A stretch of 64,000 bases of DNA from Candidatus Sabulitectum sp. (GTDB lineage: Bacteria; Fermentibacterota; Fermentibacteria; Fermentibacterales; JCC-6). Below, one piece after another: positions 1 through 64,000 of this stretch. A program made the translations under genes and the position numbers. The notes under the pieces are model-generated. The model was not told the DNA's origin. It was given only the letters and a program-made list of their open reading frames with translations, and searched no databases. The stretch spans positions 3,641 through 67,640 of the forward strand of contig JAIOSV010000104.1 of NCBI GenBank assembly GCA_021107435.1, in the 5' to 3' direction. Every line of letters begins with the position of its first letter. Position 1 is the stretch's first letter.

Positions 1-901
1 TGTTGAAAAAGTACTTCATGACTTCAGTAACTATCATGTTCTCAAAAAGCATTCCACGCAGTGGATGAGTAGAAATCTGGTCAGGCGAATTTATGCCCAT
101 CAGGTACGCGGCAAGACCCACATCATAAAAATACAGCTTGGGTGATTTAACCAGTCGCTTTGAGATACTACTGAAAAAAGGAGGAAGCCTGAAGCAGATG
201 TAACTGGCTTCAAGAAGAGACAGCCATTCCTTTACCGTAGGTTGTGCCACACCGGTATCATTGCTCAGCCTGGTGTAGTTGATTATCTGACCTGTTCTTC
301 CTCCGCACAAGCCCATAAATTTCTGAAAAACTGTCAGATCCTGCACCAAACTCAATTGCCGTACATCCCGCTCAATGTATGTGGCAACATAGTCGGACAT
401 TGCTTGAGTTGGGTTTAGGTCTCTGTGAAATATTCGCGGGTATCCACCACTGTAAATCCGGTTATCAATTTTTGAATCCGCCCAGTGAGTTGATATCTCT
501 GTAAAAGAGAAAGGAAGAAGGGTCAGCAGTGCGGTTCTCCCTGCCAGTGATTGATTGACGGTATTTGATACACTCAGGTTTTGACTGCCCGTAAGAATGT
601 ATTTTCCTGCAAAGTTCGAAGCATCCACTTCAGGCTGGATATATGATACAAGATCGGGTGCGCGTTGAATCTCATCAAGAATTGCACCATCTGGAAATCG
701 GGCAAGGAAACCCCTGGGATCATTCAATGCAAATTCACGGGTATCCGGTTCTTCAAGACTGATGTAAGCCATGTGTGGAAATACCATTCTGCACATAGTT
801 GTTTTCCCCGATTGCCTTGGACCTGTGATGGTAACTACGGGGTACTTTTCTGCTAGATTCCTAAGCAAAGACTCTGATAATCGATGAATAAGTTTGGACA
901 T
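1..901 (-). CDS. AAA-family ATP-binding protein (AAA_14 + DUF4143 type), runs off window start
   Basis: Manual translation from ATG at 901: MSKLIHRLSESLLRNLAEKYPVVTITGPRQSGKTT (Walker A) ... AILDEIQRAPDL (Walker B); GGAG RBS upstream. Absent from ORF track because there is no stop in the window. Confidence 0.85.
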   Translation of the reverse strand, partial: MSKLIHRLSESLLRNLAEKYPVVTITGPRQSGKTTMCRMVFPHMAYISLEEPDTREFALNDPRGFLARFPDGAILDEIQRAPDLVSYIQPEVDASNFAGKYILTGSQNLSVSNTVNQSLAGRTALLTLLPFSFTEISTHWADSKIDNRIYSGGYPRIFHRDLNPTQAMSDYVATYIERDVRQLSLVQDLTVFQKFMGLCGGRTGQIINYTRLSNDTGVAQPTVKEWLSLLEASYICFRLPPFFSSISKRLVKSPKLYFYDVGLAAYLMGINSPDQISTHPLRGMLFENMIVTEVMKYFFN

Positions 902-1099
902 TTCTACTCCATTTTATGCAATCATAAGATTCGATCTTCGATCTACATAAAACAAAAGCGTATTCAGGTCAAGTGTCGCTGTCCGGAAAATACTTCGGCC
1001 CTGCAGCTAATCCCTATCAGTCTCTTCACCTTTGAAGCCAACATAAACCCAGATATAGCCAGCTTTTAGTATCAGGATATTCCCTGTAACCAGAGAAAT

Positions 1100-1430
1100 G
1101 AATTTCTTCATTGAATTTCCTTCAGGGCATTTTATACTGCATGTTACAGATGCAGGTGCGGTGGTACGTAGAAAACTCACGTTAGAGGATTCGAGTCTAA
1201 GGGAACTACCAAATAAATATTGAGCCAAACACACCCAGGCCCAATTCACGTATTGCAAGAAGCATGCTTTCTGGATGAATTTGCTTGAAACTTGCTTTTC
1301 GAAAATAGCATGGTCTTTCCTTAGCACATTCGTGCTGGCTCAAAAGAAGAGCTCAAAGAGAGAATTCTTCAGGAGATCTCGAAGACAAACGCTGAGCCTG
1401 ATATACACCCGCTGGAAGAATTATGACTTC
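1100..1430 (+). pseudogene. IS630-family transposase C-terminal remnant
   Basis: Frameshifted translation KHAFWMNLLETCFSKIAWSFL/HIRAGSKEELKERILQEISKTNAEP resembles the IS630 DDE_3 motif PKHGSWLNxxExFFSK...HIRVxSKEELKxRI; stops and frameshifts present. Boundaries approximate. Confidence 0.6.
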
Positions 1431-1541
1431 CGTGTACCGCATTTAAAAGGTATAGGGGCCGGAGCCATTGACCGTATTAATCACACGGCATATCTTATGT
1501 GCGAAGACTTATAATGCTATTTGTATCTGGAAGGGGAATGA

Positions 1542-1943
1542 ATGAATATATTATTAGCGGCGATGATGGTAATGTCGATAATTGCTCCGACAGGAGACAT
1601 GAGTGTACCTGACGGGTCTAATTATGAGAATGCATACTATGTTGTGCATGGCAATCCTACATTTGGATCAAATGTTGACTATGTGCTTATTGAACGGATA
1701 CGTAGTAATGGACAGGTTGCTTCTACTTGTGCAATTCAATTTAGTGGAGATCATTACTATATGGGGTTTCCTGGTCTTTATTTTCCGATAAGAATAAGAG
1801 CAACGGCATATAGGAACGGTAACCTAGTAGGGACTCAGTCCACTCCATTCCTGACAGAAAATGATTTTGTAGAAGGACTATATCCTTTTGAATACATCTA
1901 CTCACCTCATTGTGTTCCTCAGTCGGCTTCAATAGGTATCTAG
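1542..1943 (+). CDS. Hypothetical secreted protein (AT-rich orphan)
   Basis: 133-aa ORF with hydrophobic N-terminus, AAGGGG RBS and a following terminator. Confidence 0.6.
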   Translation: MNILLAAMMVMSIIAPTGDMSVPDGSNYENAYYVVHGNPTFGSNVDYVLIERIRSNGQVASTCAIQFSGDHYYMGFPGLYFPIRIRATAYRNGNLVGTQSTPFLTENDFVEGLYPFEYIYSPHCVPQSASIGI

Positions 1944-1983
1944 CGTGAGCTTCCTATGAAATAGGGAATTCCAGAAAGCCTTG

Positions 1984-2029
1984 ATGCCGTAACTCGCTTC
2001 AACTGAGGCGGTTACGGTATTTCTTTTTT
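1984..2029 (+). terminator. Rho-independent terminator
   Basis: Hairpin atgccgtaactcgcttc-aact-gaggcggttacggtat followed by T-tract. Confidence 0.65.
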
Positions 2030-2146
2030 GCCGTTTTTATGTATACACTAACTATAATGGGTTATTGGGCTAGATAATATCGTGATACTGAGTATAATAC
2101 GGCGTGATTGATTTGTATGTATGGCACTGGATGAAATGGTGGTGTC

Positions 2147-2668
2147 AAGCCTTCGATTCAATCCATAACATCAAGAGAGCAAAAGTACTGGTATATCGTT
2201 GAGTCAAGAAGAGTTAATGGGAAACCCAGACCTATAGTTCTTGAATATCTTGGTAAGCCGGAAACTCTTCTCAAAAGACTTCGGGGACTCTCTGAGAATT
2301 ACACAATCAAGTCTTATTCTCATGGTGCGGTAGTTGCACTTCTTGATATCGCTCAAAAGCTTGATATGCCTTCCATCATCAATCAGCACATAAAATCTCA
2401 GCGACCCTACATAGCTGAGAGACCTGTTCGCCATAAGCTCACTACCGGAATAACTTTCTTGCTGGCAATTGGTAGAGTATGTAAACCCAAAAGTAAAGAA
2501 GGATGGTGGGACTGAGCAAGAACCACTTCAAGCGAGTACCTGCTCAGAATAGCTCTCAGCTAGGTAAACAGCAAACATTTCTGGGATATGATGGATTCTC
2601 TCCCAGTTGGAGCTATTGAGAAGATTGAGTATGAGTTATTGCGAAGAGCCCGCGCAATCTACAGACTG
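2147..2668 (+). pseudogene. IS1634-family transposase N-terminal remnant
   Basis: Manual translation PSIQSITSREQKYWYIVESRRVNGKPRPIVLEYLGK...SKHFWDMMDSLPVGAIEKIE; start codon appears mutated (AAG), two in-frame stops, truncated. Confidence 0.75.
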
Positions 2669-2751
2669 TGTTTGCCTGATTCACTATTCCCGAGCAAGCA
2701 CAGGCCGCCGACACCCGGTGCCGTGGCCTGTACTCTCTACCTTCAGCAGAA

Positions 2752-4371
2752 CTAGCTGATCAGGTTTTTGATGTCGTCTTCAACTGTAGTAATTCCGGCA
2801 ATGCCGAAGTTTTCAACAAGAACATTCACCACCGCAGGTGAAAGAAATGCCGGAAGTGTGGGCCCCAGGTGGATATTCTTTACCCCAAGGTGCAGAAGAG
2901 CAAGCAGTACTGTTACCGCCTTCTGCTCGTACCAGGCAATGTTGTAAACGATTGGCAGATCATTGATGTCATCAAGCCCGAATACTTCTTTAAGCTTCAT
3001 GGCGATAAGCGCAAGGGAATAGCTGTCGTTGCACTGTCCCGCGTCAAGAACACGGGGGATACCACCGATGTCACCGAGATCAAGCTTGTTGTAACGGAAT
3101 TTCGCGCAACCGGCAGTAAGAATTACAGTATCTTTCGGAAGAGCCTTAGCGAAATCCGTGTAGTAGTTTCTGCCCTTCTGACGACCGTCGCAACCGGCCA
3201 TAACGACAAACTTCCTGATTGCGCCGGACTTAACCGCGGCAACAATCTTATCCGCAAGGGCAAACACCTGGTTATGGGCGAATCCGCCAACGATGCTGCC
3301 GGTTTCAATCTCTGTGGGAGCAGGAAGGGTTTTAGCCATGGCTATGATTTCAGAGAAATCCTTTACTCCACCTTCTGGTCTGTCAGCAACGCTCTTTACG
3401 CCAGGGAATGAAACAAGTCCTGTTGTAAACACCCGGTCAGTATAGGACTGCTTCGGAGGAACGAGGCAGTTTGTGGTCATAAGAATGGGACCGTTGAAGG
3501 AAGCGAACTCCTTGTCCTGGAGCCACCATGCATTCCCGTAGTTGCCTGCGAAATTGTCATAGTTCCTGAAAGCGGGATAGTAGTTCGCGGGAAGCATCTC
3601 TCCGTGGGTGTAAACATCTACGCCTGTTCTCTGTGTCTGCTTCAAAAGTTCTTCCATGTCCTTTAGATCATGACCTGAAATAAGGATTGCGGGATTGTTC
3701 CGGACACCGATATTCACTTCAGTAATTCCCGGGTTTCCGTAGGTTTCCGTGTTTGCCCTGTCAAGTATAGCCATGGCGCCCACTGCAGCTTCACCGGTCT
3801 TCATAACAAGGGCGATCATTTCATCAACGCTGAGATCCTTTGTTGTTGAGGCAAGTCCTTCAATCATAAAGTCAAACACGGCCTGATCCTCAAAGCCAAG
3901 AACAAATGCATGATCCGCATAAGCCGCGACTCCCTTAAGGCCATATGTGAGAAGCTCGCGCAGAGACCGGACATCCTCGTTTACGGTAGAGAGAACTCCA
4001 ATGTTATCGGCTTTTTTGAGAAAGCCTTCTTTTGTATTCGCAGTCCAAACTGCGCAGTCATGCAGGTCTCCGCTGACATTGTACTTTGCTTTAATCTTAT
4101 CACGGAGAACTAATCCCTGCTTAATGATATCGACAAGATTGTCGTCATTGAAGTTGACATTCGTGATTGTTGTGAAAAGTGCTTTTGTAACGAAATGACT
4201 GACTTCGTTGTCAATCCTGCCTGCTTTTTCCGCAATGACGCTGATTCCTTTTGCGGTGTAGATAAGAAGGTCCTGAAGAATTGCTGTGTCTCCCCTTTTC
4301 CCGCAGATTCCGTTTACAGTACACCCCTTGTTACCCAGGGTTTCCTGGCATTGATAGCAGAACATACTCAT
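2752..4371 (-). CDS. hcp: Hydroxylamine reductase (hybrid cluster protein)
   Basis: N-terminal MFCYQCQET...[10 protein letters not shown]; [30 protein letters not shown] motifs. Confidence 0.97.
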
Positions 4372-4381
4372 GATAATCTCC

Positions 4382-5089
4382 CTACTTTTCTTCCAGGATC
4401 TCGCCCCGGACTCCTATTTTTACCCTTCGATACGGAATTACTTTGCCTGAAAGAGCCAGGGCTTTTTCAACCATGGCCACCAGACCGGAGCAGCATGGAA
4501 CCTCCATGTGCACCACTGTTACACTGGCAATACTGTTGTACTTCATTATCTCTGTCAGCTTTTCCAGATACCCCTCTGTCCTGTCCAGTTTCGGACAGGC
4601 AATAACTACCTTTCTGCCTTTTAAAAACTTTGCATGAAATTCTCCGAAAGCCACCGGAACGCAACTTGCAGCTATCAGAAGGTCAGCATTCTGCCAGTAT
4701 GGCGCCTCCGGACTTACAAGGTGCAACTGAACAGGCCACTGTTCAAGCATGGACGTCTTGAGTTGAAGAGTATCCGATTTTATTTCTCCAGATTTGAAAC
4801 TCATCGCCTTTGTGCCCGGGCATCCTGATAAAACAGGTTGAGGTTTGTTCACTGCTTCAGCACGAGCCATTGCAGCCACTCCATCAAAAGCGTCAGCTTC
4901 TCTCTCCTCAATGGTTATAGCACCTCTGGGACAGTCTCCGAGACAGTCGCCCAGACCATCGCAGAAAGAGTCTTTGACAAGCCTGGCTTTCCCGTTCACA
5001 ATCTGCAGAGCACCCTCAGAACAAGAGGGAACGCAGAGACCGCAACCGTCGCACTTTTCCTCATTTATCCTGATGATCTTCCTTTTCAT
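4382..5089 (-). CDS. 2x[4Fe-4S] ferredoxin-domain protein of hcp operons
   Basis: [11 protein letters not shown] and [12 protein letters not shown] motifs; GCPG, QWPVQL, ACPKLD, MEVPCC. Confidence 0.9.
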
Positions 5090-5526
5090 TTCGTTACAAT
5101 CCCTTCAAAGCTGAAACCATCTTTGATGAAATCTGCCAGAGTAACAGAGCCCAGATGCTTTACAATCAAATCATCCGCCTCAGACATCAGGCCGCTGAAA
5201 AGACACTTTTTCAATGAACAGCGCTTCTTTCTGCCGAAGAGGCATCCGGAAGTATCAAGCTCTCCATCCACCGTTGTGCAGATATCAAGCAAAGACACTT
5301 TTGCCGGTTCCGCCAAAAGAGTATACCCTCCTCCGGGTCCCCTCAGCGCCCTGACATATCCGCTTTTCAGAAGCCTCTGCATAACCTTGGACGAGTGGTT
5401 GGCACTGATACCGAAAACTTCAGCGATTCGAGTGTTGCTTATTGATTCTCCCTTCTTTTCCGCAAGAAAAATAAGAGCATGCATTGCAATTGAAGCTGCC
5501 TCTGAAATTCTTAATACCTGTTTCAT
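5086..5526 (-). CDS. Rrf2-family transcriptional regulator with three C-terminal Cys
   Basis: ISEAASIAMHAL, RGPGGGY wing, C-x7-C-x4-C; start placed at MKQVLRIS. Confidence 0.9.
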   Translation of the reverse strand: MKQVLRISEAASIAMHALIFLAEKKGESISNTRIAEVFGISANHSSKVMQRLLKSGYVRALRGPGGGYTLLAEPAKVSLLDICTTVDGELDTSGCLFGRKKRCSLKKCLFSGLMSEADDLIVKHLGSVTLADFIKDGFSFEGIVTK

Positions 5527-5543
5527 GTTGTCTCTTTCTCTAT

Positions 5544-5567
5544 TGGTATAATGGTACTCTAATGCCA
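5544..5567. promoter_or_regulatory. Candidate Rrf2 operator
   Basis: tggtataatggtactctaatgcca: imperfect palindrome made of overlapping GGTAY-N4-RTRCY boxes just upstream of the regulator start. Confidence 0.3.
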
Positions 5568-5848
5568 CTATTAGACTCTGTCAACCCCGAGTTGGAAATG
5601 AAGCAGTCATTCTTCGATAAACCAGTTCAGATACTGGTGCAGATTACCAGCAAGAAAGTTCGGCAGGCTGATCGACTTGTATTCTTTCCCGTCCGGAGTT
5701 CGGAGAAGGTCAACTCGAACCGGTAACTGCTGTTCAAAAACAGACTTCACGCGGGGTGCCTCCATGTTCAGTTCCATATATCCGGTCAATTTGTCTGATT
5801 GCCTTCTCCGACTCAGAGTGACATATTGCGGTACAGAAAAGGAGAGGA

Positions 5849-6283
5849 ATGGAGAAATTCATAGAAAACATGTGCAACACAGTTCTTCCGGGCTGCTTTA
5901 ATTTGAAGGTATTATCCTTTGACTTCGGGAATAAGAATGATTTCCTGGTCACTGTGAATGATTCTCGAAATTTTCTTAGCTTTATTCAAGAAAAATGGGA
6001 TTTTCTTTGCGAAGGATGTTACTCCGATGTTTTTCACAGCGGATTTCTGGGAAGCTATGCTTTCGCTCTCTGGTTCATGGAATTCGATGAGGACAACTGG
6101 TTCTCGTATGATTCTGTTCACAAAGAGACAGAAAAATACCTTAACTCTTACTCCTCTGTTTCTGATCGGAATGAATTGAGAATAATTAAGGGCTCTTTTC
6201 TTCCAATGAAGCTGGATCTGCCTGTAGTCGTGGATTATGAAAAACTATCTGTAACCGTATGGACAGGGGAACTTAGAGACTGA
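5849..6283 (+). CDS. Hypothetical protein
   Basis: 144-aa ORF with AGGAGAGG RBS; converges on next gene. Confidence 0.6.
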   Translation: MEKFIENMCNTVLPGCFNLKVLSFDFGNKNDFLVTVNDSRNFLSFIQEKWDFLCEGCYSDVFHSGFLGSYAFALWFMEFDEDNWFSYDSVHKETEKYLNSYSSVSDRNELRIIKGSFLPMKLDLPVVVDYEKLSVTVWTGELRD

Positions 6284-6285
6284 TG

Positions 6286-7245
6286 TTACAGCATTATGCT
6301 GTACTTATCCCTTTCTGCGGAATCAATTCTTTCTGCGGTAAATGTTTCACCCTGATTGGAAATAACAGTTACCTGTTCCTGCGCTTTGGTGTATGAGACC
6401 ATAATTGCATTGAGAAGTGTAATGTTCTTTTCAGTTTTTTTGCCCAGAATAATGCCCAGAGGACCGGGGATATCCCGAATAGCAAGCTGAATTCCTGTAT
6501 CCGCATGAAGCATTTTATCGTTCTCTGCCGCTGATCTGCCCACAAGTCCGACAGCCCCGTTTAAGAGGAACATCCGTCCGAATCTTATCATCCGTGCATT
6601 GTCTCCCGAAAGAAGACCAACCTCTTTAAGAACTCTAAGCCTGTTGGAATATCCGGGATCTGTCAGCAGACATCCTCCACCGGGAGAAGGGATATGGGAA
6701 AAACCGTATTCCCGTGCCATTTCCAGCTGTTTCGTCCGACCTCTTCCATTCAGATCAAGAAGACGTTCCCTGTCTACAAGACCCGCTTCCTCTATGGGTG
6801 TAGGATCAAGTATCCTGGCGGAAAGGGGTCGGAGAAGAATATCCCCGGTGCGGGATATGTTTTTTACCCTGTTAAGGGATCCCCGGTTCTGACTCATTGG
6901 ACGCTGCCCGACAACTTCACCGGAAAATATGAAGTCGAACCCTTCCCTTGCTGCAATTTCCTTCAGCTTTCTGAACATGGCTGCATGGCAATCAATACAG
7001 GGATTCATGTTCTTGCCGAAACCGCTGGGCGGGTCAAAAAGGAGAGCCATAATCTCCGAAGTGAAATCAACCGTATGCCATTTAATTCCCAGAGCAGTTG
7101 CGGCTGTTTCTCCCGCCTGCACATCAAAGAAAGGACTGTCAAATGTTACAGCTTCCACATGAATGCCCTGATCTATAAGAACTCTGGAGGCAAGCATTCC
7201 GTCCAGCCCCCCGGAAAATGCACCAAGTGCTCTAACCGATTTCAA
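6286..7245 (-). CDS. PP-loop ATPase, ThiI/MnmA-like tRNA thiolation family
   Basis: FSGGLDG PP-loop, NPCIDCH, GEVVGQRPMSQ, GGGCLLTDP. Confidence 0.85.
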   Translation of the reverse strand: MKSVRALGAFSGGLDGMLASRVLIDQGIHVEAVTFDSPFFDVQAGETAATALGIKWHTVDFTSEIMALLFDPPSGFGKNMNPCIDCHAAMFRKLKEIAAREGFDFIFSGEVVGQRPMSQNRGSLNRVKNISRTGDILLRPLSARILDPTPIEEAGLVDRERLLDLNGRGRTKQLEMAREYGFSHIPSPGGGCLLTDPGYSNRLRVLKEVGLLSGDNARMIRFGRMFLLNGAVGLVGRSAAENDKMLHADTGIQLAIRDIPGPLGIILGKKTEKNITLLNAIMVSYTKAQEQVTVISNQGETFTAERIDSAERDKYSIML

Positions 7246-7892
7246 TGCCGGCCCTCCAGAATCAGCCAGTCATTCTGCGTAGCCAGTTTTCTGAGTTTTC
7301 TTACAGGATGAACCGCAATCGCAGAACCGCACAGATCAAGAATGTATCTGTCCCCCCAGGAGTCACCAAGAGCCAGTGCCCGGGAAGGCTCAATTCCTAA
7401 CTGATCCATCATTGCCATAGCCGGAGCTATTTTGGCCTTTCCGTAAGGTCTCTGTCCTATAAGATGACCGGTGCATTTCCCGTTCTTCACCACAGGGATA
7501 CTCCCTCTGAAACTTTTAAAGCCCAGACCTTCCGCTATAGCCTGCACAAGCGGAGAAAGAGATGCGGAAAGAATGAATATCTCCGCGCCATCTTCCTTAT
7601 GGTTGTTGAGAATATTGAGAACTCCCGGCCGGACCTTCTTTAGCAGAAGGGGAGTACACTCTTTGACCTCATCATGAAGAACATCCATGGGAAGACCGCT
7701 GAAATATCCTCTGTTCCAGCCTCTGCCTTCCCGCATTGTTCTGATCGGATGCCTCAGATAGTGATACAGAAATCTGATCACAACAGCTCGGGAGAGTACC
7801 TTTCTCCTGAAAAGGCCAAGGACAAACTCCAGCTCGCTGGACACTGAAATCAGTGTTCCATCAAGGTCACATATTACAATCCTGGGGTTCAA
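7242..7892 (-). CDS. HAD-superfamily hydrolase (subfamily IB)
   Basis: DLDGTL motif I, LSAS, GKAK, GDSWGD. Confidence 0.88.
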   Translation of the reverse strand: MNPRIVICDLDGTLISVSSELEFVLGLFRRKVLSRAVVIRFLYHYLRHPIRTMREGRGWNRGYFSGLPMDVLHDEVKECTPLLLKKVRPGVLNILNNHKEDGAEIFILSASLSPLVQAIAEGLGFKSFRGSIPVVKNGKCTGHLIGQRPYGKAKIAPAMAMMDQLGIEPSRALALGDSWGDRYILDLCGSAIAVHPVRKLRKLATQNDWLILEGRH

Positions 7893-8746
7893 TCGCTTAC
7901 CAGAACTCCACGACCGGTGCCGGGAGTATTGTCAAAAGTTTCAAGAACATGGACAAGTATACCCGGGAACAATCTTGGGAATGCCCCGTGGAAGAAGGAA
8001 TGCGCCAGATTGGTGTATTCTACAATTTGAGTGGCATATTCACCGCAGGAAGAATCCTCGGCATCCACAAGCTGACCGATTCCTCGAACCTCATAGGACT
8101 TACTGTCAAGGAAAACCAGACTTGTCACCGGTTCCTTCATGAGATTGATGAAAGTGTGTGTTTCGAATGTTGGAGTGGAGTAAAGCTCAAGACTGATAAG
8201 CTTTGTGAGATCAAAATTTCCGGAATCGGAATACAAATCCTTGAGGTAATCAATCTTGGCAGGCATTGAACCATCCATGTTCTCCTGCATGAACTCTATT
8301 TTTTCAGCGATAATTTCTCTTTTTGGACAGAGACCCATGCCCTTGAAAGCGTTGTTTATGGTTAGAATGCTGTCATTTCTTCTGGCACCCCGTGTGGCCA
8401 TAGCAGCGTTGTGCGGGCCAGCAAGGGAAGGAGGAGAACCGCCCTGACCTGTCATCATATCCATAATTTGGTTCAGAACTTCTATGCGGGCTGTTAGATT
8501 CCACTCAAGAAATTCCTCAGGCAGCTCAGCGGTGTTATAATTTTCCCACACACCGTCAACTTTTGCCCTGATGACACCTTGGGCTTCATTTGAAACGTCT
8601 ACACAATCCTGAAGAAAAGAACCGTTGTGCCAAAGTTCCATAGTACCCTGCTCCATTTCACCGGCAAAGGCTTTTCCAGCAATTGATGAAAGCAGAAGCG
8701 CTCCGCTTGCCTTGCTCGCCTTTTCAAGAAATTCTCTTCTGTCCAT
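7889..8746 (-). CDS. Tat-exported protein, possible FMN-binding split-barrel domain
   Basis: MDRREFL twin-arginine signal with AFA cleavage site; C-terminal HTFINLMKEPVTSLVF...SYEVRG resembles PNPOx-like proteins. Confidence 0.6.
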   Translation of the reverse strand: MDRREFLEKASKASGALLLSSIAGKAFAGEMEQGTMELWHNGSFLQDCVDVSNEAQGVIRAKVDGVWENYNTAELPEEFLEWNLTARIEVLNQIMDMMTGQGGSPPSLAGPHNAAMATRGARRNDSILTINNAFKGMGLCPKREIIAEKIEFMQENMDGSMPAKIDYLKDLYSDSGNFDLTKLISLELYSTPTFETHTFINLMKEPVTSLVFLDSKSYEVRGIGQLVDAEDSSCGEYATQIVEYTNLAHSFFHGAFPRLFPGILVHVLETFDNTPGTGRGVLVSD

Positions 8747-8841
8747 GAAAACCCCCCTAAAAATAAGACTAACACAATAGGACGACAGATAGTTATTGTT
8801 GTCATTGATGTAAGAGCAATACTACCGGAGAGGAAAGTCAA

Positions 8842-10926
8842 TTGTCCAGACTTAAAGAACTGGCTGAGAGCCGCAATGTCAATGCCTTTAAAAAGGCCTG
8901 GGAAGACGCGCTTAACACTGGAACTCCTGCAAAGGAACTCCTTGACTCACTTAATATCCTAAGAAAGACAGGGGAAGAGAGTCTTCCCCTCCACCTGGCG
9001 GAAGCCGCCCTCGAAAAAATGGACTCAGAAGCCAGAGAAGATATCCTTGAATTTGCTTCAGGGGCCGCCGATATCTTTGAACACTCTCAGATAATTGCAA
9101 CTGCCCTGGTGGAGTCCCTGAGAGATAAGTATCTTATTTTTGAACCTCTTGAAGCTTTCATATCTGCCAGCGGAGTGCTGTCTGAGAAAAAAACTCTCAG
9201 AGATTCCTGGAGAAGACTGAAGGAACTTCTCCAATGCCAGCAGGGTAATTTTCTTCTTCACAAGGATTTCGGACCCGGCGAGATTCTGCGAACATCCAGA
9301 AGCTCTTTCACTATTGACTTTCAGAGATCAAGGAATCACGACATGACAGTTGAAGCCATGCTGGACTCAACTCGTCCTGTTCCTTCAGATTCTCTCTATG
9401 TACAAAGGTGGAAGCACCCCGATGACTTCGCGGCTCTTCTGGAACATGGAGATGAAGCACTTCTTAATCGTGCCTTCCGTGACATGGCAACCGAGAATTC
9501 ACTGAAGGAAATTAATCTTCTCAAACTTCTGGACGGATCCAATTTCAAACCCCGTCAAATGTGGAAGGTGCTGAAAACCGCAGCAGCAGGCTCCGCTAAC
9601 TTCATGGACATGGGGAATTCCATCATTCCTGCGGACAGTTCTTCTCTGCTGTCTCAGATCGAAGCTGTAATAGCAATTAAAAAAATGGCCATGTCAGAAA
9701 AAACGAAGACTGTAACCTCTTTGCTGAAAGCCGCCGAGAAGGGAGAAGAAACCCGACTTGAGCAGATCTTTGACAGAGTGGTCAGCCTGAAAGATATCGA
9801 AAAAGGTGCTGTGTTTGAACTTGCCTGGCTTTGCTCTGGTAAAGGAAAGGTCAAGAAATTTGAGGAAAGAACCCGTCACCTGCTTGAGATGAAAGCAGTA
9901 AGAGTACAGAGAGCCATGGATGAAATCCACTCCGCGCCCTGCAAAAAACTTTACATGCAGCAATTTTTCGCAAACTCTCCTGATGAAACAGAAATATGGA
10001 TACTGCTGGACAAACTCCCCAGAACCATGCGGGAACAGGCTGCTGACTACGCAGTGAAGTTCAATCAGGAAGTACATGCGGAATACGTACTCAAGGCTCT
10101 TGATGACCCGGGAGAAACCGCGCATTTCATGTGGGCTCTGGAACGCGCGGCAAAGCTGGATGACTACATGGAACCCGTCAGGATAGTTGAACTGGCTCTC
10201 AAAAATCTGAATTTCGCCAAATCCGACATGCAGAGACGGGTGTGTACGGTTCTCATGGACAAGCTGAGACCGGAGCTTGAGCAGCACATCTCACTGCTTG
10301 ATACCAGAAGACTTGAGACTCTCACAGAAAACCTGGAAGAGAGCATTGGCGCCCAGGAAAGCGGTCTGGTTTTACTGGCCCGAAGAGAGCTCTCCGGCAG
10401 ACGCACAGGAGGATTCACCAACATCAGGAAATTCTGGGAAAGTGACACTATTTTCAGCAGTCGCGATGGCATTTCCAGAAGAATTGAAGAGATTGAAAAG
10501 ATCCGAACAGTCCAGATACCTTTAGCCGCAAAGGCAATTGCCGAAGCCGCATCTCACGGTGATCTGTCTGAAAATGCTGAATACACTGCAGCTCTCGAGA
10601 AAAGAGACTTCCTGCTGGAGATGCTGAACAGATACAGAAAGCAGCTTAAACTTATGAGACCATATCCGGTAGGACAGGTAAGCACTGAGATTATCAGCCC
10701 TGCCACCAGAGTAATACTGGAATCAATGGATGCCAGCCTGAAATTGCGAACGGTCTGTGTGGTTGGCATGATGGACGCAGATGCCGACAACGGATATATC
10801 AATTACAAAGCTCCATTGGGTGCTGCTCTACTGGGACTTACAAAGGGTGATACTGTTCAACTGCCGGGAGACAAAGATTCGATATGGAGAATCACTGACA
10901 TTTCACTGATGGAAGAGAAAATGTGA
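8842..10926 (+). CDS. greA: GreA/GreB transcription elongation factor with long N-terminal extension
   Basis: C-terminal AIAEAASHGDLSENAEYTAA and INYKAPLGAALLG. Confidence 0.85.
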   Translation: MSRLKELAESRNVNAFKKAWEDALNTGTPAKELLDSLNILRKTGEESLPLHLAEAALEKMDSEAREDILEFASGAADIFEHSQIIATALVESLRDKYLIFEPLEAFISASGVLSEKKTLRDSWRRLKELLQCQQGNFLLHKDFGPGEILRTSRSSFTIDFQRSRNHDMTVEAMLDSTRPVPSDSLYVQRWKHPDDFAALLEHGDEALLNRAFRDMATENSLKEINLLKLLDGSNFKPRQMWKVLKTAAAGSANFMDMGNSIIPADSSSLLSQIEAVIAIKKMAMSEKTKTVTSLLKAAEKGEETRLEQIFDRVVSLKDIEKGAVFELAWLCSGKGKVKKFEERTRHLLEMKAVRVQRAMDEIHSAPCKKLYMQQFFANSPDETEIWILLDKLPRTMREQAADYAVKFNQEVHAEYVLKALDDPGETAHFMWALERAAKLDDYMEPVRIVELALKNLNFAKSDMQRRVCTVLMDKLRPELEQHISLLDTRRLETLTENLEESIGAQESGLVLLARRELSGRRTGGFTNIRKFWESDTIFSSRDGISRRIEEIEKIRTVQIPLAAKAIAEAASHGDLSENAEYTAALEKRDFLLEMLNRYRKQLKLMRPYPVGQVSTEIISPATRVILESMDASLKLRTVCVVGMMDADADNGYINYKAPLGAALLGLTKGDTVQLPGDKDSIWRITDISLMEEKM

Positions 10927-11195
10927 TGTTGTGCATTCTCTGCGGTGAACCGTGGCAGCAAAAAGCCATGCCGTTCAGTGCTGTCTGTGAAAAATGCCAT
11001 TGCTGGCTGCACTCCTGTATTCAGTGCGCATTGTGGGATTCCCGATCACGGATGTGCAAATCCATGACCACTGATTCTGTGGCAGACCGGCAGGGGAAAA
11101 ATTTCTGCGAGGAATGGAAACCCCACGACACGGAAGCAACAACTGATATGATTAAAAATCCTGTCGGAAAATTTGCTTCGCTTTTTGGAGATTAG
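10923..11195 (+). CDS. Small Cys-rich (zinc-ribbon-like) hypothetical protein
   Basis: CxxC, CxxCxxxxxxCxxC and further Cys; overlaps greA stop. Confidence 0.7.
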   Translation: MMLCILCGEPWQQKAMPFSAVCEKCHCWLHSCIQCALWDSRSRMCKSMTTDSVADRQGKNFCEEWKPHDTEATTDMIKNPVGKFASLFGD

Positions 11196-11198
11196 CAT

Positions 11199-12236
11199 AT
11201 GCGCATTATTGTAGCCACCACCCACACCATACCAGCCTACTCTGGAGGCTGGACTACCCCACTGGATCTACTCGGGAATGATCATCAGGTGATGTATATT
11301 GTTCGCAACTACAAAGCTGGCACAAGAATAATTGAAGGAATTAAATGCGTGGGAGTAGGATCATCTGGTTCAATAACCTGTTCCTGGGATTTCGCCGAAA
11401 AATACAGACATGCAGCAGTACAAAGATTGTTTCGCATGGCACTGAAGAAGCATTTTCGAGAATTCAATGCCGATTTTGTTCTGTGCCTGGATCCGGAAGC
11501 AGGCTATTCCGCAATGTATTCCGACCTCCCCTATGCCATGCGTTTTCACTCAAAACTGGAATCGGAACATCTGGGATCAGACTTTGGTGCACTGATGAAG
11601 AATTCAACTTTCGCAACCGCCTGTCCTGCCACTCATATCCCCGATCTTGAGGTTCTCGCTCACAATCAGGATTTGTCCAGATTCGTTTACACTGAAAGTC
11701 AATCAGCAGAAAAAGCTCTTCTGCTCACCAGCATTGACAGAATTCATGAACCGGAGCTTTTCGTTGAAGGAGTAATGCTTTCAAAAACAATGAAGGGCGA
11801 TATTGTCGGTACAGGCCAGGACAGAAAAAGGATTGTCTCTCTCTGTAAAGAAACAAATGGAAGGGTGCGCTGCCTGCCACCTGTACCCCGCCTGAAAGTA
11901 CCGGAGCTTCTCAGCAACTATCAGGTGGGAATCGCTACCGTTCAGGAGGTTTCTCCAATCGTTTATCAGATGAAGGTAAATGCCTATATGGCCGCAGGTC
12001 TCTACACTCTTGCGAAGCCGTGGACTCACATAGCATACGAAGCGCCGGGTCTTATCAGCACATTTACCACAGCGAGAGACATGGCTGATCATCTTGATTA
12101 CCTCTGTGACAACTGGGCTGAAACTCTTGAAACTCGCAGGAAAGCCAGAGACTGGATCCACAAACATTACTCGGTAGAAATTCCACGAAAACGCTTTAAC
12201 GAAATACTAAAAGAAAAATTCCCCGCGAAAACCTGA
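11199..12236 (+). CDS. Glycosyltransferase (GT-B fold, divergent)
   Basis: DIVGTG, MKVNAYMAAG donor-binding-like segment. Confidence 0.65.
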   Translation: MRIIVATTHTIPAYSGGWTTPLDLLGNDHQVMYIVRNYKAGTRIIEGIKCVGVGSSGSITCSWDFAEKYRHAAVQRLFRMALKKHFREFNADFVLCLDPEAGYSAMYSDLPYAMRFHSKLESEHLGSDFGALMKNSTFATACPATHIPDLEVLAHNQDLSRFVYTESQSAEKALLLTSIDRIHEPELFVEGVMLSKTMKGDIVGTGQDRKRIVSLCKETNGRVRCLPPVPRLKVPELLSNYQVGIATVQEVSPIVYQMKVNAYMAAGLYTLAKPWTHIAYEAPGLISTFTTARDMADHLDYLCDNWAETLETRRKARDWIHKHYSVEIPRKRFNEILKEKFPAKT

Positions 12237-12494
12237 CAGTCTTTAGGACATTTCGAGTGGAACATCTCTGCAGACAGCAGATATACTGGTGCGGGCGCTC
12301 TCTGGATAAAAGATGAAAAAACGATAAACGCCCTTACAGGCGGGGCCAAAATCGGCTGGAGAATAGCCCTCCATGTCCACGGACTTCCTTTTGATCTGGA
12401 ACCATATCTGTGTCTGGGAGTCAATTTCCTCTGCAACAGTGAAGAAAGTTGAATTTCTGCAGCCCACGCTTCACCCTGGAACCAAACTTGATAT

Positions 12495-14075
12495 CTACTG
12501 AGAGCGGGAAATTCTATTCCTGATCTTTTCTGTAACCTGAGATAATGCACTGGAAAATGTTGTGCTTCCAAGACCATAAAGAACCAGAACCATGAGAAAA
12601 ACACCAACTGCAGTGTATGAAATCAACTGAGTAAATCGCGTAACCAGAGATGCTTCAGTTGAAAAGGGCCAGAAGTAAATCAGCAAAAGACAACCGGAGG
12701 CAAGGAGTACATTAGCTGAAAGGATTTTCAGCTGTTCCCTGATAACCAGTCGCAAATTCAGGCCTCCCATTTTTCTGGAGAGAGACCATATCAGATAAAT
12801 GGTTTTGGCTGTTGATGTTACTGTTGTTGCCAGTGCAAGTCCGCCTATTCCCAGAGGCCCAACAAGAATCAGATTCAGCAGTACATTGGCGATAATGCCG
12901 AATATTCCTATTGCTACAGGAGTTGCCGAATCCTTCTGAGCATAAAAGACGCGGGAAACAAGTGAGCCAATACCGAACTGAGCAAGCCATGGAGCGTAGA
13001 ACGCAAGCGCATATCCTATGTACCGTGAATCCTCTCCCGAGAAATTTCCCTTCTGGAAGAGGACGGAGACAACCGGAACAGCCAGAATGGTTAGAAGTGC
13101 TGAGGTGGGAAACATCACAAGGGATGTGGTGTTAATGCTTTTCCTGAGAACAGACAGAAGCTCATCTTTCTTGCCCTTTGCTGCTTCCGCAGAGAAGCTG
13201 AGGTCAGCAAATGTTAGAAAGGGATAAAATACAACGGCAAGAACAATGTTCTTTATTCTGTTGGCATAGTCTATGGCTGTAACCGAACTCTCAGGAAGAA
13301 AAGAAGCCAGCATCTTATCCGCAATAGGAGCCAAAAAACCCACCAGAGTTCCTCCCACAACAGGAGCAGCCATTCTTGCCAGTTGCCCCATGAATGAATC
13401 ATCTGAAATGGAGGGACGAACCTTAAACCCGCTTCTATAGCTTTGAACAAGAAGAAAAACAAACTCCACCAGAGCACCAGCGAGCATGGAAAGGGGAAGG
13501 ATTTGAATTCCCATACCGTCTCTGACCACCAGTAGAACTGTGAGAGATACAGTCAATCCTAAAATCCCGGAAAAGGCAAGAGAGGTAAATCTTCTCTCAT
13601 ACTTTATAAAGTTAGCCAGTATCCCGTTAGTGGTTCCAAGAATCACCATTGGAAGAAGTATCCGGAAAAGGCTTGAAGCAAGTCCCAGTAACTCCTGTGA
13701 CCCATTGGGACTTACTATCTGTACAAGAGCCCCACTGAAAAACCAGAGAACTGCGATAAGCACTGAACTTGTAAGAACAAGCCAGGATATTGTCCTGTTC
13801 ACGAACGCAACTGCTCCATCATGCCCTCTCTTCTCCATAACTCTGGAGTAGATAGGTATGAAAGCCGAACCAAAGGAATGAGAAACTACCTGCCTGACAA
13901 GAAACGGAAACACCATGGCTACAGCAAGAGCATCAGTACGCCAGTTCGCTCCGAAAATTGATGTTATCTGAGCAAATCGAATGTAGGCAAGAAGAGCACC
14001 GGCAACACTGCTGGCGGAAAGAGCAGAAAGACCCATGATTTTACTGTTTCCCGCAGGTCTTGCTTTTTCAGTCAT
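12495..14075 (-). CDS. murJ: MurJ/MviN-family lipid II / polysaccharide flippase
   Basis: Multi-TM; FGANWRTDA, AFIPIYS, IDYANR, RVFYAQKDSATP, GLALAT. Confidence 0.85.
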   Translation of the reverse strand: MTEKARPAGNSKIMGLSALSASSVAGALLAYIRFAQITSIFGANWRTDALAVAMVFPFLVRQVVSHSFGSAFIPIYSRVMEKRGHDGAVAFVNRTISWLVLTSSVLIAVLWFFSGALVQIVSPNGSQELLGLASSLFRILLPMVILGTTNGILANFIKYERRFTSLAFSGILGLTVSLTVLLVVRDGMGIQILPLSMLAGALVEFVFLLVQSYRSGFKVRPSISDDSFMGQLARMAAPVVGGTLVGFLAPIADKMLASFLPESSVTAIDYANRIKNIVLAVVFYPFLTFADLSFSAEAAKGKKDELLSVLRKSINTTSLVMFPTSALLTILAVPVVSVLFQKGNFSGEDSRYIGYALAFYAPWLAQFGIGSLVSRVFYAQKDSATPVAIGIFGIIANVLLNLILVGPLGIGGLALATTVTSTAKTIYLIWSLSRKMGGLNLRLVIREQLKILSANVLLASGCLLLIYFWPFSTEASLVTRFTQLISYTAVGVFLMVLVLYGLGSTTFSSALSQVTEKIRNRISRSQ

Positions 14076-14919
14076 TCAATGCACCCGGCAATTTTGGAGG
14101 AACCCCGGTGAGTACTGATTGAAGTGCCCGGTAATACCCTGTAAAAGCCCGGGGATTTACTGCCGCATACGCAGACAGTCGAAGAATACACTTGGTGATT
14201 ATCATCTTCCTGACCGCGTCAGCATTGACAGAGTCGTGATTCCTGAAAAATTCAAGCATCCCCCAGTGGAAGCAGGAAAGTCTGGTGGCAGTAACTCTGT
14301 TAGAACCGGACCCCTCATCGTGCAGAAATCTGCCTCCCCGGCAGAAATCAACATTCATTCCCTGCTTTTCTGCTCTTGCGCAGAAATCCACATCTTCAAA
14401 AAAAAGGGGATACCGATTGCTGAATCCACCTGTCTTCAGAAAATCATCCCTGTGGATCATGATCAAAGAGCCCTGAAGCCAATCCGTATGATCTCTGTTC
14501 CAGAGGGACTCAGCCGGCTTGAAAATCTGTGATTTGACCCAGCTTTTATCCGGCCATACTCCCGTGGAATGACCCTCCCCGCCAGTGGAGTCAACAGTAG
14601 AAGCACCGGTTAAATTACCCCTGGCATGATAATCAAGTAAAATCTCCAATGACTCTTTGTTTTCCGGAAGAGTGTCAGGATTTGTAATAAGCACAACAGG
14701 GCTATCTGCTTCCTGAACAGCACGATTGATACCTCCGCCAAACCCGTTGTTGCTTATGAATGGCAGTACCTTTGCATAACTGTTAATGCCCCGGGGAATC
14801 AGATTCCCATTATCAGCTATCAGACAGGCAGCACCGGTACCGGACCATTTCCGTACCCATTCCCTGACAACATCAGGGTTACCGAATGCAACTGTAACCA
14901 CGGTAATAGGCAGAGACAA
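14068..14919 (-). CDS. Glycosyltransferase family 2
   Basis: ADN, NNGFGGGIN, TNPD, GGF..YPLFFEDVDFC. Confidence 0.88.
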   Translation of the reverse strand: MSLPITVVTVAFGNPDVVREWVRKWSGTGAACLIADNGNLIPRGINSYAKVLPFISNNGFGGGINRAVQEADSPVVLITNPDTLPENKESLEILLDYHARGNLTGASTVDSTGGEGHSTGVWPDKSWVKSQIFKPAESLWNRDHTDWLQGSLIMIHRDDFLKTGGFSNRYPLFFEDVDFCARAEKQGMNVDFCRGGRFLHDEGSGSNRVTATRLSCFHWGMLEFFRNHDSVNADAVRKMIITKCILRLSAYAAVNPRAFTGYYRALQSVLTGVPPKLPGALND

Positions 14920-15102
14920 GAATAACCCCTCCAGAGGTCAGAACAGTAATGTCGAATAAGTAGGCAATATAGTTTATTTACCTTATGTCATAATTCTCCG
15001 GTACGGGGCTTTTCTTTTTTTCCAATCTGAGCTATTTTGCTCCGATCAGATTGGTTGAACCCGATTGGTTTCTTTTTTTACTTAAAAGACAGGTTTGCTT
15101 AT

Positions 15103-16023
15103 ATGATTCTTTCAAAAAAACTCCCTTGCGTTGGTGTCCTGATGATCAACTACAACCAATGGGAACTAACCCGCAAGTGTGTTGAATCTCTTCTGAAATC
15201 GGAAGGAATCGCGGTTGTAATTGGCCTGGTAGACAATAACTCCAGAGAACCAGCTCCCTCCTGGGTGGAAAACACATCTGAAATCAGCTTTTATCAGAAT
15301 TCCGACAATTACGGCTTTATCGCAGGCAATATTAAAGCCTATGAAATGGTTATTCTGCGGGATGTTGATTTTGTAATTCTGCTAAACAATGATACTGAAG
15401 TCGCGCCGAACGCTCTTAAACTTCTCGTAACCAATTTCAAGAACCACCCTGATACAGGACTTGTGACTCCTGCCATTACCTACGCCGAAGACAGAAATGT
15501 CATCTGGCACGCAGGCGGCACATTCATTCCCAGGAGAATGGGTGTAAGACAGCTATACAGCACAGTCTCTGAACTTCCTGAAAACGCAGTTGAAGTGGAT
15601 CAGGTTTCCGGATGTGCCATGATGATGCGACCGGAACTTTTCAAAAGAATTGGATATCAGAATCCGGATCTTTTTATCTACCACGAGGACGTAGAGCAAA
15701 GCCTGAAATCCAAAGAGATGGGCTTCAAAAACTATCTTGTACCTGCAGCCAGGGTAATTCATCATGTTTCCATTACAGTGGGTGGAGTGCTCTCTCCGTT
15801 TGCCGTTTATTTTACTCACCGGAACAGATACATCTTCGCCCGCCGTAATCTGAAAGGAATGGATCTGTTTGCATTTCGACTTTATTACTTATCCGTAACT
15901 CTGTTAAAAACAGTTATCTATCCTGTGAAAAAATGCGGCTATCTCGTTTACTGGATGTGGCTTGCTCTTTTGCACGGAGTAATGAATACTCCCCGCAAAA
16001 GGCCCCGGAAGCTCTTTCTCTGA
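15103..16023 (+). CDS. Glycosyltransferase family 2
   Basis: VDNNS, NYGFIAGN, LLNNDT, SGCAMM, FIYHEDVE; start placed at MILSKK. Confidence 0.9.
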   Translation: MILSKKLPCVGVLMINYNQWELTRKCVESLLKSEGIAVVIGLVDNNSREPAPSWVENTSEISFYQNSDNYGFIAGNIKAYEMVILRDVDFVILLNNDTEVAPNALKLLVTNFKNHPDTGLVTPAITYAEDRNVIWHAGGTFIPRRMGVRQLYSTVSELPENAVEVDQVSGCAMMMRPELFKRIGYQNPDLFIYHEDVEQSLKSKEMGFKNYLVPAARVIHHVSITVGGVLSPFAVYFTHRNRYIFARRNLKGMDLFAFRLYYLSVTLLKTVIYPVKKCGYLVYWMWLALLHGVMNTPRKRPRKLFL

Positions 16024-16041
16024 AATAGTACACAAATGAAA

Positions 16042-17205
16042 TTACCATTTAGTCGCTTCTTCCATCAACTTCGCAATAGCTTCAGCCTCAACACGACTGG
16101 AGCGCTGTGACACAACAAATTCCCTGCCAGCAGTTCCCATTGCAAAAGAGTCATCCGGCTTGCTGCAAAGATGCTGAATCGCCTCAGCCATAGAAGTGAT
16201 GTCCGGATCAACAAGAAGACCGTTCACGCCGTGAGTCACATTTTCACGGAATCCTCCCTGATTAACGGCAACAACTGCGGCCCCACATGCCATAGCCTCC
16301 AGAGGAACCAATCCGTATGGCTCGTTACGTTGCGGGCAGGCTACAACAACTGCGCTTCTGTAAAGTTCCAGAAGTCTGCTGTCAGAAATCCCCTGCTCAA
16401 TTGTAAGATTAACTCCAAGACGGGAAGCCATTGAAGAAAGATTTCCTGCATATCCTTCTTCTCCGCGATCTGCAACGGTAACCATTGCTGGTCTTTGTGA
16501 TTCAGGAATCGTAGACAAAGCCTTCACTACAAGATGGTGTCTCTTAAACTCCGACAGTGCTCCCACAGTAAGTACAAAATTCTCTTTGTTTTCCCGGACT
16601 GGAGTGAAAAAATCTGTATTAACCCCTGGGGAAACAACAACTGCCTTCCGCAGATAGACCTCTTCAAGTTTCTGTGCCATAAAGAGAGAGTTTGTTACCA
16701 GAATTGAAGCTGCTTGAGCTGCCTGCCTGTCCAATCTCTTCTCCCGGGCCAGAAGAGGTGCTATAAGAAGATCAGTAACAGCAGAACCGGTCTTGTACAT
16801 CCTCTTCTCGTAAATATAACGGGGATATTCGTGGCAGTAGTACACTGAGGGTGTTTTTTTGAAGGAAAGAAGAGGTGGTGATGCTATTATCAACGATGTA
16901 TGCGCCAGAAGAACCTCTGCCCCGTTGCTGACAATGTCCTGTGCAATCCTCCCGCACAGCTTGCTGTAAGCAGTAGCTTTTCTCCAGAGAAAAAGCGGAG
17001 CTGCCAACCTTGCTGCTCTTCGAAGTCGTTTCCCGGCGGGAAAGGGATATGATATCACAGGCGCTCCTGATTCAGGAAGAAGGGGAACTCCACCCTCCGG
17101 CAGGTAAAGGGACCAGTTGAACCTATTCCGCAAATTGTAAAGCTGCTGACCAGCAACGCGAACAGCCCCCCCGCTGGGGAGGAAACTAAATAGAGCAGTC
17201 TTCAT
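16042..17205 (-). CDS. Glycosyltransferase family 4
   Basis: EPYGLVPLEAMACG. Confidence 0.9.
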   Translation of the reverse strand: MKTALFSFLPSGGAVRVAGQQLYNLRNRFNWSLYLPEGGVPLLPESGAPVISYPFPAGKRLRRAARLAAPLFLWRKATAYSKLCGRIAQDIVSNGAEVLLAHTSLIIASPPLLSFKKTPSVYYCHEYPRYIYEKRMYKTGSAVTDLLIAPLLAREKRLDRQAAQAASILVTNSLFMAQKLEEVYLRKAVVVSPGVNTDFFTPVRENKENFVLTVGALSEFKRHHLVVKALSTIPESQRPAMVTVADRGEEGYAGNLSSMASRLGVNLTIEQGISDSRLLELYRSAVVVACPQRNEPYGLVPLEAMACGAAVVAVNQGGFRENVTHGVNGLLVDPDITSMAEAIQHLCSKPDDSFAMGTAGREFVVSQRSSRVEAEAIAKLMEEATKW

Positions 17206-17237
17206 ATAATCCTGTCATCGTCATCAATGGTTTGTGT

Positions 17238-18365
17238 TCAGTCAACTTTTTTTCCGCTTTCTTGAAGAGTTCGACAGCAGGAATCCAGGATCATCCGGGC
17301 AGTGACTTCCCAGGATAGTCTTGAAACCCTGGCAAGCCCCTTCAGGGCCAGATCTCTTCTTAAATCACTGCTGTCAGCCAATTTTAGCAGATTCTCTGCA
17401 ATATCCTCCACGCTTTCTGGATCCGCCAGCAGGGCTGCTCCTCCCGCTGCCTCAGGAAGCGAAGATACAGATGAGGTAAGAACAGGTGTGCCGCAAGCCA
17501 TTGCCTCCACCACAGGAAGACCAAACCCTTCATAGAGCGCGGGATATGCCATGATATCAGCCATAGATATCAGGGCGGGCAGTTGTTGATCCTCTACAAA
17601 TCCCGTGAGATGTATCCTGTCGCGGATATCATTGCGCTTAAGAACCTCATTGAGCTGATTGGAGCCCCAGCCCATCCTGCCTGCAAGAACTATATCCTGT
17701 GGAATCCGGTGCGCTATAGAAGCATATGCCTTAAGAAGTCGGGGAAGGTTCTTTCTGGGCTCCAGGGTGCCCAGAAATAGAATGTATCGATCCGGCAGTT
17801 TCAGATCATTTCTGACCTCATTTAGAACAGAGTCTTGCTCAACACGAGTCAGCCCTGGTGCGGGCGCTTCAAGAACCACATCCATCCTCCCCTTCACCCC
17901 TGGGAAATTTCGCACAATTTCATCAGCGGTAAACTGCGAAACTGCAATTATTCTGCGAGCTTTCCTGATGAACAGGGGAAGCAGGCTGTTCCGGACAACA
18001 ACACTTCGAAGATGGTAATCTTTCAGAAGAAGACCGGACAAGTCATGTATAGTTAACACAGATGGAATTCTGGAGAAAAGAGGAAGTCTGTGAAATGTAC
18101 CAAGAAAAACATTAACCCCATCGCAACGCAGTCTCAGAGGAAGACCTAGTTGAAACCATGCCTGGAATTTAGGAAACGGCAAACGAACAACCTTTATACG
18201 AAAGTTGTCTGGAAGATCAGTATCCATATTTAGTACTTTGTTTGTATACAGGACAAAGCTGTGTTTCCCTCCTGCCGTCGCAAGACCCTGCAAAAGATAC
18301 CTGACATAGTTAGAAATCCCAGATGTATTCATGTAAAGAGGTGAAACATCTATGCCTATTTTCAA
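17238..18365 (-). CDS. Glycosyltransferase family 4 (MtfB-like)
   Basis: TIHDL, GTLEPRKN, YEGFGLPVVEAMACG. Confidence 0.92.
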   Translation of the reverse strand: MKIGIDVSPLYMNTSGISNYVRYLLQGLATAGGKHSFVLYTNKVLNMDTDLPDNFRIKVVRLPFPKFQAWFQLGLPLRLRCDGVNVFLGTFHRLPLFSRIPSVLTIHDLSGLLLKDYHLRSVVVRNSLLPLFIRKARRIIAVSQFTADEIVRNFPGVKGRMDVVLEAPAPGLTRVEQDSVLNEVRNDLKLPDRYILFLGTLEPRKNLPRLLKAYASIAHRIPQDIVLAGRMGWGSNQLNEVLKRNDIRDRIHLTGFVEDQQLPALISMADIMAYPALYEGFGLPVVEAMACGTPVLTSSVSSLPEAAGGAALLADPESVEDIAENLLKLADSSDLRRDLALKGLARVSRLSWEVTARMILDSCCRTLQESGKKVD

Positions 18366-18473
18366 AAAAACCCCCGAAGTAAAGAATACTGAATAAGAAA
18401 GCAGGTAAGCAGTATAATACTTGGAACATTTTAATCACAACTCCAGAGCTTCCGTCACGGGGGACTTTTGTTA

Positions 18474-19634
18474 ATGAAAAAAATAGCAGTTTTTCACATG
18501 TTACCGTCAGGAGGCGGGATCCGGGTTCTTCGGCAGTTTGTTGATGGTCTATCTGCTAATTTTGATCTTCACATCCATCAACCCGAGGGGGCACCCAACG
18601 CTGCAAAGCAACCTGCACTTAAAGAAACAGTATACCCTTATCCAATGTGGAAAAAGCCCCGGGGATACCTCAGACCCGTTACACCTCTATTCCTGATTCT
18701 CAGACTACTGAGTTTCAAGCAGTTGTGCCGACAGATTGCTGATAACATCAACAAAACAGCAGATGCTGTTCTTGTGCACAATGCCATGCCTGTAGCCGCT
18801 CCACCGATTCTTCAATTCCTCAATATTCCATCTGCCTATTTTTGTTACGAATATCCCAGACACCTTTTCGAGAAAGACATTATCCGGAGAACAACATCCC
18901 TGCCCGCTGGCCTGACTCTGCTTCCTCTGGAACGACTTGAAAAATCCATGGACAGACAATCCGCCTTAAAAGCAACCCAAATAATCACTTTCTCACGCTA
19001 CATGCAACAGAGGATAAGGGACATCTACAACAGAAATTCAGTAATTGTAAGACCTGGTATAAACGGTTCATTCTTCTCTCCTTCTTCTGTAAGCGAAAAG
19101 AAAAATCACGTTTTGTCGGTGGGAGCCCTCTGGCCCTTTAAGGGTCACGAAACCGCTATTCGAACAATCGGATTAATCCAGTCGAAGATAAGACCAAATC
19201 TTCATATCGTGGCTGACAGAGAGTATCCCGGATACCGCACGCAGCTTGTTTCCCTGGCTCAAGAACTCTCTGTCAAAATTACAATTCAGCAGAATATCTC
19301 AGACAACGAATTAAGAGAGCTTTATCGCGGAGCAAGGGCAGTACTCTGCTGCCAACGCCGTGAGCCATACGGACTTGTTCCCCTGGAATCCATGGGGTGC
19401 GGGACTCCTGTGATTGCCTTGCGCGAAGGCGGCTTCGTTGATAACATAGTTCACCACAAGAATGGCTTTCTCTTCGACGGCAGTGCAAAAAAGGGAGCGG
19501 AACTCCTATTTGGATTACTTACCAACCAGATTTCCACAAGGGGAATGACAACCACAGCGCGTAAGTTTATAAAGCAGGAAAGAACCATCGCTATGGGCAT
19601 AAACAAACTGGGAGAAATACTGGAATCATTATGA
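18474..19634 (+). CDS. Glycosyltransferase family 4
   Basis: EPYGLVPLESMGCG; paralog of 16042..17205. Confidence 0.9.
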   Translation: MKKIAVFHMLPSGGGIRVLRQFVDGLSANFDLHIHQPEGAPNAAKQPALKETVYPYPMWKKPRGYLRPVTPLFLILRLLSFKQLCRQIADNINKTADAVLVHNAMPVAAPPILQFLNIPSAYFCYEYPRHLFEKDIIRRTTSLPAGLTLLPLERLEKSMDRQSALKATQIITFSRYMQQRIRDIYNRNSVIVRPGINGSFFSPSSVSEKKNHVLSVGALWPFKGHETAIRTIGLIQSKIRPNLHIVADREYPGYRTQLVSLAQELSVKITIQQNISDNELRELYRGARAVLCCQRREPYGLVPLESMGCGTPVIALREGGFVDNIVHHKNGFLFDGSAKKGAELLFGLLTNQISTRGMTTTARKFIKQERTIAMGINKLGEILESL

Positions 19635-20701
19635 AAATTGCATTCAATATTGACTATGATCACTTGACCTTCACGGGAATTGGCAGATATGGACTCGAGC
19701 TTATCTCGGCAATGATGGCAATCGGAGAAGACTGTGAGTTATGGATGTGGCGAAATACCAGAAAAACCCCTCCACTGATAAATAACATCCAGGGGAAGAT
19801 TAAGTACTACCCTTTCCCCAAACGAGTAACCGACCTTTACCTGCCATCCATAAGGGCTCTGAGGTCGAAGATTGACTGGCTGCACACTGCCAACGGAGAA
19901 CTGCTTCCATCAACTCCTTTTCTTAAGCAGATTACAATGGTGCATGATCTTGGACCTTTCATGTACGGTCACATGAAGCCTGATTTTGTTACAAATGCAT
20001 GGAAAAAACACATGAAAGATATCGCTAAAATTGCTGATTGTGTTGTTGTAAATTCAGATTCTACCCGGATAGATCTGCTTAATTTCTTTCCATCCCTGGC
20101 TGGCAGAGTCTTTCTCACCCCCCTGGGTATTGATCATTTTTCCACATCATTTTTTCCTTCAATGAAGAAAAATCATATCCTCACTGTGGGTACTGTAGAG
20201 CCAAGAAAAAACATTGATGGACTACTGAGAGCGTATGCAGCCCTGCTTGAAAAGCGGGATTTCCCTCCTCTGGTGATTGCGGGTATGGACGGTTTTCGCG
20301 CGGAAGAGTACAAAAAAATGCCATTGGAGCTTGGTATAGAAGACAAAGTAAAATTCACAGGATACATTTCCGACAAAGAACTGGCTGACCTTTACGCCGG
20401 GGCATACTGCCTTGTTCATCCCGCCCACCATGAGGGGTTCGGCTTCACTGTACCGGAAGCTTTCACCTGGAGGTTGCCTGTAGTTGCTTCAAACACCGGA
20501 GGCCTGGGAGAGTTTTTCTCGGAGACCGCCTGGATGGTTGACCCCTCCGACCCTGAATCCATAGCACACGGAATCGAACTTGCACTGGATTCGGGGGTAA
20601 CAGTTGAACAGGAACGAAAAAGAAAAGAGCTTTCTAAAAAACTCACCTGGGAGAACTGCGCAAGAAAAACTCTGGAAGCCATGGAAGTCATCCAAAGCTG
20701 A
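19631..20701 (+). CDS. Glycosyltransferase family 4 (MtfB-like)
   Basis: VHDL, GTVEPRKN, HEGFGFTVPEA. Confidence 0.9.
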   Translation: MKIAFNIDYDHLTFTGIGRYGLELISAMMAIGEDCELWMWRNTRKTPPLINNIQGKIKYYPFPKRVTDLYLPSIRALRSKIDWLHTANGELLPSTPFLKQITMVHDLGPFMYGHMKPDFVTNAWKKHMKDIAKIADCVVVNSDSTRIDLLNFFPSLAGRVFLTPLGIDHFSTSFFPSMKKNHILTVGTVEPRKNIDGLLRAYAALLEKRDFPPLVIAGMDGFRAEEYKKMPLELGIEDKVKFTGYISDKELADLYAGAYCLVHPAHHEGFGFTVPEAFTWRLPVVASNTGGLGEFFSETAWMVDPSDPESIAHGIELALDSGVTVEQERKRKELSKKLTWENCARKTLEAMEVIQS

Positions 20702-20813
20702 TGCTGTAGACAAGGTGTACGAAATACACAATTTCTGTTATTTTACCATACTCAAGAACTATATTTGATTCACGGGGAGGTTGTGCTCCCTTTGATTCCA
20801 TGAAGGGAAAACA

Positions 20814-21941
20814 ATGGGGAAATCTGTACTTATTACCGGCGGAGCAGGCTTTATTGGATCACATCTCGGGGATTTTTTTCTCTCCAAAGACTATGAAGTT
20901 AAGGCTTTTGACAATCTGGACCCACAGGTTCACGGTGAAAATGCTTCAAGGCCCGGTTATCTGAACAGCGAGATTGAACTCATTGTTGGGGATGTCAGGG
21001 ATACAGAGTCCTTTGCAAAAGCTCTGAAGCCAGCAGATATTCTTGTTCATTTTGCGGCCGCTGTTGGTGTTGGTCAGTCAATGTATGAAATCACAAGATA
21101 CACATCCATAAACACAATGGGAGCCGCAGTAGTTCTTGAAGAAGCTGTGAAGCAGAAAGATCACATTGAGAAAATGCTTGTAGCCAGCTCAATGTCCATT
21201 TACGGAGAAGGTCTTTATATCTGCCCGACCTGCGGAGAGGTCACACCGAAACTCAGACCGGCGGAACAACTTGCCCGGCGCAAGTGGGACATGCTATGCC
21301 CGTCCTGTGACAAAGCGTGTGTTCCCGCGCCCACGCCTGAAACTAAACCCCTCTTCCCCACCAGCGTCTACGCTGTGAACAAGAGAGATCACGAAGAACT
21401 TTTTCTCTCGGTGGGAGATGCTTACGGCATACCAACAACCGCCATGCGTTTCTTCAACGTTTATGGAGAAAGACAGGCGCTGTCCAATCCCTACACAGGA
21501 GTAGGTGCCATCTTTGCCTCAAGGCTGCTTAACGGCAAGCCTCCGGTTGTCTTTGAGGATGGGGGTCAGAGCAGAGACTTCATACATGTACGAGACATCG
21601 CTCGCGGCTGTCTCCTTGCCGTAGAAAACAGCAGATCCAATGGCAAGGTTTTTAATCTTGGTACCGGACGCAAGCTGTCAATATTGGATGTGGGTAAAGC
21701 TATTGCCCGAGAGCTTGGAAGACCAGAGGATGATTTCATTGTTAACAACCAGTACAGAGCCGGAGATATCCGTCACTGCTACGCTGATGTTTCCAAAGCG
21801 GAAAAACTGCTTGGCTTTAAAGCTTCAACTTCTTTTGAAGATGGTGTTGGCGAGCTATGCAGATGGGTCGGTAGCCAGACTGCCACAGACATGGTTGATA
21901 AGGCCACCGAAGAACTAAGAAAAAGAGGACTGACTAGATGA
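20814..21941 (+). CDS. NAD-dependent epimerase/dehydratase (extended SDR) with CxxC..CxxC insertion
   Basis: TGGAGFIGS, YAVNK, RFFNVYG, RDFIHV. Confidence 0.92.
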   Translation: MGKSVLITGGAGFIGSHLGDFFLSKDYEVKAFDNLDPQVHGENASRPGYLNSEIELIVGDVRDTESFAKALKPADILVHFAAAVGVGQSMYEITRYTSINTMGAAVVLEEAVKQKDHIEKMLVASSMSIYGEGLYICPTCGEVTPKLRPAEQLARRKWDMLCPSCDKACVPAPTPETKPLFPTSVYAVNKRDHEELFLSVGDAYGIPTTAMRFFNVYGERQALSNPYTGVGAIFASRLLNGKPPVVFEDGGQSRDFIHVRDIARGCLLAVENSRSNGKVFNLGTGRKLSILDVGKAIARELGRPEDDFIVNNQYRAGDIRHCYADVSKAEKLLGFKASTSFEDGVGELCRWVGSQTATDMVDKATEELRKRGLTR

Positions 21942-23035
21942 GCTTTCATCTGCTCATTGACGCAAGAGCACTGCAGAAAAATGTTGATGGGATCAGCAGA
22001 TTCACCCTGAACGTCACAAGATGTATTATAGGAAAACGACCTGATTGGAAGATAACAACGCTGGTTGGAAAAGATGCTGCATTTCACCTTGAGAATACAG
22101 AAGCTGGAATTATCCTGGATAATTCTTCCAGATTCAGCGCATCAGCGAACAAAAAACTTTCCAGTCGGGTTAATGATATTTCTCCTGATGTATTTTTGAA
22201 CTTCTCCATGGCTGGTCCGCAACCTGATGCTCCTTCCATAATAACGGTACACGACCTGATGGTGCTTAACCTGCCATGCTACTTTGGAGACAGCATTATT
22301 CGAAACGCCTTCAGTCGGTTTCTTTTCCGGAGAGCACTCAAAGCTTCCATCGGGCATGCTTCCGCTATTGCCGTACCCACAATGACCACAAAGCTTGATG
22401 TAATGAGAAGTTTTCAGTCTGCCACTGATATGGTGTTTATTACCGGAGAAGGGCAGGCACTCTTCCCTTCTCCAGTTTCCATACAACAGAAGAGGCAGAA
22501 TTTTTTTCTGTATGTGGGCAATGCTCGAGGCTACAAAAACATACCTCGTTTCCTAACCGCATATGGAAGACTCTGGGCCTTGGATGACAAGACTCCTCCT
22601 CTTGTAATGGTTGTAAGGAAGGACAGGGCCTACAGTTACTTCAGGAAGCACCTGGATTCGAATCCCGCCCGCTCCAACATAAAAGTTCTGACACATATAT
22701 CCGATGATGAACTGCGCAATCTTTATCTTACCTGCAAAGCGCTGCTGATACCCTCCGTTTACGAGGGTTTTGGACTCCCCGCTCTGGAAGCCATGGCCAC
22801 AGGAGCACCGGTTATGGCGTCTAAAACCACTGCTCTTGAGGAAATTGTTGGAGACACTGGTGTTCTCATCGACCCATACTCAATCATAGACATCATGCGT
22901 GGCATGGCCGAACTGTCTACCGCAACCCCCGAGGAACTTAACAAACTCGGTCAACTGGGGCAGAAAAGAGCCGGTATCTTTTCCTGGGAAAAAACCACAG
23001 ACTGCTTTCTTGAACAGATTGAGACACTGGCATGA
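21938..23035 (+). CDS. Glycosyltransferase family 4
   Basis: TVHDL, YKN, YEGFGLPALEAMATG. Confidence 0.9.
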   Translation: MSFHLLIDARALQKNVDGISRFTLNVTRCIIGKRPDWKITTLVGKDAAFHLENTEAGIILDNSSRFSASANKKLSSRVNDISPDVFLNFSMAGPQPDAPSIITVHDLMVLNLPCYFGDSIIRNAFSRFLFRRALKASIGHASAIAVPTMTTKLDVMRSFQSATDMVFITGEGQALFPSPVSIQQKRQNFFLYVGNARGYKNIPRFLTAYGRLWALDDKTPPLVMVVRKDRAYSYFRKHLDSNPARSNIKVLTHISDDELRNLYLTCKALLIPSVYEGFGLPALEAMATGAPVMASKTTALEEIVGDTGVLIDPYSIIDIMRGMAELSTATPEELNKLGQLGQKRAGIFSWEKTTDCFLEQIETLA

Positions 23036-24486
23036 AAGTTACCGTAGTCAACCCTCCATTCATGAATGGAAAGTTCTCGAGAACATCAAGATCGCCTGCT
23101 ATTGTAAAAAGTGGAACAATGTACTGGCCTTTCTGGCTGGCCTATGCTGTGGGAACTCTTGAAAGAGCAGGGCACGATGTCCTTTTTCTTGACTGCCCTG
23201 CCGAAAACATCACAAGACATATGCTGATGAGCACGTTGCAGGAAACATCCCCCGCAATGATAGTTCTGGATACCAGCACTCCATCAATTCACAATGACCT
23301 GTCAGTTTCAAAGGAAATTGCCCTGCTACTACCTGAGGCTTCTCTTTTTCTTGTTGGAACCCACGTAAGCGCCCTTCCTGAGAAAGTTCTTCTTTCCGCG
23401 CCATACATCACGGGTGTAGCCGCAGGTGAATACGATCTTACCATCCCAGAAGCTGCCAGCACAATACAGAATAATGGCGATCTTCAACAGATTCCGGGAC
23501 TCTGGTTAAATACATCTGACAAGCCCTTCTTCACTGGATACAGAGAACCAATTTCAGACCTTGACTCTCTTCCCATGCTGGCTGATGTATACAGGAAACA
23601 CCTGAAGCCTGAAAACTATTTCTTTGCCGCTGCCAGATATCCTTCTGTAATGATTATCTCAAGCAGGGGATGCCCTTTCAAATGTTCCTACTGTGTCTGG
23701 CCACAGGTTCTCCATGGCGGAATATACCGTTCAAGATCCGCAAAGAATGTTGCCGGGGAATTTGTAAAAGTACAGGAGTACTTTCCTCAGGTTCAGGAGA
23801 TTGTCTTTGAAGACGATACCTTCAGCGTAGACTCCATCCGTGTAGAAGAAATCTCTGAAGCGCTGATTACCGCAGGCTGCAGATTACCATGGACAGCAAA
23901 TACAAGGGCAAACCTTTCCCTGGAAGCAATGAAAAAAATGCGCAGGGCAGGCTGCAGAATGATTATTGTAGGCTATGAATCCGGCAGCCAGAAAGTTCTC
24001 AATGGAGTAAACAAAGGAACCACAGTGGAACAGAACCTCAGCTTCGCAAAAAGGGCAAAACAGGCTGGCCTGCTGGTTCACGGCTGCTTCATGGCGGGAA
24101 ATCCCGGAGAGACTCGGGAAACCCTGGCGGAGACTCTGAAAATGGCAATCAGGCTCAAACCGGACACAGCGCAGTTTTTCCCGATTATGGCTTATCCCGG
24201 AACCAGACTGTACGAACAATACCGTTCTTCCGGAATTTTAAGAACTGAGGATTACAGAAACTGGCTCACTGAAGAAGGACTTCATAACTGTGTTGTTGAT
24301 CTGCCGGATCTCTCAGCCGAAGATCTGGTCAGATGGTGTCATGAGGCAAGACGCAAATTCTATCTTCGACCGGGGTATCTTGTTTACAAGGCTATACAAA
24401 CCCTCCTTCACCCAACCACAGAAGGTCGTCGAACTGCCAGAGCTTTCTCTACCTTCAGAAAACACCTGTTCAGGAAAAGTTCATGA
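23032..24486 (+). CDS. Cobalamin-binding radical SAM protein (HpnJ-like)
   Basis: SRGCPFKCSYC CxxxCxxC, FEDDTF, VGYESG, YPGT; N-terminal B12-binding region. Confidence 0.9.
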   Translation: MKVTVVNPPFMNGKFSRTSRSPAIVKSGTMYWPFWLAYAVGTLERAGHDVLFLDCPAENITRHMLMSTLQETSPAMIVLDTSTPSIHNDLSVSKEIALLLPEASLFLVGTHVSALPEKVLLSAPYITGVAAGEYDLTIPEAASTIQNNGDLQQIPGLWLNTSDKPFFTGYREPISDLDSLPMLADVYRKHLKPENYFFAAARYPSVMIISSRGCPFKCSYCVWPQVLHGGIYRSRSAKNVAGEFVKVQEYFPQVQEIVFEDDTFSVDSIRVEEISEALITAGCRLPWTANTRANLSLEAMKKMRRAGCRMIIVGYESGSQKVLNGVNKGTTVEQNLSFAKRAKQAGLLVHGCFMAGNPGETRETLAETLKMAIRLKPDTAQFFPIMAYPGTRLYEQYRSSGILRTEDYRNWLTEEGLHNCVVDLPDLSAEDLVRWCHEARRKFYLRPGYLVYKAIQTLLHPTTEGRRTARAFSTFRKHLFRKSS

Positions 24487-25877
24487 GAAAACTCAGCATT
24501 TTTCTGGGCATGTTTTTTGACGCCATGGCAATCTTCTTATCACTGTACCTCTCTGCCTTTATCAAATTCAGATGGGGTATATTCCCTGGCGTTTCCCCTG
24601 TATCTTCTCAGATAATCGTATACGGAAGCCTTGCTTCAATTATCTACTGGTGGATAACATTTTCTCTTACCGGCGCATACAGACTGCACTGGGACAGAAG
24701 CTGGGCTGACGAAATCAAAATGGTGTTCAAGCCAATAGTAGCAGGATTTGTGATTCTTTCTCTCTTCGCGTTTCTCATCTCTCCACAGGCCTCCATTGGA
24801 CGATGGATATTTTTTGTCTACTTCACCCTTATCAATCTTCTTGTCTATACAGCGAGAAGTTTTTCCAGATTGCTTGAACGAAGACTTGCCAAAAAAAAGC
24901 TTCTTCGAAGAAATGTTCTGGTTATCGGGCTGGGAAAATCAGCGAAAGAACTGCAGGATTACCTGGCAATTAATCCGTCTCTGGGATACAATGTAGTGGG
25001 GTTTATAAACCCCCCTCATCCAGTCATCAACCCTGCAATTACGAGACTGCCTCTGGGCGAGGTAATTGACATTGCAGACCTTGCAAAAAAACATGACATA
25101 ACTGATCTTCTGGTTACCATTGCTTCAAATTTCCATGATGACATCCTCAGTCTTCTCCTTCCCTCTGTACAAAGTGGCATCCGGGTCAAACTGGTGCCGG
25201 ATCTTTTCGATGTAGTAGCCGGCCATGTACACAACACTCAGATTCTCGGGCAGCCTCTGATGGAACTTGTACCGGACAGGCTTTCATTCTGGGAGAAGCT
25301 GGTGAAGACCGCTGGAGATTATCTGATCAGTCTGATGGTAATAATCCTTGGATTACCGCTCTGGATTTTTGTCAGCGTGGCAATAGCTATTGATTCCAGA
25401 GGTGGAGTATTCTACCGACAAAAAAGAACCGGAGAAGGCGGCAAAGTTTACAGAATATTCAAATTCAGATCCATGGTAGCAGATGCGGAAAAAGGCACCG
25501 GCGCAGTTTGGGCCGGGAAAGATGACGCCAGAGTAACAAAGACAGGCAGGATTATTCGGAAAACTCGTATAGATGAAGTTCCACAGTTCCTCAACGTCCT
25601 TACCGGTGATATGGCAGTAGTCGGCCCGCGACCTGAACGACCGGAAATAATTGAAGAGCTTAGAACGATTTACCCATTCTACGACAAACGCTTAACTGTA
25701 AAACCAGGTATTACCGGCTGGGCTCAGGTTAACCTGGAATACGACACAAGCATTGAAGATGTATCCAGGAAACTCACACACGATTTTCAGTACATAGAGA
25801 ATCAGTCGCTATTCCTTGATCTGGAGATTCTCGCGAGAACAGTTCTCGTGGTTCTCACCGGAAAGGGCGCGCACTGA
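24483..25877 (+). CDS. Polyprenyl-phosphate sugar phosphotransferase (WcaJ/WbaP family)
   Basis: FKFRSM, RIDEVPQFLNVL.GDM.VVGPRPE, KPGITGWAQVN. Confidence 0.93.
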   Translation: MRKLSIFLGMFFDAMAIFLSLYLSAFIKFRWGIFPGVSPVSSQIIVYGSLASIIYWWITFSLTGAYRLHWDRSWADEIKMVFKPIVAGFVILSLFAFLISPQASIGRWIFFVYFTLINLLVYTARSFSRLLERRLAKKKLLRRNVLVIGLGKSAKELQDYLAINPSLGYNVVGFINPPHPVINPAITRLPLGEVIDIADLAKKHDITDLLVTIASNFHDDILSLLLPSVQSGIRVKLVPDLFDVVAGHVHNTQILGQPLMELVPDRLSFWEKLVKTAGDYLISLMVIILGLPLWIFVSVAIAIDSRGGVFYRQKRTGEGGKVYRIFKFRSMVADAEKGTGAVWAGKDDARVTKTGRIIRKTRIDEVPQFLNVLTGDMAVVGPRPERPEIIEELRTIYPFYDKRLTVKPGITGWAQVNLEYDTSIEDVSRKLTHDFQYIENQSLFLDLEILARTVLVVLTGKGAH

Positions 25878-25902
25878 GTGCTATTGTGAAAGGAATAAAA
25901 CA

Positions 25903-27054
25903 ATGCAGGTTCCACTTCTTGACATAAATCGCCAGCACGCAGGCATAGAAAAAGAATTGAAACAGGTTTTCGCTGACGCTCTTTCAAATTCGAGGTTTAT
26001 CAAAGGACCTGAAATGGAAGCACTTGAAAAAGAATTCGCAGAATACTCCGGAACAGCAGACGCAATTGGATGCGCTTCCGGAACAGACGCGTTGATTCTC
26101 GCGCTTCAGGCAATCGGACTGAAGAGAGATGAGCTTGTCATCACCGTGCCATTCACCTTTTTCGCCACTGCTGGCGCCATAGTCAGAGCCGGAGGAATTC
26201 CTGCTTTTATTGACATTCTCCCGGACACTTTCAACATGAATCCCGATCTTCTTGCGGAATGGCTCAACACCAACTGCGCCATAACCAGCAGGGGAGTTGT
26301 CCACAGGGAAACCAGGAAAAGAGTAGCCGCAATCATGCCGGTACACATCTTCGGTCAGATTTGTAACATGGACTCTATCAATGCCACTGCTTCCACCTGG
26401 GATCTTCCTGTAATTGAGGATGCCGCCCAGGCTGCTGGAGCGAAATGGAGAAATTCCAGAGCTGGCTCTATGGGCACTATTGGCTGCTTCAGCTTCTTCC
26501 CTTCAAAGAATCTTGGCGCACTGGGAGACGGCGGAATGCTAACCACTAACAGCACTGAACTTGCAGAAAGGCTCAGAAGCCTCCGTGAGCACGGCGGCAA
26601 GGGTTACCTTCATTCAGAAGTTGGAACAAACAGCCGCTTGGATGCAATTCAGGCAGGCTTTCTGAGAGTCAAGCTTCGCAAGCTTGAGGAATGGCATGCT
26701 GGAAGAAGGGCAAACGCAGAGAGATACAGGCAGGCTTTTGCTGATGTTGATCAAGTACAAACTCCTGTTATCGATCCAAGAGCCTGGTCAATATACAATC
26801 AGTACACACTTCTTGCGCAGAACAGGGACGAACTGCTAAGCTTTTTGAGAGGTAAGCAGATCGGCTGTGCTGTATACTACCCTCTCACTCTTCATCTTCA
26901 GAAGTGCTTCGCCGATCTGTGCTATTCAAAAGGAGACTTCAAGGTTTCAGAGAACTGCAGCGGGAAAGTCATTTCGTTACCTGTATTTGGGGAACTTACA
27001 AAGGAAGAGCAGGATGAAGTTATTGCCGCAGTTAAGGAATTTTACCAGAGGTAA
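25903..27054 (+). CDS. DegT/DnrJ/EryC1/StrS aminotransferase
   Basis: SGTDAL, IEDAAQA, FSFFPSKNLGALGDGG, NSRLD; start placed at MQVPLLD. Confidence 0.93.
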   Translation: MQVPLLDINRQHAGIEKELKQVFADALSNSRFIKGPEMEALEKEFAEYSGTADAIGCASGTDALILALQAIGLKRDELVITVPFTFFATAGAIVRAGGIPAFIDILPDTFNMNPDLLAEWLNTNCAITSRGVVHRETRKRVAAIMPVHIFGQICNMDSINATASTWDLPVIEDAAQAAGAKWRNSRAGSMGTIGCFSFFPSKNLGALGDGGMLTTNSTELAERLRSLREHGGKGYLHSEVGTNSRLDAIQAGFLRVKLRKLEEWHAGRRANAERYRQAFADVDQVQTPVIDPRAWSIYNQYTLLAQNRDELLSFLRGKQIGCAVYYPLTLHLQKCFADLCYSKGDFKVSENCSGKVISLPVFGELTKEEQDEVIAAVKEFYQR

Positions 27055-27742
27055 ATTCCTGATTGCCGTTCTCGTAGCGGCAGTAGCAGCAGGTCAGGAT
27101 TTTGTAGAAAACACACTGGAAACAGGAGAAAACCTGTTTAGCTCAATTCCCCTGTCAATTCTCACGGCAGGAGCTGCAGGATCGTTCTTTGCATTTAAAA
27201 CGGAAGATCCCGCCGGATACCGGGGCTTTCTCCTGGGACAACCCTTTGCGACCATGGACAGAGTTGACAACCTGATCTTTGGTGAAGCCCTTCCGGTATC
27301 GACAGCAACTTTGTGGATAGCAGGCAGACTCTCTGATTCAGTTAAAATGGAAAATACAGGGGAAGAACTCTGCCGTGGCTTGCTGTACACCTACAGTATT
27401 GTTCAAACGCTCAAGTACGCGACCGGAAGAACCAGACCGGATGGATCCAGTAACAGGAGTTTTCCCTCAGGTCATGCCGCAGGAGCTTCATGTACAGCAG
27501 CTGTCCTCTGGAACAGGTACGGCCCTGAAGTTGGAATACCTCTTTCTGCCCTGGCTCTCTACACTTGTGTCTCAAGAGTCAATCTTGGCAAGCACTTTCC
27601 TTCAGATGTTGTTCTTGGAGCCGCAATCGGCGCAGCCTGCGGGATTGCTTCCGCAATAGCAGATAACAATGAGGAGGGGAAAAGCGGTTTTTTCTCATTC
27701 TCCCTGTCTGTTGATACCGAAGGGAGGATAGGTCTATGGTAA
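27014..27742 (+). CDS. PAP2-family phosphatase
   Basis: KYATGRTRP, SFPSGH, SRVNLGKHFPSD; start uncertain. Confidence 0.88.
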   Translation: MKLLPQLRNFTRGKFLIAVLVAAVAAGQDFVENTLETGENLFSSIPLSILTAGAAGSFFAFKTEDPAGYRGFLLGQPFATMDRVDNLIFGEALPVSTATLWIAGRLSDSVKMENTGEELCRGLLYTYSIVQTLKYATGRTRPDGSSNRSFPSGHAAGASCTAAVLWNRYGPEVGIPLSALALYTCVSRVNLGKHFPSDVVLGAAIGAACGIASAIADNNEEGKSGFFSFSLSVDTEGRIGLW

Positions 27743-28086
27743 AGAAACGAATTGACAGCTTCGGACATGCCTTCAGAGGCCTTGTTACTCTGTTAAGAAC
27801 CCAGCCAAACGCGAAATTCCACCTGCTCGCTACTGTTTGTGTTATCGCTCTTGGTCTCTTTCTGAATGTCAGCCGCATTGATTGGGCCATACTTTCGCTT
27901 GCTGTTGGCTCTGTCTGGGCTGCTGAGGCCATGAACACAGGTTTGGAATTCCTTGCGGATCGAGTAGCGCCTGAGTGGCACCAACTGGTTGGAAACGCAA
28001 AGGATGTCACAGCGGGCGGTGTTCTCGCGGCATCAATCGCCGCCGCAGTTGCCGGCCTTCTTATATTCCTTCCTCATATTTTCTAG
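27736..28086 (+). CDS. dgkA: Diacylglycerol/undecaprenol kinase family protein
   Basis: SFGHAFRG, EAMNTGLE, AKDVTAGGV. Confidence 0.88.
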   Translation: MVKKRIDSFGHAFRGLVTLLRTQPNAKFHLLATVCVIALGLFLNVSRIDWAILSLAVGSVWAAEAMNTGLEFLADRVAPEWHQLVGNAKDVTAGGVLAASIAAAVAGLLIFLPHIF

Positions 28087-28105
28087 AAACATTCGGAGAT
28101 GAAAA

Positions 28106-29362
28106 ATGCTTGACCGGAAATTGCTGAGAAAAGAACCGCGAAGAGTCGCGGAGGCTGCAAGAGCAAAAAACGAGAAAATTGATATTGAGCAGTGGCTTGA
28201 GACCGATTCAGCCAGAAGAACTCTTATGCTTGAGATTGAAGAACTTCGAAAACAGAGGAATCTGTTTTCAAAAGCAGTATCCGCAAAGAAGAGAAGTGGA
28301 GAGAACGCGAACGCGGAAGTGACTCAAAGCCGTGAAGCCGGTTCAAGACTCAGCATACTGGAAAGCAATCTCAATGAAATGGATAACCGGCTTTATGAGA
28401 TGGAAAAAAATTTCCCGAATATTCCTGATTCCGATGTACCCCTGGGCGGCGAAGAAAAAAATATTGTCCTCCAAACATGGGGAGAAATCCCTGAATTCGA
28501 TTTTCAGCCCAGGCCTCACTGGGAACTTATGGAGAATGTCTTTCAGCCTGAGGCAGCAGGCAGGATCGCGGGATCCAATTTCATTCTTTTCCGCGGATGG
28601 GCAGCAAAGCTTCAGAGAACCCTTATAAGCTGGATGCTTGACTACCATACTGAAACTGGCATGGAGGAGATCTGGGCACCATTTGTGGCAAAACCGGAAT
28701 CAATGACTGCTACGGCACAGCTTCCCAAAATGGACGACGATATGTACAGGATAGGTCGAGATAATCTCTACCTTATTCCTACAGGCGAGGTACCAATCAC
28801 AAATTTGTACAGAGATCAGCTTCTGGAAGAAGCCGATCTGCCAGTTAGACTCTGCGGTTACACACCCTGCTTCAGAAGAGAAGCTGGTAGTTACGGTAAA
28901 GACAACAGAGGTCTGAACAGAGTTCACCAGTTTGAGAAAGTGGAAATGGTTCGTCTTGAACATCCTGACAGATCAGACGAGGCTCATGAGGAACTTCTTA
29001 ACCATGCAGCCGGTATGCTGAAGCTTCTTGGCATACCATACAGAGTTCTGCTTCTTGCCTCCGGAGATCTCAGTTTTGCTGCGGCAAAATGCTTTGATAT
29101 TGAGATATGGTCTGCGGGTCAAAATAAATGGCTTGAAGTCTCGTCCATAGCTAATTTCCGCGATTTCCAGGCCAGAAGAGGCAATATGAAATATCGTCCG
29201 GCAGGCGGTGGAAAACCTCTGTTTGTACATACGCTGAACGGCTCGGGACTTGCTCTGCCCAGACTGATCATCTCTCTGATAGAAAATGGACAGCAGGCAG
29301 ATGGAAGTATCAAACTTCCATCCGCTCTGTCTGAAAGAATGGGAACTGAAGTAATCCGTTAA
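28106..29362 (+). CDS. serS: Serine--tRNA ligase
   Basis: LIPTGEVP, CFRREAGSYG, RVHQFEKVE, HTLNGSGLA. Confidence 0.97.
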   Translation: MLDRKLLRKEPRRVAEAARAKNEKIDIEQWLETDSARRTLMLEIEELRKQRNLFSKAVSAKKRSGENANAEVTQSREAGSRLSILESNLNEMDNRLYEMEKNFPNIPDSDVPLGGEEKNIVLQTWGEIPEFDFQPRPHWELMENVFQPEAAGRIAGSNFILFRGWAAKLQRTLISWMLDYHTETGMEEIWAPFVAKPESMTATAQLPKMDDDMYRIGRDNLYLIPTGEVPITNLYRDQLLEEADLPVRLCGYTPCFRREAGSYGKDNRGLNRVHQFEKVEMVRLEHPDRSDEAHEELLNHAAGMLKLLGIPYRVLLLASGDLSFAAAKCFDIEIWSAGQNKWLEVSSIANFRDFQARRGNMKYRPAGGGKPLFVHTLNGSGLALPRLIISLIENGQQADGSIKLPSALSERMGTEVIR

Positions 29363-29369
29363 AGCCGGA

Positions 29370-30602
29370 TTACTTCCTCTTTTTCCTCCTGAAGTCGTTT
29401 CTTATTTCCTGTTTCAAGTTGTTCCATTTGTTCCAGGCTTCAGGGTTCTCCTGGCGAAGCTGATGCCATCTCTCGCGGGAGAAAAGAAAGATGCCAAGAA
29501 ACACTGCTGTAACAAGAAATAACTCAATCCAGATGTAAAGTCTCTTTGGGCCGCTCTTCCATCCGGGATGCCTTGGAGGATCAAGTATTCGCAGAGAGCT
29601 TGTTATGCTGGCTTCCTGAATGAGCGCCTGCTCAACCTGCAGATCAAGAGCAATTGACATCTTCAACTGCATCTGAAAGTCGGTCTGAAGCCTTGCGTAC
29701 TGTATCATTGCAGGAGGCAGGTTACTCAGGCCCACTCCAAAAGAAACACCACCGGAAGAGGAGCCATACTCAATAACTTCAATTGACCGTCTCAGTGCTT
29801 CAGCCCTGGTTTCAAGTTCCAGAAGCTGTGCTGTAGTTCCGGATCTTATACCGTTTCTGACCGCGCTGGCCATCAGAGTTGTTTCAATATATCTGCCCTT
29901 CATTTCAGCAAGAACAGACATCGCCTGCTCAAGTTCTTCATTGGGCAGAATTGTGCCGTACTCTTCCTCAAATCGAAGTATGGCTGCTGTTGTGGTCTCA
30001 AGCCCCGCCTGAGCAACGGCCAGCTGGTTCTCAGTACTTTCTCTGCTTGTTCTGTAACGGGCCATAGTAATACTGGTATTTATGCTGTCTAGAAGAAAAA
30101 CAACCCGCTCGGATATCTCCACCGAGTACATAGGATCCTTGGAAGTTACTGTTATCTCAAGAAACCCTGAAGAGGTTACTTTCGCGGAATAGTTCTTTCT
30201 GAATATTCTTCTTGCCATAAACATGGCAACCTCAGGATGAGTTTCATATCTTTCAGTGAAATCCAGACTGTCAATATATCCTGTGCTGAAAATAGTTTGA
30301 TCAATTAGAGTTCTGCTGTTAAGGATCTCGGAGTAGACATCGGCGAGAGTGGTCATCAGAGGAAGAGAATATCCCATACCCCCGCTGAAAAATCCCGCGA
30401 ACTCGCCCAACGAAAGTCCCCCGAGACTCAATGCGGGAGAAGCCTGCTCCTCGGGGGGAAGAATAACTGTTGTCACAGTGTATTTTTTCGGGAGAAGATA
30501 AGTGATGCCAATGGTAATGGACATCACAATTGCAAATACTTTTATTATGAATATCCTGTTCTTCAAGAGAACATATGGAAAGTTGTTAGGCGCTCTACTC
30601 AT
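29370..30602 (-). CDS. Wzz/GumC-type polysaccharide chain-length regulator
   Basis: Two terminal TM segments, coiled-coil periplasmic region, ILDPP...PKR motif. Confidence 0.8.
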   Translation of the reverse strand: MSRAPNNFPYVLLKNRIFIIKVFAIVMSITIGITYLLPKKYTVTTVILPPEEQASPALSLGGLSLGEFAGFFSGGMGYSLPLMTTLADVYSEILNSRTLIDQTIFSTGYIDSLDFTERYETHPEVAMFMARRIFRKNYSAKVTSSGFLEITVTSKDPMYSVEISERVVFLLDSINTSITMARYRTSRESTENQLAVAQAGLETTTAAILRFEEEYGTILPNEELEQAMSVLAEMKGRYIETTLMASAVRNGIRSGTTAQLLELETRAEALRRSIEVIEYGSSSGGVSFGVGLSNLPPAMIQYARLQTDFQMQLKMSIALDLQVEQALIQEASITSSLRILDPPRHPGWKSGPKRLYIWIELFLVTAVFLGIFLFSRERWHQLRQENPEAWNKWNNLKQEIRNDFRRKKRK

Positions 30603-30611
30603 TTTCTTCCC

Positions 30612-31781
30612 CTAATTAAATATACTCTGATACGCTATCACTACTGTGGCAACTCCGGTAAGAATAGTAAGGTATTCCTCCCAGAATTTAACAGGTACTC
30701 TCGGTACTTCAATTGTTGCGCCTGGCGGCACAACGTCTGTCAACTCAACATCGATTTTTGTTCCGTCAGACAGTACAACTTTTACACCGCCCCGCCTGGC
30801 TACAGAGTTAAAGCCTCCCGCCATTCCTATGTAATAGTTAACACCCATCCCCGGCGAGTACGGAACAGGAGTAGTAGCAATAACCTGGCCTGTTACATTA
30901 ATAAAATCGGGAGATGAAGGCACCACTACTCTGTCACCGGGCTGAAGCCTGACAAACGCAGCTGTGCCCTGCATATTGAACGGTATAATAGCTGGTATTG
31001 AATCGGTGTTCACGCGACATACGTAGCATCCGTCAAGATTGGCAGAGCTGGATGCTCCACCCACTCTCGCTATTGCTTCTCTGGCATACTCTCCGGGAAT
31101 AAATTCAACCACCAGTCGATTTGCCAGCGTCAATCCGGATTCTAAATCTACCGATTGAACAAGAACAGCCCCCTCTATGAGAATTGTAGCGGCAGTAACC
31201 GGAACGTGTATTCTGGTATTTCTCTGCATAAGCGGGTTAGAATTCATGTTTCCGTGCATCAAATAATCATTCAGATTAAACACCGTAGAATCACCACTCA
31301 GAGAGATAACAAGTACACCTGAAGCGGCTCCGGTGGAAACCACTCCTCCTGCATACCCCAGTGCCTCCGTAAGCCGGGAAAGACCGTTCACGGTAACAAT
31401 TCCCGGTCTGCCAACCTGACCTGTAACGGGAATCTGAAAACTGGCAGATCTGGCAAGACCCACACTGACATCCATCCCCCCGTAAACACTTGCGAAGAGA
31501 TCAGCTACTGTTTCCTGAAGAGCCCGGAGGGTCATTCCATTTGTATAAATCTGCGGCATACCAGAAATATTAATAACACCATCCAGCGCAACAGGAAAAA
31601 CTACCACCGAAACTTCTTCATCCAGAGTAGAAAAAGGAATCCCGCCGGGTAAAGATATCCAGATATCGTCACCGGGATTAACCAGATACTTCTCTGGATT
31701 AAAGTAATCAGCCGGTGTAAAAGGTACCTGTGCCTGCGCACCCATCAGCAGGAGAAGACTAAAACCTATATTCAGCATCAA
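30612..31781 (-). CDS. Polysaccharide export protein with SLBB domains (Wza/KpsD-like)
   Basis: YLVNPGD, VTGQVGRPG, LQPGDRVVVP, YYIGMAGGF. Confidence 0.82.
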   Translation of the reverse strand: MMLNIGFSLLLLMGAQAQVPFTPADYFNPEKYLVNPGDDIWISLPGGIPFSTLDEEVSVVVFPVALDGVINISGMPQIYTNGMTLRALQETVADLFASVYGGMDVSVGLARSASFQIPVTGQVGRPGIVTVNGLSRLTEALGYAGGVVSTGAASGVLVISLSGDSTVFNLNDYLMHGNMNSNPLMQRNTRIHVPVTAATILIEGAVLVQSVDLESGLTLANRLVVEFIPGEYAREAIARVGGASSSANLDGCYVCRVNTDSIPAIIPFNMQGTAAFVRLQPGDRVVVPSSPDFINVTGQVIATTPVPYSPGMGVNYYIGMAGGFNSVARRGGVKVVLSDGTKIDVELTDVVPPGATIEVPRVPVKFWEEYLTILTGVATVVIAYQSIFN

Positions 31782-31805
31782 AAAATCCTCCTTGCATAAC
31801 GATAT

Positions 31806-32939
31806 CTACCTTGCGCTGTGATCCCAAACTGAAACACTACGGGAAGAAGCAGCTCTGATAATTCCAGAAAGAGAAGCAAGGCACATCAGCCAGAAGAAAT
31901 AGGGCAAACGAAGTGGAGATGGCATTCTAGAGCCGACAACCTTCCCTGCGAAAGCAATAAAATTGAAAACGGTGACACTTAGAAATAGAAGATTCAACGG
32001 TGAATCATATACTGCCAGCAAAACGCTGGCAATGCTGGCTATAATGGCAAAAATACCCATATTCCATCTGAGTATTTTATGAACAGCAAGCTGTAGAGCA
32101 AGGCCAAATCTATTTCTTTTGACAGCCCTGGCAGAGAGAGAAAAAGCCGACCCTATCATCCAGCTTACAATCCGCACCAGACGATGGTACTGGCTGACAT
32201 CATCCGGAGTTGGTTCCACAGCAATTGCACGATGATTGTAAAGACATGCAAAACCCTCAATACGAGTAGATACAGCGGTTTCAAAATCATCAGCCCTTGC
32301 CGGATCCGGGGGATTGTAAAGGCTTTTGCGTACAGCAAAAACTGCTCCGGTGGCCCCTAGAACAGCTCCAATCCTGCTGCCCAGCGCTTTCAGCATCTGT
32401 TCATATCTCCAATAAATAGATTCACATGTGATCGAATTCAAGCTGTTTTGTTTAGAACCATCCACACACCCCACTGTTGGGTCAGCAAAGGGTTCAACCA
32501 GCTCTCTTACTGTGTCGAAATTAAACTGGGTGTTGGCATCGGTAAAAACAAGAATTTCGCCTCTGGCGATTTTCGAAAGTTCCACCATAAGAGCGGATTT
32601 GCCCATCCGTTTTTCTGTTCTCAGGAAGCGTACTCCGTTCCCCCTGAAAGATTCAATAATCTCATCGGTTCTGTCTGTAGACACATCAGATGCTACAAGT
32701 ATCTCAAACCTGTCCTGCGGATAATCCTGAGTAAGAAGATTCTGAAGTCTTTCTCCAATACATTTCTCCTCGTTCCGTGCAGCAACCATCACGCTGACTA
32801 TCGGATACTCCTGAAAAGAAGAACCCTTCCGGCGCGGAAAAAGCAACCCGAGAAGAAAAATAATAAACGGATACACCACCATGGGCAAAAGAATCATGCC
32901 CACAGAGACCTGGAATAGAATTACAAGAACTTCCGTCAG
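31806..32939 (-). CDS. Glycosyltransferase family 2, membrane-associated
   Basis: AARNEE, SDVSTDRT, FTDAN, GATGA, DDF, LRW; start uncertain (32903 or a few codons upstream). Confidence 0.85.
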   Translation of the reverse strand: MTEVLVILFQVSVGMILLPMVVYPFIIFLLGLLFPRRKGSSFQEYPIVSVMVAARNEEKCIGERLQNLLTQDYPQDRFEILVASDVSTDRTDEIIESFRGNGVRFLRTEKRMGKSALMVELSKIARGEILVFTDANTQFNFDTVRELVEPFADPTVGCVDGSKQNSLNSITCESIYWRYEQMLKALGSRIGAVLGATGAVFAVRKSLYNPPDPARADDFETAVSTRIEGFACLYNHRAIAVEPTPDDVSQYHRLVRIVSWMIGSAFSLSARAVKRNRFGLALQLAVHKILRWNMGIFAIIASIASVLLAVYDSPLNLLFLSVTVFNFIAFAGKVVGSRMPSPLRLPYFFWLMCLASLSGIIRAASSRSVSVWDHSAR

Positions 32940-32973
32940 AACAAATCCCTCCCCTCAGGAAAACATCCAGAAT

Positions 32974-34437
32974 TTATAGTGAATCCACTTCTTTACCGCA
33001 ACAAGGATAAGCAATACTGATCAGAAGTGCAAAAATCATCCAGAAGAATGCTCCTGTTTGAGGCCATGGAAGCAGATTATCAACTGCTTGATGAACCCCA
33101 AAAGCGGTAATACCGCAGATCAGCCCCATACCAAGCGATTTGTCGCTGCCGGATCTCAGTAATTTGATAGAGGTCAATCCAATAGCTGCTACAAGAAGCA
33201 AAAGCGACAGAGCAGAAAATATCCCCCCTTTGTAGGGCATTTCAAGGATCATACTGTTCAGACCACCGAATCTTGTTACCTTTTCAATACTGTCCTCATG
33301 CCTTACTTCCCAGAAAGCGTACAGAGATGTTCTGCTGTGGTAAAACTCTCTGCTGCCCCAGCCTGCTCCAACAATTGGAGATTTCATTATATGATTCAGG
33401 AAGCCTTTATAGGATGTATACCTGTGCAGCATGCTTGTGTCCATTATCAGGGAGTTGGTGTCACCAAATACAGTAAGCTGTCTCTTGAATTCATCAGCAT
33501 TGCTCAGCAGCCCGCCCGCAAAAACCATCAATGCAAGAATTGGTACCCACATTTTATTTCTATACCTGTAAATAAGATAGATAAAACACGAAAGTGTTAC
33601 CGTAACAAATCCTCCCCGCGAGAAGGTATACATAACATTCTGGAGACCAAGGAGCGCCGCTGCAAACGCAACTCCTTTCCAGACTCTTTTCTTAAAAAAG
33701 AACATGGATGCCAGCGCAGTAGGTACGAGAAGCTCCAGCACCCCTGAATAGGAATTGGGTCCACCCGAAATAGTGGAATAGACTCTTCCGGCTAGGTCAT
33801 AACCGGAAGCCCTCTCTCCAAAAGTGTCGAGATTCCCGGCATTGTATTGGTAAATCCCATATATAGACATGACCAGGAGCATGAACGTGAGTATTTTAAG
33901 CATTCTCGTAAACCACTCGCCGCGACCGTACCAATCGTAAATAACAGGAATGAGAACCGCAGCTACAAATATCTTGTTGGCTTCCCGAAGAGTGTTGCCC
34001 ACAAGATTATTGTGATAGTGTAAAGACATAAACATTGAGGCAAGTTGAGCAAGGTACGCAGCCAGCAAAATGTAAACGGGTAAAGGGAATCGGGGAAAAT
34101 TCCTGAAACCGGCCACTTTAATAAGCAAGTAGAACAGCGAAGCAGATAGAACAGCGATAGTAGCAACAGCAATATAGAACGGGCCATAGTCAAAAACTCT
34201 GTCGCCAAAGGTGACAGCAACTGGAAGCAGCAGCAGCCAGGTACGAGGATTGGGCATATGATATATCATTGAAAAGAGCACTGGAATAGCGAGAATCACA
34301 AGAAGAACAGGCTTGGGATATGCGAAAAAGATATGAAAATAGGCAAAAATCATGCCCAACAAAAAAATCCAAGTCTTCAAAGAAGGCCTGTAGGCTTCCG
34401 GCTCTCTGTACTTACAGTCCTCCGAAACAAAACTCAC
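32974..34437 (-). CDS. O-antigen ligase / Wzy-like polymerase
   Basis: Multi-TM; RVYST..GPN, TFSRGG, PIVGAGWG. Confidence 0.82.
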   Translation of the reverse strand: MSFVSEDCKYREPEAYRPSLKTWIFLLGMIFAYFHIFFAYPKPVLLVILAIPVLFSMIYHMPNPRTWLLLLPVAVTFGDRVFDYGPFYIAVATIAVLSASLFYLLIKVAGFRNFPRFPLPVYILLAAYLAQLASMFMSLHYHNNLVGNTLREANKIFVAAVLIPVIYDWYGRGEWFTRMLKILTFMLLVMSIYGIYQYNAGNLDTFGERASGYDLAGRVYSTISGGPNSYSGVLELLVPTALASMFFFKKRVWKGVAFAAALLGLQNVMYTFSRGGFVTVTLSCFIYLIYRYRNKMWVPILALMVFAGGLLSNADEFKRQLTVFGDTNSLIMDTSMLHRYTSYKGFLNHIMKSPIVGAGWGSREFYHSRTSLYAFWEVRHEDSIEKVTRFGGLNSMILEMPYKGGIFSALSLLLLVAAIGLTSIKLLRSGSDKSLGMGLICGITAFGVHQAVDNLLPWPQTGAFFWMIFALLISIAYPCCGKEVDSL

Positions 34438-34518
34438 TATTCACACATCCTGGCTGATATTCACTTTTTCAGGGTTCCGGCTGAAGAACTACAAGGCTCT
34501 CCAGCCAGAACCTCCAGC

Positions 34519-34791
34519 TCAGTTCAAACCGGCCACCTCGATGGTTGTCGACCCGTAGATACGACTCTCGGAGAAAGCAACAAGTCTTCCTGCGAGAGCA
34601 GCCTGAGAGCGGGGATCTCTCTCTACAGCTTCTTCGTAAAGAAGAAGCGCAGCGTCGAAGTCTCCATCTTCCATGGCATTCCCGGCAACCGCCAGATATG
34701 CATCGGAAGTGGACGGTATGACTGTCTCCGTTACAGAAGCCAGTAGAACCGTCGGAAGAAGAAGTGCTGTAAGCACCATGATCTTCTTCAT
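34519..34791 (-). CDS. Small secreted TPR-like protein
   Basis: MKKIMVLTALLLPTVLLA signal peptide; GDFDAALLLYEEAVERDP TPR-like repeat; GGAGG RBS. The longer ORF-track version reads through the riboswitches. Confidence 0.75.
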   Translation of the reverse strand: MKKIMVLTALLLPTVLLASVTETVIPSTSDAYLAVAGNAMEDGDFDAALLLYEEAVERDPRSQAALAGRLVAFSESRIYGSTTIEVAGLN

Positions 34792-34829
34792 AAGAGCACC
34801 TCCAAATTCCTCTGCGTATTTCAGCAGAG

Positions 34830-34920
34830 CGTCAGGTAACCCGGCCGTCCTTCCCCCCGAAGAGGAGTTAGGACCCGTAGGCTTTGCGTCCCGGAATCTC
34901 TTCCGGTTTGCGTTTAACAA
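34830..34920 (-). ncRNA. c-di-GMP-I (GEMM-I) riboswitch aptamer 2, variant C at the G20-equivalent position
   Basis: aaacGCAAACCGGAA-GAGA-TTCCGGGACGCAAAGCC..CGGGTCCTAA-hairpin(UUCG)-AAGGACGGCCGGGTTACC. Confidence 0.85.
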
Positions 34921-35015
34921 CGGTAACCCGGCCATCCTTCCTGTTTCCCCAAAACAGGTTAGGATCCGTTGGCTTTGCGTCCCGGAATCTCTTCCGGTTT
35001 GCCAGGCAGTGCTCA
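34921..35015 (-). ncRNA. c-di-GMP-I (GEMM-I) riboswitch aptamer 1, canonical
   Basis: GGCAAACCGGAA-GAGA-TTCCGGGACGCAAAGCC..CGGATCCTAA-hairpin-AAGGATGGCCGGGTTACCG; G20, A47 and C92 equivalents present. Confidence 0.92.
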
Positions 35016-35040
35016 ACCGCCCGACTAAGTATGCTTCAAA

Positions 35041-35847
35041 TCAGCTTCTGAGTAAAGGGGCAGTTACGTACTTGTAATTAACAAAAGTGCCGTAATCCAT
35101 GAACCCGCAGGACTTAATGAGAGAACACCCTGATGAAAGACCGAAAAACGCATTCTCTCGCCTGTGCGTGTCCGAACCAAGAGTAATCCGACTGCCCCCA
35201 AGCTCCGCGTACATCCGGATAACACTTGCTGTGGGATATGTTGTTCCTTCAGGTCTTCGCAATCCGGCAGTATTTACTTCCAGAGCAATTCCACGCTGAA
35301 TCATTGTTTCAAGAATATCCCGTATCAGTGAGTTAAACAAAGCAGTTTCATCAAAATCCACAGCGAGCCCTGCTCTTGCCATTCCCCTTCTGAATATGCC
35401 CATATGGGCAAGAATGTTAATTGGGCACGTCTGTACGATTTTCAGGGTTTCTTTGTAATACTGTTCAACCACTCCCAAAGTGTTCTTCCCAAGAAAAGGT
35501 TTCTCATCAAGAATGAGCCTGTCTTCTATCCAGTGCAGGGCTCCTGTAATGAAATCATATCGGTTTCGGGTAAAGAGCAATTCAGCCTCTTCCCTGTACC
35601 TGTGCGGTTCTCCCAGCTCAAGTCCCCGAAGCACACGAACTCTCTCTGATTCAGCCGTATCAAGCTCCCGGAGATAATCTGATTCGGAAAAGCCGTTGTA
35701 GCAATAGTCAGAAGGATGAAGATCAACATGGGCCACAAAGCCAATGGTTTTCACCCCCGCCTCAAGAGCCATTCGGCAAAGCTCAGTAGCGGAAATGTCA
35801 GCATCAGGAGAAGAAAATGTATGAACATGCATGTCAATGTGTTTCAT
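35041..35847 (-). CDS. PHP-domain histidinol-phosphatase (HisJ/HisK family)
   Basis: DMHVHT, GLELG, ILAH, LEVNTAG, GSDTH. Confidence 0.85.
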   Translation of the reverse strand: MKHIDMHVHTFSSPDADISATELCRMALEAGVKTIGFVAHVDLHPSDYCYNGFSESDYLRELDTAESERVRVLRGLELGEPHRYREEAELLFTRNRYDFITGALHWIEDRLILDEKPFLGKNTLGVVEQYYKETLKIVQTCPINILAHMGIFRRGMARAGLAVDFDETALFNSLIRDILETMIQRGIALEVNTAGLRRPEGTTYPTASVIRMYAELGGSRITLGSDTHRRENAFFGLSSGCSLIKSCGFMDYGTFVNYKYVTAPLLRS

Positions 35848-35956
35848 GAAGTTACGTTCCCCTTAACTATGGCTTAACAATCTAGTATTATAACTTGTTG
35901 GGCTTCGAAAGACGGAGCCTTTCTGAAGATCTTTCCTAATATAACGGGAGAATATT

Positions 35957-36565
35957 ATGAAATCCCTGCTTTTCTTTTCAATTCTGCTTCTTTCTTTTCC
36001 TCTTACTGCCCTGGCTTTTCAAACAGAAACATATGGCTGGGAAGCAACAGATACAGTTCTGGGTATCTACGGCAACGGCATTGCGTCCATTGAAGATACA
36101 AGTCCAGTTTACAATGGGGCCCAATCTCTCAAGTTTGAAGAATCTCCCCTTGGCGGTACACCTCAGGCATACGTAAGCTGGATACAGAATCTCAACGACG
36201 GCGACACTGTAGCTGCTTCATTCTGGGTATATGACGACACTCCCGGTTCCACCTACCCTTCCGGTCGTATCTGGGGCCACTGGAATGATGATCCCTCCGA
36301 CCCCACAGTTTATGACGGAACTGCCAGTGGCAACGAAGATTTCTCTCCTGGAGCAGGCTGGAGTCTTCTTGAATGGGAATGGACCGTTGCTGACGGTCAC
36401 ACCGGTCTTATGGTAGAAGGCAGAATCTATTCATCAACAGAATATGATACCATCTGGTTCGATGACCTCACCATCATTGCTCCCGACGGAGCCACTATCC
36501 TGTTCCCGGATTACGTGGTTTCCCTTGAGAGAAACAGCTGGGGCGCAATCAAGGCTTCTTTCTAA
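35957..36565 (+). CDS. Secreted protein with C-terminal SWGAIKASF motif
   Basis: Signal peptide; beta-sandwich/CBM-like composition; ends SLERNSWGAIKASF. Confidence 0.8.
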   Translation: MKSLLFFSILLLSFPLTALAFQTETYGWEATDTVLGIYGNGIASIEDTSPVYNGAQSLKFEESPLGGTPQAYVSWIQNLNDGDTVAASFWVYDDTPGSTYPSGRIWGHWNDDPSDPTVYDGTASGNEDFSPGAGWSLLEWEWTVADGHTGLMVEGRIYSSTEYDTIWFDDLTIIAPDGATILFPDYVVSLERNSWGAIKASF

Positions 36566-36590
36566 AGCAGGAGTGGATAAAAGCTCAAAT

Positions 36591-36619
36591 ACCCGGCTGC
36601 TTCGGGGTGGCCGGGTTTT
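36591..36619 (+). terminator. Rho-independent terminator between convergent genes
   Basis: acccggctgc-ttcggg-gtggccgggt followed by T's. Confidence 0.6.
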
Positions 36620-37278
36620 CAGTAAGTAACTGCAAGACCGAACATCACAAGATTTCTTGTGAGATCCATGGGAACAGCGAATTCAAAACCAATTGATTCA
36701 GGTATCCATTCCTCTTCGCCAGCCGGAAGACCATACATCACACCTGCGTTAATGCTTTGGTGTAATTTGTTTTCCACCTCGTCCCAGTCATTGTTCCCGT
36801 CAGCATCCTCAGGGATATTTATCACATCCGGACCGTATCCACCGTCCCACCCGGCATACACCTCAAGGGAACTTCCGAAAAGATATCCTGCAGAAACACC
36901 GAATTGCGTGGCAAGAAGCCTGGCCGGTATGATATAGCTTGCTCCCGCGATCAGAGAAAGTGCTCCTCTGTCCCCGGGGTCAAGAATTCCCACTCTTACC
37001 ACAGGACCAATGCCCCAGGCCCTTCCGGAAACTCCTATGTCTATCCTGTCGCTGGCACCCGAAAGAAAAATCAGACCGGGAGAAACAGGCACATCGTCAA
37101 TATCGTCTTCTCCTGCTTCCCTGCGATCATCTGCATTAAAGTAGGCAGGTAATGCAACAGCTCCTGTTACGGTCATGTGGTTTTCTCCCAGGGTTCTGGC
37201 TCCCGTCATTGAGCCGTAGTAACAGCCCTGAACAACTGTTAGAAACGCTGCCAGACAGACCACTTTGAATATTCTCAT
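36619..37278 (-). CDS. Hypothetical lipoprotein / beta-barrel-like protein
   Basis: Lipobox VQGC; amphipathic strands; C-terminal aromatic residue. Confidence 0.65.
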   Translation of the reverse strand: MRIFKVVCLAAFLTVVQGCYYGSMTGARTLGENHMTVTGAVALPAYFNADDRREAGEDDIDDVPVSPGLIFLSGASDRIDIGVSGRAWGIGPVVRVGILDPGDRGALSLIAGASYIIPARLLATQFGVSAGYLFGSSLEVYAGWDGGYGPDVINIPEDADGNNDWDEVENKLHQSINAGVMYGLPAGEEEWIPESIGFEFAVPMDLTRNLVMFGLAVTY

Positions 37279-37373
37279 TGTATTCCCCTCCCATTAAAGC
37301 GGTTGTAATATGATACCCAATAGATAATGCTGAAAGTACTTTTTTTCAACACAATCAGACAAAGGGGAAAATC

Positions 37374-38027
37374 ATGCCAAGAATAGCCATGCTTCTCTCA
37401 GGCTGCGGCAACCTTGACGGTTCGGAAATACACGAAAGCGTCTCCGCGATAATAGCAATTGATCAGAAAGGATGGGATATTGTTTTTACAGCTCCTGACA
37501 TTTCTCAGCGGAAAACTGTTTCATACTTGAACGGGCAGGAACTTCCGTCCAGAAATGCCATGCAGGAAAGTGCCAGAATTGCCCGGGGACGGATTGAGCC
37601 TCTTAGAGAAAGACTTCTCAACGATATTGATGCCATTGTGATTCCGGGAGGACTGGGAGCTGCGTTGACTCTCTGTGATTTCGCTGTAGAGGGCGCAGCC
37701 TGCAACGCACATCCCGAAGTTGATCTCTTCCTGAAAAGTGCCCATAAGAGGGGAATCCCCATTGGAGCAATGTGTATAGCTCCAACCCTGGTAGCAAGAT
37801 GTATTCCCGGCGCAACAGTTACTGTTGGAACAAACCCGGGTACTGCTGAGAAAATCAGAGATATGGGCTGTGAGCATGTTGATTGTCTGGCGGAACAGGT
37901 ACACATAGACAGAGGAAACAGAATAGTTACAACGCCTGCTTACATGACAGCATCAGGACCGGCACAGGTACTGGAAGGAGCAATCAGAATGATCAATGCT
38001 CTGGAGGAGCTGATCAGTCCCAGTTGA
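37374..38027 (+). CDS. elbB: ElbB-like DJ-1/PfpI glyoxalase
   Basis: LSGCGNLDGSEIHE, ESARIARG, PGGLGAA, MCIAP, VTTPAYM. Confidence 0.92.
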   Translation: MPRIAMLLSGCGNLDGSEIHESVSAIIAIDQKGWDIVFTAPDISQRKTVSYLNGQELPSRNAMQESARIARGRIEPLRERLLNDIDAIVIPGGLGAALTLCDFAVEGAACNAHPEVDLFLKSAHKRGIPIGAMCIAPTLVARCIPGATVTVGTNPGTAEKIRDMGCEHVDCLAEQVHIDRGNRIVTTPAYMTASGPAQVLEGAIRMINALEELISPS

Positions 38028-39168
38028 GAAGATCCTCAGCGGACAACCGGACAACACAGGAAGAATAATTTGTGCCTCCTTCAGGAGCGGAGATCTTGCC
38101 AGCCACAATGAATCCCCCATCCTCGGTCTGCACAAGAGAGTAGCATAGAGCATCCCTGTCGATTATTTCTACTGACCAGACAACAGAAAGCCATAGATCA
38201 AATCTTAAAAGAAAGGGGCGGTAGCCCTCTCCAGTTCCCGAATTGGAATTCACAAGGACAACATATCCGGCAGGAGGTACTTCCCGAATGGCATAGGCAT
38301 TATCCGGGCCATCAGTACCCCAGATATAGTCGCTGATGACTTTCCCGTCTTTATCAAAAAAAACAAGAAGCACATCTGAATAACCACTGCTTCCCCTAGT
38401 GCTTCCGGCAACAATATATCCATCATCAGCGGAAGCTGTAACACTTCTTCCCGTCTGATTGCCTTCGAGAGGATGGTTTGCTTTCCAGAGCCAATTCCCC
38501 TGGCTGTCTATTTGCATTAAAAAAACATCTCCGTTATCAGACCCTGTAAGAATGAATCCCGGCTCAGAGCCCAGGGATGGGGTAATCGAACAGGCTGTTT
38601 GATAATGAGGGTCTACATACCTTTTCCGCCAGAGAACCGATCCGGAATCCGACACACACACCGCAAAAATGTTATTGGTTTGCTCTTCACCGTTAACCGA
38701 ATAGCCGACTGCCAGAATATTACCCTCTGGAGTTAGGCAAAAGTCAAGTAATGCGTCATCTTCTTCATAACCGATATCCAAGCTCCAGACAGTGTTACCG
38801 CTGAAGTCCATTTTCAGAACAAGACCCTGTGTGCCGGAAGAATCAGAACATACGCCACAAACAGCAAATCCATCAGACAATCCTTCTATGGCAAATGCCG
38901 ATGCATTCCCAAGAGAAAGGGCGGTATTCTCCCATAGAACAAATCCATCGCGGTCTACTCCGCAAATATTCAGTGCTTTTTCCCCTGAAGTGCCGAGATC
39001 AATTTCACCCACTACAACATATCCACCGGAAGGAGCCTCAGAAACGTCCCATACAACTGAACTGCCACTGTTAGGAAATCCGGCCCACCAGAGAACTTCA
39101 GGCTCTCCTCCACTGGCTGATAGAACAACTGATACAAGCAGCATCCGGCAAAAAAAACCACTTCTCAT
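38014..39168 (-). CDS. Secreted beta-propeller repeat protein
   Basis: Signal peptide; repeated DGGYIVAG/D..G...W blades. Confidence 0.75.
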   Translation of the reverse strand: MRSGFFCRMLLVSVVLSASGGEPEVLWWAGFPNSGSSVVWDVSEAPSGGYVVVGEIDLGTSGEKALNICGVDRDGFVLWENTALSLGNASAFAIEGLSDGFAVCGVCSDSSGTQGLVLKMDFSGNTVWSLDIGYEEDDALLDFCLTPEGNILAVGYSVNGEEQTNNIFAVCVSDSGSVLWRKRYVDPHYQTACSITPSLGSEPGFILTGSDNGDVFLMQIDSQGNWLWKANHPLEGNQTGRSVTASADDGYIVAGSTRGSSGYSDVLLVFFDKDGKVISDYIWGTDGPDNAYAIREVPPAGYVVLVNSNSGTGEGYRPFLLRFDLWLSVVWSVEIIDRDALCYSLVQTEDGGFIVAGKISAPEGGTNYSSCVVRLSAEDLLNWD

Positions 39169-39289
39169 ACAGCCCCCTCACTGCCACTAAATAGATTGAT
39201 TTCAATAGTAAAAGTCAATCCCCTATGAACTTTGCAGTTTCTGTTGTAGAATACGCTCAGAACAAATACCCAAACCTTCTTTCGGAGAT

Positions 39290-40510
39290 TTGATGACTTA
39301 TGATTTTAACAAAATAATTGACAGGGAAAACACAAGCTGCATTAAATGGGACTACCTGAATGCCTTCTTCGGGAAAAACAACCTTAATGCCATGTGGGTA
39401 GCAGACATGGACTTCAAAGTACCACCGGAGATCCTTAAACCTATTGAGGAACGTGCAGCGCATGGTGTATTCGGATACACCGCAAAGTCGGATGAATTCT
39501 ACTCCGCAGTGATCAGCTGGTTCAAAAGAAGATATGACTGGAATATTGAGAAAGACTGGATTGTCACCTCTCCCGGTGTTGTACCAGCTCTAAACCTGAC
39601 TATGCAGGAATTCACAGAAACAGGGGACAATATCATTATCCAGCCTCCTGTGTACTTCCCGTTTAAAAATTCGGTGGAATTGAACGAGAGAAAACTTCTT
39701 GACAACGCACTTATTCTAAGAAATGGACACTACGAAATAGACTGGCTGGATCTGGAAAAGAAAGCGGAATCAGCAGAGATGTTTGTGCTCTGTTCTCCTC
39801 ACAATCCTGTCTCAAGGGTCTGGACCACAGAAGAGCTTGAACACCTTGGAGACATCTGCCAAAGACACAATCTGCTGATCTTCTCTGACGAGATTCATGC
39901 TGACATCGTCTTCAAACCATACAGACACACACCAACGGCAAAAGTAAGCAGTAACCTGGCAAGCAGAACAATCGCCGCATACGCCACCAGCAAAACATTC
40001 AATCTGGCCGGTCTTCAACTGTCTGTGAATATTGTCCCTGATGATGAGATCAGGAAGAAGTTCAAGTTAACAATTGAGAGACTGCATTTATGCATGTCAA
40101 ACATCTTTGGAATACTAGGCACGCAGGCAGCATACAATCACGGAGAGCAGTGGCTCGATGAGCTTATTCCCTATCTCCGGCAGAATTACCTGACGGTCAG
40201 AAATTATCTTCGGGAAAACGTTCCCGAAATTACAGTGATTAAACCGGAGGGAACATTTCTTCTCTGGCTTGACTGCCGGAAACTGGGGCTGAATGATGAG
40301 GAACTTGCAGCATTCTTTGTGCAAAAGGCCAATCTGGCTCTTACAAACGGAATCATGTTCGGTCCCGGAGGAAGCGGTTTCATGCGAATGAACATCGGTT
40401 GCCCGAAACAGAACATCATAAAAGGTCTGGAAAGCATAAAGAAGGCAATGGCCGATGATTCGCCAATCTTAACAGACTCCGGCCCTGCCAATACCCCGGA
40501 TGATTGTTGA
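39290..40510 (+). CDS. MalY/PatB-family cystathionine beta-lyase
   Basis: MWVADMDF, HGVFGY, LCSPHNP, SDEIHAD, SKTFNLAG. Confidence 0.93.
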   Translation: MMTYDFNKIIDRENTSCIKWDYLNAFFGKNNLNAMWVADMDFKVPPEILKPIEERAAHGVFGYTAKSDEFYSAVISWFKRRYDWNIEKDWIVTSPGVVPALNLTMQEFTETGDNIIIQPPVYFPFKNSVELNERKLLDNALILRNGHYEIDWLDLEKKAESAEMFVLCSPHNPVSRVWTTEELEHLGDICQRHNLLIFSDEIHADIVFKPYRHTPTAKVSSNLASRTIAAYATSKTFNLAGLQLSVNIVPDDEIRKKFKLTIERLHLCMSNIFGILGTQAAYNHGEQWLDELIPYLRQNYLTVRNYLRENVPEITVIKPEGTFLLWLDCRKLGLNDEELAAFFVQKANLALTNGIMFGPGGSGFMRMNIGCPKQNIIKGLESIKKAMADDSPILTDSGPANTPDDC

Positions 40511-40538
40511 TAGGAATACTTCAAAGAGCTGGATGCTC

Positions 40539-40862
40539 TTAAAGAACAAACCTGATCTGATACTTTTTCAAGTCTATTCTGCCGGATTTCCTGAAGACTA
40601 TCCCCTCACTCTCCAGCAATACTCTCTGAAGAGATCTGTCATCATCACCCTGAAGGGTTTTCCGCAAGCTGATCTCACCCTTTGAGTTCACCACCCGGTG
40701 CCAGGGTATCCCGTCGCCGGCAGGTACCGCTCGAAGAGCATATCCAACAGATCTGGATGCCCTCGGGCTACCAACCATTATCGCGATCTGGCCATAGGTC
40801 ATAACTGCTCCTGGAGGAATCATTGCAACGATATTGTGTACTTTTTTGAAAAAATCTCCCAC
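40539..40862 (-). CDS. MGMT family alkyltransferase-like protein (Atl)
   Basis: IPPG..MTYGQIA, PWHRVVN (Trp in place of catalytic Cys); GTG start with AGGAG RBS. Confidence 0.88.
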   Translation of the reverse strand: MGDFFKKVHNIVAMIPPGAVMTYGQIAIMVGSPRASRSVGYALRAVPAGDGIPWHRVVNSKGEISLRKTLQGDDDRSLQRVLLESEGIVFRKSGRIDLKKYQIRFVL

Positions 40863-40904
40863 ACTCTTCTCCTTTTTTTTCTCGGCAGTAAATATATTAC
40901 CATC

Positions 40905-41044
40905 GTCGGCAGCGTCAGGGAAGCAGGTTAAACTCCTGCGCGGCCCCGCCGCTGTAACCGGAAACGAAACCGTAACAAACCATTGCAGCAATGCGAGAAG
41001 GCACGGGAGTAGGAAGTCCGGAAGCCAGAAGACCTTCTGCCGGC
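40905..41044 (+). ncRNA. Cobalamin riboswitch
   Basis: AGGGAA-GCAGG-TTAAACT-CCTGC-GCGGCCCCGCCGCTGTAA, CCATTG..GAGAAGG, B12-box AAGCCAGAAGACC; P1 gtcggcag/ctgccggc. Confidence 0.92.
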
Positions 41045-41125
41045 AGTTGTTTATCTTCACCTTCGCGGGAAGGGTGGAGGGATGTTCCCTGCATTTTTTC
41101 ACGCGGCCGAAATCAGGAGTTTAAA

Positions 41126-42316
41126 ATGAGCTCTTTCGCTATCGGCCTGATCCTTATGGCTCTGATATCAGGGGATGCCCTGGTCATCAGCGGCGGGAAT
41201 CTGGCACACATCGACTCGGAAACAGGAACTGTTACTCCATCTGTGGGAACTCTCCACACATACCCCAATGATGTAACCATTCATGACGGGTTTGCCTTCG
41301 TTGTGAACTCAGGTGTTGACATCGGTACTCTTCAGAGATTTGAACTGGGAACATGGGCATTGACTGAGCTGGGAATCGGCTCCGGCTGGAACTGCTGGGC
41401 TTCGCTTCCGCTGGCAAACGGCAACCTGGCCGTTTCAGCCGCACTGAACAACTCTGTCTCAATAGTAAACCCCACTACGATGACAATTGTCTCTTCAATT
41501 GAAGGCGTTGGACCCAACCCGGAGTGGATGGACACTGAAAATAATCTGCTTTATGCGGCCTGCGGAGGCTGGGGTACAGGAGAATCAGTGGTTGTTGTAA
41601 ACATTACAACAGGATCAACAATTGATACACTGACTGCTGCCACCAACTGTCAATCGCTTGTCTGCAACGGAGACGGAAAGCTTTTCGCAACCTGCAGCGG
41701 CACATACGGCAATGATGAAGGCAGTATTGTGGTCATTGATCTGTCAACAGGAGGCACAATAGTTGAACTCGAAGTTGGAGGATTCCCCGGATACAGCACA
41801 GCCGCAAACGGTATTCTCTATCTATCAGACCCGTGGGACGCAGGCGTGTACTCCATTGACATGAACACTCTTGAAATCCTTCACGATTCCACTGATCCAT
41901 TCTGCTCCGGCGGAGACGGCATGGCTGTGGATGACAGTGGCTACCTGTGGATATCCGATGGGATGAATGGAGAAGTAAGAGTATATGACACAACCGAAAC
42001 CCTTGTTCAAACCTACTCTGTAACTTCACCGGCAGCCATTGCAGTAAGCGGTTCCTGGCTGGGTATTGAAGACGGCATCGTTGAAACCGGAATCTCAATT
42101 TCAGTATATCCCAACCCGGCAGTAAATGTTATCACTGTGTCAGGAGCAGCTCCAGGAGAAAGAGTAAGACTCTTTGACATCACAGGTAGAATCGCTGCTG
42201 AATCAATCGCCGAAGATAATGGCACAAGCACAATAGACATCTCCAGCCTCACAACAGGCCTGTACACAGTGAACAGCGGTACCTCAAACACCAGATTCGC
42301 GGTAACAGGGAAATGA
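41126..42316 (+). CDS. YncE/BtuG-like beta-propeller with T9SS-type C-terminal sorting domain
   Basis: Signal peptide MSSFAIGLILMAL; propeller repeats; C-terminal VYPNPA...LFDITGR...IDISSLTTGLY; directly under cobalamin riboswitch. Confidence 0.8.
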   Translation: MSSFAIGLILMALISGDALVISGGNLAHIDSETGTVTPSVGTLHTYPNDVTIHDGFAFVVNSGVDIGTLQRFELGTWALTELGIGSGWNCWASLPLANGNLAVSAALNNSVSIVNPTTMTIVSSIEGVGPNPEWMDTENNLLYAACGGWGTGESVVVVNITTGSTIDTLTAATNCQSLVCNGDGKLFATCSGTYGNDEGSIVVIDLSTGGTIVELEVGGFPGYSTAANGILYLSDPWDAGVYSIDMNTLEILHDSTDPFCSGGDGMAVDDSGYLWISDGMNGEVRVYDTTETLVQTYSVTSPAAIAVSGSWLGIEDGIVETGISISVYPNPAVNVITVSGAAPGERVRLFDITGRIAAESIAEDNGTSTIDISSLTTGLYTVNSGTSNTRFAVTGK

Positions 42317-43110
42317 TTCCTCTGATGCTGCTCTGCATGATAGCCGATCCATGGGCTGATGCTTCTCCGGCAGTTGAGTATGGACCGGGGGCAGGCTACG
42401 GCCAGTCATATTACCCTGACAACGTTCTGGGGCCCCCGGATTCGACAGCAACTCCAACTTTTCCTTCATTTGGAGAAAATAACCTTCTCACGCTTGGTAC
42501 AGATGGATGGGTTGTACTGGAGTTCACCGATAACAGCATCATCAACGGCTCCGGAGCTGATTTTACTGTTTTCGAGAATGTCATGGAGACAGGATCAGGA
42601 TACTTTCAGGAATGTGCTTTTGTAGAAGTCAGCCAGGATGGAGAGTACTGGATCCAGTTCCCGTGGAACGCAACCACCCTTGAGGGACTTGCCGGTGTAA
42701 TGCCCACCACAGGAGAAGACCCCACAAACCCCGCGATCTCCGGCGGAGATCAGTTCAATCTTGATGATGTGGGACTGGACCTGATCCGCTTTGTCAGACT
42801 GACTGACTGCGGTGATGCTGTTGCTGACGGCGGTCTTTTCGATCTTGACGCGGTTGCCGCAGTAAACTGGATTGAGGGAAGCACCTCGAATCCGCTTCCC
42901 CTGTCTATCACCTCTCCATTCTCATCCAGCTTCACGGTTAACAGCACAGAAACAGGTATACTGTTCTGCTATACAATTGATGGAAGAATTGCAAACCAGT
43001 GGTCAGTCAGCGGACAGCCTGTAACACTGAACGCGTCCAACCTTCCGGCAGGTGTACTGTTCTTTGTTCTGAATGAGTCATCTTTCTCTGCTGTGAAACT
43101 TCTGCTTTGA
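42313..43110 (+). CDS. Secreted cell-surface protein (BtuH-like motif), degenerate T9SS-type CTD
   Basis: VLGPP, TLG.DGWVVLEF.DNSIING.GADFTVFEN, VEVSQDG..W, FDLDAV; C-terminal YTIDGR...LPAGV. Confidence 0.65.
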   Translation: MIPLMLLCMIADPWADASPAVEYGPGAGYGQSYYPDNVLGPPDSTATPTFPSFGENNLLTLGTDGWVVLEFTDNSIINGSGADFTVFENVMETGSGYFQECAFVEVSQDGEYWIQFPWNATTLEGLAGVMPTTGEDPTNPAISGGDQFNLDDVGLDLIRFVRLTDCGDAVADGGLFDLDAVAAVNWIEGSTSNPLPLSITSPFSSSFTVNSTETGILFCYTIDGRIANQWSVSGQPVTLNASNLPAGVLFFVLNESSFSAVKLLL

Positions 43111-43132
43111 GAAGTCTTCTGAAGCACTTCAT

Positions 43133-43172
43133 TGATAAAGCTGAGAGAAATCTTTCTCTCTCAGCTTTATCA
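43133..43172 (+). terminator. Hairpin ending the B12-regulated operon
   Basis: 16-bp perfect inverted repeat tgataaagctgagaga / tctctcagctttatca. Confidence 0.6.
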
Positions 43173-43356
43173 TAACCTTAACACATCTGCTGTTATGGAC
43201 TAACAGACAAGCCTGTAGCTCGGGAAAACCGGATCAGAGGAAAGCTCCCAGAATGTTGACTCGTTCAAACAGATTTCTTAGTTTCGATAATGATCTTTAA
43301 AGAAACAAAGTATTTCATTGAAAATTGATGTTTTTTCGTATCGGGCGGTTTAATGT

Positions 43357-44295
43357 ATGAAGGCTGAAGCAACGCGGAATCGTCATATTCTTGTCACGGG
43401 TATTCACAGAAGCGGAACCACTTTTGTGGGGGAAATGCTCTCTTCGGCACCGAATACCGGATATGTACAGGAGCCTTTCAACCCGGATCTTGGTATAGAG
43501 GGCATTGATATCTGGTATCCTTATGTTCGGAATGGTATTGTACAGGAAAAATACTATAGCGATCTAGTCAATCTAATAATCTCAGGCCACGCAAAATACA
43601 AAAACAGATCAAGGTTTGGAGGCGGCTTTTTCAGGACAATTGGGAAAAAAATGTTCGGAAGCAGAGACTACCTGCGCTACCTCGCTTCAACAAGGCTGCC
43701 TGGTTCCAGACGTCTGATTCTCAAGGATCCTCTTGCATCTTTATCCTCAGAATGGCTTCACCGAAAGTTCGGAATGGATGTGCTCATACTTCTCAGACAT
43801 CCTGCTGGTTTCGTTGACAGTACAATGAGACTGGGCTGGGACTTCGACTTCTCCAACCTGACTGCGCAAACTCCGCTCATGGAAGATTACCTCCGTGAAA
43901 TACTGGCTTCATTTGATACAACTTCAATGCAACCATGGCAGAGGGGAGCACTGCTCTGGCAATGCATTTATTCTGTTCTGGATGTTTTTGCGAATCGTAA
44001 TCCAGGCATAAAAATAATCAGACTGGAAGACCTCTCCCTAAATCCGGAAGAAAAGTTCCTGGAAATACATGAATTCACTGCGCTGCCATTCACGAAAAAG
44101 TCTCTCCGTACTATCAGAAAGTCAACAGCCTCCAGCAATCCTGTGAAGGCCCCGGGGGGACAGGTACATTTCCTCCGGAGAAACAGCAGCAAGTCGGTAG
44201 ATGTCTGGAGAAAATCTCTTGATGAAACCACTATTGCCGGGATAAGAAAACTCGCAGGTCCCCCGGCAGAAAAATACTACGGGAAAGACTGGTAA
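43357..44295 (+). CDS. Sulfotransferase family protein
   Basis: TGIHRSGTT PAPS-binding loop, EPFNP, LKDP, LRHPAGFVDS. Confidence 0.88.
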   Translation: MKAEATRNRHILVTGIHRSGTTFVGEMLSSAPNTGYVQEPFNPDLGIEGIDIWYPYVRNGIVQEKYYSDLVNLIISGHAKYKNRSRFGGGFFRTIGKKMFGSRDYLRYLASTRLPGSRRLILKDPLASLSSEWLHRKFGMDVLILLRHPAGFVDSTMRLGWDFDFSNLTAQTPLMEDYLREILASFDTTSMQPWQRGALLWQCIYSVLDVFANRNPGIKIIRLEDLSLNPEEKFLEIHEFTALPFTKKSLRTIRKSTASSNPVKAPGGQVHFLRRNSSKSVDVWRKSLDETTIAGIRKLAGPPAEKYYGKDW

Positions 44296-44368
44296 CTGAC
44301 AGGCTTCATCCTGTTCCTGCGTATGAATTCGCAGCCTTTCGAATTGCAAAACAATAGCTGCATCACAG

Positions 44369-45796
44369 ATGAAAGGTCTTGATATGAAACAGATATTTCT
44401 TGAGACGGGTGTACTTATGCTCATTTGCATGCTGGTGGCCTGCGGGTCTGCTGAGCAGATAAATTCAGACTTCCCGGGCACCTGGGATGGTTTTATCGCA
44501 ATCAATGGTATGGTGTTGGATATAAACGTCTGTATCATCATTGATGAACAGGAAACATACCACGCAAGCATTGATATCCCGGCACAATCGGCTTTCGGTC
44601 TGGAACTCGTGAATATCTGCGCTAATGGCGACAGTATTCGGTTCGCCCTGCCTTCCAGTCTGGGTGAAGCTTCGTTCGCGGGACTTCTGTGTGCAGATAT
44701 GATAACCGGCACCTTCAGCCAGAGAGACCTTCCGGGTTCTTTCGAGCTCCATCGCGTTTCAGGACTCTCAGAGGAAGAGCTTCCCTATACCGTTTCTGAA
44801 GTAACGATTACAGAAGGGAATGTTTCTCTGGCGGGTACACTTACCATTCCACAGGGCGAGGTACCCTTTCCAGGTGTGATTCTTTTTACCGGAAGCGGTC
44901 TTCAGGACAGGGATGAAAATGTCATGGGCTTCAGGGTGTTCGGGAAACTTGCTGATCATCTTACACGGTCGGGTATCGCAGTTCTTCGCTGTGATGACCG
45001 CGGCTACGGCATGTCCGTTGGTGCAATTGACCATCTCACTGATTCTGTATTAGCCTGCGATGCCTCTCTCATGCTTGATTTTATGTTTTCTCAGCCGAAG
45101 GTTGATTCGGGCTGCATTGGCATACTGGGACACAGCGAAGGCTCCACTGTGGCATTTATAATGGCCAACTCAAGACCGAATGATGTTGCTTTCGTAATCA
45201 GCATGGCAGGTCCCTCCATAAGCGGCTACCAGGTGCTGCTGGGTCAGGTTGAAGCGCTCAGCCGCCAGGCGGGACTCACCGAAGAAGAGGTTGCCGGAAA
45301 AGTCGAATTACAGAAACAGATCATGAATATCATACTTGAAGGGAATGACCACTCCCGACTTGAAAACCTGCTGCGATCTGAGACAATCGAGTCACTGGAA
45401 AACCTCTCTGAAGCAGATCTTTCAGCAATTGGTGACTTTAATGCCTATGTAGAAAACACCGTTGCTCAGACAATTATCCAGGTTGAATCAGACTGGTTCC
45501 TGAACTTTCTTCAACACGATCCCACCCACGAGATATCTGCAGTATCCTGCCCGGTACTGGTCCTGTACGGCGAGCTTGATGTACAGGTTCCTCCTGACAG
45601 AAATCTGGAGCCCATGCAAACTGCTCTTGCAGCAAATCCCTTTGCGACGGTGATGATGTTTGATGGTGCCAACCACCTGTTCCAGGCTGCGATTACCGGT
45701 AGTGTGGATGAGTATTCGATACTGGAACCGGAATTCACTGATGGATTCGAGTCAACCGTGTCTGAGTGGATACTGGAAGTGTCCAGTCTGCAATAA
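44369..45796 (+). CDS. Alpha/beta hydrolase lipoprotein
   Basis: Lipobox LVAC; GSGLQDRDE, GHSEG nucleophile, GELDVQV, NHLFQ. Confidence 0.88.
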   Translation: MKGLDMKQIFLETGVLMLICMLVACGSAEQINSDFPGTWDGFIAINGMVLDINVCIIIDEQETYHASIDIPAQSAFGLELVNICANGDSIRFALPSSLGEASFAGLLCADMITGTFSQRDLPGSFELHRVSGLSEEELPYTVSEVTITEGNVSLAGTLTIPQGEVPFPGVILFTGSGLQDRDENVMGFRVFGKLADHLTRSGIAVLRCDDRGYGMSVGAIDHLTDSVLACDASLMLDFMFSQPKVDSGCIGILGHSEGSTVAFIMANSRPNDVAFVISMAGPSISGYQVLLGQVEALSRQAGLTEEEVAGKVELQKQIMNIILEGNDHSRLENLLRSETIESLENLSEADLSAIGDFNAYVENTVAQTIIQVESDWFLNFLQHDPTHEISAVSCPVLVLYGELDVQVPPDRNLEPMQTALAANPFATVMMFDGANHLFQAAITGSVDEYSILEPEFTDGFESTVSEWILEVSSLQ

Positions 45797-45803
45797 CACA
45801 AAC

Positions 45804-47012
45804 TTACCTTTTAAGTAAAGCCCTTATGAATGCATCTCCCCGTATGGTTCCCAGACTTCCACTGTCAGTACTGATCTCATCATAACGCATTACATCATCA
45901 GGTTCTTCTCCGGGAAGATAGATCAGGAACGGCACAGGATCATGAACATGTGTTCTGATATCACATGGTGTTCCGTGATCGGGAGTGATACCGATTGCTA
46001 CATCCTCTTCCATCTTTTCAGTTTCTTCCATGATGAACTTGACAATCCGTCTGTCCAGATATTCAATTGTCCTTATCTTCAGATTCACATCACCCTCGTG
46101 CCCTGCCTCATCCGTTGCCTCGACGTGAAGGTAAACGAAGTCGTAGTCACCCTTCAGAGCATCAATGGCAGCCTGAGCCTTGCCCTCGTAGTTCGTGTCG
46201 TAGAGGCCTGTAGCGCCTTCAACCTCAATAACATCAAGCCCTGCATAAATGCCAAGACCCTTAACCAGATCCACAGCAGAAATCACTGCACCTCTGATAC
46301 CGTACAGATCAGAAAGCGTTCTCATCTGAGGCTTGTAACCGGGAGACCAGAACCACACTGAATTCGCCGGATCTTTTCCTTCAGCAATACGTTTCAAATT
46401 AACCGGATGATCTTTCAATATCTCCTGTGATTTCAGTATCAACTCGTTAAGGACATCAGCGGTCTTTTCACCTTCAGGTTTTGTGGCTGTAATCATTACA
46501 TCGGCAAAAGCCGTTCCGGGAACATCGTGAGGTGGAGTACAGTAAACAGAATCGTTACCGTTTTTCAAAACAAACAGATGTCTGTAGCTTATACCGGGAT
46601 GAAAAACAACAGATTCAGATCCCAGATGTTCCCGCAGGGAATCGATCAGTTTGTGTGATTCCTCTGTGCTTATGTGTCCTGCCGAGTGGTTCCTGATTAT
46701 TCCGTTCTCTATACAGATAAGGTTGCATCTCATTGCCAGATCGGTAGTATCCAGCTTAACCCCCATACTGGCCGCTTCCAGCACACCCCTGCCCTGAAAT
46801 ACCTCAGCGGGATCGTATCCCAGTACCGAGAGGTTGGCCACTGCGCTTCCAGGAGGCATATCAGAGGGAACTGTGGCAAACTTTCCACACTTCCCCCGAG
46901 CGCACAGGAAATCAATGTTTGGTATGTCTGCTGCCATTAACGGCGTTTTCCCGCCGAGACTCTCGATGGGACGGTCGGACATCCCGTCTCCCAGAATGAT
47001 GATATACTTCAT
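45804..47012 (-). CDS. apgM: ApgM-family cofactor-independent phosphoglycerate mutase-like protein (proposed homoserine kinase subfamily)
   Basis: GDGMSD, PGSAVANL, HVEATDEAGH, PDHGTP, THVHDPVP; near thrC. Confidence 0.88.
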   Translation of the reverse strand: MKYIIILGDGMSDRPIESLGGKTPLMAADIPNIDFLCARGKCGKFATVPSDMPPGSAVANLSVLGYDPAEVFQGRGVLEAASMGVKLDTTDLAMRCNLICIENGIIRNHSAGHISTEESHKLIDSLREHLGSESVVFHPGISYRHLFVLKNGNDSVYCTPPHDVPGTAFADVMITATKPEGEKTADVLNELILKSQEILKDHPVNLKRIAEGKDPANSVWFWSPGYKPQMRTLSDLYGIRGAVISAVDLVKGLGIYAGLDVIEVEGATGLYDTNYEGKAQAAIDALKGDYDFVYLHVEATDEAGHEGDVNLKIRTIEYLDRRIVKFIMEETEKMEEDVAIGITPDHGTPCDIRTHVHDPVPFLIYLPGEEPDDVMRYDEISTDSGSLGTIRGDAFIRALLKR

Positions 47013-47210
47013 GATGTTCCTTGTCAGGGGACATGCAGATACCTGCAATCCCGAAATTTGCTTAGTTGCTACAGATTGCTTTCTTCTTCATCCCAAAGAT
47101 AACCCTACTTACCAGAGTAGCCAAGCGATTCGAGCTGACCGTTGACCGGTAGAATCCCCAGCTGTATTGTGTCAGGCTGGATATTTTCGGAATTCATAAC
47201 GGAGGTGTGT

Positions 47211-48251
47211 ATGGGACTCGAGGAAAAGGTAAGGGCACTTTTGGAAGATGCTCAATTGAAAGAACGCAAGGCTGTACCAGATGCTCTTCAGAACATTACC
47301 AAAGAACGGGTAAGGCTTATTCTCACACTAATTGATCGCTGCACTGACGACATGGTAGATACTGTTTTTGCACTGCTTGATGATCAGCAATCAAGTTGGT
47401 TTCCGAAAGCAGACCCAAGCTTGAAATTCTGTGATGGTGCTTCAATAGGTCACATCGGTGCCCATATCGGTATTCTTCAAAGGGGTAATACAAGAAAGCT
47501 GGATCGCGAGGGCAGAGATTACTGGGTCAAGCCCTTGTGTGAAGTGGGAGCTGTTCAACGCGTGATATTATTGAGCGATACGGGATACTTCATCTCAGGC
47601 CATCCAATTGCAAAATCACCGAATAGCGCCTACCGTTTGGATAAAGAATTCATGGAATTGCTAAAAACCCCCGGCGATAAACTTGATGAAGAAGTTCGTG
47701 CCTGGATCGAGGAAGACTCCGTGCGCAAGCGTCTCAAACTTCAGGCTCTAATGGCGGTGAAAGCCAGTCGTCAGATTGATAAGAAGCATGCAACACTCAT
47801 TAGCACATGTATAGACGTATATATGAAGAGCTTCTTACCTGGGTTCGAAGTACTGTATGTCGACGATCAAGATGGTAATAGAATAACCAAAGATGCTCAA
47901 GCAAAGCTTAAAAAAGCCGGGTTGGAACTTATACTGGGAGATGCCATGCCAGATGTTCTCCTCTGGAAGACAGGAACGGCATTCTTCTGGGTTGTTGAGG
48001 CAGTAACCAGCGATGGCGAAGTTGATCTCTCAAAAGTCACATTGATTAAAAGATTTCTGCAACGAACTCTTCCAGATGCAAAGGTCGGATTCACTACCGC
48101 CTACCGGCACTGGCGAGACGTGGCACGGCGGCAAGGCAAGTACAAAAATCTGGCTCCAAATACTTACCTATGGGTTCAGGAAGACCCTTCAAAACACTTC
48201 CAGATAGTTACTTTTGACGATCAGAGCCACAGTCATCTCACCTTTTGTTAA
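47211..48251 (+). CDS. BsuBI/PstI-family type II restriction endonuclease
   Basis: KSPNSAY, MPDVLL...VVEAVTSDGEVD, FTTAY; GGAGG RBS before ATG 47211. Confidence 0.82.
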   Translation: MGLEEKVRALLEDAQLKERKAVPDALQNITKERVRLILTLIDRCTDDMVDTVFALLDDQQSSWFPKADPSLKFCDGASIGHIGAHIGILQRGNTRKLDREGRDYWVKPLCEVGAVQRVILLSDTGYFISGHPIAKSPNSAYRLDKEFMELLKTPGDKLDEEVRAWIEEDSVRKRLKLQALMAVKASRQIDKKHATLISTCIDVYMKSFLPGFEVLYVDDQDGNRITKDAQAKLKKAGLELILGDAMPDVLLWKTGTAFFWVVEAVTSDGEVDLSKVTLIKRFLQRTLPDAKVGFTTAYRHWRDVARRQGKYKNLAPNTYLWVQEDPSKHFQIVTFDDQSHSHLTFC

Positions 48252-49807
48252 GAATCTGGTGGTGAATGAAGTAGAGTTCTGACTACTTCATCAATTTCGT
48301 ACTGGGATAAAGGCATTCGATCTACTGCTATTTTCCCCATTTGCTCAAGAGTTACACGATTGGGATAGCGAAATGTTCTCAGGTCAGTAGCATTGACCTG
48401 CGTATGCCCATTGAATTGTCTGAAAAAAAGATCTACTGGAGTACTATTTAAAAATACTGAAAGACCAAACGTGAATTCCCTGTCTAAACCCTTGCCACCT
48501 GCATGATAGTAGTTAATATGGTTCTCAACCCCAATCCTCTCGGCATTCAGCCTGGTTGGATCATAGACCACCGCAACGACACGACGACGCTCCTCTTTTG
48601 AACTGAATCGTTTTACCAGAACATAATATCCCTTAGGAATCAGCAAAGAACGAGAATCAGTACAATCGAGAATAGCGTTTGGTTTTTTCCCCTCCAGTTT
48701 TGGCCAATTTACCAAACCCGAAGAAAAATGGCAGGGGTAAATAAGCGGAACCGTGCTATTCTCCGGTTTCTGGAGCAGGTACTTTTTAGCACGGAAATCA
48801 ATAACCCTGCCAGTAGACACCACAATTCCAAGATCACCCAGCGTAGCCGGAAGAGAAAACATCCATTCGGCTAAAACTGCATCTGAAGATCCAGTTGGCA
48901 GATAAATAAATGTATCCCCGTTTGAAGATCGTACAACCTCTTCATAGGAAGCAATATTAGATGTTATCGGGTTAACTCCCTTTTTGCTCAATGAGACTTG
49001 AATTGGATCACCTGTTGGTTTTGCTTTAACTGCATGAACAATGATATTCTCTTGAAGTACTCCATCATCGCCAAAAGCATCTTTTCTTGAATCAAAAACA
49101 TGAATCCGCTTCAAGGTCATCTCGGAAAGTAATTGCTTACGAAACAGCCTGAAATATGGACCGTTGCAGAAACTTCGAGGTAAAATTGCAACGAGCTGAC
49201 CACCTGGTCTCAAAAGTCGAATAGACAAGGCGACAAAAGCAGCGTATAAGTTTGTTGCGTCCAATCCAATTGATTGAAGCAGGAGACGCTCACGGGATTG
49301 TGCTCTAATCTTCTTGTAAGGCGGATTAAGAATTGCGGCATCAAATTCTAACGAGCATTCACTAAATAATCCGGCGTTCAAGGCACTGACAGCTGTTTCA
49401 ATAAAATCATTATGTCGAAAGTCAGATTTAAATAAGATGTTTTCACGCTCTGCAATCGATACACAATCTTTCAAGGTTTCCTCAAGGTGTCGAAATAGAA
49501 CATCATTCAATTCGAAGGCAGTACTATGAATGGAGTCAACCTTTTTATGCCGAGAACAACACTCTTTGACAAAAGCGGCGGTAAGACTACCTGTTCCTGC
49601 TCCTGCGTCCAGAACCCTTACTGCTTCTGGAAAATCATCAAACATTTCAGCCATGAGGCAGGCAATATTCATGGGAGTCATAAATTGCCCATGAGTACTC
49701 CTTCCGGCACGATCAAGTTCAACAATCGTTGAATGTCTGCGCTTCTCTGCTTGAACAATTGTATTCGCAACGGTTGCTGCACCAAGAGCTTCTCCCCCGG
49801 AAACCAC
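48248..49807 (-). CDS. N6-adenine DNA methyltransferase (BsuBI/PstI, Eco57I-like gamma class)
   Basis: GQFMTP, LDAGAGTG, ILNPPY, PRSFCNGPYF, RQFNGHTQVNATDL. Confidence 0.92.
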   Translation of the reverse strand: MVSGGEALGAATVANTIVQAEKRRHSTIVELDRAGRSTHGQFMTPMNIACLMAEMFDDFPEAVRVLDAGAGTGSLTAAFVKECCSRHKKVDSIHSTAFELNDVLFRHLEETLKDCVSIAERENILFKSDFRHNDFIETAVSALNAGLFSECSLEFDAAILNPPYKKIRAQSRERLLLQSIGLDATNLYAAFVALSIRLLRPGGQLVAILPRSFCNGPYFRLFRKQLLSEMTLKRIHVFDSRKDAFGDDGVLQENIIVHAVKAKPTGDPIQVSLSKKGVNPITSNIASYEEVVRSSNGDTFIYLPTGSSDAVLAEWMFSLPATLGDLGIVVSTGRVIDFRAKKYLLQKPENSTVPLIYPCHFSSGLVNWPKLEGKKPNAILDCTDSRSLLIPKGYYVLVKRFSSKEERRRVVAVVYDPTRLNAERIGVENHINYYHAGGKGLDREFTFGLSVFLNSTPVDLFFRQFNGHTQVNATDLRTFRYPNRVTLEQMGKIAVDRMPLSQYEIDEVVRTLLHSPPDS

Positions 49808-49947
49808 TATCGAAAAACCTCCTGTTCTTTCAATATCTTAACCTCTAATATCACAAAAAACTCCAATATGCAAGTCTCTGAATTGATGAAATTGAAATCA
49901 TAGAGCAGTCGGGCATGCAGCAAGCTGCATGCCCACAGATATTACTT

Positions 49948-51345
49948 TTAATAATTGTTCTTCAGGAATTCTTTGAAAGCCCTGTATCCTGTTGGAAGGT
50001 GTTCGTATGACTCTTTCTTTTCTTCAAGCCCCTGCAGGCTTGGCGGTAACTTCGGATCAAAAGAGAGGATCTCCCTTATCTTCTCCGGGAACTTAGCGGG
50101 ATGAGCCGTTTCCAGAGATATGCAGAGCTGGTTTTTGTTCACCTCTTCATCTTCGAGATAACGCTGCAGTCCGGCCCAGCCAACGGAACCATGGGGTTCA
50201 AGAAGAAGCCCATGCTCTTTATATGCATCGCTTATCATAACTTCAGTATCTGTATCGCTAATACTTACTGCATACATATCTTTCCTGATGAGATCCATAT
50301 CAGGTGCATTACTAATTGAACCGTTCTCGTCCATGTTCCCGCCGTACAGTTGAACCAGTCTGGGTATATTGCTTGGGTGTCCCACGTTCATCGCGCTGGA
50401 TATGCAGTTGAGAGATGGTTCGATTTTTTCATAAACACCTGATTTGACAAACTTCGGAAACTCATCATTCTCATTTGTAGCAACCACAAACTTTTTAACA
50501 GGCAGCCCCATGTTCTTCGCAATAAGGCCACCGCAGAGGTCGCCGAAATTCCCGGAAGGTACCGAGAAAACAACCTGCTCGCCCGGATCTCCCGACCGAA
50601 GCTTTGCGAAAGAATAGAAGTAATACATCGTCTGCGGAATAAGTCGTCCGATGTTGATTGAATTCGCCGATGACAGGTTCAGATAATCCAGTTCAGAATC
50701 ACCAAAAGCCTGCTTTACCAGCGTCTGACAATCGTCAAACTTACCGTCGAGAGCCACTATTGAAACATTCTTCCCGAGGGTTGTCATCTGCTTGCGCTGA
50801 CGGGCTGTTACTTCTTTCTCCGGAAACAGCACCAGAACCTTCACATTGTTCAATCCGTAGAAAGCGTTTGCGATGGCGCTTCCGGTATCCCCGGAGGTTG
50901 CGGTAAGAATCAGCAGTTTCCCGTTGTTTCTGTTCAGGAAATACTGCATGAGGCGCCCCATCATTCTCGCGGCGAAATCTTTAAAGGATGCGGTCGGGCC
51001 CTGATCCAGTCTCATGATGTAGTTATTGTTGTAGACATGTTCAAGAGGTATTTCGTAATTGTATGCGTCCATGACTATGCGCTTAAGGTCTTCATCCGGA
51101 ATCTCACCAGCAAGAAATCTCCTGCTTACCTCAAAAGCAATCTCATAGTACTGAGCATCTGAGAACTTGAGGATTTCCTCCGGGGTCAGCCGGGGTATCT
51201 CTTCAGGCATGTAGAGGCCACCGTCAGGCGCTATTCCCTTAAGAAGAGCCTGCTCAAAAGAAACCGCAGGTGCTCTTCGATTCGTTGATCTGAAAAGTAT
51301 CTTTCTGTTATCCATTCCAAGTCCCTTGCTTAGTTCTGCCGTCAC
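49948..51345 (-). CDS. thrC: Threonine synthase
   Basis: APDGGLYMP, GPTASFKDF, ATSGDTG, SANSINIGRL, VPSGNFG, ETAHPAKF; start may be ATG 51315. Confidence 0.95.
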   Translation of the reverse strand: MTAELSKGLGMDNRKILFRSTNRRAPAVSFEQALLKGIAPDGGLYMPEEIPRLTPEEILKFSDAQYYEIAFEVSRRFLAGEIPDEDLKRIVMDAYNYEIPLEHVYNNNYIMRLDQGPTASFKDFAARMMGRLMQYFLNRNNGKLLILTATSGDTGSAIANAFYGLNNVKVLVLFPEKEVTARQRKQMTTLGKNVSIVALDGKFDDCQTLVKQAFGDSELDYLNLSSANSINIGRLIPQTMYYFYSFAKLRSGDPGEQVVFSVPSGNFGDLCGGLIAKNMGLPVKKFVVATNENDEFPKFVKSGVYEKIEPSLNCISSAMNVGHPSNIPRLVQLYGGNMDENGSISNAPDMDLIRKDMYAVSISDTDTEVMISDAYKEHGLLLEPHGSVGWAGLQRYLEDEEVNKNQLCISLETAHPAKFPEKIREILSFDPKLPPSLQGLEEKKESYEHLPTGYRAFKEFLKNNY

Positions 51346-52574
51346 CCCGACGACGGCAGCTGGTTTCGAATGCAGTCGGAGAGTCTCTTTGCTGCTTCCG
51401 CCAGCTGCTCCTTTGAGGCGAACGAAAAGTTGATTCTCATGGTGTTCTTCCGAGGATTCTCCCCGAAGAAAACATCCCCGGGCACGAATGCCACCTTGAA
51501 TTTGATGGCTTCGTAGAACAGCTCGTGGGTATCAATTCCTTCGGGTACTGTGACCCAGAGGAAGAGACCTCCTTCCGGTTTGGTCCAGGTAACACCCATT
51601 TCTTCAGGGAAACACTCTTCCATGGTTTTAAGAAAGACTTCGAGCTTCGCACGATAGTAATTCCTGCACTTCAGAATGTGTTCTTCCATGCCCATCTCGG
51701 TGAGAAAGGCAGCGCACATATCCTGATTGTACTTGGGGGTGTTCAGAACATTCCCCTCTTTGATGTTGGTCAGTTTCGCAATAACTTCGGGAGGACCGAT
51801 GTTGAAGCCTATTCTCAGACCGGGGCAGAAGAGTTTTGAAAAAGTGTACAGACCAATGACATTACCGCCACCGCGCTGCTGATCCAGTGAGTAGATGGAA
51901 GGAATGGTCTCTCCATAGTAACGGAAGTCCCGGTAGGGGCTGTCCTCCAGAATCGGGATGTTGTGGTCTCTGCTTAAATCGATAAGAGCAAGTCTTTTCT
52001 CCAGACTCATGGTTATACCGGAAGGATTCTGGAAATCAGGAATAACATAGATGAACTTGGGTTTCCTGCCCTCTTCCTCCATAGCTTCTATTTTTGAGCG
52101 AAACCCGTCAACATCGGAGCCATCCTCCTGAATATCCACACCGGCGAACTCAGGACGCTGCATCTGGAACGCGACAATTGCTCCCGCGAATGTAGGCCGG
52201 TCCAGCAGAGCAGTATCTCCTGGATTAAGGAAAAGTCTTCCGATAAGATCCAGACCGTGCTGCCCTGATGATGTTACCATGATATTGTCATGGGTCACTT
52301 TGATATTGTCTCTTGCGAGAAACTTAACAATGGCATCAAGAAGAGACGGCTCGCCCTTGATTGCAGTGTACTGCATTACTTTTTCAAGATTCTCTTCAAG
52401 TATCTTTCCGGAGGCAAGTCTCATCTCGTGCTTCAGGAACATATCCGGTGAAGGTAGTCCTCCGGCAAGCGATATGATCTCAGGATCTTTGAGAAGATCA
52501 AAGAGTTTGCCGATGGAGTACCCTCCATACACGCTGATATTGTCTGAAAAACGCGAATTCCAGTTCTGTATCAT
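51342..52574 (-). CDS. PLP-dependent aminotransferase class I (LysN/MocR-like)
   Basis: SLAGGLP, PDFQNPSG, EDSPY, TFSKLFCPGLRIG, PEGGLFLW. Confidence 0.92.
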   Translation of the reverse strand: MIQNWNSRFSDNISVYGGYSIGKLFDLLKDPEIISLAGGLPSPDMFLKHEMRLASGKILEENLEKVMQYTAIKGEPSLLDAIVKFLARDNIKVTHDNIMVTSSGQHGLDLIGRLFLNPGDTALLDRPTFAGAIVAFQMQRPEFAGVDIQEDGSDVDGFRSKIEAMEEEGRKPKFIYVIPDFQNPSGITMSLEKRLALIDLSRDHNIPILEDSPYRDFRYYGETIPSIYSLDQQRGGGNVIGLYTFSKLFCPGLRIGFNIGPPEVIAKLTNIKEGNVLNTPKYNQDMCAAFLTEMGMEEHILKCRNYYRAKLEVFLKTMEECFPEEMGVTWTKPEGGLFLWVTVPEGIDTHELFYEAIKFKVAFVPGDVFFGENPRKNTMRINFSFASKEQLAEAAKRLSDCIRNQLPSSG

Positions 52575-52609
52575 GAGAGATTCACCTCCGGATTCTGATT
52601 GTTATTGAC

Positions 52610-53860
52610 TTAACGCTTCTGTGAACTCTCGGCAAAGATGGCCCTGATGCCCTTTTTCATCATAGCTCTGCCATCCTTTGAGGCCCTGACAGCTTTGTTG
52701 AAAATGACTTCGCCAATCTCCATGCCAATGGCTTCGCGCTCTTCCTCGGATATGAAGTAGGTGCCCATGGTATCAAGTTCATGCGCGGTGCCATCGCTCT
52801 CATACTTGAAGGTCATGTTTGTGCCGCTCTCAAGAACTTTAAACATGTGATCTGTCCAGTTGAAACCAGGCATGCCCAGATCGGGGTTAATGTAGATGTG
52901 AGCAGCAAGACTGATACCCTTGATACCGCTTGCGTCCAGTTCCTTTGCGCACTGGATGAAGTTGGCTGCCGTGCTTCCGTTGCCAATGTTGATCTCGTAG
53001 ATGGGCGAGGTGCCGTCTTCGCGGATGTACTCGTTCATGATGTTCAGAAGCATCCTGAACTGAATCGGGTTCTGTGTGGCAAGAAGCATTGAAATCTTGA
53101 TGTGAAGATTGGGCAGATCACGACCGTAGTAGCAGATTGCGACAATGGTACTCCAGCTTGGGTTCAGGAAGAAATTCCCGCCGGTCGCAAGGGCTGTGCG
53201 GGTAACGCCATCGAGATAAATCAGATGGTTGTTGTTGGCCACTTCAATTCCGCCGAAATTACCGAAAGGAGTACCCTGGTTCTTCAGGGTAAGGGCGCAG
53301 GTTCCATTTTCACATTCATATCGCTCAAATTTTTCTCCTGTAACAGCTTCAAGCTCTCTGAACCTGGCTTCTGGCTGCGGTATTCCGATAAGATTTGTGC
53401 TGCAGAACTTGCTGGCTTTCATGATGTTTTCAGCCATTGCAAGTGTTGCCATAAGATCACCATTGTAAATGTAGTTGTCGGTGAGGGCCACTACTGATAT
53501 CATCTCCTGCGGGGCGAAGCATGGCTCTGCGGTTTCAGCGCTTTCCGCTATCCGTTTAATCGAATTATGAGTAACCTTGGCCCCCTGGAATCCTGAAACC
53601 TGGCTTGTTCCTATCCCAAGAGAATCATTGTAGACTATTCCATTCGCCTTCTCAAAATCCGATACCTGAGCGAATTTGAGAACATTGGCTTCCGCCTCTT
53701 CGATTATTTTCCCGAAGCCCTTTTCAGCAAGGATCCGCTTCCTTGTTTCGAAATCCCGCATTTTCCTTATGGTCTTCACAATGTGATCTGCTCCACCATG
53801 ATGATTCTTAAGAGCGTCCATGGCTTTCATATCGGCATCTGACAGTAGCGGATACTTCAT
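52610..53860 (-). CDS. Uncharacterised protein (~416 aa), first gene of the thrC operon
   Basis: Long ORF with AGGAGG RBS before MKYPLL; co-oriented and closely spaced with the aminotransferase. Confidence 0.8.
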   Translation of the reverse strand: MKYPLLSDADMKAMDALKNHHGGADHIVKTIRKMRDFETRKRILAEKGFGKIIEEAEANVLKFAQVSDFEKANGIVYNDSLGIGTSQVSGFQGAKVTHNSIKRIAESAETAEPCFAPQEMISVVALTDNYIYNGDLMATLAMAENIMKASKFCSTNLIGIPQPEARFRELEAVTGEKFERYECENGTCALTLKNQGTPFGNFGGIEVANNNHLIYLDGVTRTALATGGNFFLNPSWSTIVAICYYGRDLPNLHIKISMLLATQNPIQFRMLLNIMNEYIREDGTSPIYEINIGNGSTAANFIQCAKELDASGIKGISLAAHIYINPDLGMPGFNWTDHMFKVLESGTNMTFKYESDGTAHELDTMGTYFISEEEREAIGMEIGEVIFNKAVRASKDGRAMMKKGIRAIFAESSQKR

Positions 53861-54227
53861 CGGTTCCTCCTGTTCAACCTCATACGAGGTTCGCCTGTGC
53901 AAGGCAGTTATAAAAAGAAAATACCCCTTTTCTATCTTCCCCCTCTAATTTGACTAAATACGAGAGAAAATACACCTTTCGGCTCTGTCCAGCAATAAGG
54001 GTACAGGGCACCGAATGTGTCACAATCTCTGCGGGTGATGAATCAAACAAAACGGCATGAGAATACGAATGATGTTGTCATAACACCCTCCCTCTTCTCC
54101 AGGGATTCCTGTATGCCGAAAGCAGTAATGTTATCAACTCCTGGAACATTCTGATTGCTCGCAAGTACTTATCTTCTGTACCTGAATACTACTTGCAACA
54201 ACTCATGAGCAGTGAAGGAAAAAGCTA

Positions 54228-56528
54228 ATGCTGAGTCTGACGATAGTGCTGCTTTGTGCCGGTTTCATTGAGATTGAAGTACATCCTGACCTTAACGGTT
54301 TGCATGTAATCAGCGAAGGCGTATTCCATCAAATTGTTTTACCTGATTCCCCTTTTCTGGGTTTGGAAGGAGAGCCGGATCTCCCCTTTATGCCTTTGAG
54401 ATTTGCTCTGCAGAGCGGGCAGACGACCAGTAATGTAATTCTTCGCAACTGCCGATATGATACGCTTCCCGGTTTTTACGATCTTGCGCCGGTAACTCCG
54501 ATTCTATGCACTACTGGCACTGAAACCCCTTTCGTCTCACCTGATGCGCGTATTTATTCAAGTGACTCATTCTATCCTGAAAATCTACTGGAGCACTGGC
54601 AATCCGGAGTGCTGTGGGGAATGTCACTGGTAACTGCCTGGATAAGGCCTGTTCAATGGAACCCGGTTACCGGACAGATACGGATTCTTCGCATGTCTGA
54701 AGTTGTTGTTGAATGCACAGAGGATCTCCGAAAACCAATGATTCGAGCAAGAACACAGTGGAGTGAAAACAGAGCCCTGGAGATTCTGGAAACCACAGTA
54801 CTTAATCCTTGTGACATTTCTTCCTCCAGAGCCGCTATCGTCGAACCGGGGCAGTTACAATACGGACAGTATGTAATTATCACAGCTCCCGAGTACCTGA
54901 TTCCCATGCAGGAGCTTGCAGACTGGAAAACAGCCAAGGGCATTCCAGCTGGAGTCTTCACGACGGACTGGGTTCAGAACAACTACCCGTGCCTTGATCT
55001 CCAACAGAGTGTACGGGCCTTTTTGACAGACTGCAGAGATGAGGGGGTCGATTTCGTTCTTCTAACGGGAGATAACGATATCTTCGAGGCTCGATTTACT
55101 TATCCGAATCAGTCCTCTTATACTCCACTTCCCTCTGATCTTTACTACGCTGACAACAACGACATTCAGCCCGGTTTTGATATGTGGGACAGCAATGGAA
55201 ACGGATTATGGGGAGAACCGGAAGACAGTCTCGACTGGCATCCCGACCTCTGGGTGGGCCGGGCATCGGTCAACAGCCTGGAAGAGGCGGAGATATTTGT
55301 GGACAAGGTCCTGATCTACGAACACGTCCAGACTGTCCCCGTGCTTCAGAACTCCGGCAGAAGATGGCCGGAAGAAACGCTGTTCGGGTATACAACGGGT
55401 TTCCTGCTTGAGGGGTCTGCAGCCCCGGGAAGCAGGTATGCTGAGTCTATCTCAGTCAATGTTCCTTCTTTCTGGTTGGAAGAGAAGTGCTATGAATCAT
55501 GGGGCAACAACTCAGCAGAAATCACGATTGCCATGATTAATAACGGCCCTCATCAGGTTTTTCATGCCAACCATGGTTTTGCAACCGGTATGTACACTGC
55601 ATACGGAGATATATTCACTGTAGAAGACATTATGGAGTTACAGAACATCTCAAACTCGGGAAACGTAGCCATCTGGCATTCGATAGCCTGTGAACTGGGG
55701 GCCTTTGATACCCTGACATGCTGTGCTGACGCCTGGCTGAATGCCCCGGAAGGCGGTGGATTCGCCTGCATGAACGCGCGGCCAGTCTTAGCAAGCTACA
55801 GTTTTCCCATATGTGAACAGTTCTATAACGCCTTCCTGGTCAATAATTTTTATGAGCTAGGCATTGCTCATGGTATGTCACTGGACTACCTGTGTCCACC
55901 AACGAGTGAGATGGCAGGCTGCATAATACAGGGCAACAACCTGTTCGGGGATCCGGAGCTACCAATGTGGACGCTGCCCGGCGGCTCAATGATTGTAAGC
56001 TGCCCCTCCAGTATTGATGGCAGCTCTCAGATTCCAATACAGGTTTCGACATCAGAGGGTTTACCAATCGAAGGTGCCAGAGTATGTCTTCAGAAGGGGA
56101 ACTGGCAGACCGGGGAAATCTATGAAGTTGGCTATACTGATATTGCAGGCCAATTGTCTTTGTACGCAAATCCCCAAACTCTTGGTGAAATCAATTTGAC
56201 AGTGTGGGCTCACAACTTTGATCCAGACAGCAGGAGCATAACAGTCAGTTCTCTGGAGAACATTACTATCCCCCGGCGCATCCTGATGAAGATCACCCCG
56301 AATCCATCAACAATTTCTGTTCAAATACAGTTCTCACTTCCCTGGCCTGCGGAAGTGCAACTGAGTGTATTCGATATCTCAGGCCGCATTGTTTCTATTC
56401 CGGCTTCAGGACAGTATGGTTGCGGTCTCCACGCAGTAACAATAGATGATCTTCAACCTGGAATTTATTTTGCAAGAATTGAATCAGGTGATTTCTCTTC
56501 AACAATCAATTTCGTTCTAATCGACTGA
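54228..56528 (+). CDS. Peptidase C25 (gingipain-like) with propeptide and T9SS-type CTD
   Basis: LADWKTAKG, SDLYYAD, PDLWVGRA, NHG/IAC His-Cys dyad, NLFGDPEL, ITPNP...VFDISGR...PGIYFAR. Confidence 0.9.
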   Translation: MLSLTIVLLCAGFIEIEVHPDLNGLHVISEGVFHQIVLPDSPFLGLEGEPDLPFMPLRFALQSGQTTSNVILRNCRYDTLPGFYDLAPVTPILCTTGTETPFVSPDARIYSSDSFYPENLLEHWQSGVLWGMSLVTAWIRPVQWNPVTGQIRILRMSEVVVECTEDLRKPMIRARTQWSENRALEILETTVLNPCDISSSRAAIVEPGQLQYGQYVIITAPEYLIPMQELADWKTAKGIPAGVFTTDWVQNNYPCLDLQQSVRAFLTDCRDEGVDFVLLTGDNDIFEARFTYPNQSSYTPLPSDLYYADNNDIQPGFDMWDSNGNGLWGEPEDSLDWHPDLWVGRASVNSLEEAEIFVDKVLIYEHVQTVPVLQNSGRRWPEETLFGYTTGFLLEGSAAPGSRYAESISVNVPSFWLEEKCYESWGNNSAEITIAMINNGPHQVFHANHGFATGMYTAYGDIFTVEDIMELQNISNSGNVAIWHSIACELGAFDTLTCCADAWLNAPEGGGFACMNARPVLASYSFPICEQFYNAFLVNNFYELGIAHGMSLDYLCPPTSEMAGCIIQGNNLFGDPELPMWTLPGGSMIVSCPSSIDGSSQIPIQVSTSEGLPIEGARVCLQKGNWQTGEIYEVGYTDIAGQLSLYANPQTLGEINLTVWAHNFDPDSRSITVSSLENITIPRRILMKITPNPSTISVQIQFSLPWPAEVQLSVFDISGRIVSIPASGQYGCGLHAVTIDDLQPGIYFARIESGDFSSTINFVLID

Positions 56529-56636
56529 TAGAAAACTCCTGAATCACATGACATCCCGTAGGGAATGCTTTTCGAACTTTAAGAAAAATTCTGGAGTGTA
56601 TACTCGTAAATTAAATACAGATAGTTTCAGGCACAA

Positions 56637-56891
56637 TTACTTATTGATTAATTCAGATACTGCTCTTCGCACATACTCATCAAATTTCGGAACTGTAAAA
56701 GCAATAAGACCTCTTTCGGGACTGTAGGTTATTCCCTTGCCAATGATCTCTTTTCTAATTGGTGCTGCCTGCTTTACAGAAATTCCCAGCACATCTGCTA
56801 CTTCTGTTGAGTTGGACGGTCCTGAACCCAATTCTGCCATAGCACGGACATACATCCGCATGCTGAGTCTCCAGTGCATATATGTCGGCAA
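56637..56891 (-). pseudogene. C-terminal fragment of an AAA-type ATP-binding protein
   Basis: YVRAMAELGSGP...IGKGITYSPERGLIAFTVPKFDEYVRR resembles the wHTH tail of these ATPases; N-terminal part absent. Confidence 0.6.
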
Positions 56892-57015
56892 CGATCTTTG
56901 ATTGGCGGTTTCTCAGGTGGTATGGTCTGTTTCAAGCAGGAATCGGAGGCTTATTGGGACGGATGGACTGCTTTGTGAGCAGGTTATGGGATTGCGGAAA
57001 ATCCATTGTCCTATT

Positions 57016-57142
57016 GCTTAATGTTCTGCGTGTGCGGCGGAATCAGCAGGATTCCGTCGTAAACAAACTGACCAGCAGTTTGAATCGGAACGATTTAAGC
57101 AAAGAACACTAACCAGCTTACGCGATGACACGCTTGTTATGT
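57016..57142 (-). mobile_element. Integron attC-like site
   Basis: R'' ACATAAC shortly after the APH stop, arms GCGTGT...ACACGC, R' (A)TTAAGC; 127 bp. Confidence 0.65.
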
Positions 57143-57164
57143 GCATTTTCACAATTATTCAGCT

Positions 57165-58103
57165 TTAATCTATTTTTTCTAAAAGCTTTAAGGCAAAATC
57201 ATAGCTCTCTTTTTGATCAGTTTTTGCATAAAACCTTAAGGCATCTAAACCAAAATAGTATTTATAACAATTTATTCTTTCGTAGTAATTTTCCGTTTTC
57301 ATATTTTTTGATTCTAAATACTCTTTAAACTTTTCAATAATGTAATTACCTAATAAATCAGAAAACCAAAAACCAAAATATGTGAAATCCAATAAGAAAT
57401 CACCATATCTTGAATCTTGCCAATCTATGATTGCCGATATTTTTTTATTGTGAACTATAATGTTTGAAAAACTAAAATTTCCATGCATGAAATACCTATC
57501 CTCAGGGAGATATTTAAGTAATTCTTTCATTTTTTGATAATAAAATTCATAAGTTCTTCTATCCAAAAAAGTTGTTTCAAACAAATCGTACCATTTACCG
57601 TAAAATAGTTCGTCTGGTTCTTCTTCCATTACAAAATTGATATGATCTCGCCATGTGGAAAACCATCCATTTCCCCCAGAACTAAACCAACCATATCCAG
57701 TTGTATTTTTAATATCAATTTTTGAGATATTTATTAATGCATCAAAAATGAAAGGCAAAAGTTCTTTTATCTCAGATTCACTTAACTCCTGTAATTTCTT
57801 ACCTTTCACTTCTTCAGTTATGGCATAGTGTATACCATTGATTACATCACGTTTTACGACATTTCGTACAGGAATGTTTAATGCCTTAAATCTATCAAAA
57901 TAATCTAATTCTTTTCCAGTTCCTCCCGACATGTTTGCTTGATTAAATTGAATAAAGAATTTGTTCTTACCAATATTGAATGAATAGGTTTTAGCAATTT
58001 CTCCTCCGGGTATTTCCGTTAAATTTTCAAAATGAATATTGAAATTACTATCAATAATATTTTTTAGATCTTTTTTACTTATTTTAGGCTTCTCATATTT
58101 CAT
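57165..58103 (-). CDS. Aminoglycoside phosphotransferase, APH(4)/hygromycin-kinase-like, in an AT-rich cassette
   Basis: TTGYGWF...GWFSTWRD, HGNFSFSNI, IIDWQDSRYGD; strongly AT-rich relative to neighbours. Confidence 0.8.
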   Translation of the reverse strand: MKYEKPKISKKDLKNIIDSNFNIHFENLTEIPGGEIAKTYSFNIGKNKFFIQFNQANMSGGTGKELDYFDRFKALNIPVRNVVKRDVINGIHYAITEEVKGKKLQELSESEIKELLPFIFDALINISKIDIKNTTGYGWFSSGGNGWFSTWRDHINFVMEEEPDELFYGKWYDLFETTFLDRRTYEFYYQKMKELLKYLPEDRYFMHGNFSFSNIIVHNKKISAIIDWQDSRYGDFLLDFTYFGFWFSDLLGNYIIEKFKEYLESKNMKTENYYERINCYKYYFGLDALRFYAKTDQKESYDFALKLLEKID

Positions 58104-58140
58104 GTATTATTCTTTCTTACTATTATTCATGCTAAAATGC

Positions 58141-58185
58141 ACATAATGAATGTATTCCCGAACAAGTTCGTGGATATCTAACTTT
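58141..58185 (-). mobile_element. attI-like site at the 5' end of the cassette
   Basis: Core (A)TTATGT preceded by imperfect inverted repeat tatccacgaac/gttcgggaata. Confidence 0.35.
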
Positions 58186-58723
58186 ACATTTCCCTAAATT
58201 GAGCGGTTCGCTTGTTTTCACTCACAAATCATCATAAATCACCTCTGCTTTCCAGTCAATCTTCCAAGCACAGTCTTTCAGACTCCTCTTAACCCCAACA
58301 TCATCATACTGCAGAATACTTTCCTCCTATAATCCTCTGGAGTGAATTGCTTGCCAGTGTCAATAACTCACCTCTACCAGCAAGCTCCAATGGAGGGGCT
58401 CCAGGGCTATATGGATTCTTAATTGGATTCATTATATAGGGATTCCATGTTCTCAGGTGAATGACTTTTGCACAACTGCGAAATTCTCATCCTCTTTCTA
58501 TCCTCTGCTTGAGAAGAGTAGCCCTCCTGGTTATTTGGTTCAAATACACTAACTACTACTAACTTCATTAGAATTAAACTCTTGATTCGAAAAGTCAACG
58601 CTAACCTGTTGGTGTAATATGTCTAATTTGGGTAGAGCTTCTCATAAAACACTATGATGAAAGCATATCCCGGTGCCATAGTAAACACTTTAGATTTGGA
58701 GCGAAAAGTTCTAGGATTCCATA

Positions 58724-58752
58724 TGGCACCCAGTAGTGGACACTTATCGAAC
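58724..58752 (+). repeat. tRNA-3'-end-like att repeat, copy 1
   Basis: TGGCACCCAGTAGTGGACACTTATCGAAC. Confidence 0.85.
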
Positions 58753-58796
58753 AATTTGTAGAAGGAGTTCTACAGCTCTGTAGAAGTTGTTCTACC

Positions 58797-58825
58797 TGGC
58801 ACCCCGTAGTGGATACTCTTAGAAC
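58797..58825 (+). repeat. tRNA-3'-end-like att repeat, copy 2
   Basis: TGGCACCCCGTAGTGGATACTCTTAGAAC. Confidence 0.85.
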
Positions 58826-58924
58826 TGTAAGAACCGGGTTATCACAAGACGGTAATAAGGATGATTGATTGAATAGCAGCCAACTGAAACAATATGAATA
58901 GATTCAATCTTGCTCGGTGTAAAG

Positions 58925-59434
58925 TCAGTGTATCGCTAGCCCAAGCCCAAACCCAATGTAAGCATCTGGATCGAGCTCCCAGCCAATATCTTCTGCATTG
59001 TCCACCATCAGCCCAACACCAAAGCTGGGTTCCAGGTCGATTTGAACTCCGGTGTCTTTCAGATTGCACTTCCAACCGAGTTTCATACCAGTGTTAATGG
59101 ATTCAATCATGTCACCGCTATCCGCCCATTTTAAAGCAGCTCCAGTAATTCCAGATATAAAAAAGCCAGAATATCCTTTAGCTTTATATCTTCTAAATTC
59201 TGCATCCACTCCGAAGCCCCACATTTGTGAATCAAAGAACGAATCTGAATAGAGGAACGAACCACCTGAAAAAAGTATGGAATATTGCGGGTGTTCTTCC
59301 AGCTCAATTTCATAACCATAGGACAGTGTCACGTTCTCAATTGCTGAAAAATCAATATTCCTCATCCTGTTAGGCACCATGGAATCCGCTACAGCAAACC
59401 CATTAGAAAACAACACTATAACCAGTAAAACCAT
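58925..59434 (-). CDS. Hypothetical outer-membrane beta-barrel-like protein
   Basis: Signal peptide (AVA), alternating strands, GAGGA RBS. Confidence 0.65.
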   Translation of the reverse strand: MVLLVIVLFSNGFAVADSMVPNRMRNIDFSAIENVTLSYGYEIELEEHPQYSILFSGGSFLYSDSFFDSQMWGFGVDAEFRRYKAKGYSGFFISGITGAALKWADSGDMIESINTGMKLGWKCNLKDTGVQIDLEPSFGVGLMVDNAEDIGWELDPDAYIGFGLGLAIH

Positions 59435-59570
59435 TTTATTCCTCTTCCATTATGTACTTGTTGTATTACGGGGAAAGGAATTTGTTCCGATTCTACTGGG
59501 AAATCAATTGTTTATGAGCAACCAGTAGTGGACACTTTGGAACTTTAGGTGAAAGTTCGATAATTTCTTC

Positions 59571-59599
59571 TGGCACCCCGTAGTGGATGCTTTCGGAAC
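59571..59599 (+). repeat. tRNA-3'-end-like att repeat, copy 3
   Basis: TGGCACCCCGTAGTGGATGCTTTCGGAAC. Confidence 0.85.
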
Positions 59600-59676
59600 T
59601 GATTTCAGGAAATCCACAACAAGGAAGTCTGGACTTCTCTGATACCCAGGTCTTATCTTTCAAATAACAGAGAGGA

Positions 59677-59901
59677 ATGAACATGGATATCAGTTTTCAG
59701 TTAGAAAAGATGACGATTCTGGAAAAGCTCCAGACGATAGAAGAAATCTGGAAAAATCTAGCAGAATCTTCTAACAGTATACCATCTCCTTCCTGGCATA
59801 ATGATGTACTTCTTGCCAGAGCGGGAAGAGTTGAAGAAGGCTCATCACAATTTTCTGACTGGTCTGAGGCAAAAGACCGAATCCGCAACAAAACCAGATG
59901 A
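59677..59901 (+). CDS. Addiction module antitoxin (TIGR02574-like)
   Basis: MTILEKLQTIEEIW..L, PSPSWH, DWSEAKDRIR; overlaps toxin start. Confidence 0.85.
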   Translation: MNMDISFQLEKMTILEKLQTIEEIWKNLAESSNSIPSPSWHNDVLLARAGRVEEGSSQFSDWSEAKDRIRNKTR

Positions 59902-60203
59902 TTATCCAAGTTCTTGATGATGCTGAGCAGGATCTGATAGATGGATTTAATTTCTACGATTCTCAGGAACTTGGTCTGGGTGACTACTTCATTGATTCTC
60001 TTTTCTCTGATATAGACTCTCTACACCTTTATGCTGGCATTCATCCCATAAGATTCAATTACCACCGCATGCTTTCCCAACGATTCCCATTCGCAATCTA
60101 CTACGAAATAGAAGGGAATACTGTTAAGATATGGGCTGTACTGGATTGCCGACGGGATCCTGTTTCTACCGAGAAAAGGCTGAGGAATCTGGAGCTGAAG
60201 TAA
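59898..60203 (+). CDS. RelE/ParE-family toxin
   Basis: AEQDLIDGFNFY, LGDYF, RFPFAIYY, AVLDCRRDP. Confidence 0.88.
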   Translation: MIIQVLDDAEQDLIDGFNFYDSQELGLGDYFIDSLFSDIDSLHLYAGIHPIRFNYHRMLSQRFPFAIYYEIEGNTVKIWAVLDCRRDPVSTEKRLRNLELK

Positions 60204-60231
60204 TAGCTAATTCTTCCGCTAATCCAAAAAC

Positions 60232-60260
60232 TGGCACCCCATATTGGATACGTTTCGAAC
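60232..60260 (+). repeat. tRNA-3'-end-like att repeat, copy 4
   Basis: TGGCACCCCATATTGGATACGTTTCGAAC. Confidence 0.85.
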
Positions 60261-60475
60261 ACCACTGGAATAAGATGCAGCATTTCTACTGGAAGAAATC
60301 ACAGTACATGTGAGGATACATTTTCTTCCAATCACAGATATGTAGAATCAAGTAATACCTTGTCGAGATCTCAAGAAACTTGACGCCTTATCACATTAAT
60401 GTTATATAACCTCTGCGTGATAAAACCCTGTGTGTTTTTATGTATTTCTGCAAAGATGATGGAAAGTGAGGTATT

Positions 60476-60873
60476 ATGCAATGTGAGATTGAGTATGCCG
60501 ATGAGTTTGGTGATTGGTGGGAAGAGCTATGCGAAGATGAACAGGATTCAGTTACTACTTATCTGAATCTGCTTGAAGCTAGAGGAGTTAAACTTGGTTT
60601 CCCATACTCTTCGGGTGTCGAAAGCTCAAGACACAGCCATATGAGAGAATTAAGAGTACAGCACAGGGGAAACCCATATAGAGTTCTATATGCATTTGAC
60701 CCAAAAAGAACTGCTATTCTTCTAATAGGGGGATGCAAAACTGGAAACAATAAAACAATAGATGGTACGATGAGTTCGTTCCCATTGCTGATAGAATTTA
60801 TGATGAGCATGTCGAAAATTTGAAAAAGAATATTGAAATGAAACCTCCAACCGCCCCAAGGGGCGGGGAATTA
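60476..60873 (+). pseudogene. HigB/RelE-like (Gp49-type) toxin, frameshifted
   Basis: LGFPYSS, HMRELRVQH, YRVLYAFDP.R.AILLIGG; 8-bp duplication at 60745-60760 shifts the conserved RWYDEFVPIADRIYDEH tail out of frame. Confidence 0.8.
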
Positions 60874-60891
60874 GACCCTCCTCAGATTAAA
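60838..60891. repeat. Small palindromic REP/IS200-IS605-end-like element
   Basis: ccgccc-caa-gggcgg hairpin followed by ggaattagaccc...agattaaa, between toxin and antitoxin. Confidence 0.35.
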
Positions 60892-60977
60892 AAAATAGCA
60901 AAGTACGGAATTGGAAAAAGAAGTAGCTAAGTATGGAATCAGGAAGAGAAGTAGGAATAGGAAAAGGAGATGAAATA

Positions 60978-61316
60978 ATGTCGAAGCCTTTCAGGAATCT
61001 TGTTGACAGCATTTCTCCAGAGCGCAAGAGAAAGATAGACTCAAGGACTAATGAGCTTCTACGGGAAATGGAAATTGGTGAGCTCAGAAGGGCTCTGGAC
61101 ATTACACAAGAGGAGCTTGCAGTAGCTTTGGAAATGAAGCAGTCTGCCATTTCCAGAATTGAACATCAGTCAGACATGTTTATTAGCACTCTAGGGAGTA
61201 TCCTTTCTGCTATGGGCGCAACACTGAAGATTGTTGCTAGTTTCCCCGAAGGTGATATACAAATCAATCAATTCGAGGATGTCAGAAATGGTAAGGTTTC
61301 TCCAATAGTAAAATAA
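60978..61316 (+). CDS. XRE-family HTH antitoxin (HigA-like)
   Basis: LRRALDITQEELA...QSAISRIE..SDMFISTL; AAGGAG RBS. Confidence 0.88.
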   Translation: MSKPFRNLVDSISPERKRKIDSRTNELLREMEIGELRRALDITQEELAVALEMKQSAISRIEHQSDMFISTLGSILSAMGATLKIVASFPEGDIQINQFEDVRNGKVSPIVK

Positions 61317-61425
61317 CCGGCCATGTACCCAGGCATATTGTGAATTCTATTCGAGCAGTGCGAGACTAACTTACATGCAGTTTCCGCAGTGGACACCTTC
61401 GAATCTCACGGTAAGAACTTACAGT

Positions 61426-61451
61426 TGGCACCCCGAACAGGATTCGAACCT
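61426..61451 (-). other. tRNA 3'-end fragment (T-loop, acceptor strand, CCA); likely att site
   Basis: Minus strand AGGTTCGAATCCTGTTCGGGGTGCCA; no matching 5' acceptor strand, D-arm or anticodon arm upstream. Confidence 0.8.
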
Positions 61452-61591
61452 TGAATCGCCGGAGCTTTGATAAGCTGAAATAGCTCTGGTCTACGAATAC
61501 ATTTCGTCAGTCAGCCTTTCCCGTGAAGAGGCTTTTCTGTTATTTTCGCATGTTCGTATGGTGGGGTGGTGAGACAGAAGGGTTGAGTGGT

Positions 61592-62458
61592 ATGAGGATC
61601 GCAGATATTTATGAAAAAGATGAGCCTGTTCTTTCTCTTGAGGTATTTCCTCCAAAGCCGGGGTACAGCCTTAAAACAGTATTCCGTACTCTTGATCATC
61701 TCTGTGATCTGAATCCCTCATTTGTCAGTGTTACTTATGCTTCCCAGGGCGAATCAACAAACAGAACTGTTGAGATTGCCTCACGCGTGAGAGATGAATA
61801 CGAATGTGAATCTCTGGCACACATGACCTGTATTGGTCATACCAGGCAGGAAGTGGCCTCTGTTCTGGACAGTCTTGAGGCTCGCGGCGTCGAGAATATT
61901 CTTGCCCTCCGGGGAGATATGCCCTCAGATTCTTCCGGAATAGTCAGAGACTACCATTTCGCCAGCGAGCTTATTGCAGAGATCGCTGATCGCGGCAGCT
62001 TCTGTGTAGGCGCAGCTGCTTACCCGGAAGGGCATATCGAGTCAAAAAGAATAAGCCACGACCTGGACAATCTCAAGCGTAAAGTGGATGCCGGTGCCGA
62101 GTTTCTTATTACACAGTTGTTTTTCGATAACAGGATTTTTTATGACTTCATGGAACGGGCACGATACAGGAACATTGATGTTCCCATTGTCCCGGGGATA
62201 ATGCCCATACTGAACTACAAACAGATTAAAAGAATCCTGATGATGTGCGAGGTATCCATTCCCGCAAAGCTCCTGAATATGTTCGACAAGTACTCCAATG
62301 ACCCAGGAGACCTTGCAAAGGCCGGAGTAGACTATGCGACAGAACAGGTATCGGAACTTGTTGAAGAAGGCGCGCAGGGGATTCATCTCTACACCATGAA
62401 TCGAGTTCCTCAAATTCGGGAAATTATTTTCCGCGCTGATCTTCGGGAACAGATGTGA
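61592..62458 (+). CDS. metF: Methylenetetrahydrofolate reductase
   Basis: SLEVFPPK, FVSVTY, LAHMTC, LALRGD, AAYPEGH, ITQLFFD, HLYTMN. Confidence 0.95.
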   Translation: MRIADIYEKDEPVLSLEVFPPKPGYSLKTVFRTLDHLCDLNPSFVSVTYASQGESTNRTVEIASRVRDEYECESLAHMTCIGHTRQEVASVLDSLEARGVENILALRGDMPSDSSGIVRDYHFASELIAEIADRGSFCVGAAAYPEGHIESKRISHDLDNLKRKVDAGAEFLITQLFFDNRIFYDFMERARYRNIDVPIVPGIMPILNYKQIKRILMMCEVSIPAKLLNMFDKYSNDPGDLAKAGVDYATEQVSELVEEGAQGIHLYTMNRVPQIREIIFRADLREQM

Positions 62459-63003
62459 AACGACTGTTTTTACCGGTAAGCCTTTCCCCGCCCACTCTGA
62501 AGCAGGTACTCTGGCGATCGGGGTGCCCGCCCCATGAGGCTGGAGCAGAAATAGAGGGTAGCGCCAGAAAAGCTCTTTCAGTACTTGAAGAGCTTTCTTC
62601 AGGGGCCGTACATGGCGCTGTGCTCTTTAGTTCAGGGAAACACCCCTGTTTTCTTCAGGGAATATGGCCGGATAAACTGGTTTCAGTTTCCATCACATCC
62701 CTTGGTCACAGAGTTGATCAATTGCTTGAAGGCCCTGCGGAACTGGATCGTTTCATGCTTGATTCCGCCGCTTCAGTAGCAGTTGAATCTTTAATGAAAA
62801 CTCTTCAGGGGGCAATTGCTGACGAATTGAATATGATTCCCACAAAGAGGATAGCTCCCGGATACGGAGATTTTCCTCTAAGTGCACAGAAAAACATTGT
62901 TGAGTTGTTCCCCGACTCCGGGGTAACCTGTAATGAAAGCTTTATGCTGACACCCGTAAAAAGTATGACTGGAGTAACCGGATGGATTCCGCAAAACAAC
63001 TGA
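62455..63003 (+). CDS. Stand-alone methionine synthase activation-domain-like protein
   Basis: LDSAASVAVE, RIAPGYGDFPL, LTPVKSMTG. Confidence 0.85.
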   Translation: MKRLFLPVSLSPPTLKQVLWRSGCPPHEAGAEIEGSARKALSVLEELSSGAVHGAVLFSSGKHPCFLQGIWPDKLVSVSITSLGHRVDQLLEGPAELDRFMLDSAASVAVESLMKTLQGAIADELNMIPTKRIAPGYGDFPLSAQKNIVELFPDSGVTCNESFMLTPVKSMTGVTGWIPQNN

Positions 63004-64000
63004 GAAACCTGCTTGCTGAAAGAATAGTATTCCTTGACGGCGCCATGGGAACAATGCTTATGAACCGGGGAATGCCGGCGGGAGTCTCCACAGAAATCTG
63101 GGCATCAGAACATACTGAAGATCTTTCCGCTGTTCACCGGTCATACATTGAAGCAGGAAGCGACATCATACTTGCGTGTACATTCGGAGGCAGCCGGATC
63201 AAGCTTGGCTCCGGAACGGGTCCGGCTAACCGTGCTCTCGCAGAGACTGCTCTCGCAGCCGCAGGCGGAAAAGCCATTGCCGCCGCGAGTATCGGTCCGT
63301 CCGGAGAACTGATTCGACCGGTTGGAGATGCAATCTGGATGGACATCTACAACAGTTTTCTTGTTCAGACAAAAGCACTTGCTGAAACCGGAATCAATGT
63401 ATTCTTCCTTGAAACATTTACAGACCCCCGTGAGCTGAAAGCAGCAATCCTGGCCACCCGTGATGCAAGTCCGGATGGATTCATCAGTGCTCACCTCACC
63501 TTCTCCGACAACGTAAGAAGCGGGGCGGGAACTTCTCCTACAGCGCTTGCCCTGCTTTGCAATCAGCTTGCCGTTGACGCTGTGGGCGCCAACTGCTCCA
63601 CAGGCCCTGAAGGTCTGTTGCCTGTTATCAGCGAAATGGCAAGATTTTCAAACAGATTTATCACGGTCGAGCCCAACGCCGGTCTGCCGGACAGCTCAGG
63701 CAACTACGCAATGGCACCGGATCAGTTTGCTGCGGCCACAGAAGAAATGGCCTGGGCCGGAGCATCAATCATAGGCGGATGCTGCGGCACCACTCCTGAA
63801 CACATCACCGCGCTGAGGCGGGCAGTTGGTATCAGATCCACTGAGATGGTAAAGAAAGAGGCTCTTGCAGCATTTACCTCTGTAGACTCTGTGGTTCCCA
63901 TTGGAGGCGCTATGCTGATGGTGGGTGAATCAGTAAACCCGACCGGCAGGAAAGAGCTGAAGAAAGCCATAAGACAAGGAGATCATTCCCATGTTATTTC
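62982..64000 (+). CDS. metH: Cobalamin-dependent methionine synthase (homocysteine S-methyltransferase + pterin-binding domains), partial
   Basis: Manual translation MDSAKQLRNLLAERIVFLDGAMGTML...GANCSTG...PNAGLP...IIGGCCGTTPEHI...VGESVNPTGRK; runs off window end. Confidence 0.92.
   Translation, partial: MDSAKQLRNLLAERIVFLDGAMGTMLMNRGMPAGVSTEIWASEHTEDLSAVHRSYIEAGSDIILACTFGGSRIKLGSGTGPANRALAETALAAAGGKAIAAASIGPSGELIRPVGDAIWMDIYNSFLVQTKALAETGINVFFLETFTDPRELKAAILATRDASPDGFISAHLTFSDNVRSGAGTSPTALALLCNQLAVDAVGANCSTGPEGLLPVISEMARFSNRFITVEPNAGLPDSSGNYAMAPDQFAAATEEMAWAGASIIGGCCGTTPEHITALRRAVGIRSTEMVKKEALAAFTSVDSVVPIGGAMLMVGESVNPTGRKELKKAIRQGDHSHVI

Follow-up and report, generated by a model that had tools for sequence, protein, structure and literature searches.

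In the composite SCC/SCCmec islands at rlmH, the Ccr enzymes are large serine recombinases that are able to act in trans. The islands are stacks of pseudo-elements without a recombinase and elements that carry one, separated by integration sites in direct repeat. Serine-integrase sites usually span 40-50 bp, and the integrase dimer normally needs two half-sites. The attC sites of integrons are imperfect inverted repeats of 60-140 bp with R''/L''...L'/R' boxes, and REP or MITE repeats occur as many scattered, usually palindromic copies. Judged from the pertinent sections of McMurdie et al. (2011; PMC3146451), the closest published analogue of the locus described here is the set of ssrA islands of Dehalococcoides. 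These tandem islands involve the serine recombinase DsiB and direct repeats of the ssrA 3′ end; about half of them lack an integration module and are proposed in the same sections to be cis-mobilizable elements (PMC3146451).

We analysed a stretch of 64,000 nucleotides (the window, to which all coordinates refer) on contig JAIOSV010000104.1 (C74) of a Candidatus Sabulitectum genome (G000). Toward its right end lies a row of small modules bounded by short repeats. We read this row, at a probability of roughly two in three, as the product of accretion driven by large serine recombinases (LSRs), in which mostly non-autonomous cassettes are added at a tRNA-derived decoy site.

The window contains five co-oriented sites of 29 nt (‘R29’), three decayed copies and one terminal site (‘Tend’), all on the plus strand. 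The four co-oriented repeats reported in the first-pass annotation are present and were recovered by pattern and PWM at 58724..58752 (a variant ending in TTATCGAAC), 58797..58825, 59571..59599 and 60232..60260 (the variant ACGTTTCGAAC). The related sequence at 61426 is present as well, and the spacings are as claimed (73, 774, 661 and then 1194 nt). The repeat pattern has five matches in the window against 0.30 expected from shuffles, and none of 100 shuffles gave five or more. A fifth, degenerate R29 at 56549..56577 (C74:60189; PWM score 30.1) had been overlooked; it is the leftmost recognisable site and moves the start of the array leftward by 2.1 kb or more. Three decayed R29 copies without the TGGCACCC core had also been missed and were read from the sequence, at approximate positions. 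The copy at 58672..58695 (repeat family D2) is followed by a conserved left-arm-like stretch; those at 59524..59543 and 61386..61406, for which loci were also compared, are followed by the left arms AAAGTTCGATAATTTCTTC and GGTAAGAACTTACAGT, respectively. Tend (61426..61449; from the pattern, ARAGORN/Rfam and tRNA comparison) forms the right boundary of the array; its minus strand reads like the 3′ end of a tRNA.

To the left of the array, a C25 peptidase gene has a best orthologue match of 66%, which is partial. Relative to genome G013, the variable region could extend back to about window position 43100, as judged from sequence comparison. Genome G010 was considered as an empty site of the window array and rejected. 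It lacks window 50663-61424, with homology back at 61425; however, its left side holds a truncated gene, and a 5′-truncated R29 lies 95 nt before Tend, so that the site is not cleanly empty but has undergone a secondary deletion.

R29 and Tend share a core of 9 nt (TGGCACCCC). The outer GAAC follows the core at a distance of 16 nt in R29 (n = 107); in Tend (n = 23) this distance is 11 nt. The five extra nucleotides described earlier for the internal copies are indeed located between TGGCACCCC and this outer GAAC. According to the passages of Rutherford et al. (2013; PMC3783163) on the zinc ribbon, its motif sits 5 bp nearer the centre in attB than in attP. The 5-bp shift of GAAC between the right arms of R29 and Tend resembles this relation between attP and attB half-sites of serine integrases, while the left arms are heterogeneous. 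Conservation of R29 forms a one-sided block from -2 to +30, about 31 nt in length, over 107 sites, and the repeat analysis of the window found no inverted partner of this block. A conserved left arm is recognisable at only about 31 of the 107 sites and not at the other 76, class counts that are rough because the regular-expression classifier is crude. The crossover would fall at about nucleotides 8-10 of the core, a position retained because R29, Tend and the tRNA diverge there. Dyad symmetry was tried as a guide to the crossover and abandoned: several centres fit in part, none convincingly.

The sequence at 61426 had been taken for the 3′ end of a tRNA gene. This did not hold, as ARAGORN finds 0 tRNAs in the window and Rfam gives no tRNA match in 57500-62500 at E values up to 10. 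Tend is a free-standing mimic of a tRNA 3′ end, 24-26 nt long and identical to the tRNA-Arg(TCT) of the same genome at 23 of 26 positions. By similarity alone, Tend copies are equally close to tRNA-Asp and to tRNA-Arg (19-23 of 26 nt). No RNA gene, tRNA or other, was found to coincide with Tend, whether in the window or at any of 12 further loci. In G000, Tend occurs at six places and the true tRNA-Arg(CCG) is unoccupied. The arrays have a fixed polarity: each of the 12 that contain Tend has one copy of it, which lies on the same strand and closes the array at its 3′ end (the window, L002, L058, L016, L061, L062, L063, L065, L068, L072, L073 and L079). Tend is missing at a 374-aa gene in G013 and at a 285-aa gene in G003, G006, G011 and G013, where the sites are clean and show no trace of it. 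At these two loci Tend is therefore not ancestral, so that this ‘resident’ site spreads by a route outside the model proposed below.

The R29 sites form a family of limited distribution. Genome-wide scattering of the kind seen for REP or MITE repeats had been raised beforehand as a possible objection; G000 holds 16 good copies of R29, and these form only five co-oriented clusters (contigs C69, C74, C92, C116 and C124). The pattern is found in 21 of 41 related genomes, with 0 for the reversed-pattern control. By rank, it occurs in 17 of 18 other genomes of the genus, in 3 of 6 from other genera of the family and in 0 of 16 outside the family. A search of 185,579 species genomes gave no more than 24 matching stretches, and all 16 that carry a taxon name are of Fermentibacteria type (Sabulitectum, Aegiribacteria, Fermentibacteraceae). 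R29 is confined to such genomes.

The modules of the window differ in size and content. Module 1 (56578..58723, 2.2 kb) harbors an 84-aa ORF without a Pfam match (56637-56891, minus strand) and an APH-family kinase recognised by Pfam (57165-58103, minus strand). It is probably composite; other metagenomes share only 56846-58262 of it, at 90-95% identity. A cargo-less mini-cassette with two GTAGAA-N4-TTCTAC hairpins (58753..58796) follows and has copies on C124 and C92 and in relatives. The cassette at 58797-59570 encodes a secreted-looking protein of 169 aa without a Pfam family (58925..59434, minus strand) and shares 87% identity over 739 nt with a cassette in G018. The next one, 59571-60231, recurs along its full length at 91% identity in G013 and G018, where its neighbours differ. 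Its cargo (59677..60203, plus strand) consists of an Unstab_antitox antitoxin (59677-59901) and a ParE-like toxin (59898-60203), the latter on a weak Pfam match below the cut-off (E 0.003). The last cassette carries a Gp49/HigB-like toxin gene with a frameshift near position 60760, and an HTH antitoxin (60933-61316; together 60476..61316, plus strand). The addiction-module and HigBA-like pairs of the first-pass annotation were recovered, the toxin of the former as a weak match; for the 169-aa ORF, ‘beta-barrel-like’ is at most a candidate description. Its statement that genes do not cross the repeats holds for every Pfam-supported gene, and the recombinase it found lacking is absent from the whole of contig C74, for both the serine (PF00239) and the tyrosine (PF00589) type.

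Across genomes, 90 modules have a median length of 776 nt. Cargo-less units of 38-81 bp, comprising just the two arms, recur in many genomes and account for the 23 modules below 100 nt. Toxin–antitoxin, defence/abortive-infection, surface and type IX secretion (T9SS)-secreted protein genes make up most of the cargo. Cassettes have been reshuffled between species. Three window cassettes reappear in G013, G018 and G009 in other arrays and beside other neighbours, again bounded by R29, and in relatives the edges of modules do fall on the repeats; the identity of the three cassettes is 87-91% versus 74-80% for metF. The predicted variation in content and order at one locus is also seen, as the site upstream of p177 differs among G000, G018, G016, G003, G015 and G002. 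Excision joints were sought in four public runs, stored as contigs, and none was trustworthy: the joints either traced back to paralogous loci (of the C92 and C124 types) or were covered on one side by no more than 21 nt.

A recombinase acting in trans had been postulated, to be sought beside the same motif elsewhere in the genome. Two LSR genes are found in that position, on contigs C77 and C90. Their products (521 and 516 aa) both contain Resolvase (PF00239), Recombinase (PF07508) and Zn_ribbon_recom (PF13408) domains and have the A118 and TP901-1 integrases as PDB matches. Both genes end inside Tend, reading ...WHPERNSNS, and the flanks diverge right after. The same ending is present in all five LSRs of relatives at 51-93% identity (three in G003, one in G015 and a partial one in G002), hence in 7 of 7 close homologues. 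This organisation is that of serine-integrase elements: a three-domain protein whose gene lies at the element edge and adjoins its att site. A whole unit is preserved in G015 (contig C80), in the order R29, 7.5 kb, LSR and Tend. The element on C90 is 95% identical over 2677 nt to an element at a different locus in G003, and the match stops exactly at Tend; metF is 79% identical between these two genomes. At naive loci, contigs stop short of the left end of the LSR elements. More distant LSR homologues in a sister family (36% and 32% identity) overlap a real tRNA-Arg(CCG) gene; 9.2 kb upstream of this tRNA, G032 carries an R29-like site.

For the preferred reading we propose the following sequence of events. 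R29 and Tend, both presumably cut by the LSR, would be the recombination sites of a family of LSR integrative elements, and the ancestral target of this family would be a tRNA 3′ end, probably that of tRNA-Arg. Tend (~24 nt) would be a decoy copy of this end, serving as a resident landing site of attB type. Any circular element that arrives, whether or not it brings an LSR gene, may recombine there. The left product would be a hybrid R29, composed of the core TGGCACCCC and the longer attP-type arm of the element, and on the right Tend would be regenerated; repeated insertion could thereby build a co-oriented row of alternating R29 sites and cassettes that closes with Tend, the newest unit lying beside Tend. 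To our knowledge, attP x attR pairs are not recombined by canonical serine integrases, so that repeated insertion at a regenerated Tend would need relaxed rules or a left arm of B type. Cassettes without a recombinase would depend on LSR genes located elsewhere, in G000 on those of C77 and C90, and may still be mobilised in trans. The stacking of modules at a tRNA end, as put forward in the first-pass annotation, thus survives in part: the repeats do bound discrete modules against a tRNA-like end, but no tRNA gene is present. Similarly, its recombinase exists elsewhere with the same motif, and its action in trans is what we propose.

Could the arrays be fossils? Tandem full-length LSR elements might have lost the recombinase and most genes, leaving R29 as inert scars without present movement, an alternative that had been named from the start. 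Several features fit such decay. Some R29 sites directly follow the 3′-end remnant of an LSR gene, down to its last codons (L016 +291; L075 8015), and the LSR of G002 is partial. The 76 sites without a recognisable left arm, the three decayed copies and the frameshifted toxin gene of the window point the same way. Moreover, the cognate LSR is not seen in most array-bearing genomes: a query at E <= 1e-20 matched in only 5 of 16 genus genomes searched, G000 included, among MAGs that are 68-95% complete. However, cassettes keep exact R29 boundaries across species and arrays at an identity above that of the core gene. Arm-only units, about a quarter of all modules, recur in many genomes, and the strong conservation of the 31-nt block over all sites is not expected of neutral scars. 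Scars may explain some sites and not the whole, and we consider the fossil explanation unlikely, although it deserves more weight than the two that follow.

The same remnants bear on which enzyme acts at R29. The conserved block is shorter than the usual site of a serine integrase, the consensus can be read as containing a weak internal dyad (GTA...TAC), and G000 has 10 PF00589 matches; R29 could then be the site of a Xer-like or other tyrosine recombinase, the LSR merely sharing the tRNA-like end. Yet none of these 10 matches lies on an array contig or beside a site, while LSR-bearing units in G015 and G032 are bounded by R29 or R29-like sites and R29 directly follows LSR 3′ ends. We hold another enzyme to be quite improbable. 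It is harder still to believe that the repeats act as RNA, as intergenic signals for tRNA-like processing or for termination, or that they are selfish repeats of REP/MITE type. Their likeness to a tRNA T-arm and acceptor end and the hairpins beside some copies would suit a role of this kind. Nevertheless, R29 lacks the pairing partner of the T-arm, Rfam has no match in 57500-62500, cassette genes run with the site as well as against it, and the copies are clustered and co-oriented.

LSR-driven accretion, if correct, has consequences beyond this locus. Tend, now outside any gene, would illustrate how an attachment site can leave its original target gene and multiply. The natural pairs of short sites (about 24 and about 31 nt), which differ by a 5-bp change in spacing, offer a compact test bed for attP/attB discrimination. 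If cassettes moved in trans, an uncultured sediment phylum would have a second, independently evolved route to cassette arrays, which uses a serine and not a tyrosine recombinase. The exchange of defence, toxin–antitoxin and surface-protein genes among these genomes would then be explained as well. A search in the full text of main articles found no published description of this array system.

Among the known systems, SCC islands likewise stack recombinase-less and recombinase-bearing units; they differ in that their target, at one locus only, is a protein gene’s end and that their units span several kb. The ssrA islands, as portrayed in the pertinent sections of their description, have in common with our arrays an LSR, the 3′ end of a tRNA-like RNA gene as target and tandem units between direct repeats. 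There, however, the anchor is the functional, single-copy ssrA at one locus, whereas here it is a 24-nt mimic without an RNA gene, found at six places in one genome. Their repeats are plain 20-bp copies of the gene end, while here internal and terminal sites differ by the 5-bp spacing, and units are far smaller (median 0.78 kb, minimum 38 bp). CIMEs and accretion at tRNA genes embody the same concept, and our arrays do contain tandem recombinase-less units between att-type repeats, but no functional target gene anchors them by its 3′ end. In the relevant part of Guedon et al. (2017; PMC5704250), CIMEs are mainly of ICE/IME size, from Firmicutes and at real genes, and are not multi-locus arrays of sub-kb cassettes.

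Integrons and CALINs resemble the arrays in their short cassettes rich in toxin–antitoxin and defence genes, in their empty cassettes and in often having no adjacent recombinase. They rely, however, on another enzyme class. The integron-like platform of the first-pass annotation has to be given up in the strict sense, since the arrays possess neither IntI nor a folded attC-type inverted repeat, nor a common promoter; orientation bias is also lacking, as 44 of 101 cassette ORFs run with the site and 57 against it. As a tentative view, which we put somewhat below even odds, the arrays may represent a working serine-recombinase counterpart of the integron across Fermentibacterota. Its primary site would be a portable 24-nt tRNA mimic, carried at several loci per genome, and its cassette site a 31-nt sequence that differs by the 5-bp attP/attB rule. 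A recombinase encoded anywhere in the cell would then take up minimal cassettes, even empty units of 38 bp, add them to the row and reshuffle them.

The first-pass annotation described four co-oriented repeats at 58724, 58797, 59571 and 60232 and a related sequence at 61426, and all five are confirmed. The site pattern occurs five times in the window against 0.30 expected, and none of 100 shuffles reached five matches. Successive sites are spaced by 73, 774, 661 and then 1194 nt. A fifth, degenerate copy at 56549 emerged from a position weight matrix based on 13 copies of the 29-nt internal site (R29). Three more copies, which have lost the TGGCACCC core, lie at ~58672, ~59524 and ~61386; on the 3′ side of each, a brief conserved segment leads into an intact site. 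Within the first module, contig depth is raised (~40) over 56922-57095 in two metagenomes that are unrelated to each other, and many contigs break at 57018-57020, a sign of a further element there that is either repeated or conserved.

The terminal site (Tend, 61426-61449) had been read as a tRNA 3′ end. It does not belong to a tRNA gene, as ARAGORN predicts 0 tRNAs in the window, Rfam none within 57500-62500 (E up to 10), and no cloverleaf continuation is found in the 70 nt past Tend. The minus strand of Tend nevertheless resembles a T-loop, T-stem, acceptor strand and CCA. With tRNA-Arg(TCT) of the window's genome (G000) it agrees at 23 of 26 positions, and the remaining Tend copies match tRNA-Asp or tRNA-Arg at 19-21 of 26.

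R29 forms a clustered site family specific to one lineage. In the G000 assembly (124 contigs, 3.38 Mb), 16 good copies fall into five co-oriented clusters (contigs C69, C74, C92, C116 and C124; C74 carries the window), and Tend-like sites occur in six places (C60, C74, C92, C103, C77 and C90). Of 41 related genomes, counting G000, 21 contain the pattern at up to 3 mismatches: 17 of 18 others in the genus, 3 of 6 from other genera of the family and none of the 16 outside it; a reversed-pattern control gave 0. An exact scan of 185,579 species, at one genome each, matched 24 stretches. Sixteen carry a taxon name, always Candidatus Sabulitectum, Aegiribacteria, Fermentibacteraceae or Fermentibacteria, and the remaining 8 are labelled 'uncultured bacterium'. 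Clustering and restriction to the lineage rule out a REP-type repeat.

The window's contig encodes no serine or tyrosine recombinase. As had been anticipated, a recombinase associated with the same motif exists elsewhere in the genome: two large serine recombinase (LSR) genes, on C77 (521 aa) and C90 (516 aa), both carry a Tend within their last codons. The proteins contain Resolvase, Recombinase and Zn_ribbon_recom domains; the catalytic domain matches TP901-1 integrase and the other two match A118 integrase. Their 3′ ends encode ...(L/F)WHPERNSNS, and the flanks differ from right after TTCGAAC(TC). Five relatives with 51-93% identity (three in G003, one in G015 and a partial one in G002) all have the same Tend ending. 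A whole unit is preserved on contig C80 of G015, where an R29 at 770 is followed by 7.5 kb of genes, the recombinase gene and a Tend at 8221; the right flank resumes on C12 of that genome, ahead of a small conserved gene (p177). Over 2677 nt, the C90 element shares 95% identity with a G003 element at another locus, and the match stops exactly at Tend; metF of these two genomes is 79% identical. LSR elements have in common a 4.4-kb module composed of an HTH protein, DUF5659, a 470-aa protein, a 143-aa ORF and the recombinase. The 470-478-aa protein, encoded just upstream of the LSR (L033 4948-6360, L034 3594-5030), is conserved without a Pfam match and may act in replication or directionality.

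R29 and Tend have TGGCACCCC in common and diverge afterwards. The conserved block spans -2 to +30 in R29 (107 distinct sites) and 24 nt plus 'TC' in Tend (23 sites), and the outer GAAC lies 16 nt from the core in R29 versus 11 nt in Tend. One terminal site (stretch L073) has an R29-like inner part yet the short spacing. For A118-family integrase, the zinc-ribbon motif of attB is described as 5 bp nearer the centre than that of attP, with an attP half-site of 25 bp (Rutherford et al. 2013, PMC3783163). Because of this 5-bp shift, the right arm of R29 would by analogy be of P′ type and that of Tend of B′ type. The left arms of R29 are conserved within sub-families only, which cover ~31 of the 107 sites by a crude classifier: ...AAGTTCGATAATTTCNTT; a hairpin followed by ...CATTCGCTT, like the recombinase's own 3′ end; ...GAACTTACAGT; and GTTCNNNN.

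Homologues of the LSR in a sister family (36% in G032, 32% in G034) hint at the source of the terminal site. Their 3′ ends overlap a real tRNA-Arg(CCG) on the opposite strand. In G032, an R29-like site (identical core, then TCGTGGACGCC...) lies 9.2 kb upstream of this tRNA. The 35 nt in front of it are the same as at the recombinase's own end, so a tandem copy is likely. We infer that Tend derives from a tRNA 3′ end, probably of tRNA-Arg, as the ancestral target. The true tRNA-Arg(CCG) of G000 is unoccupied. With its upstream region it appears at two contig ends (C3:23730-23805 and C75:2-77), an assembly overlap and not two genes.

Arrays have a constant polarity. In all 12 that contain a Tend within the sequence examined (the window and stretches L002, L058, L016, L061, L062, L063, L065, L068, L072, L073 and L079), only one is present, and it closes the R29 row at the 3′ end, on the strand of the R29 sites; no array has an internal Tend. 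Fourteen further arrays show none within the stretch examined, and most of these reach contig ends. This polarity is consistent with growth by insertion at Tend, whereby each event would leave an R29 on the left and restore Tend on its right.

The units between sites behave as cassettes. Three from the window recur in relatives and are bounded at R29, in agreement with the first-pass expectation that module boundaries coincide with the repeats. Cassette 59571-60231 has 91% full-length identity in G013 (C30) and G018 (C153), 58797-59570 has 87% over 739 nt in G018 (C205), and 60232-61425 has ~70-79% in G018 (C203) and G009. Neighbours differ, and G018 harbors the three on separate contigs; metF identity to G000 is 74% in G013 and 80% in G018. 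Among 90 modules surveyed (26 stretches, 13 genomes), the median size is 776 nt, with 23 below 100 nt, 34 of 500-999 nt and 22 of 1-2 kb, and 25 lack an ORF of at least 55 aa. Many genomes contain cargo-free mini-units of 38-81 bp, two arms alone, such as the window's 73-nt unit. The 101 chosen ORFs run with the site in 44 cases and against it in 57. Pfam, run on 96 of them, identified T9SS-secreted FG-GAP surface proteins (10 with Por_Secre_tail) and toxin-antitoxin families (ParE 6, ParE-like 5, Gp49 3, ParD-like 3, Unstab_antitox 3, Phd/YefM 2), with one each of HipA, YafQ, AbiEii with DUF6088, and Abi_2.

Two local features of the last window cassette are relevant to mention. The Gp49/HigB-like toxin gene (60476-60900) changes frame near 60755-60765 and its conserved C-terminal part (RWYDEFVPIADRIYDEHVENLKK) runs on in another frame; the gene is either a pseudogene or wrongly assembled. 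The second feature is a stretch of ~55 nt (60837-60891), located between the Gp49 and HTH genes, that contains the palindrome GCCCCAAGGGGCGGGG. Its copy number in metagenome contigs is very high (summed depth of 561 for run X4 and 36.7 for run X3), and many contigs break at both of its edges; it has the appearance of a small insertion of REP/MITE type with no relation to R29.

Content at a given locus varies among relatives, a point that the first-pass annotation had named as a check. Tend lies upstream of p177 in 8 of 13 genomes (two degenerate); G015 is a ninth through its right flank only, three have no Tend there and one contig is too short. Left of this Tend are found a genome-specific patatin region (G000), an array of eight sites (G018), mini-cassettes with a recombinase remnant (G016), a recombinase element (G003), a cassette plus recombinase element (G015) or a recombinase remnant (G002). 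In at least 8 genomes, the p177 gene itself (L008 5925-6458 on C103 of G000, and homologues) lies 158-277 nt rightward of a Tend; its 177-aa product has a signal peptide and no Pfam family, is often tandemly duplicated and looks like an outer-membrane beta-barrel.

G018, G007 and G003 have a further Tend past the terminator of a 374-aa gene. In relatives this gene and a 243-aa gene are driven by a SAM-I/IV riboswitch (L041 2479-2581; also L042 and L047) divergent from metF. The operon is gone from G000 and G010, where Tend adjoins a remnant of the riboswitch 5′ end beside metF (~61450-61480 in the window, which looks like its first 15-20 nt); this explains why 75 nt separate the end of the window array from the metF ORF. 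Since the core of the riboswitch (GGGGGCGCCAAC) is similar to that of the site, the recombinase could have made the deletion at a pseudo-site. Compared with G013, the entire 18 kb from 43100 to metF is variable (43105-61425). A C25 peptidase gene therein (54228-56528, T9SS tail) lacks close orthologues among members of the genus and could also belong to the island's cargo. Run X4, which stems from another study, contains near-identical pieces, including contigs that span the site at 60232 and Tend. Four public runs, all stored as contigs, were compared with the window and gave no dependable joint for an excised or circular unit, which speaks neither for nor against movement.

Accretion of cassettes at Tend by the LSR family is our main reading, held at a probability below 0.7 because three points are left unexplained. 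Tend has spread: at the 374-aa-gene locus G013 shows no trace of it, and the 285-aa-gene locus, which hosts the C90 element, has a Tend in G000, G010, G018 and G008 and a short intergenic spacer without one in G003, G006, G011 and G013. A B′-type arm cannot arise by conservative recombination, so the decoy site must reach new loci by another, presumably rare, route. Moreover, canonical serine integrases do not permit repeated insertion where the restored site has a left arm of P type, and one-sided conservation, as in R29, is unusual for them. These points leave room for the arrays being fossil scars.

The proposal of an integron-like accretion platform at a tRNA end was thus right in outline and wrong in detail: there is no tRNA gene, and the arrays lack the defining features of integrons. 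A literature search found no published account of this system in Fermentibacterota. SCCmec composite islands are one analogue. Others are the ssrA islands of Dehalococcoides, described as tandem, bounded by 20-bp repeats of the tmRNA gene 3′ end and served by a CcrB-like serine recombinase (540 aa) that about half of them lack (PMC3146451), and cis-mobilizable elements (CIMEs), whose accretion is a concept reviewed in PMC5704250. The present system is set apart by its anchor, a decoy site without a gene that each genome carries at several loci, by a 5-bp difference in spacing between internal and terminal sites, by miniaturised units and by a cargo that resembles that of chromosomal integrons.
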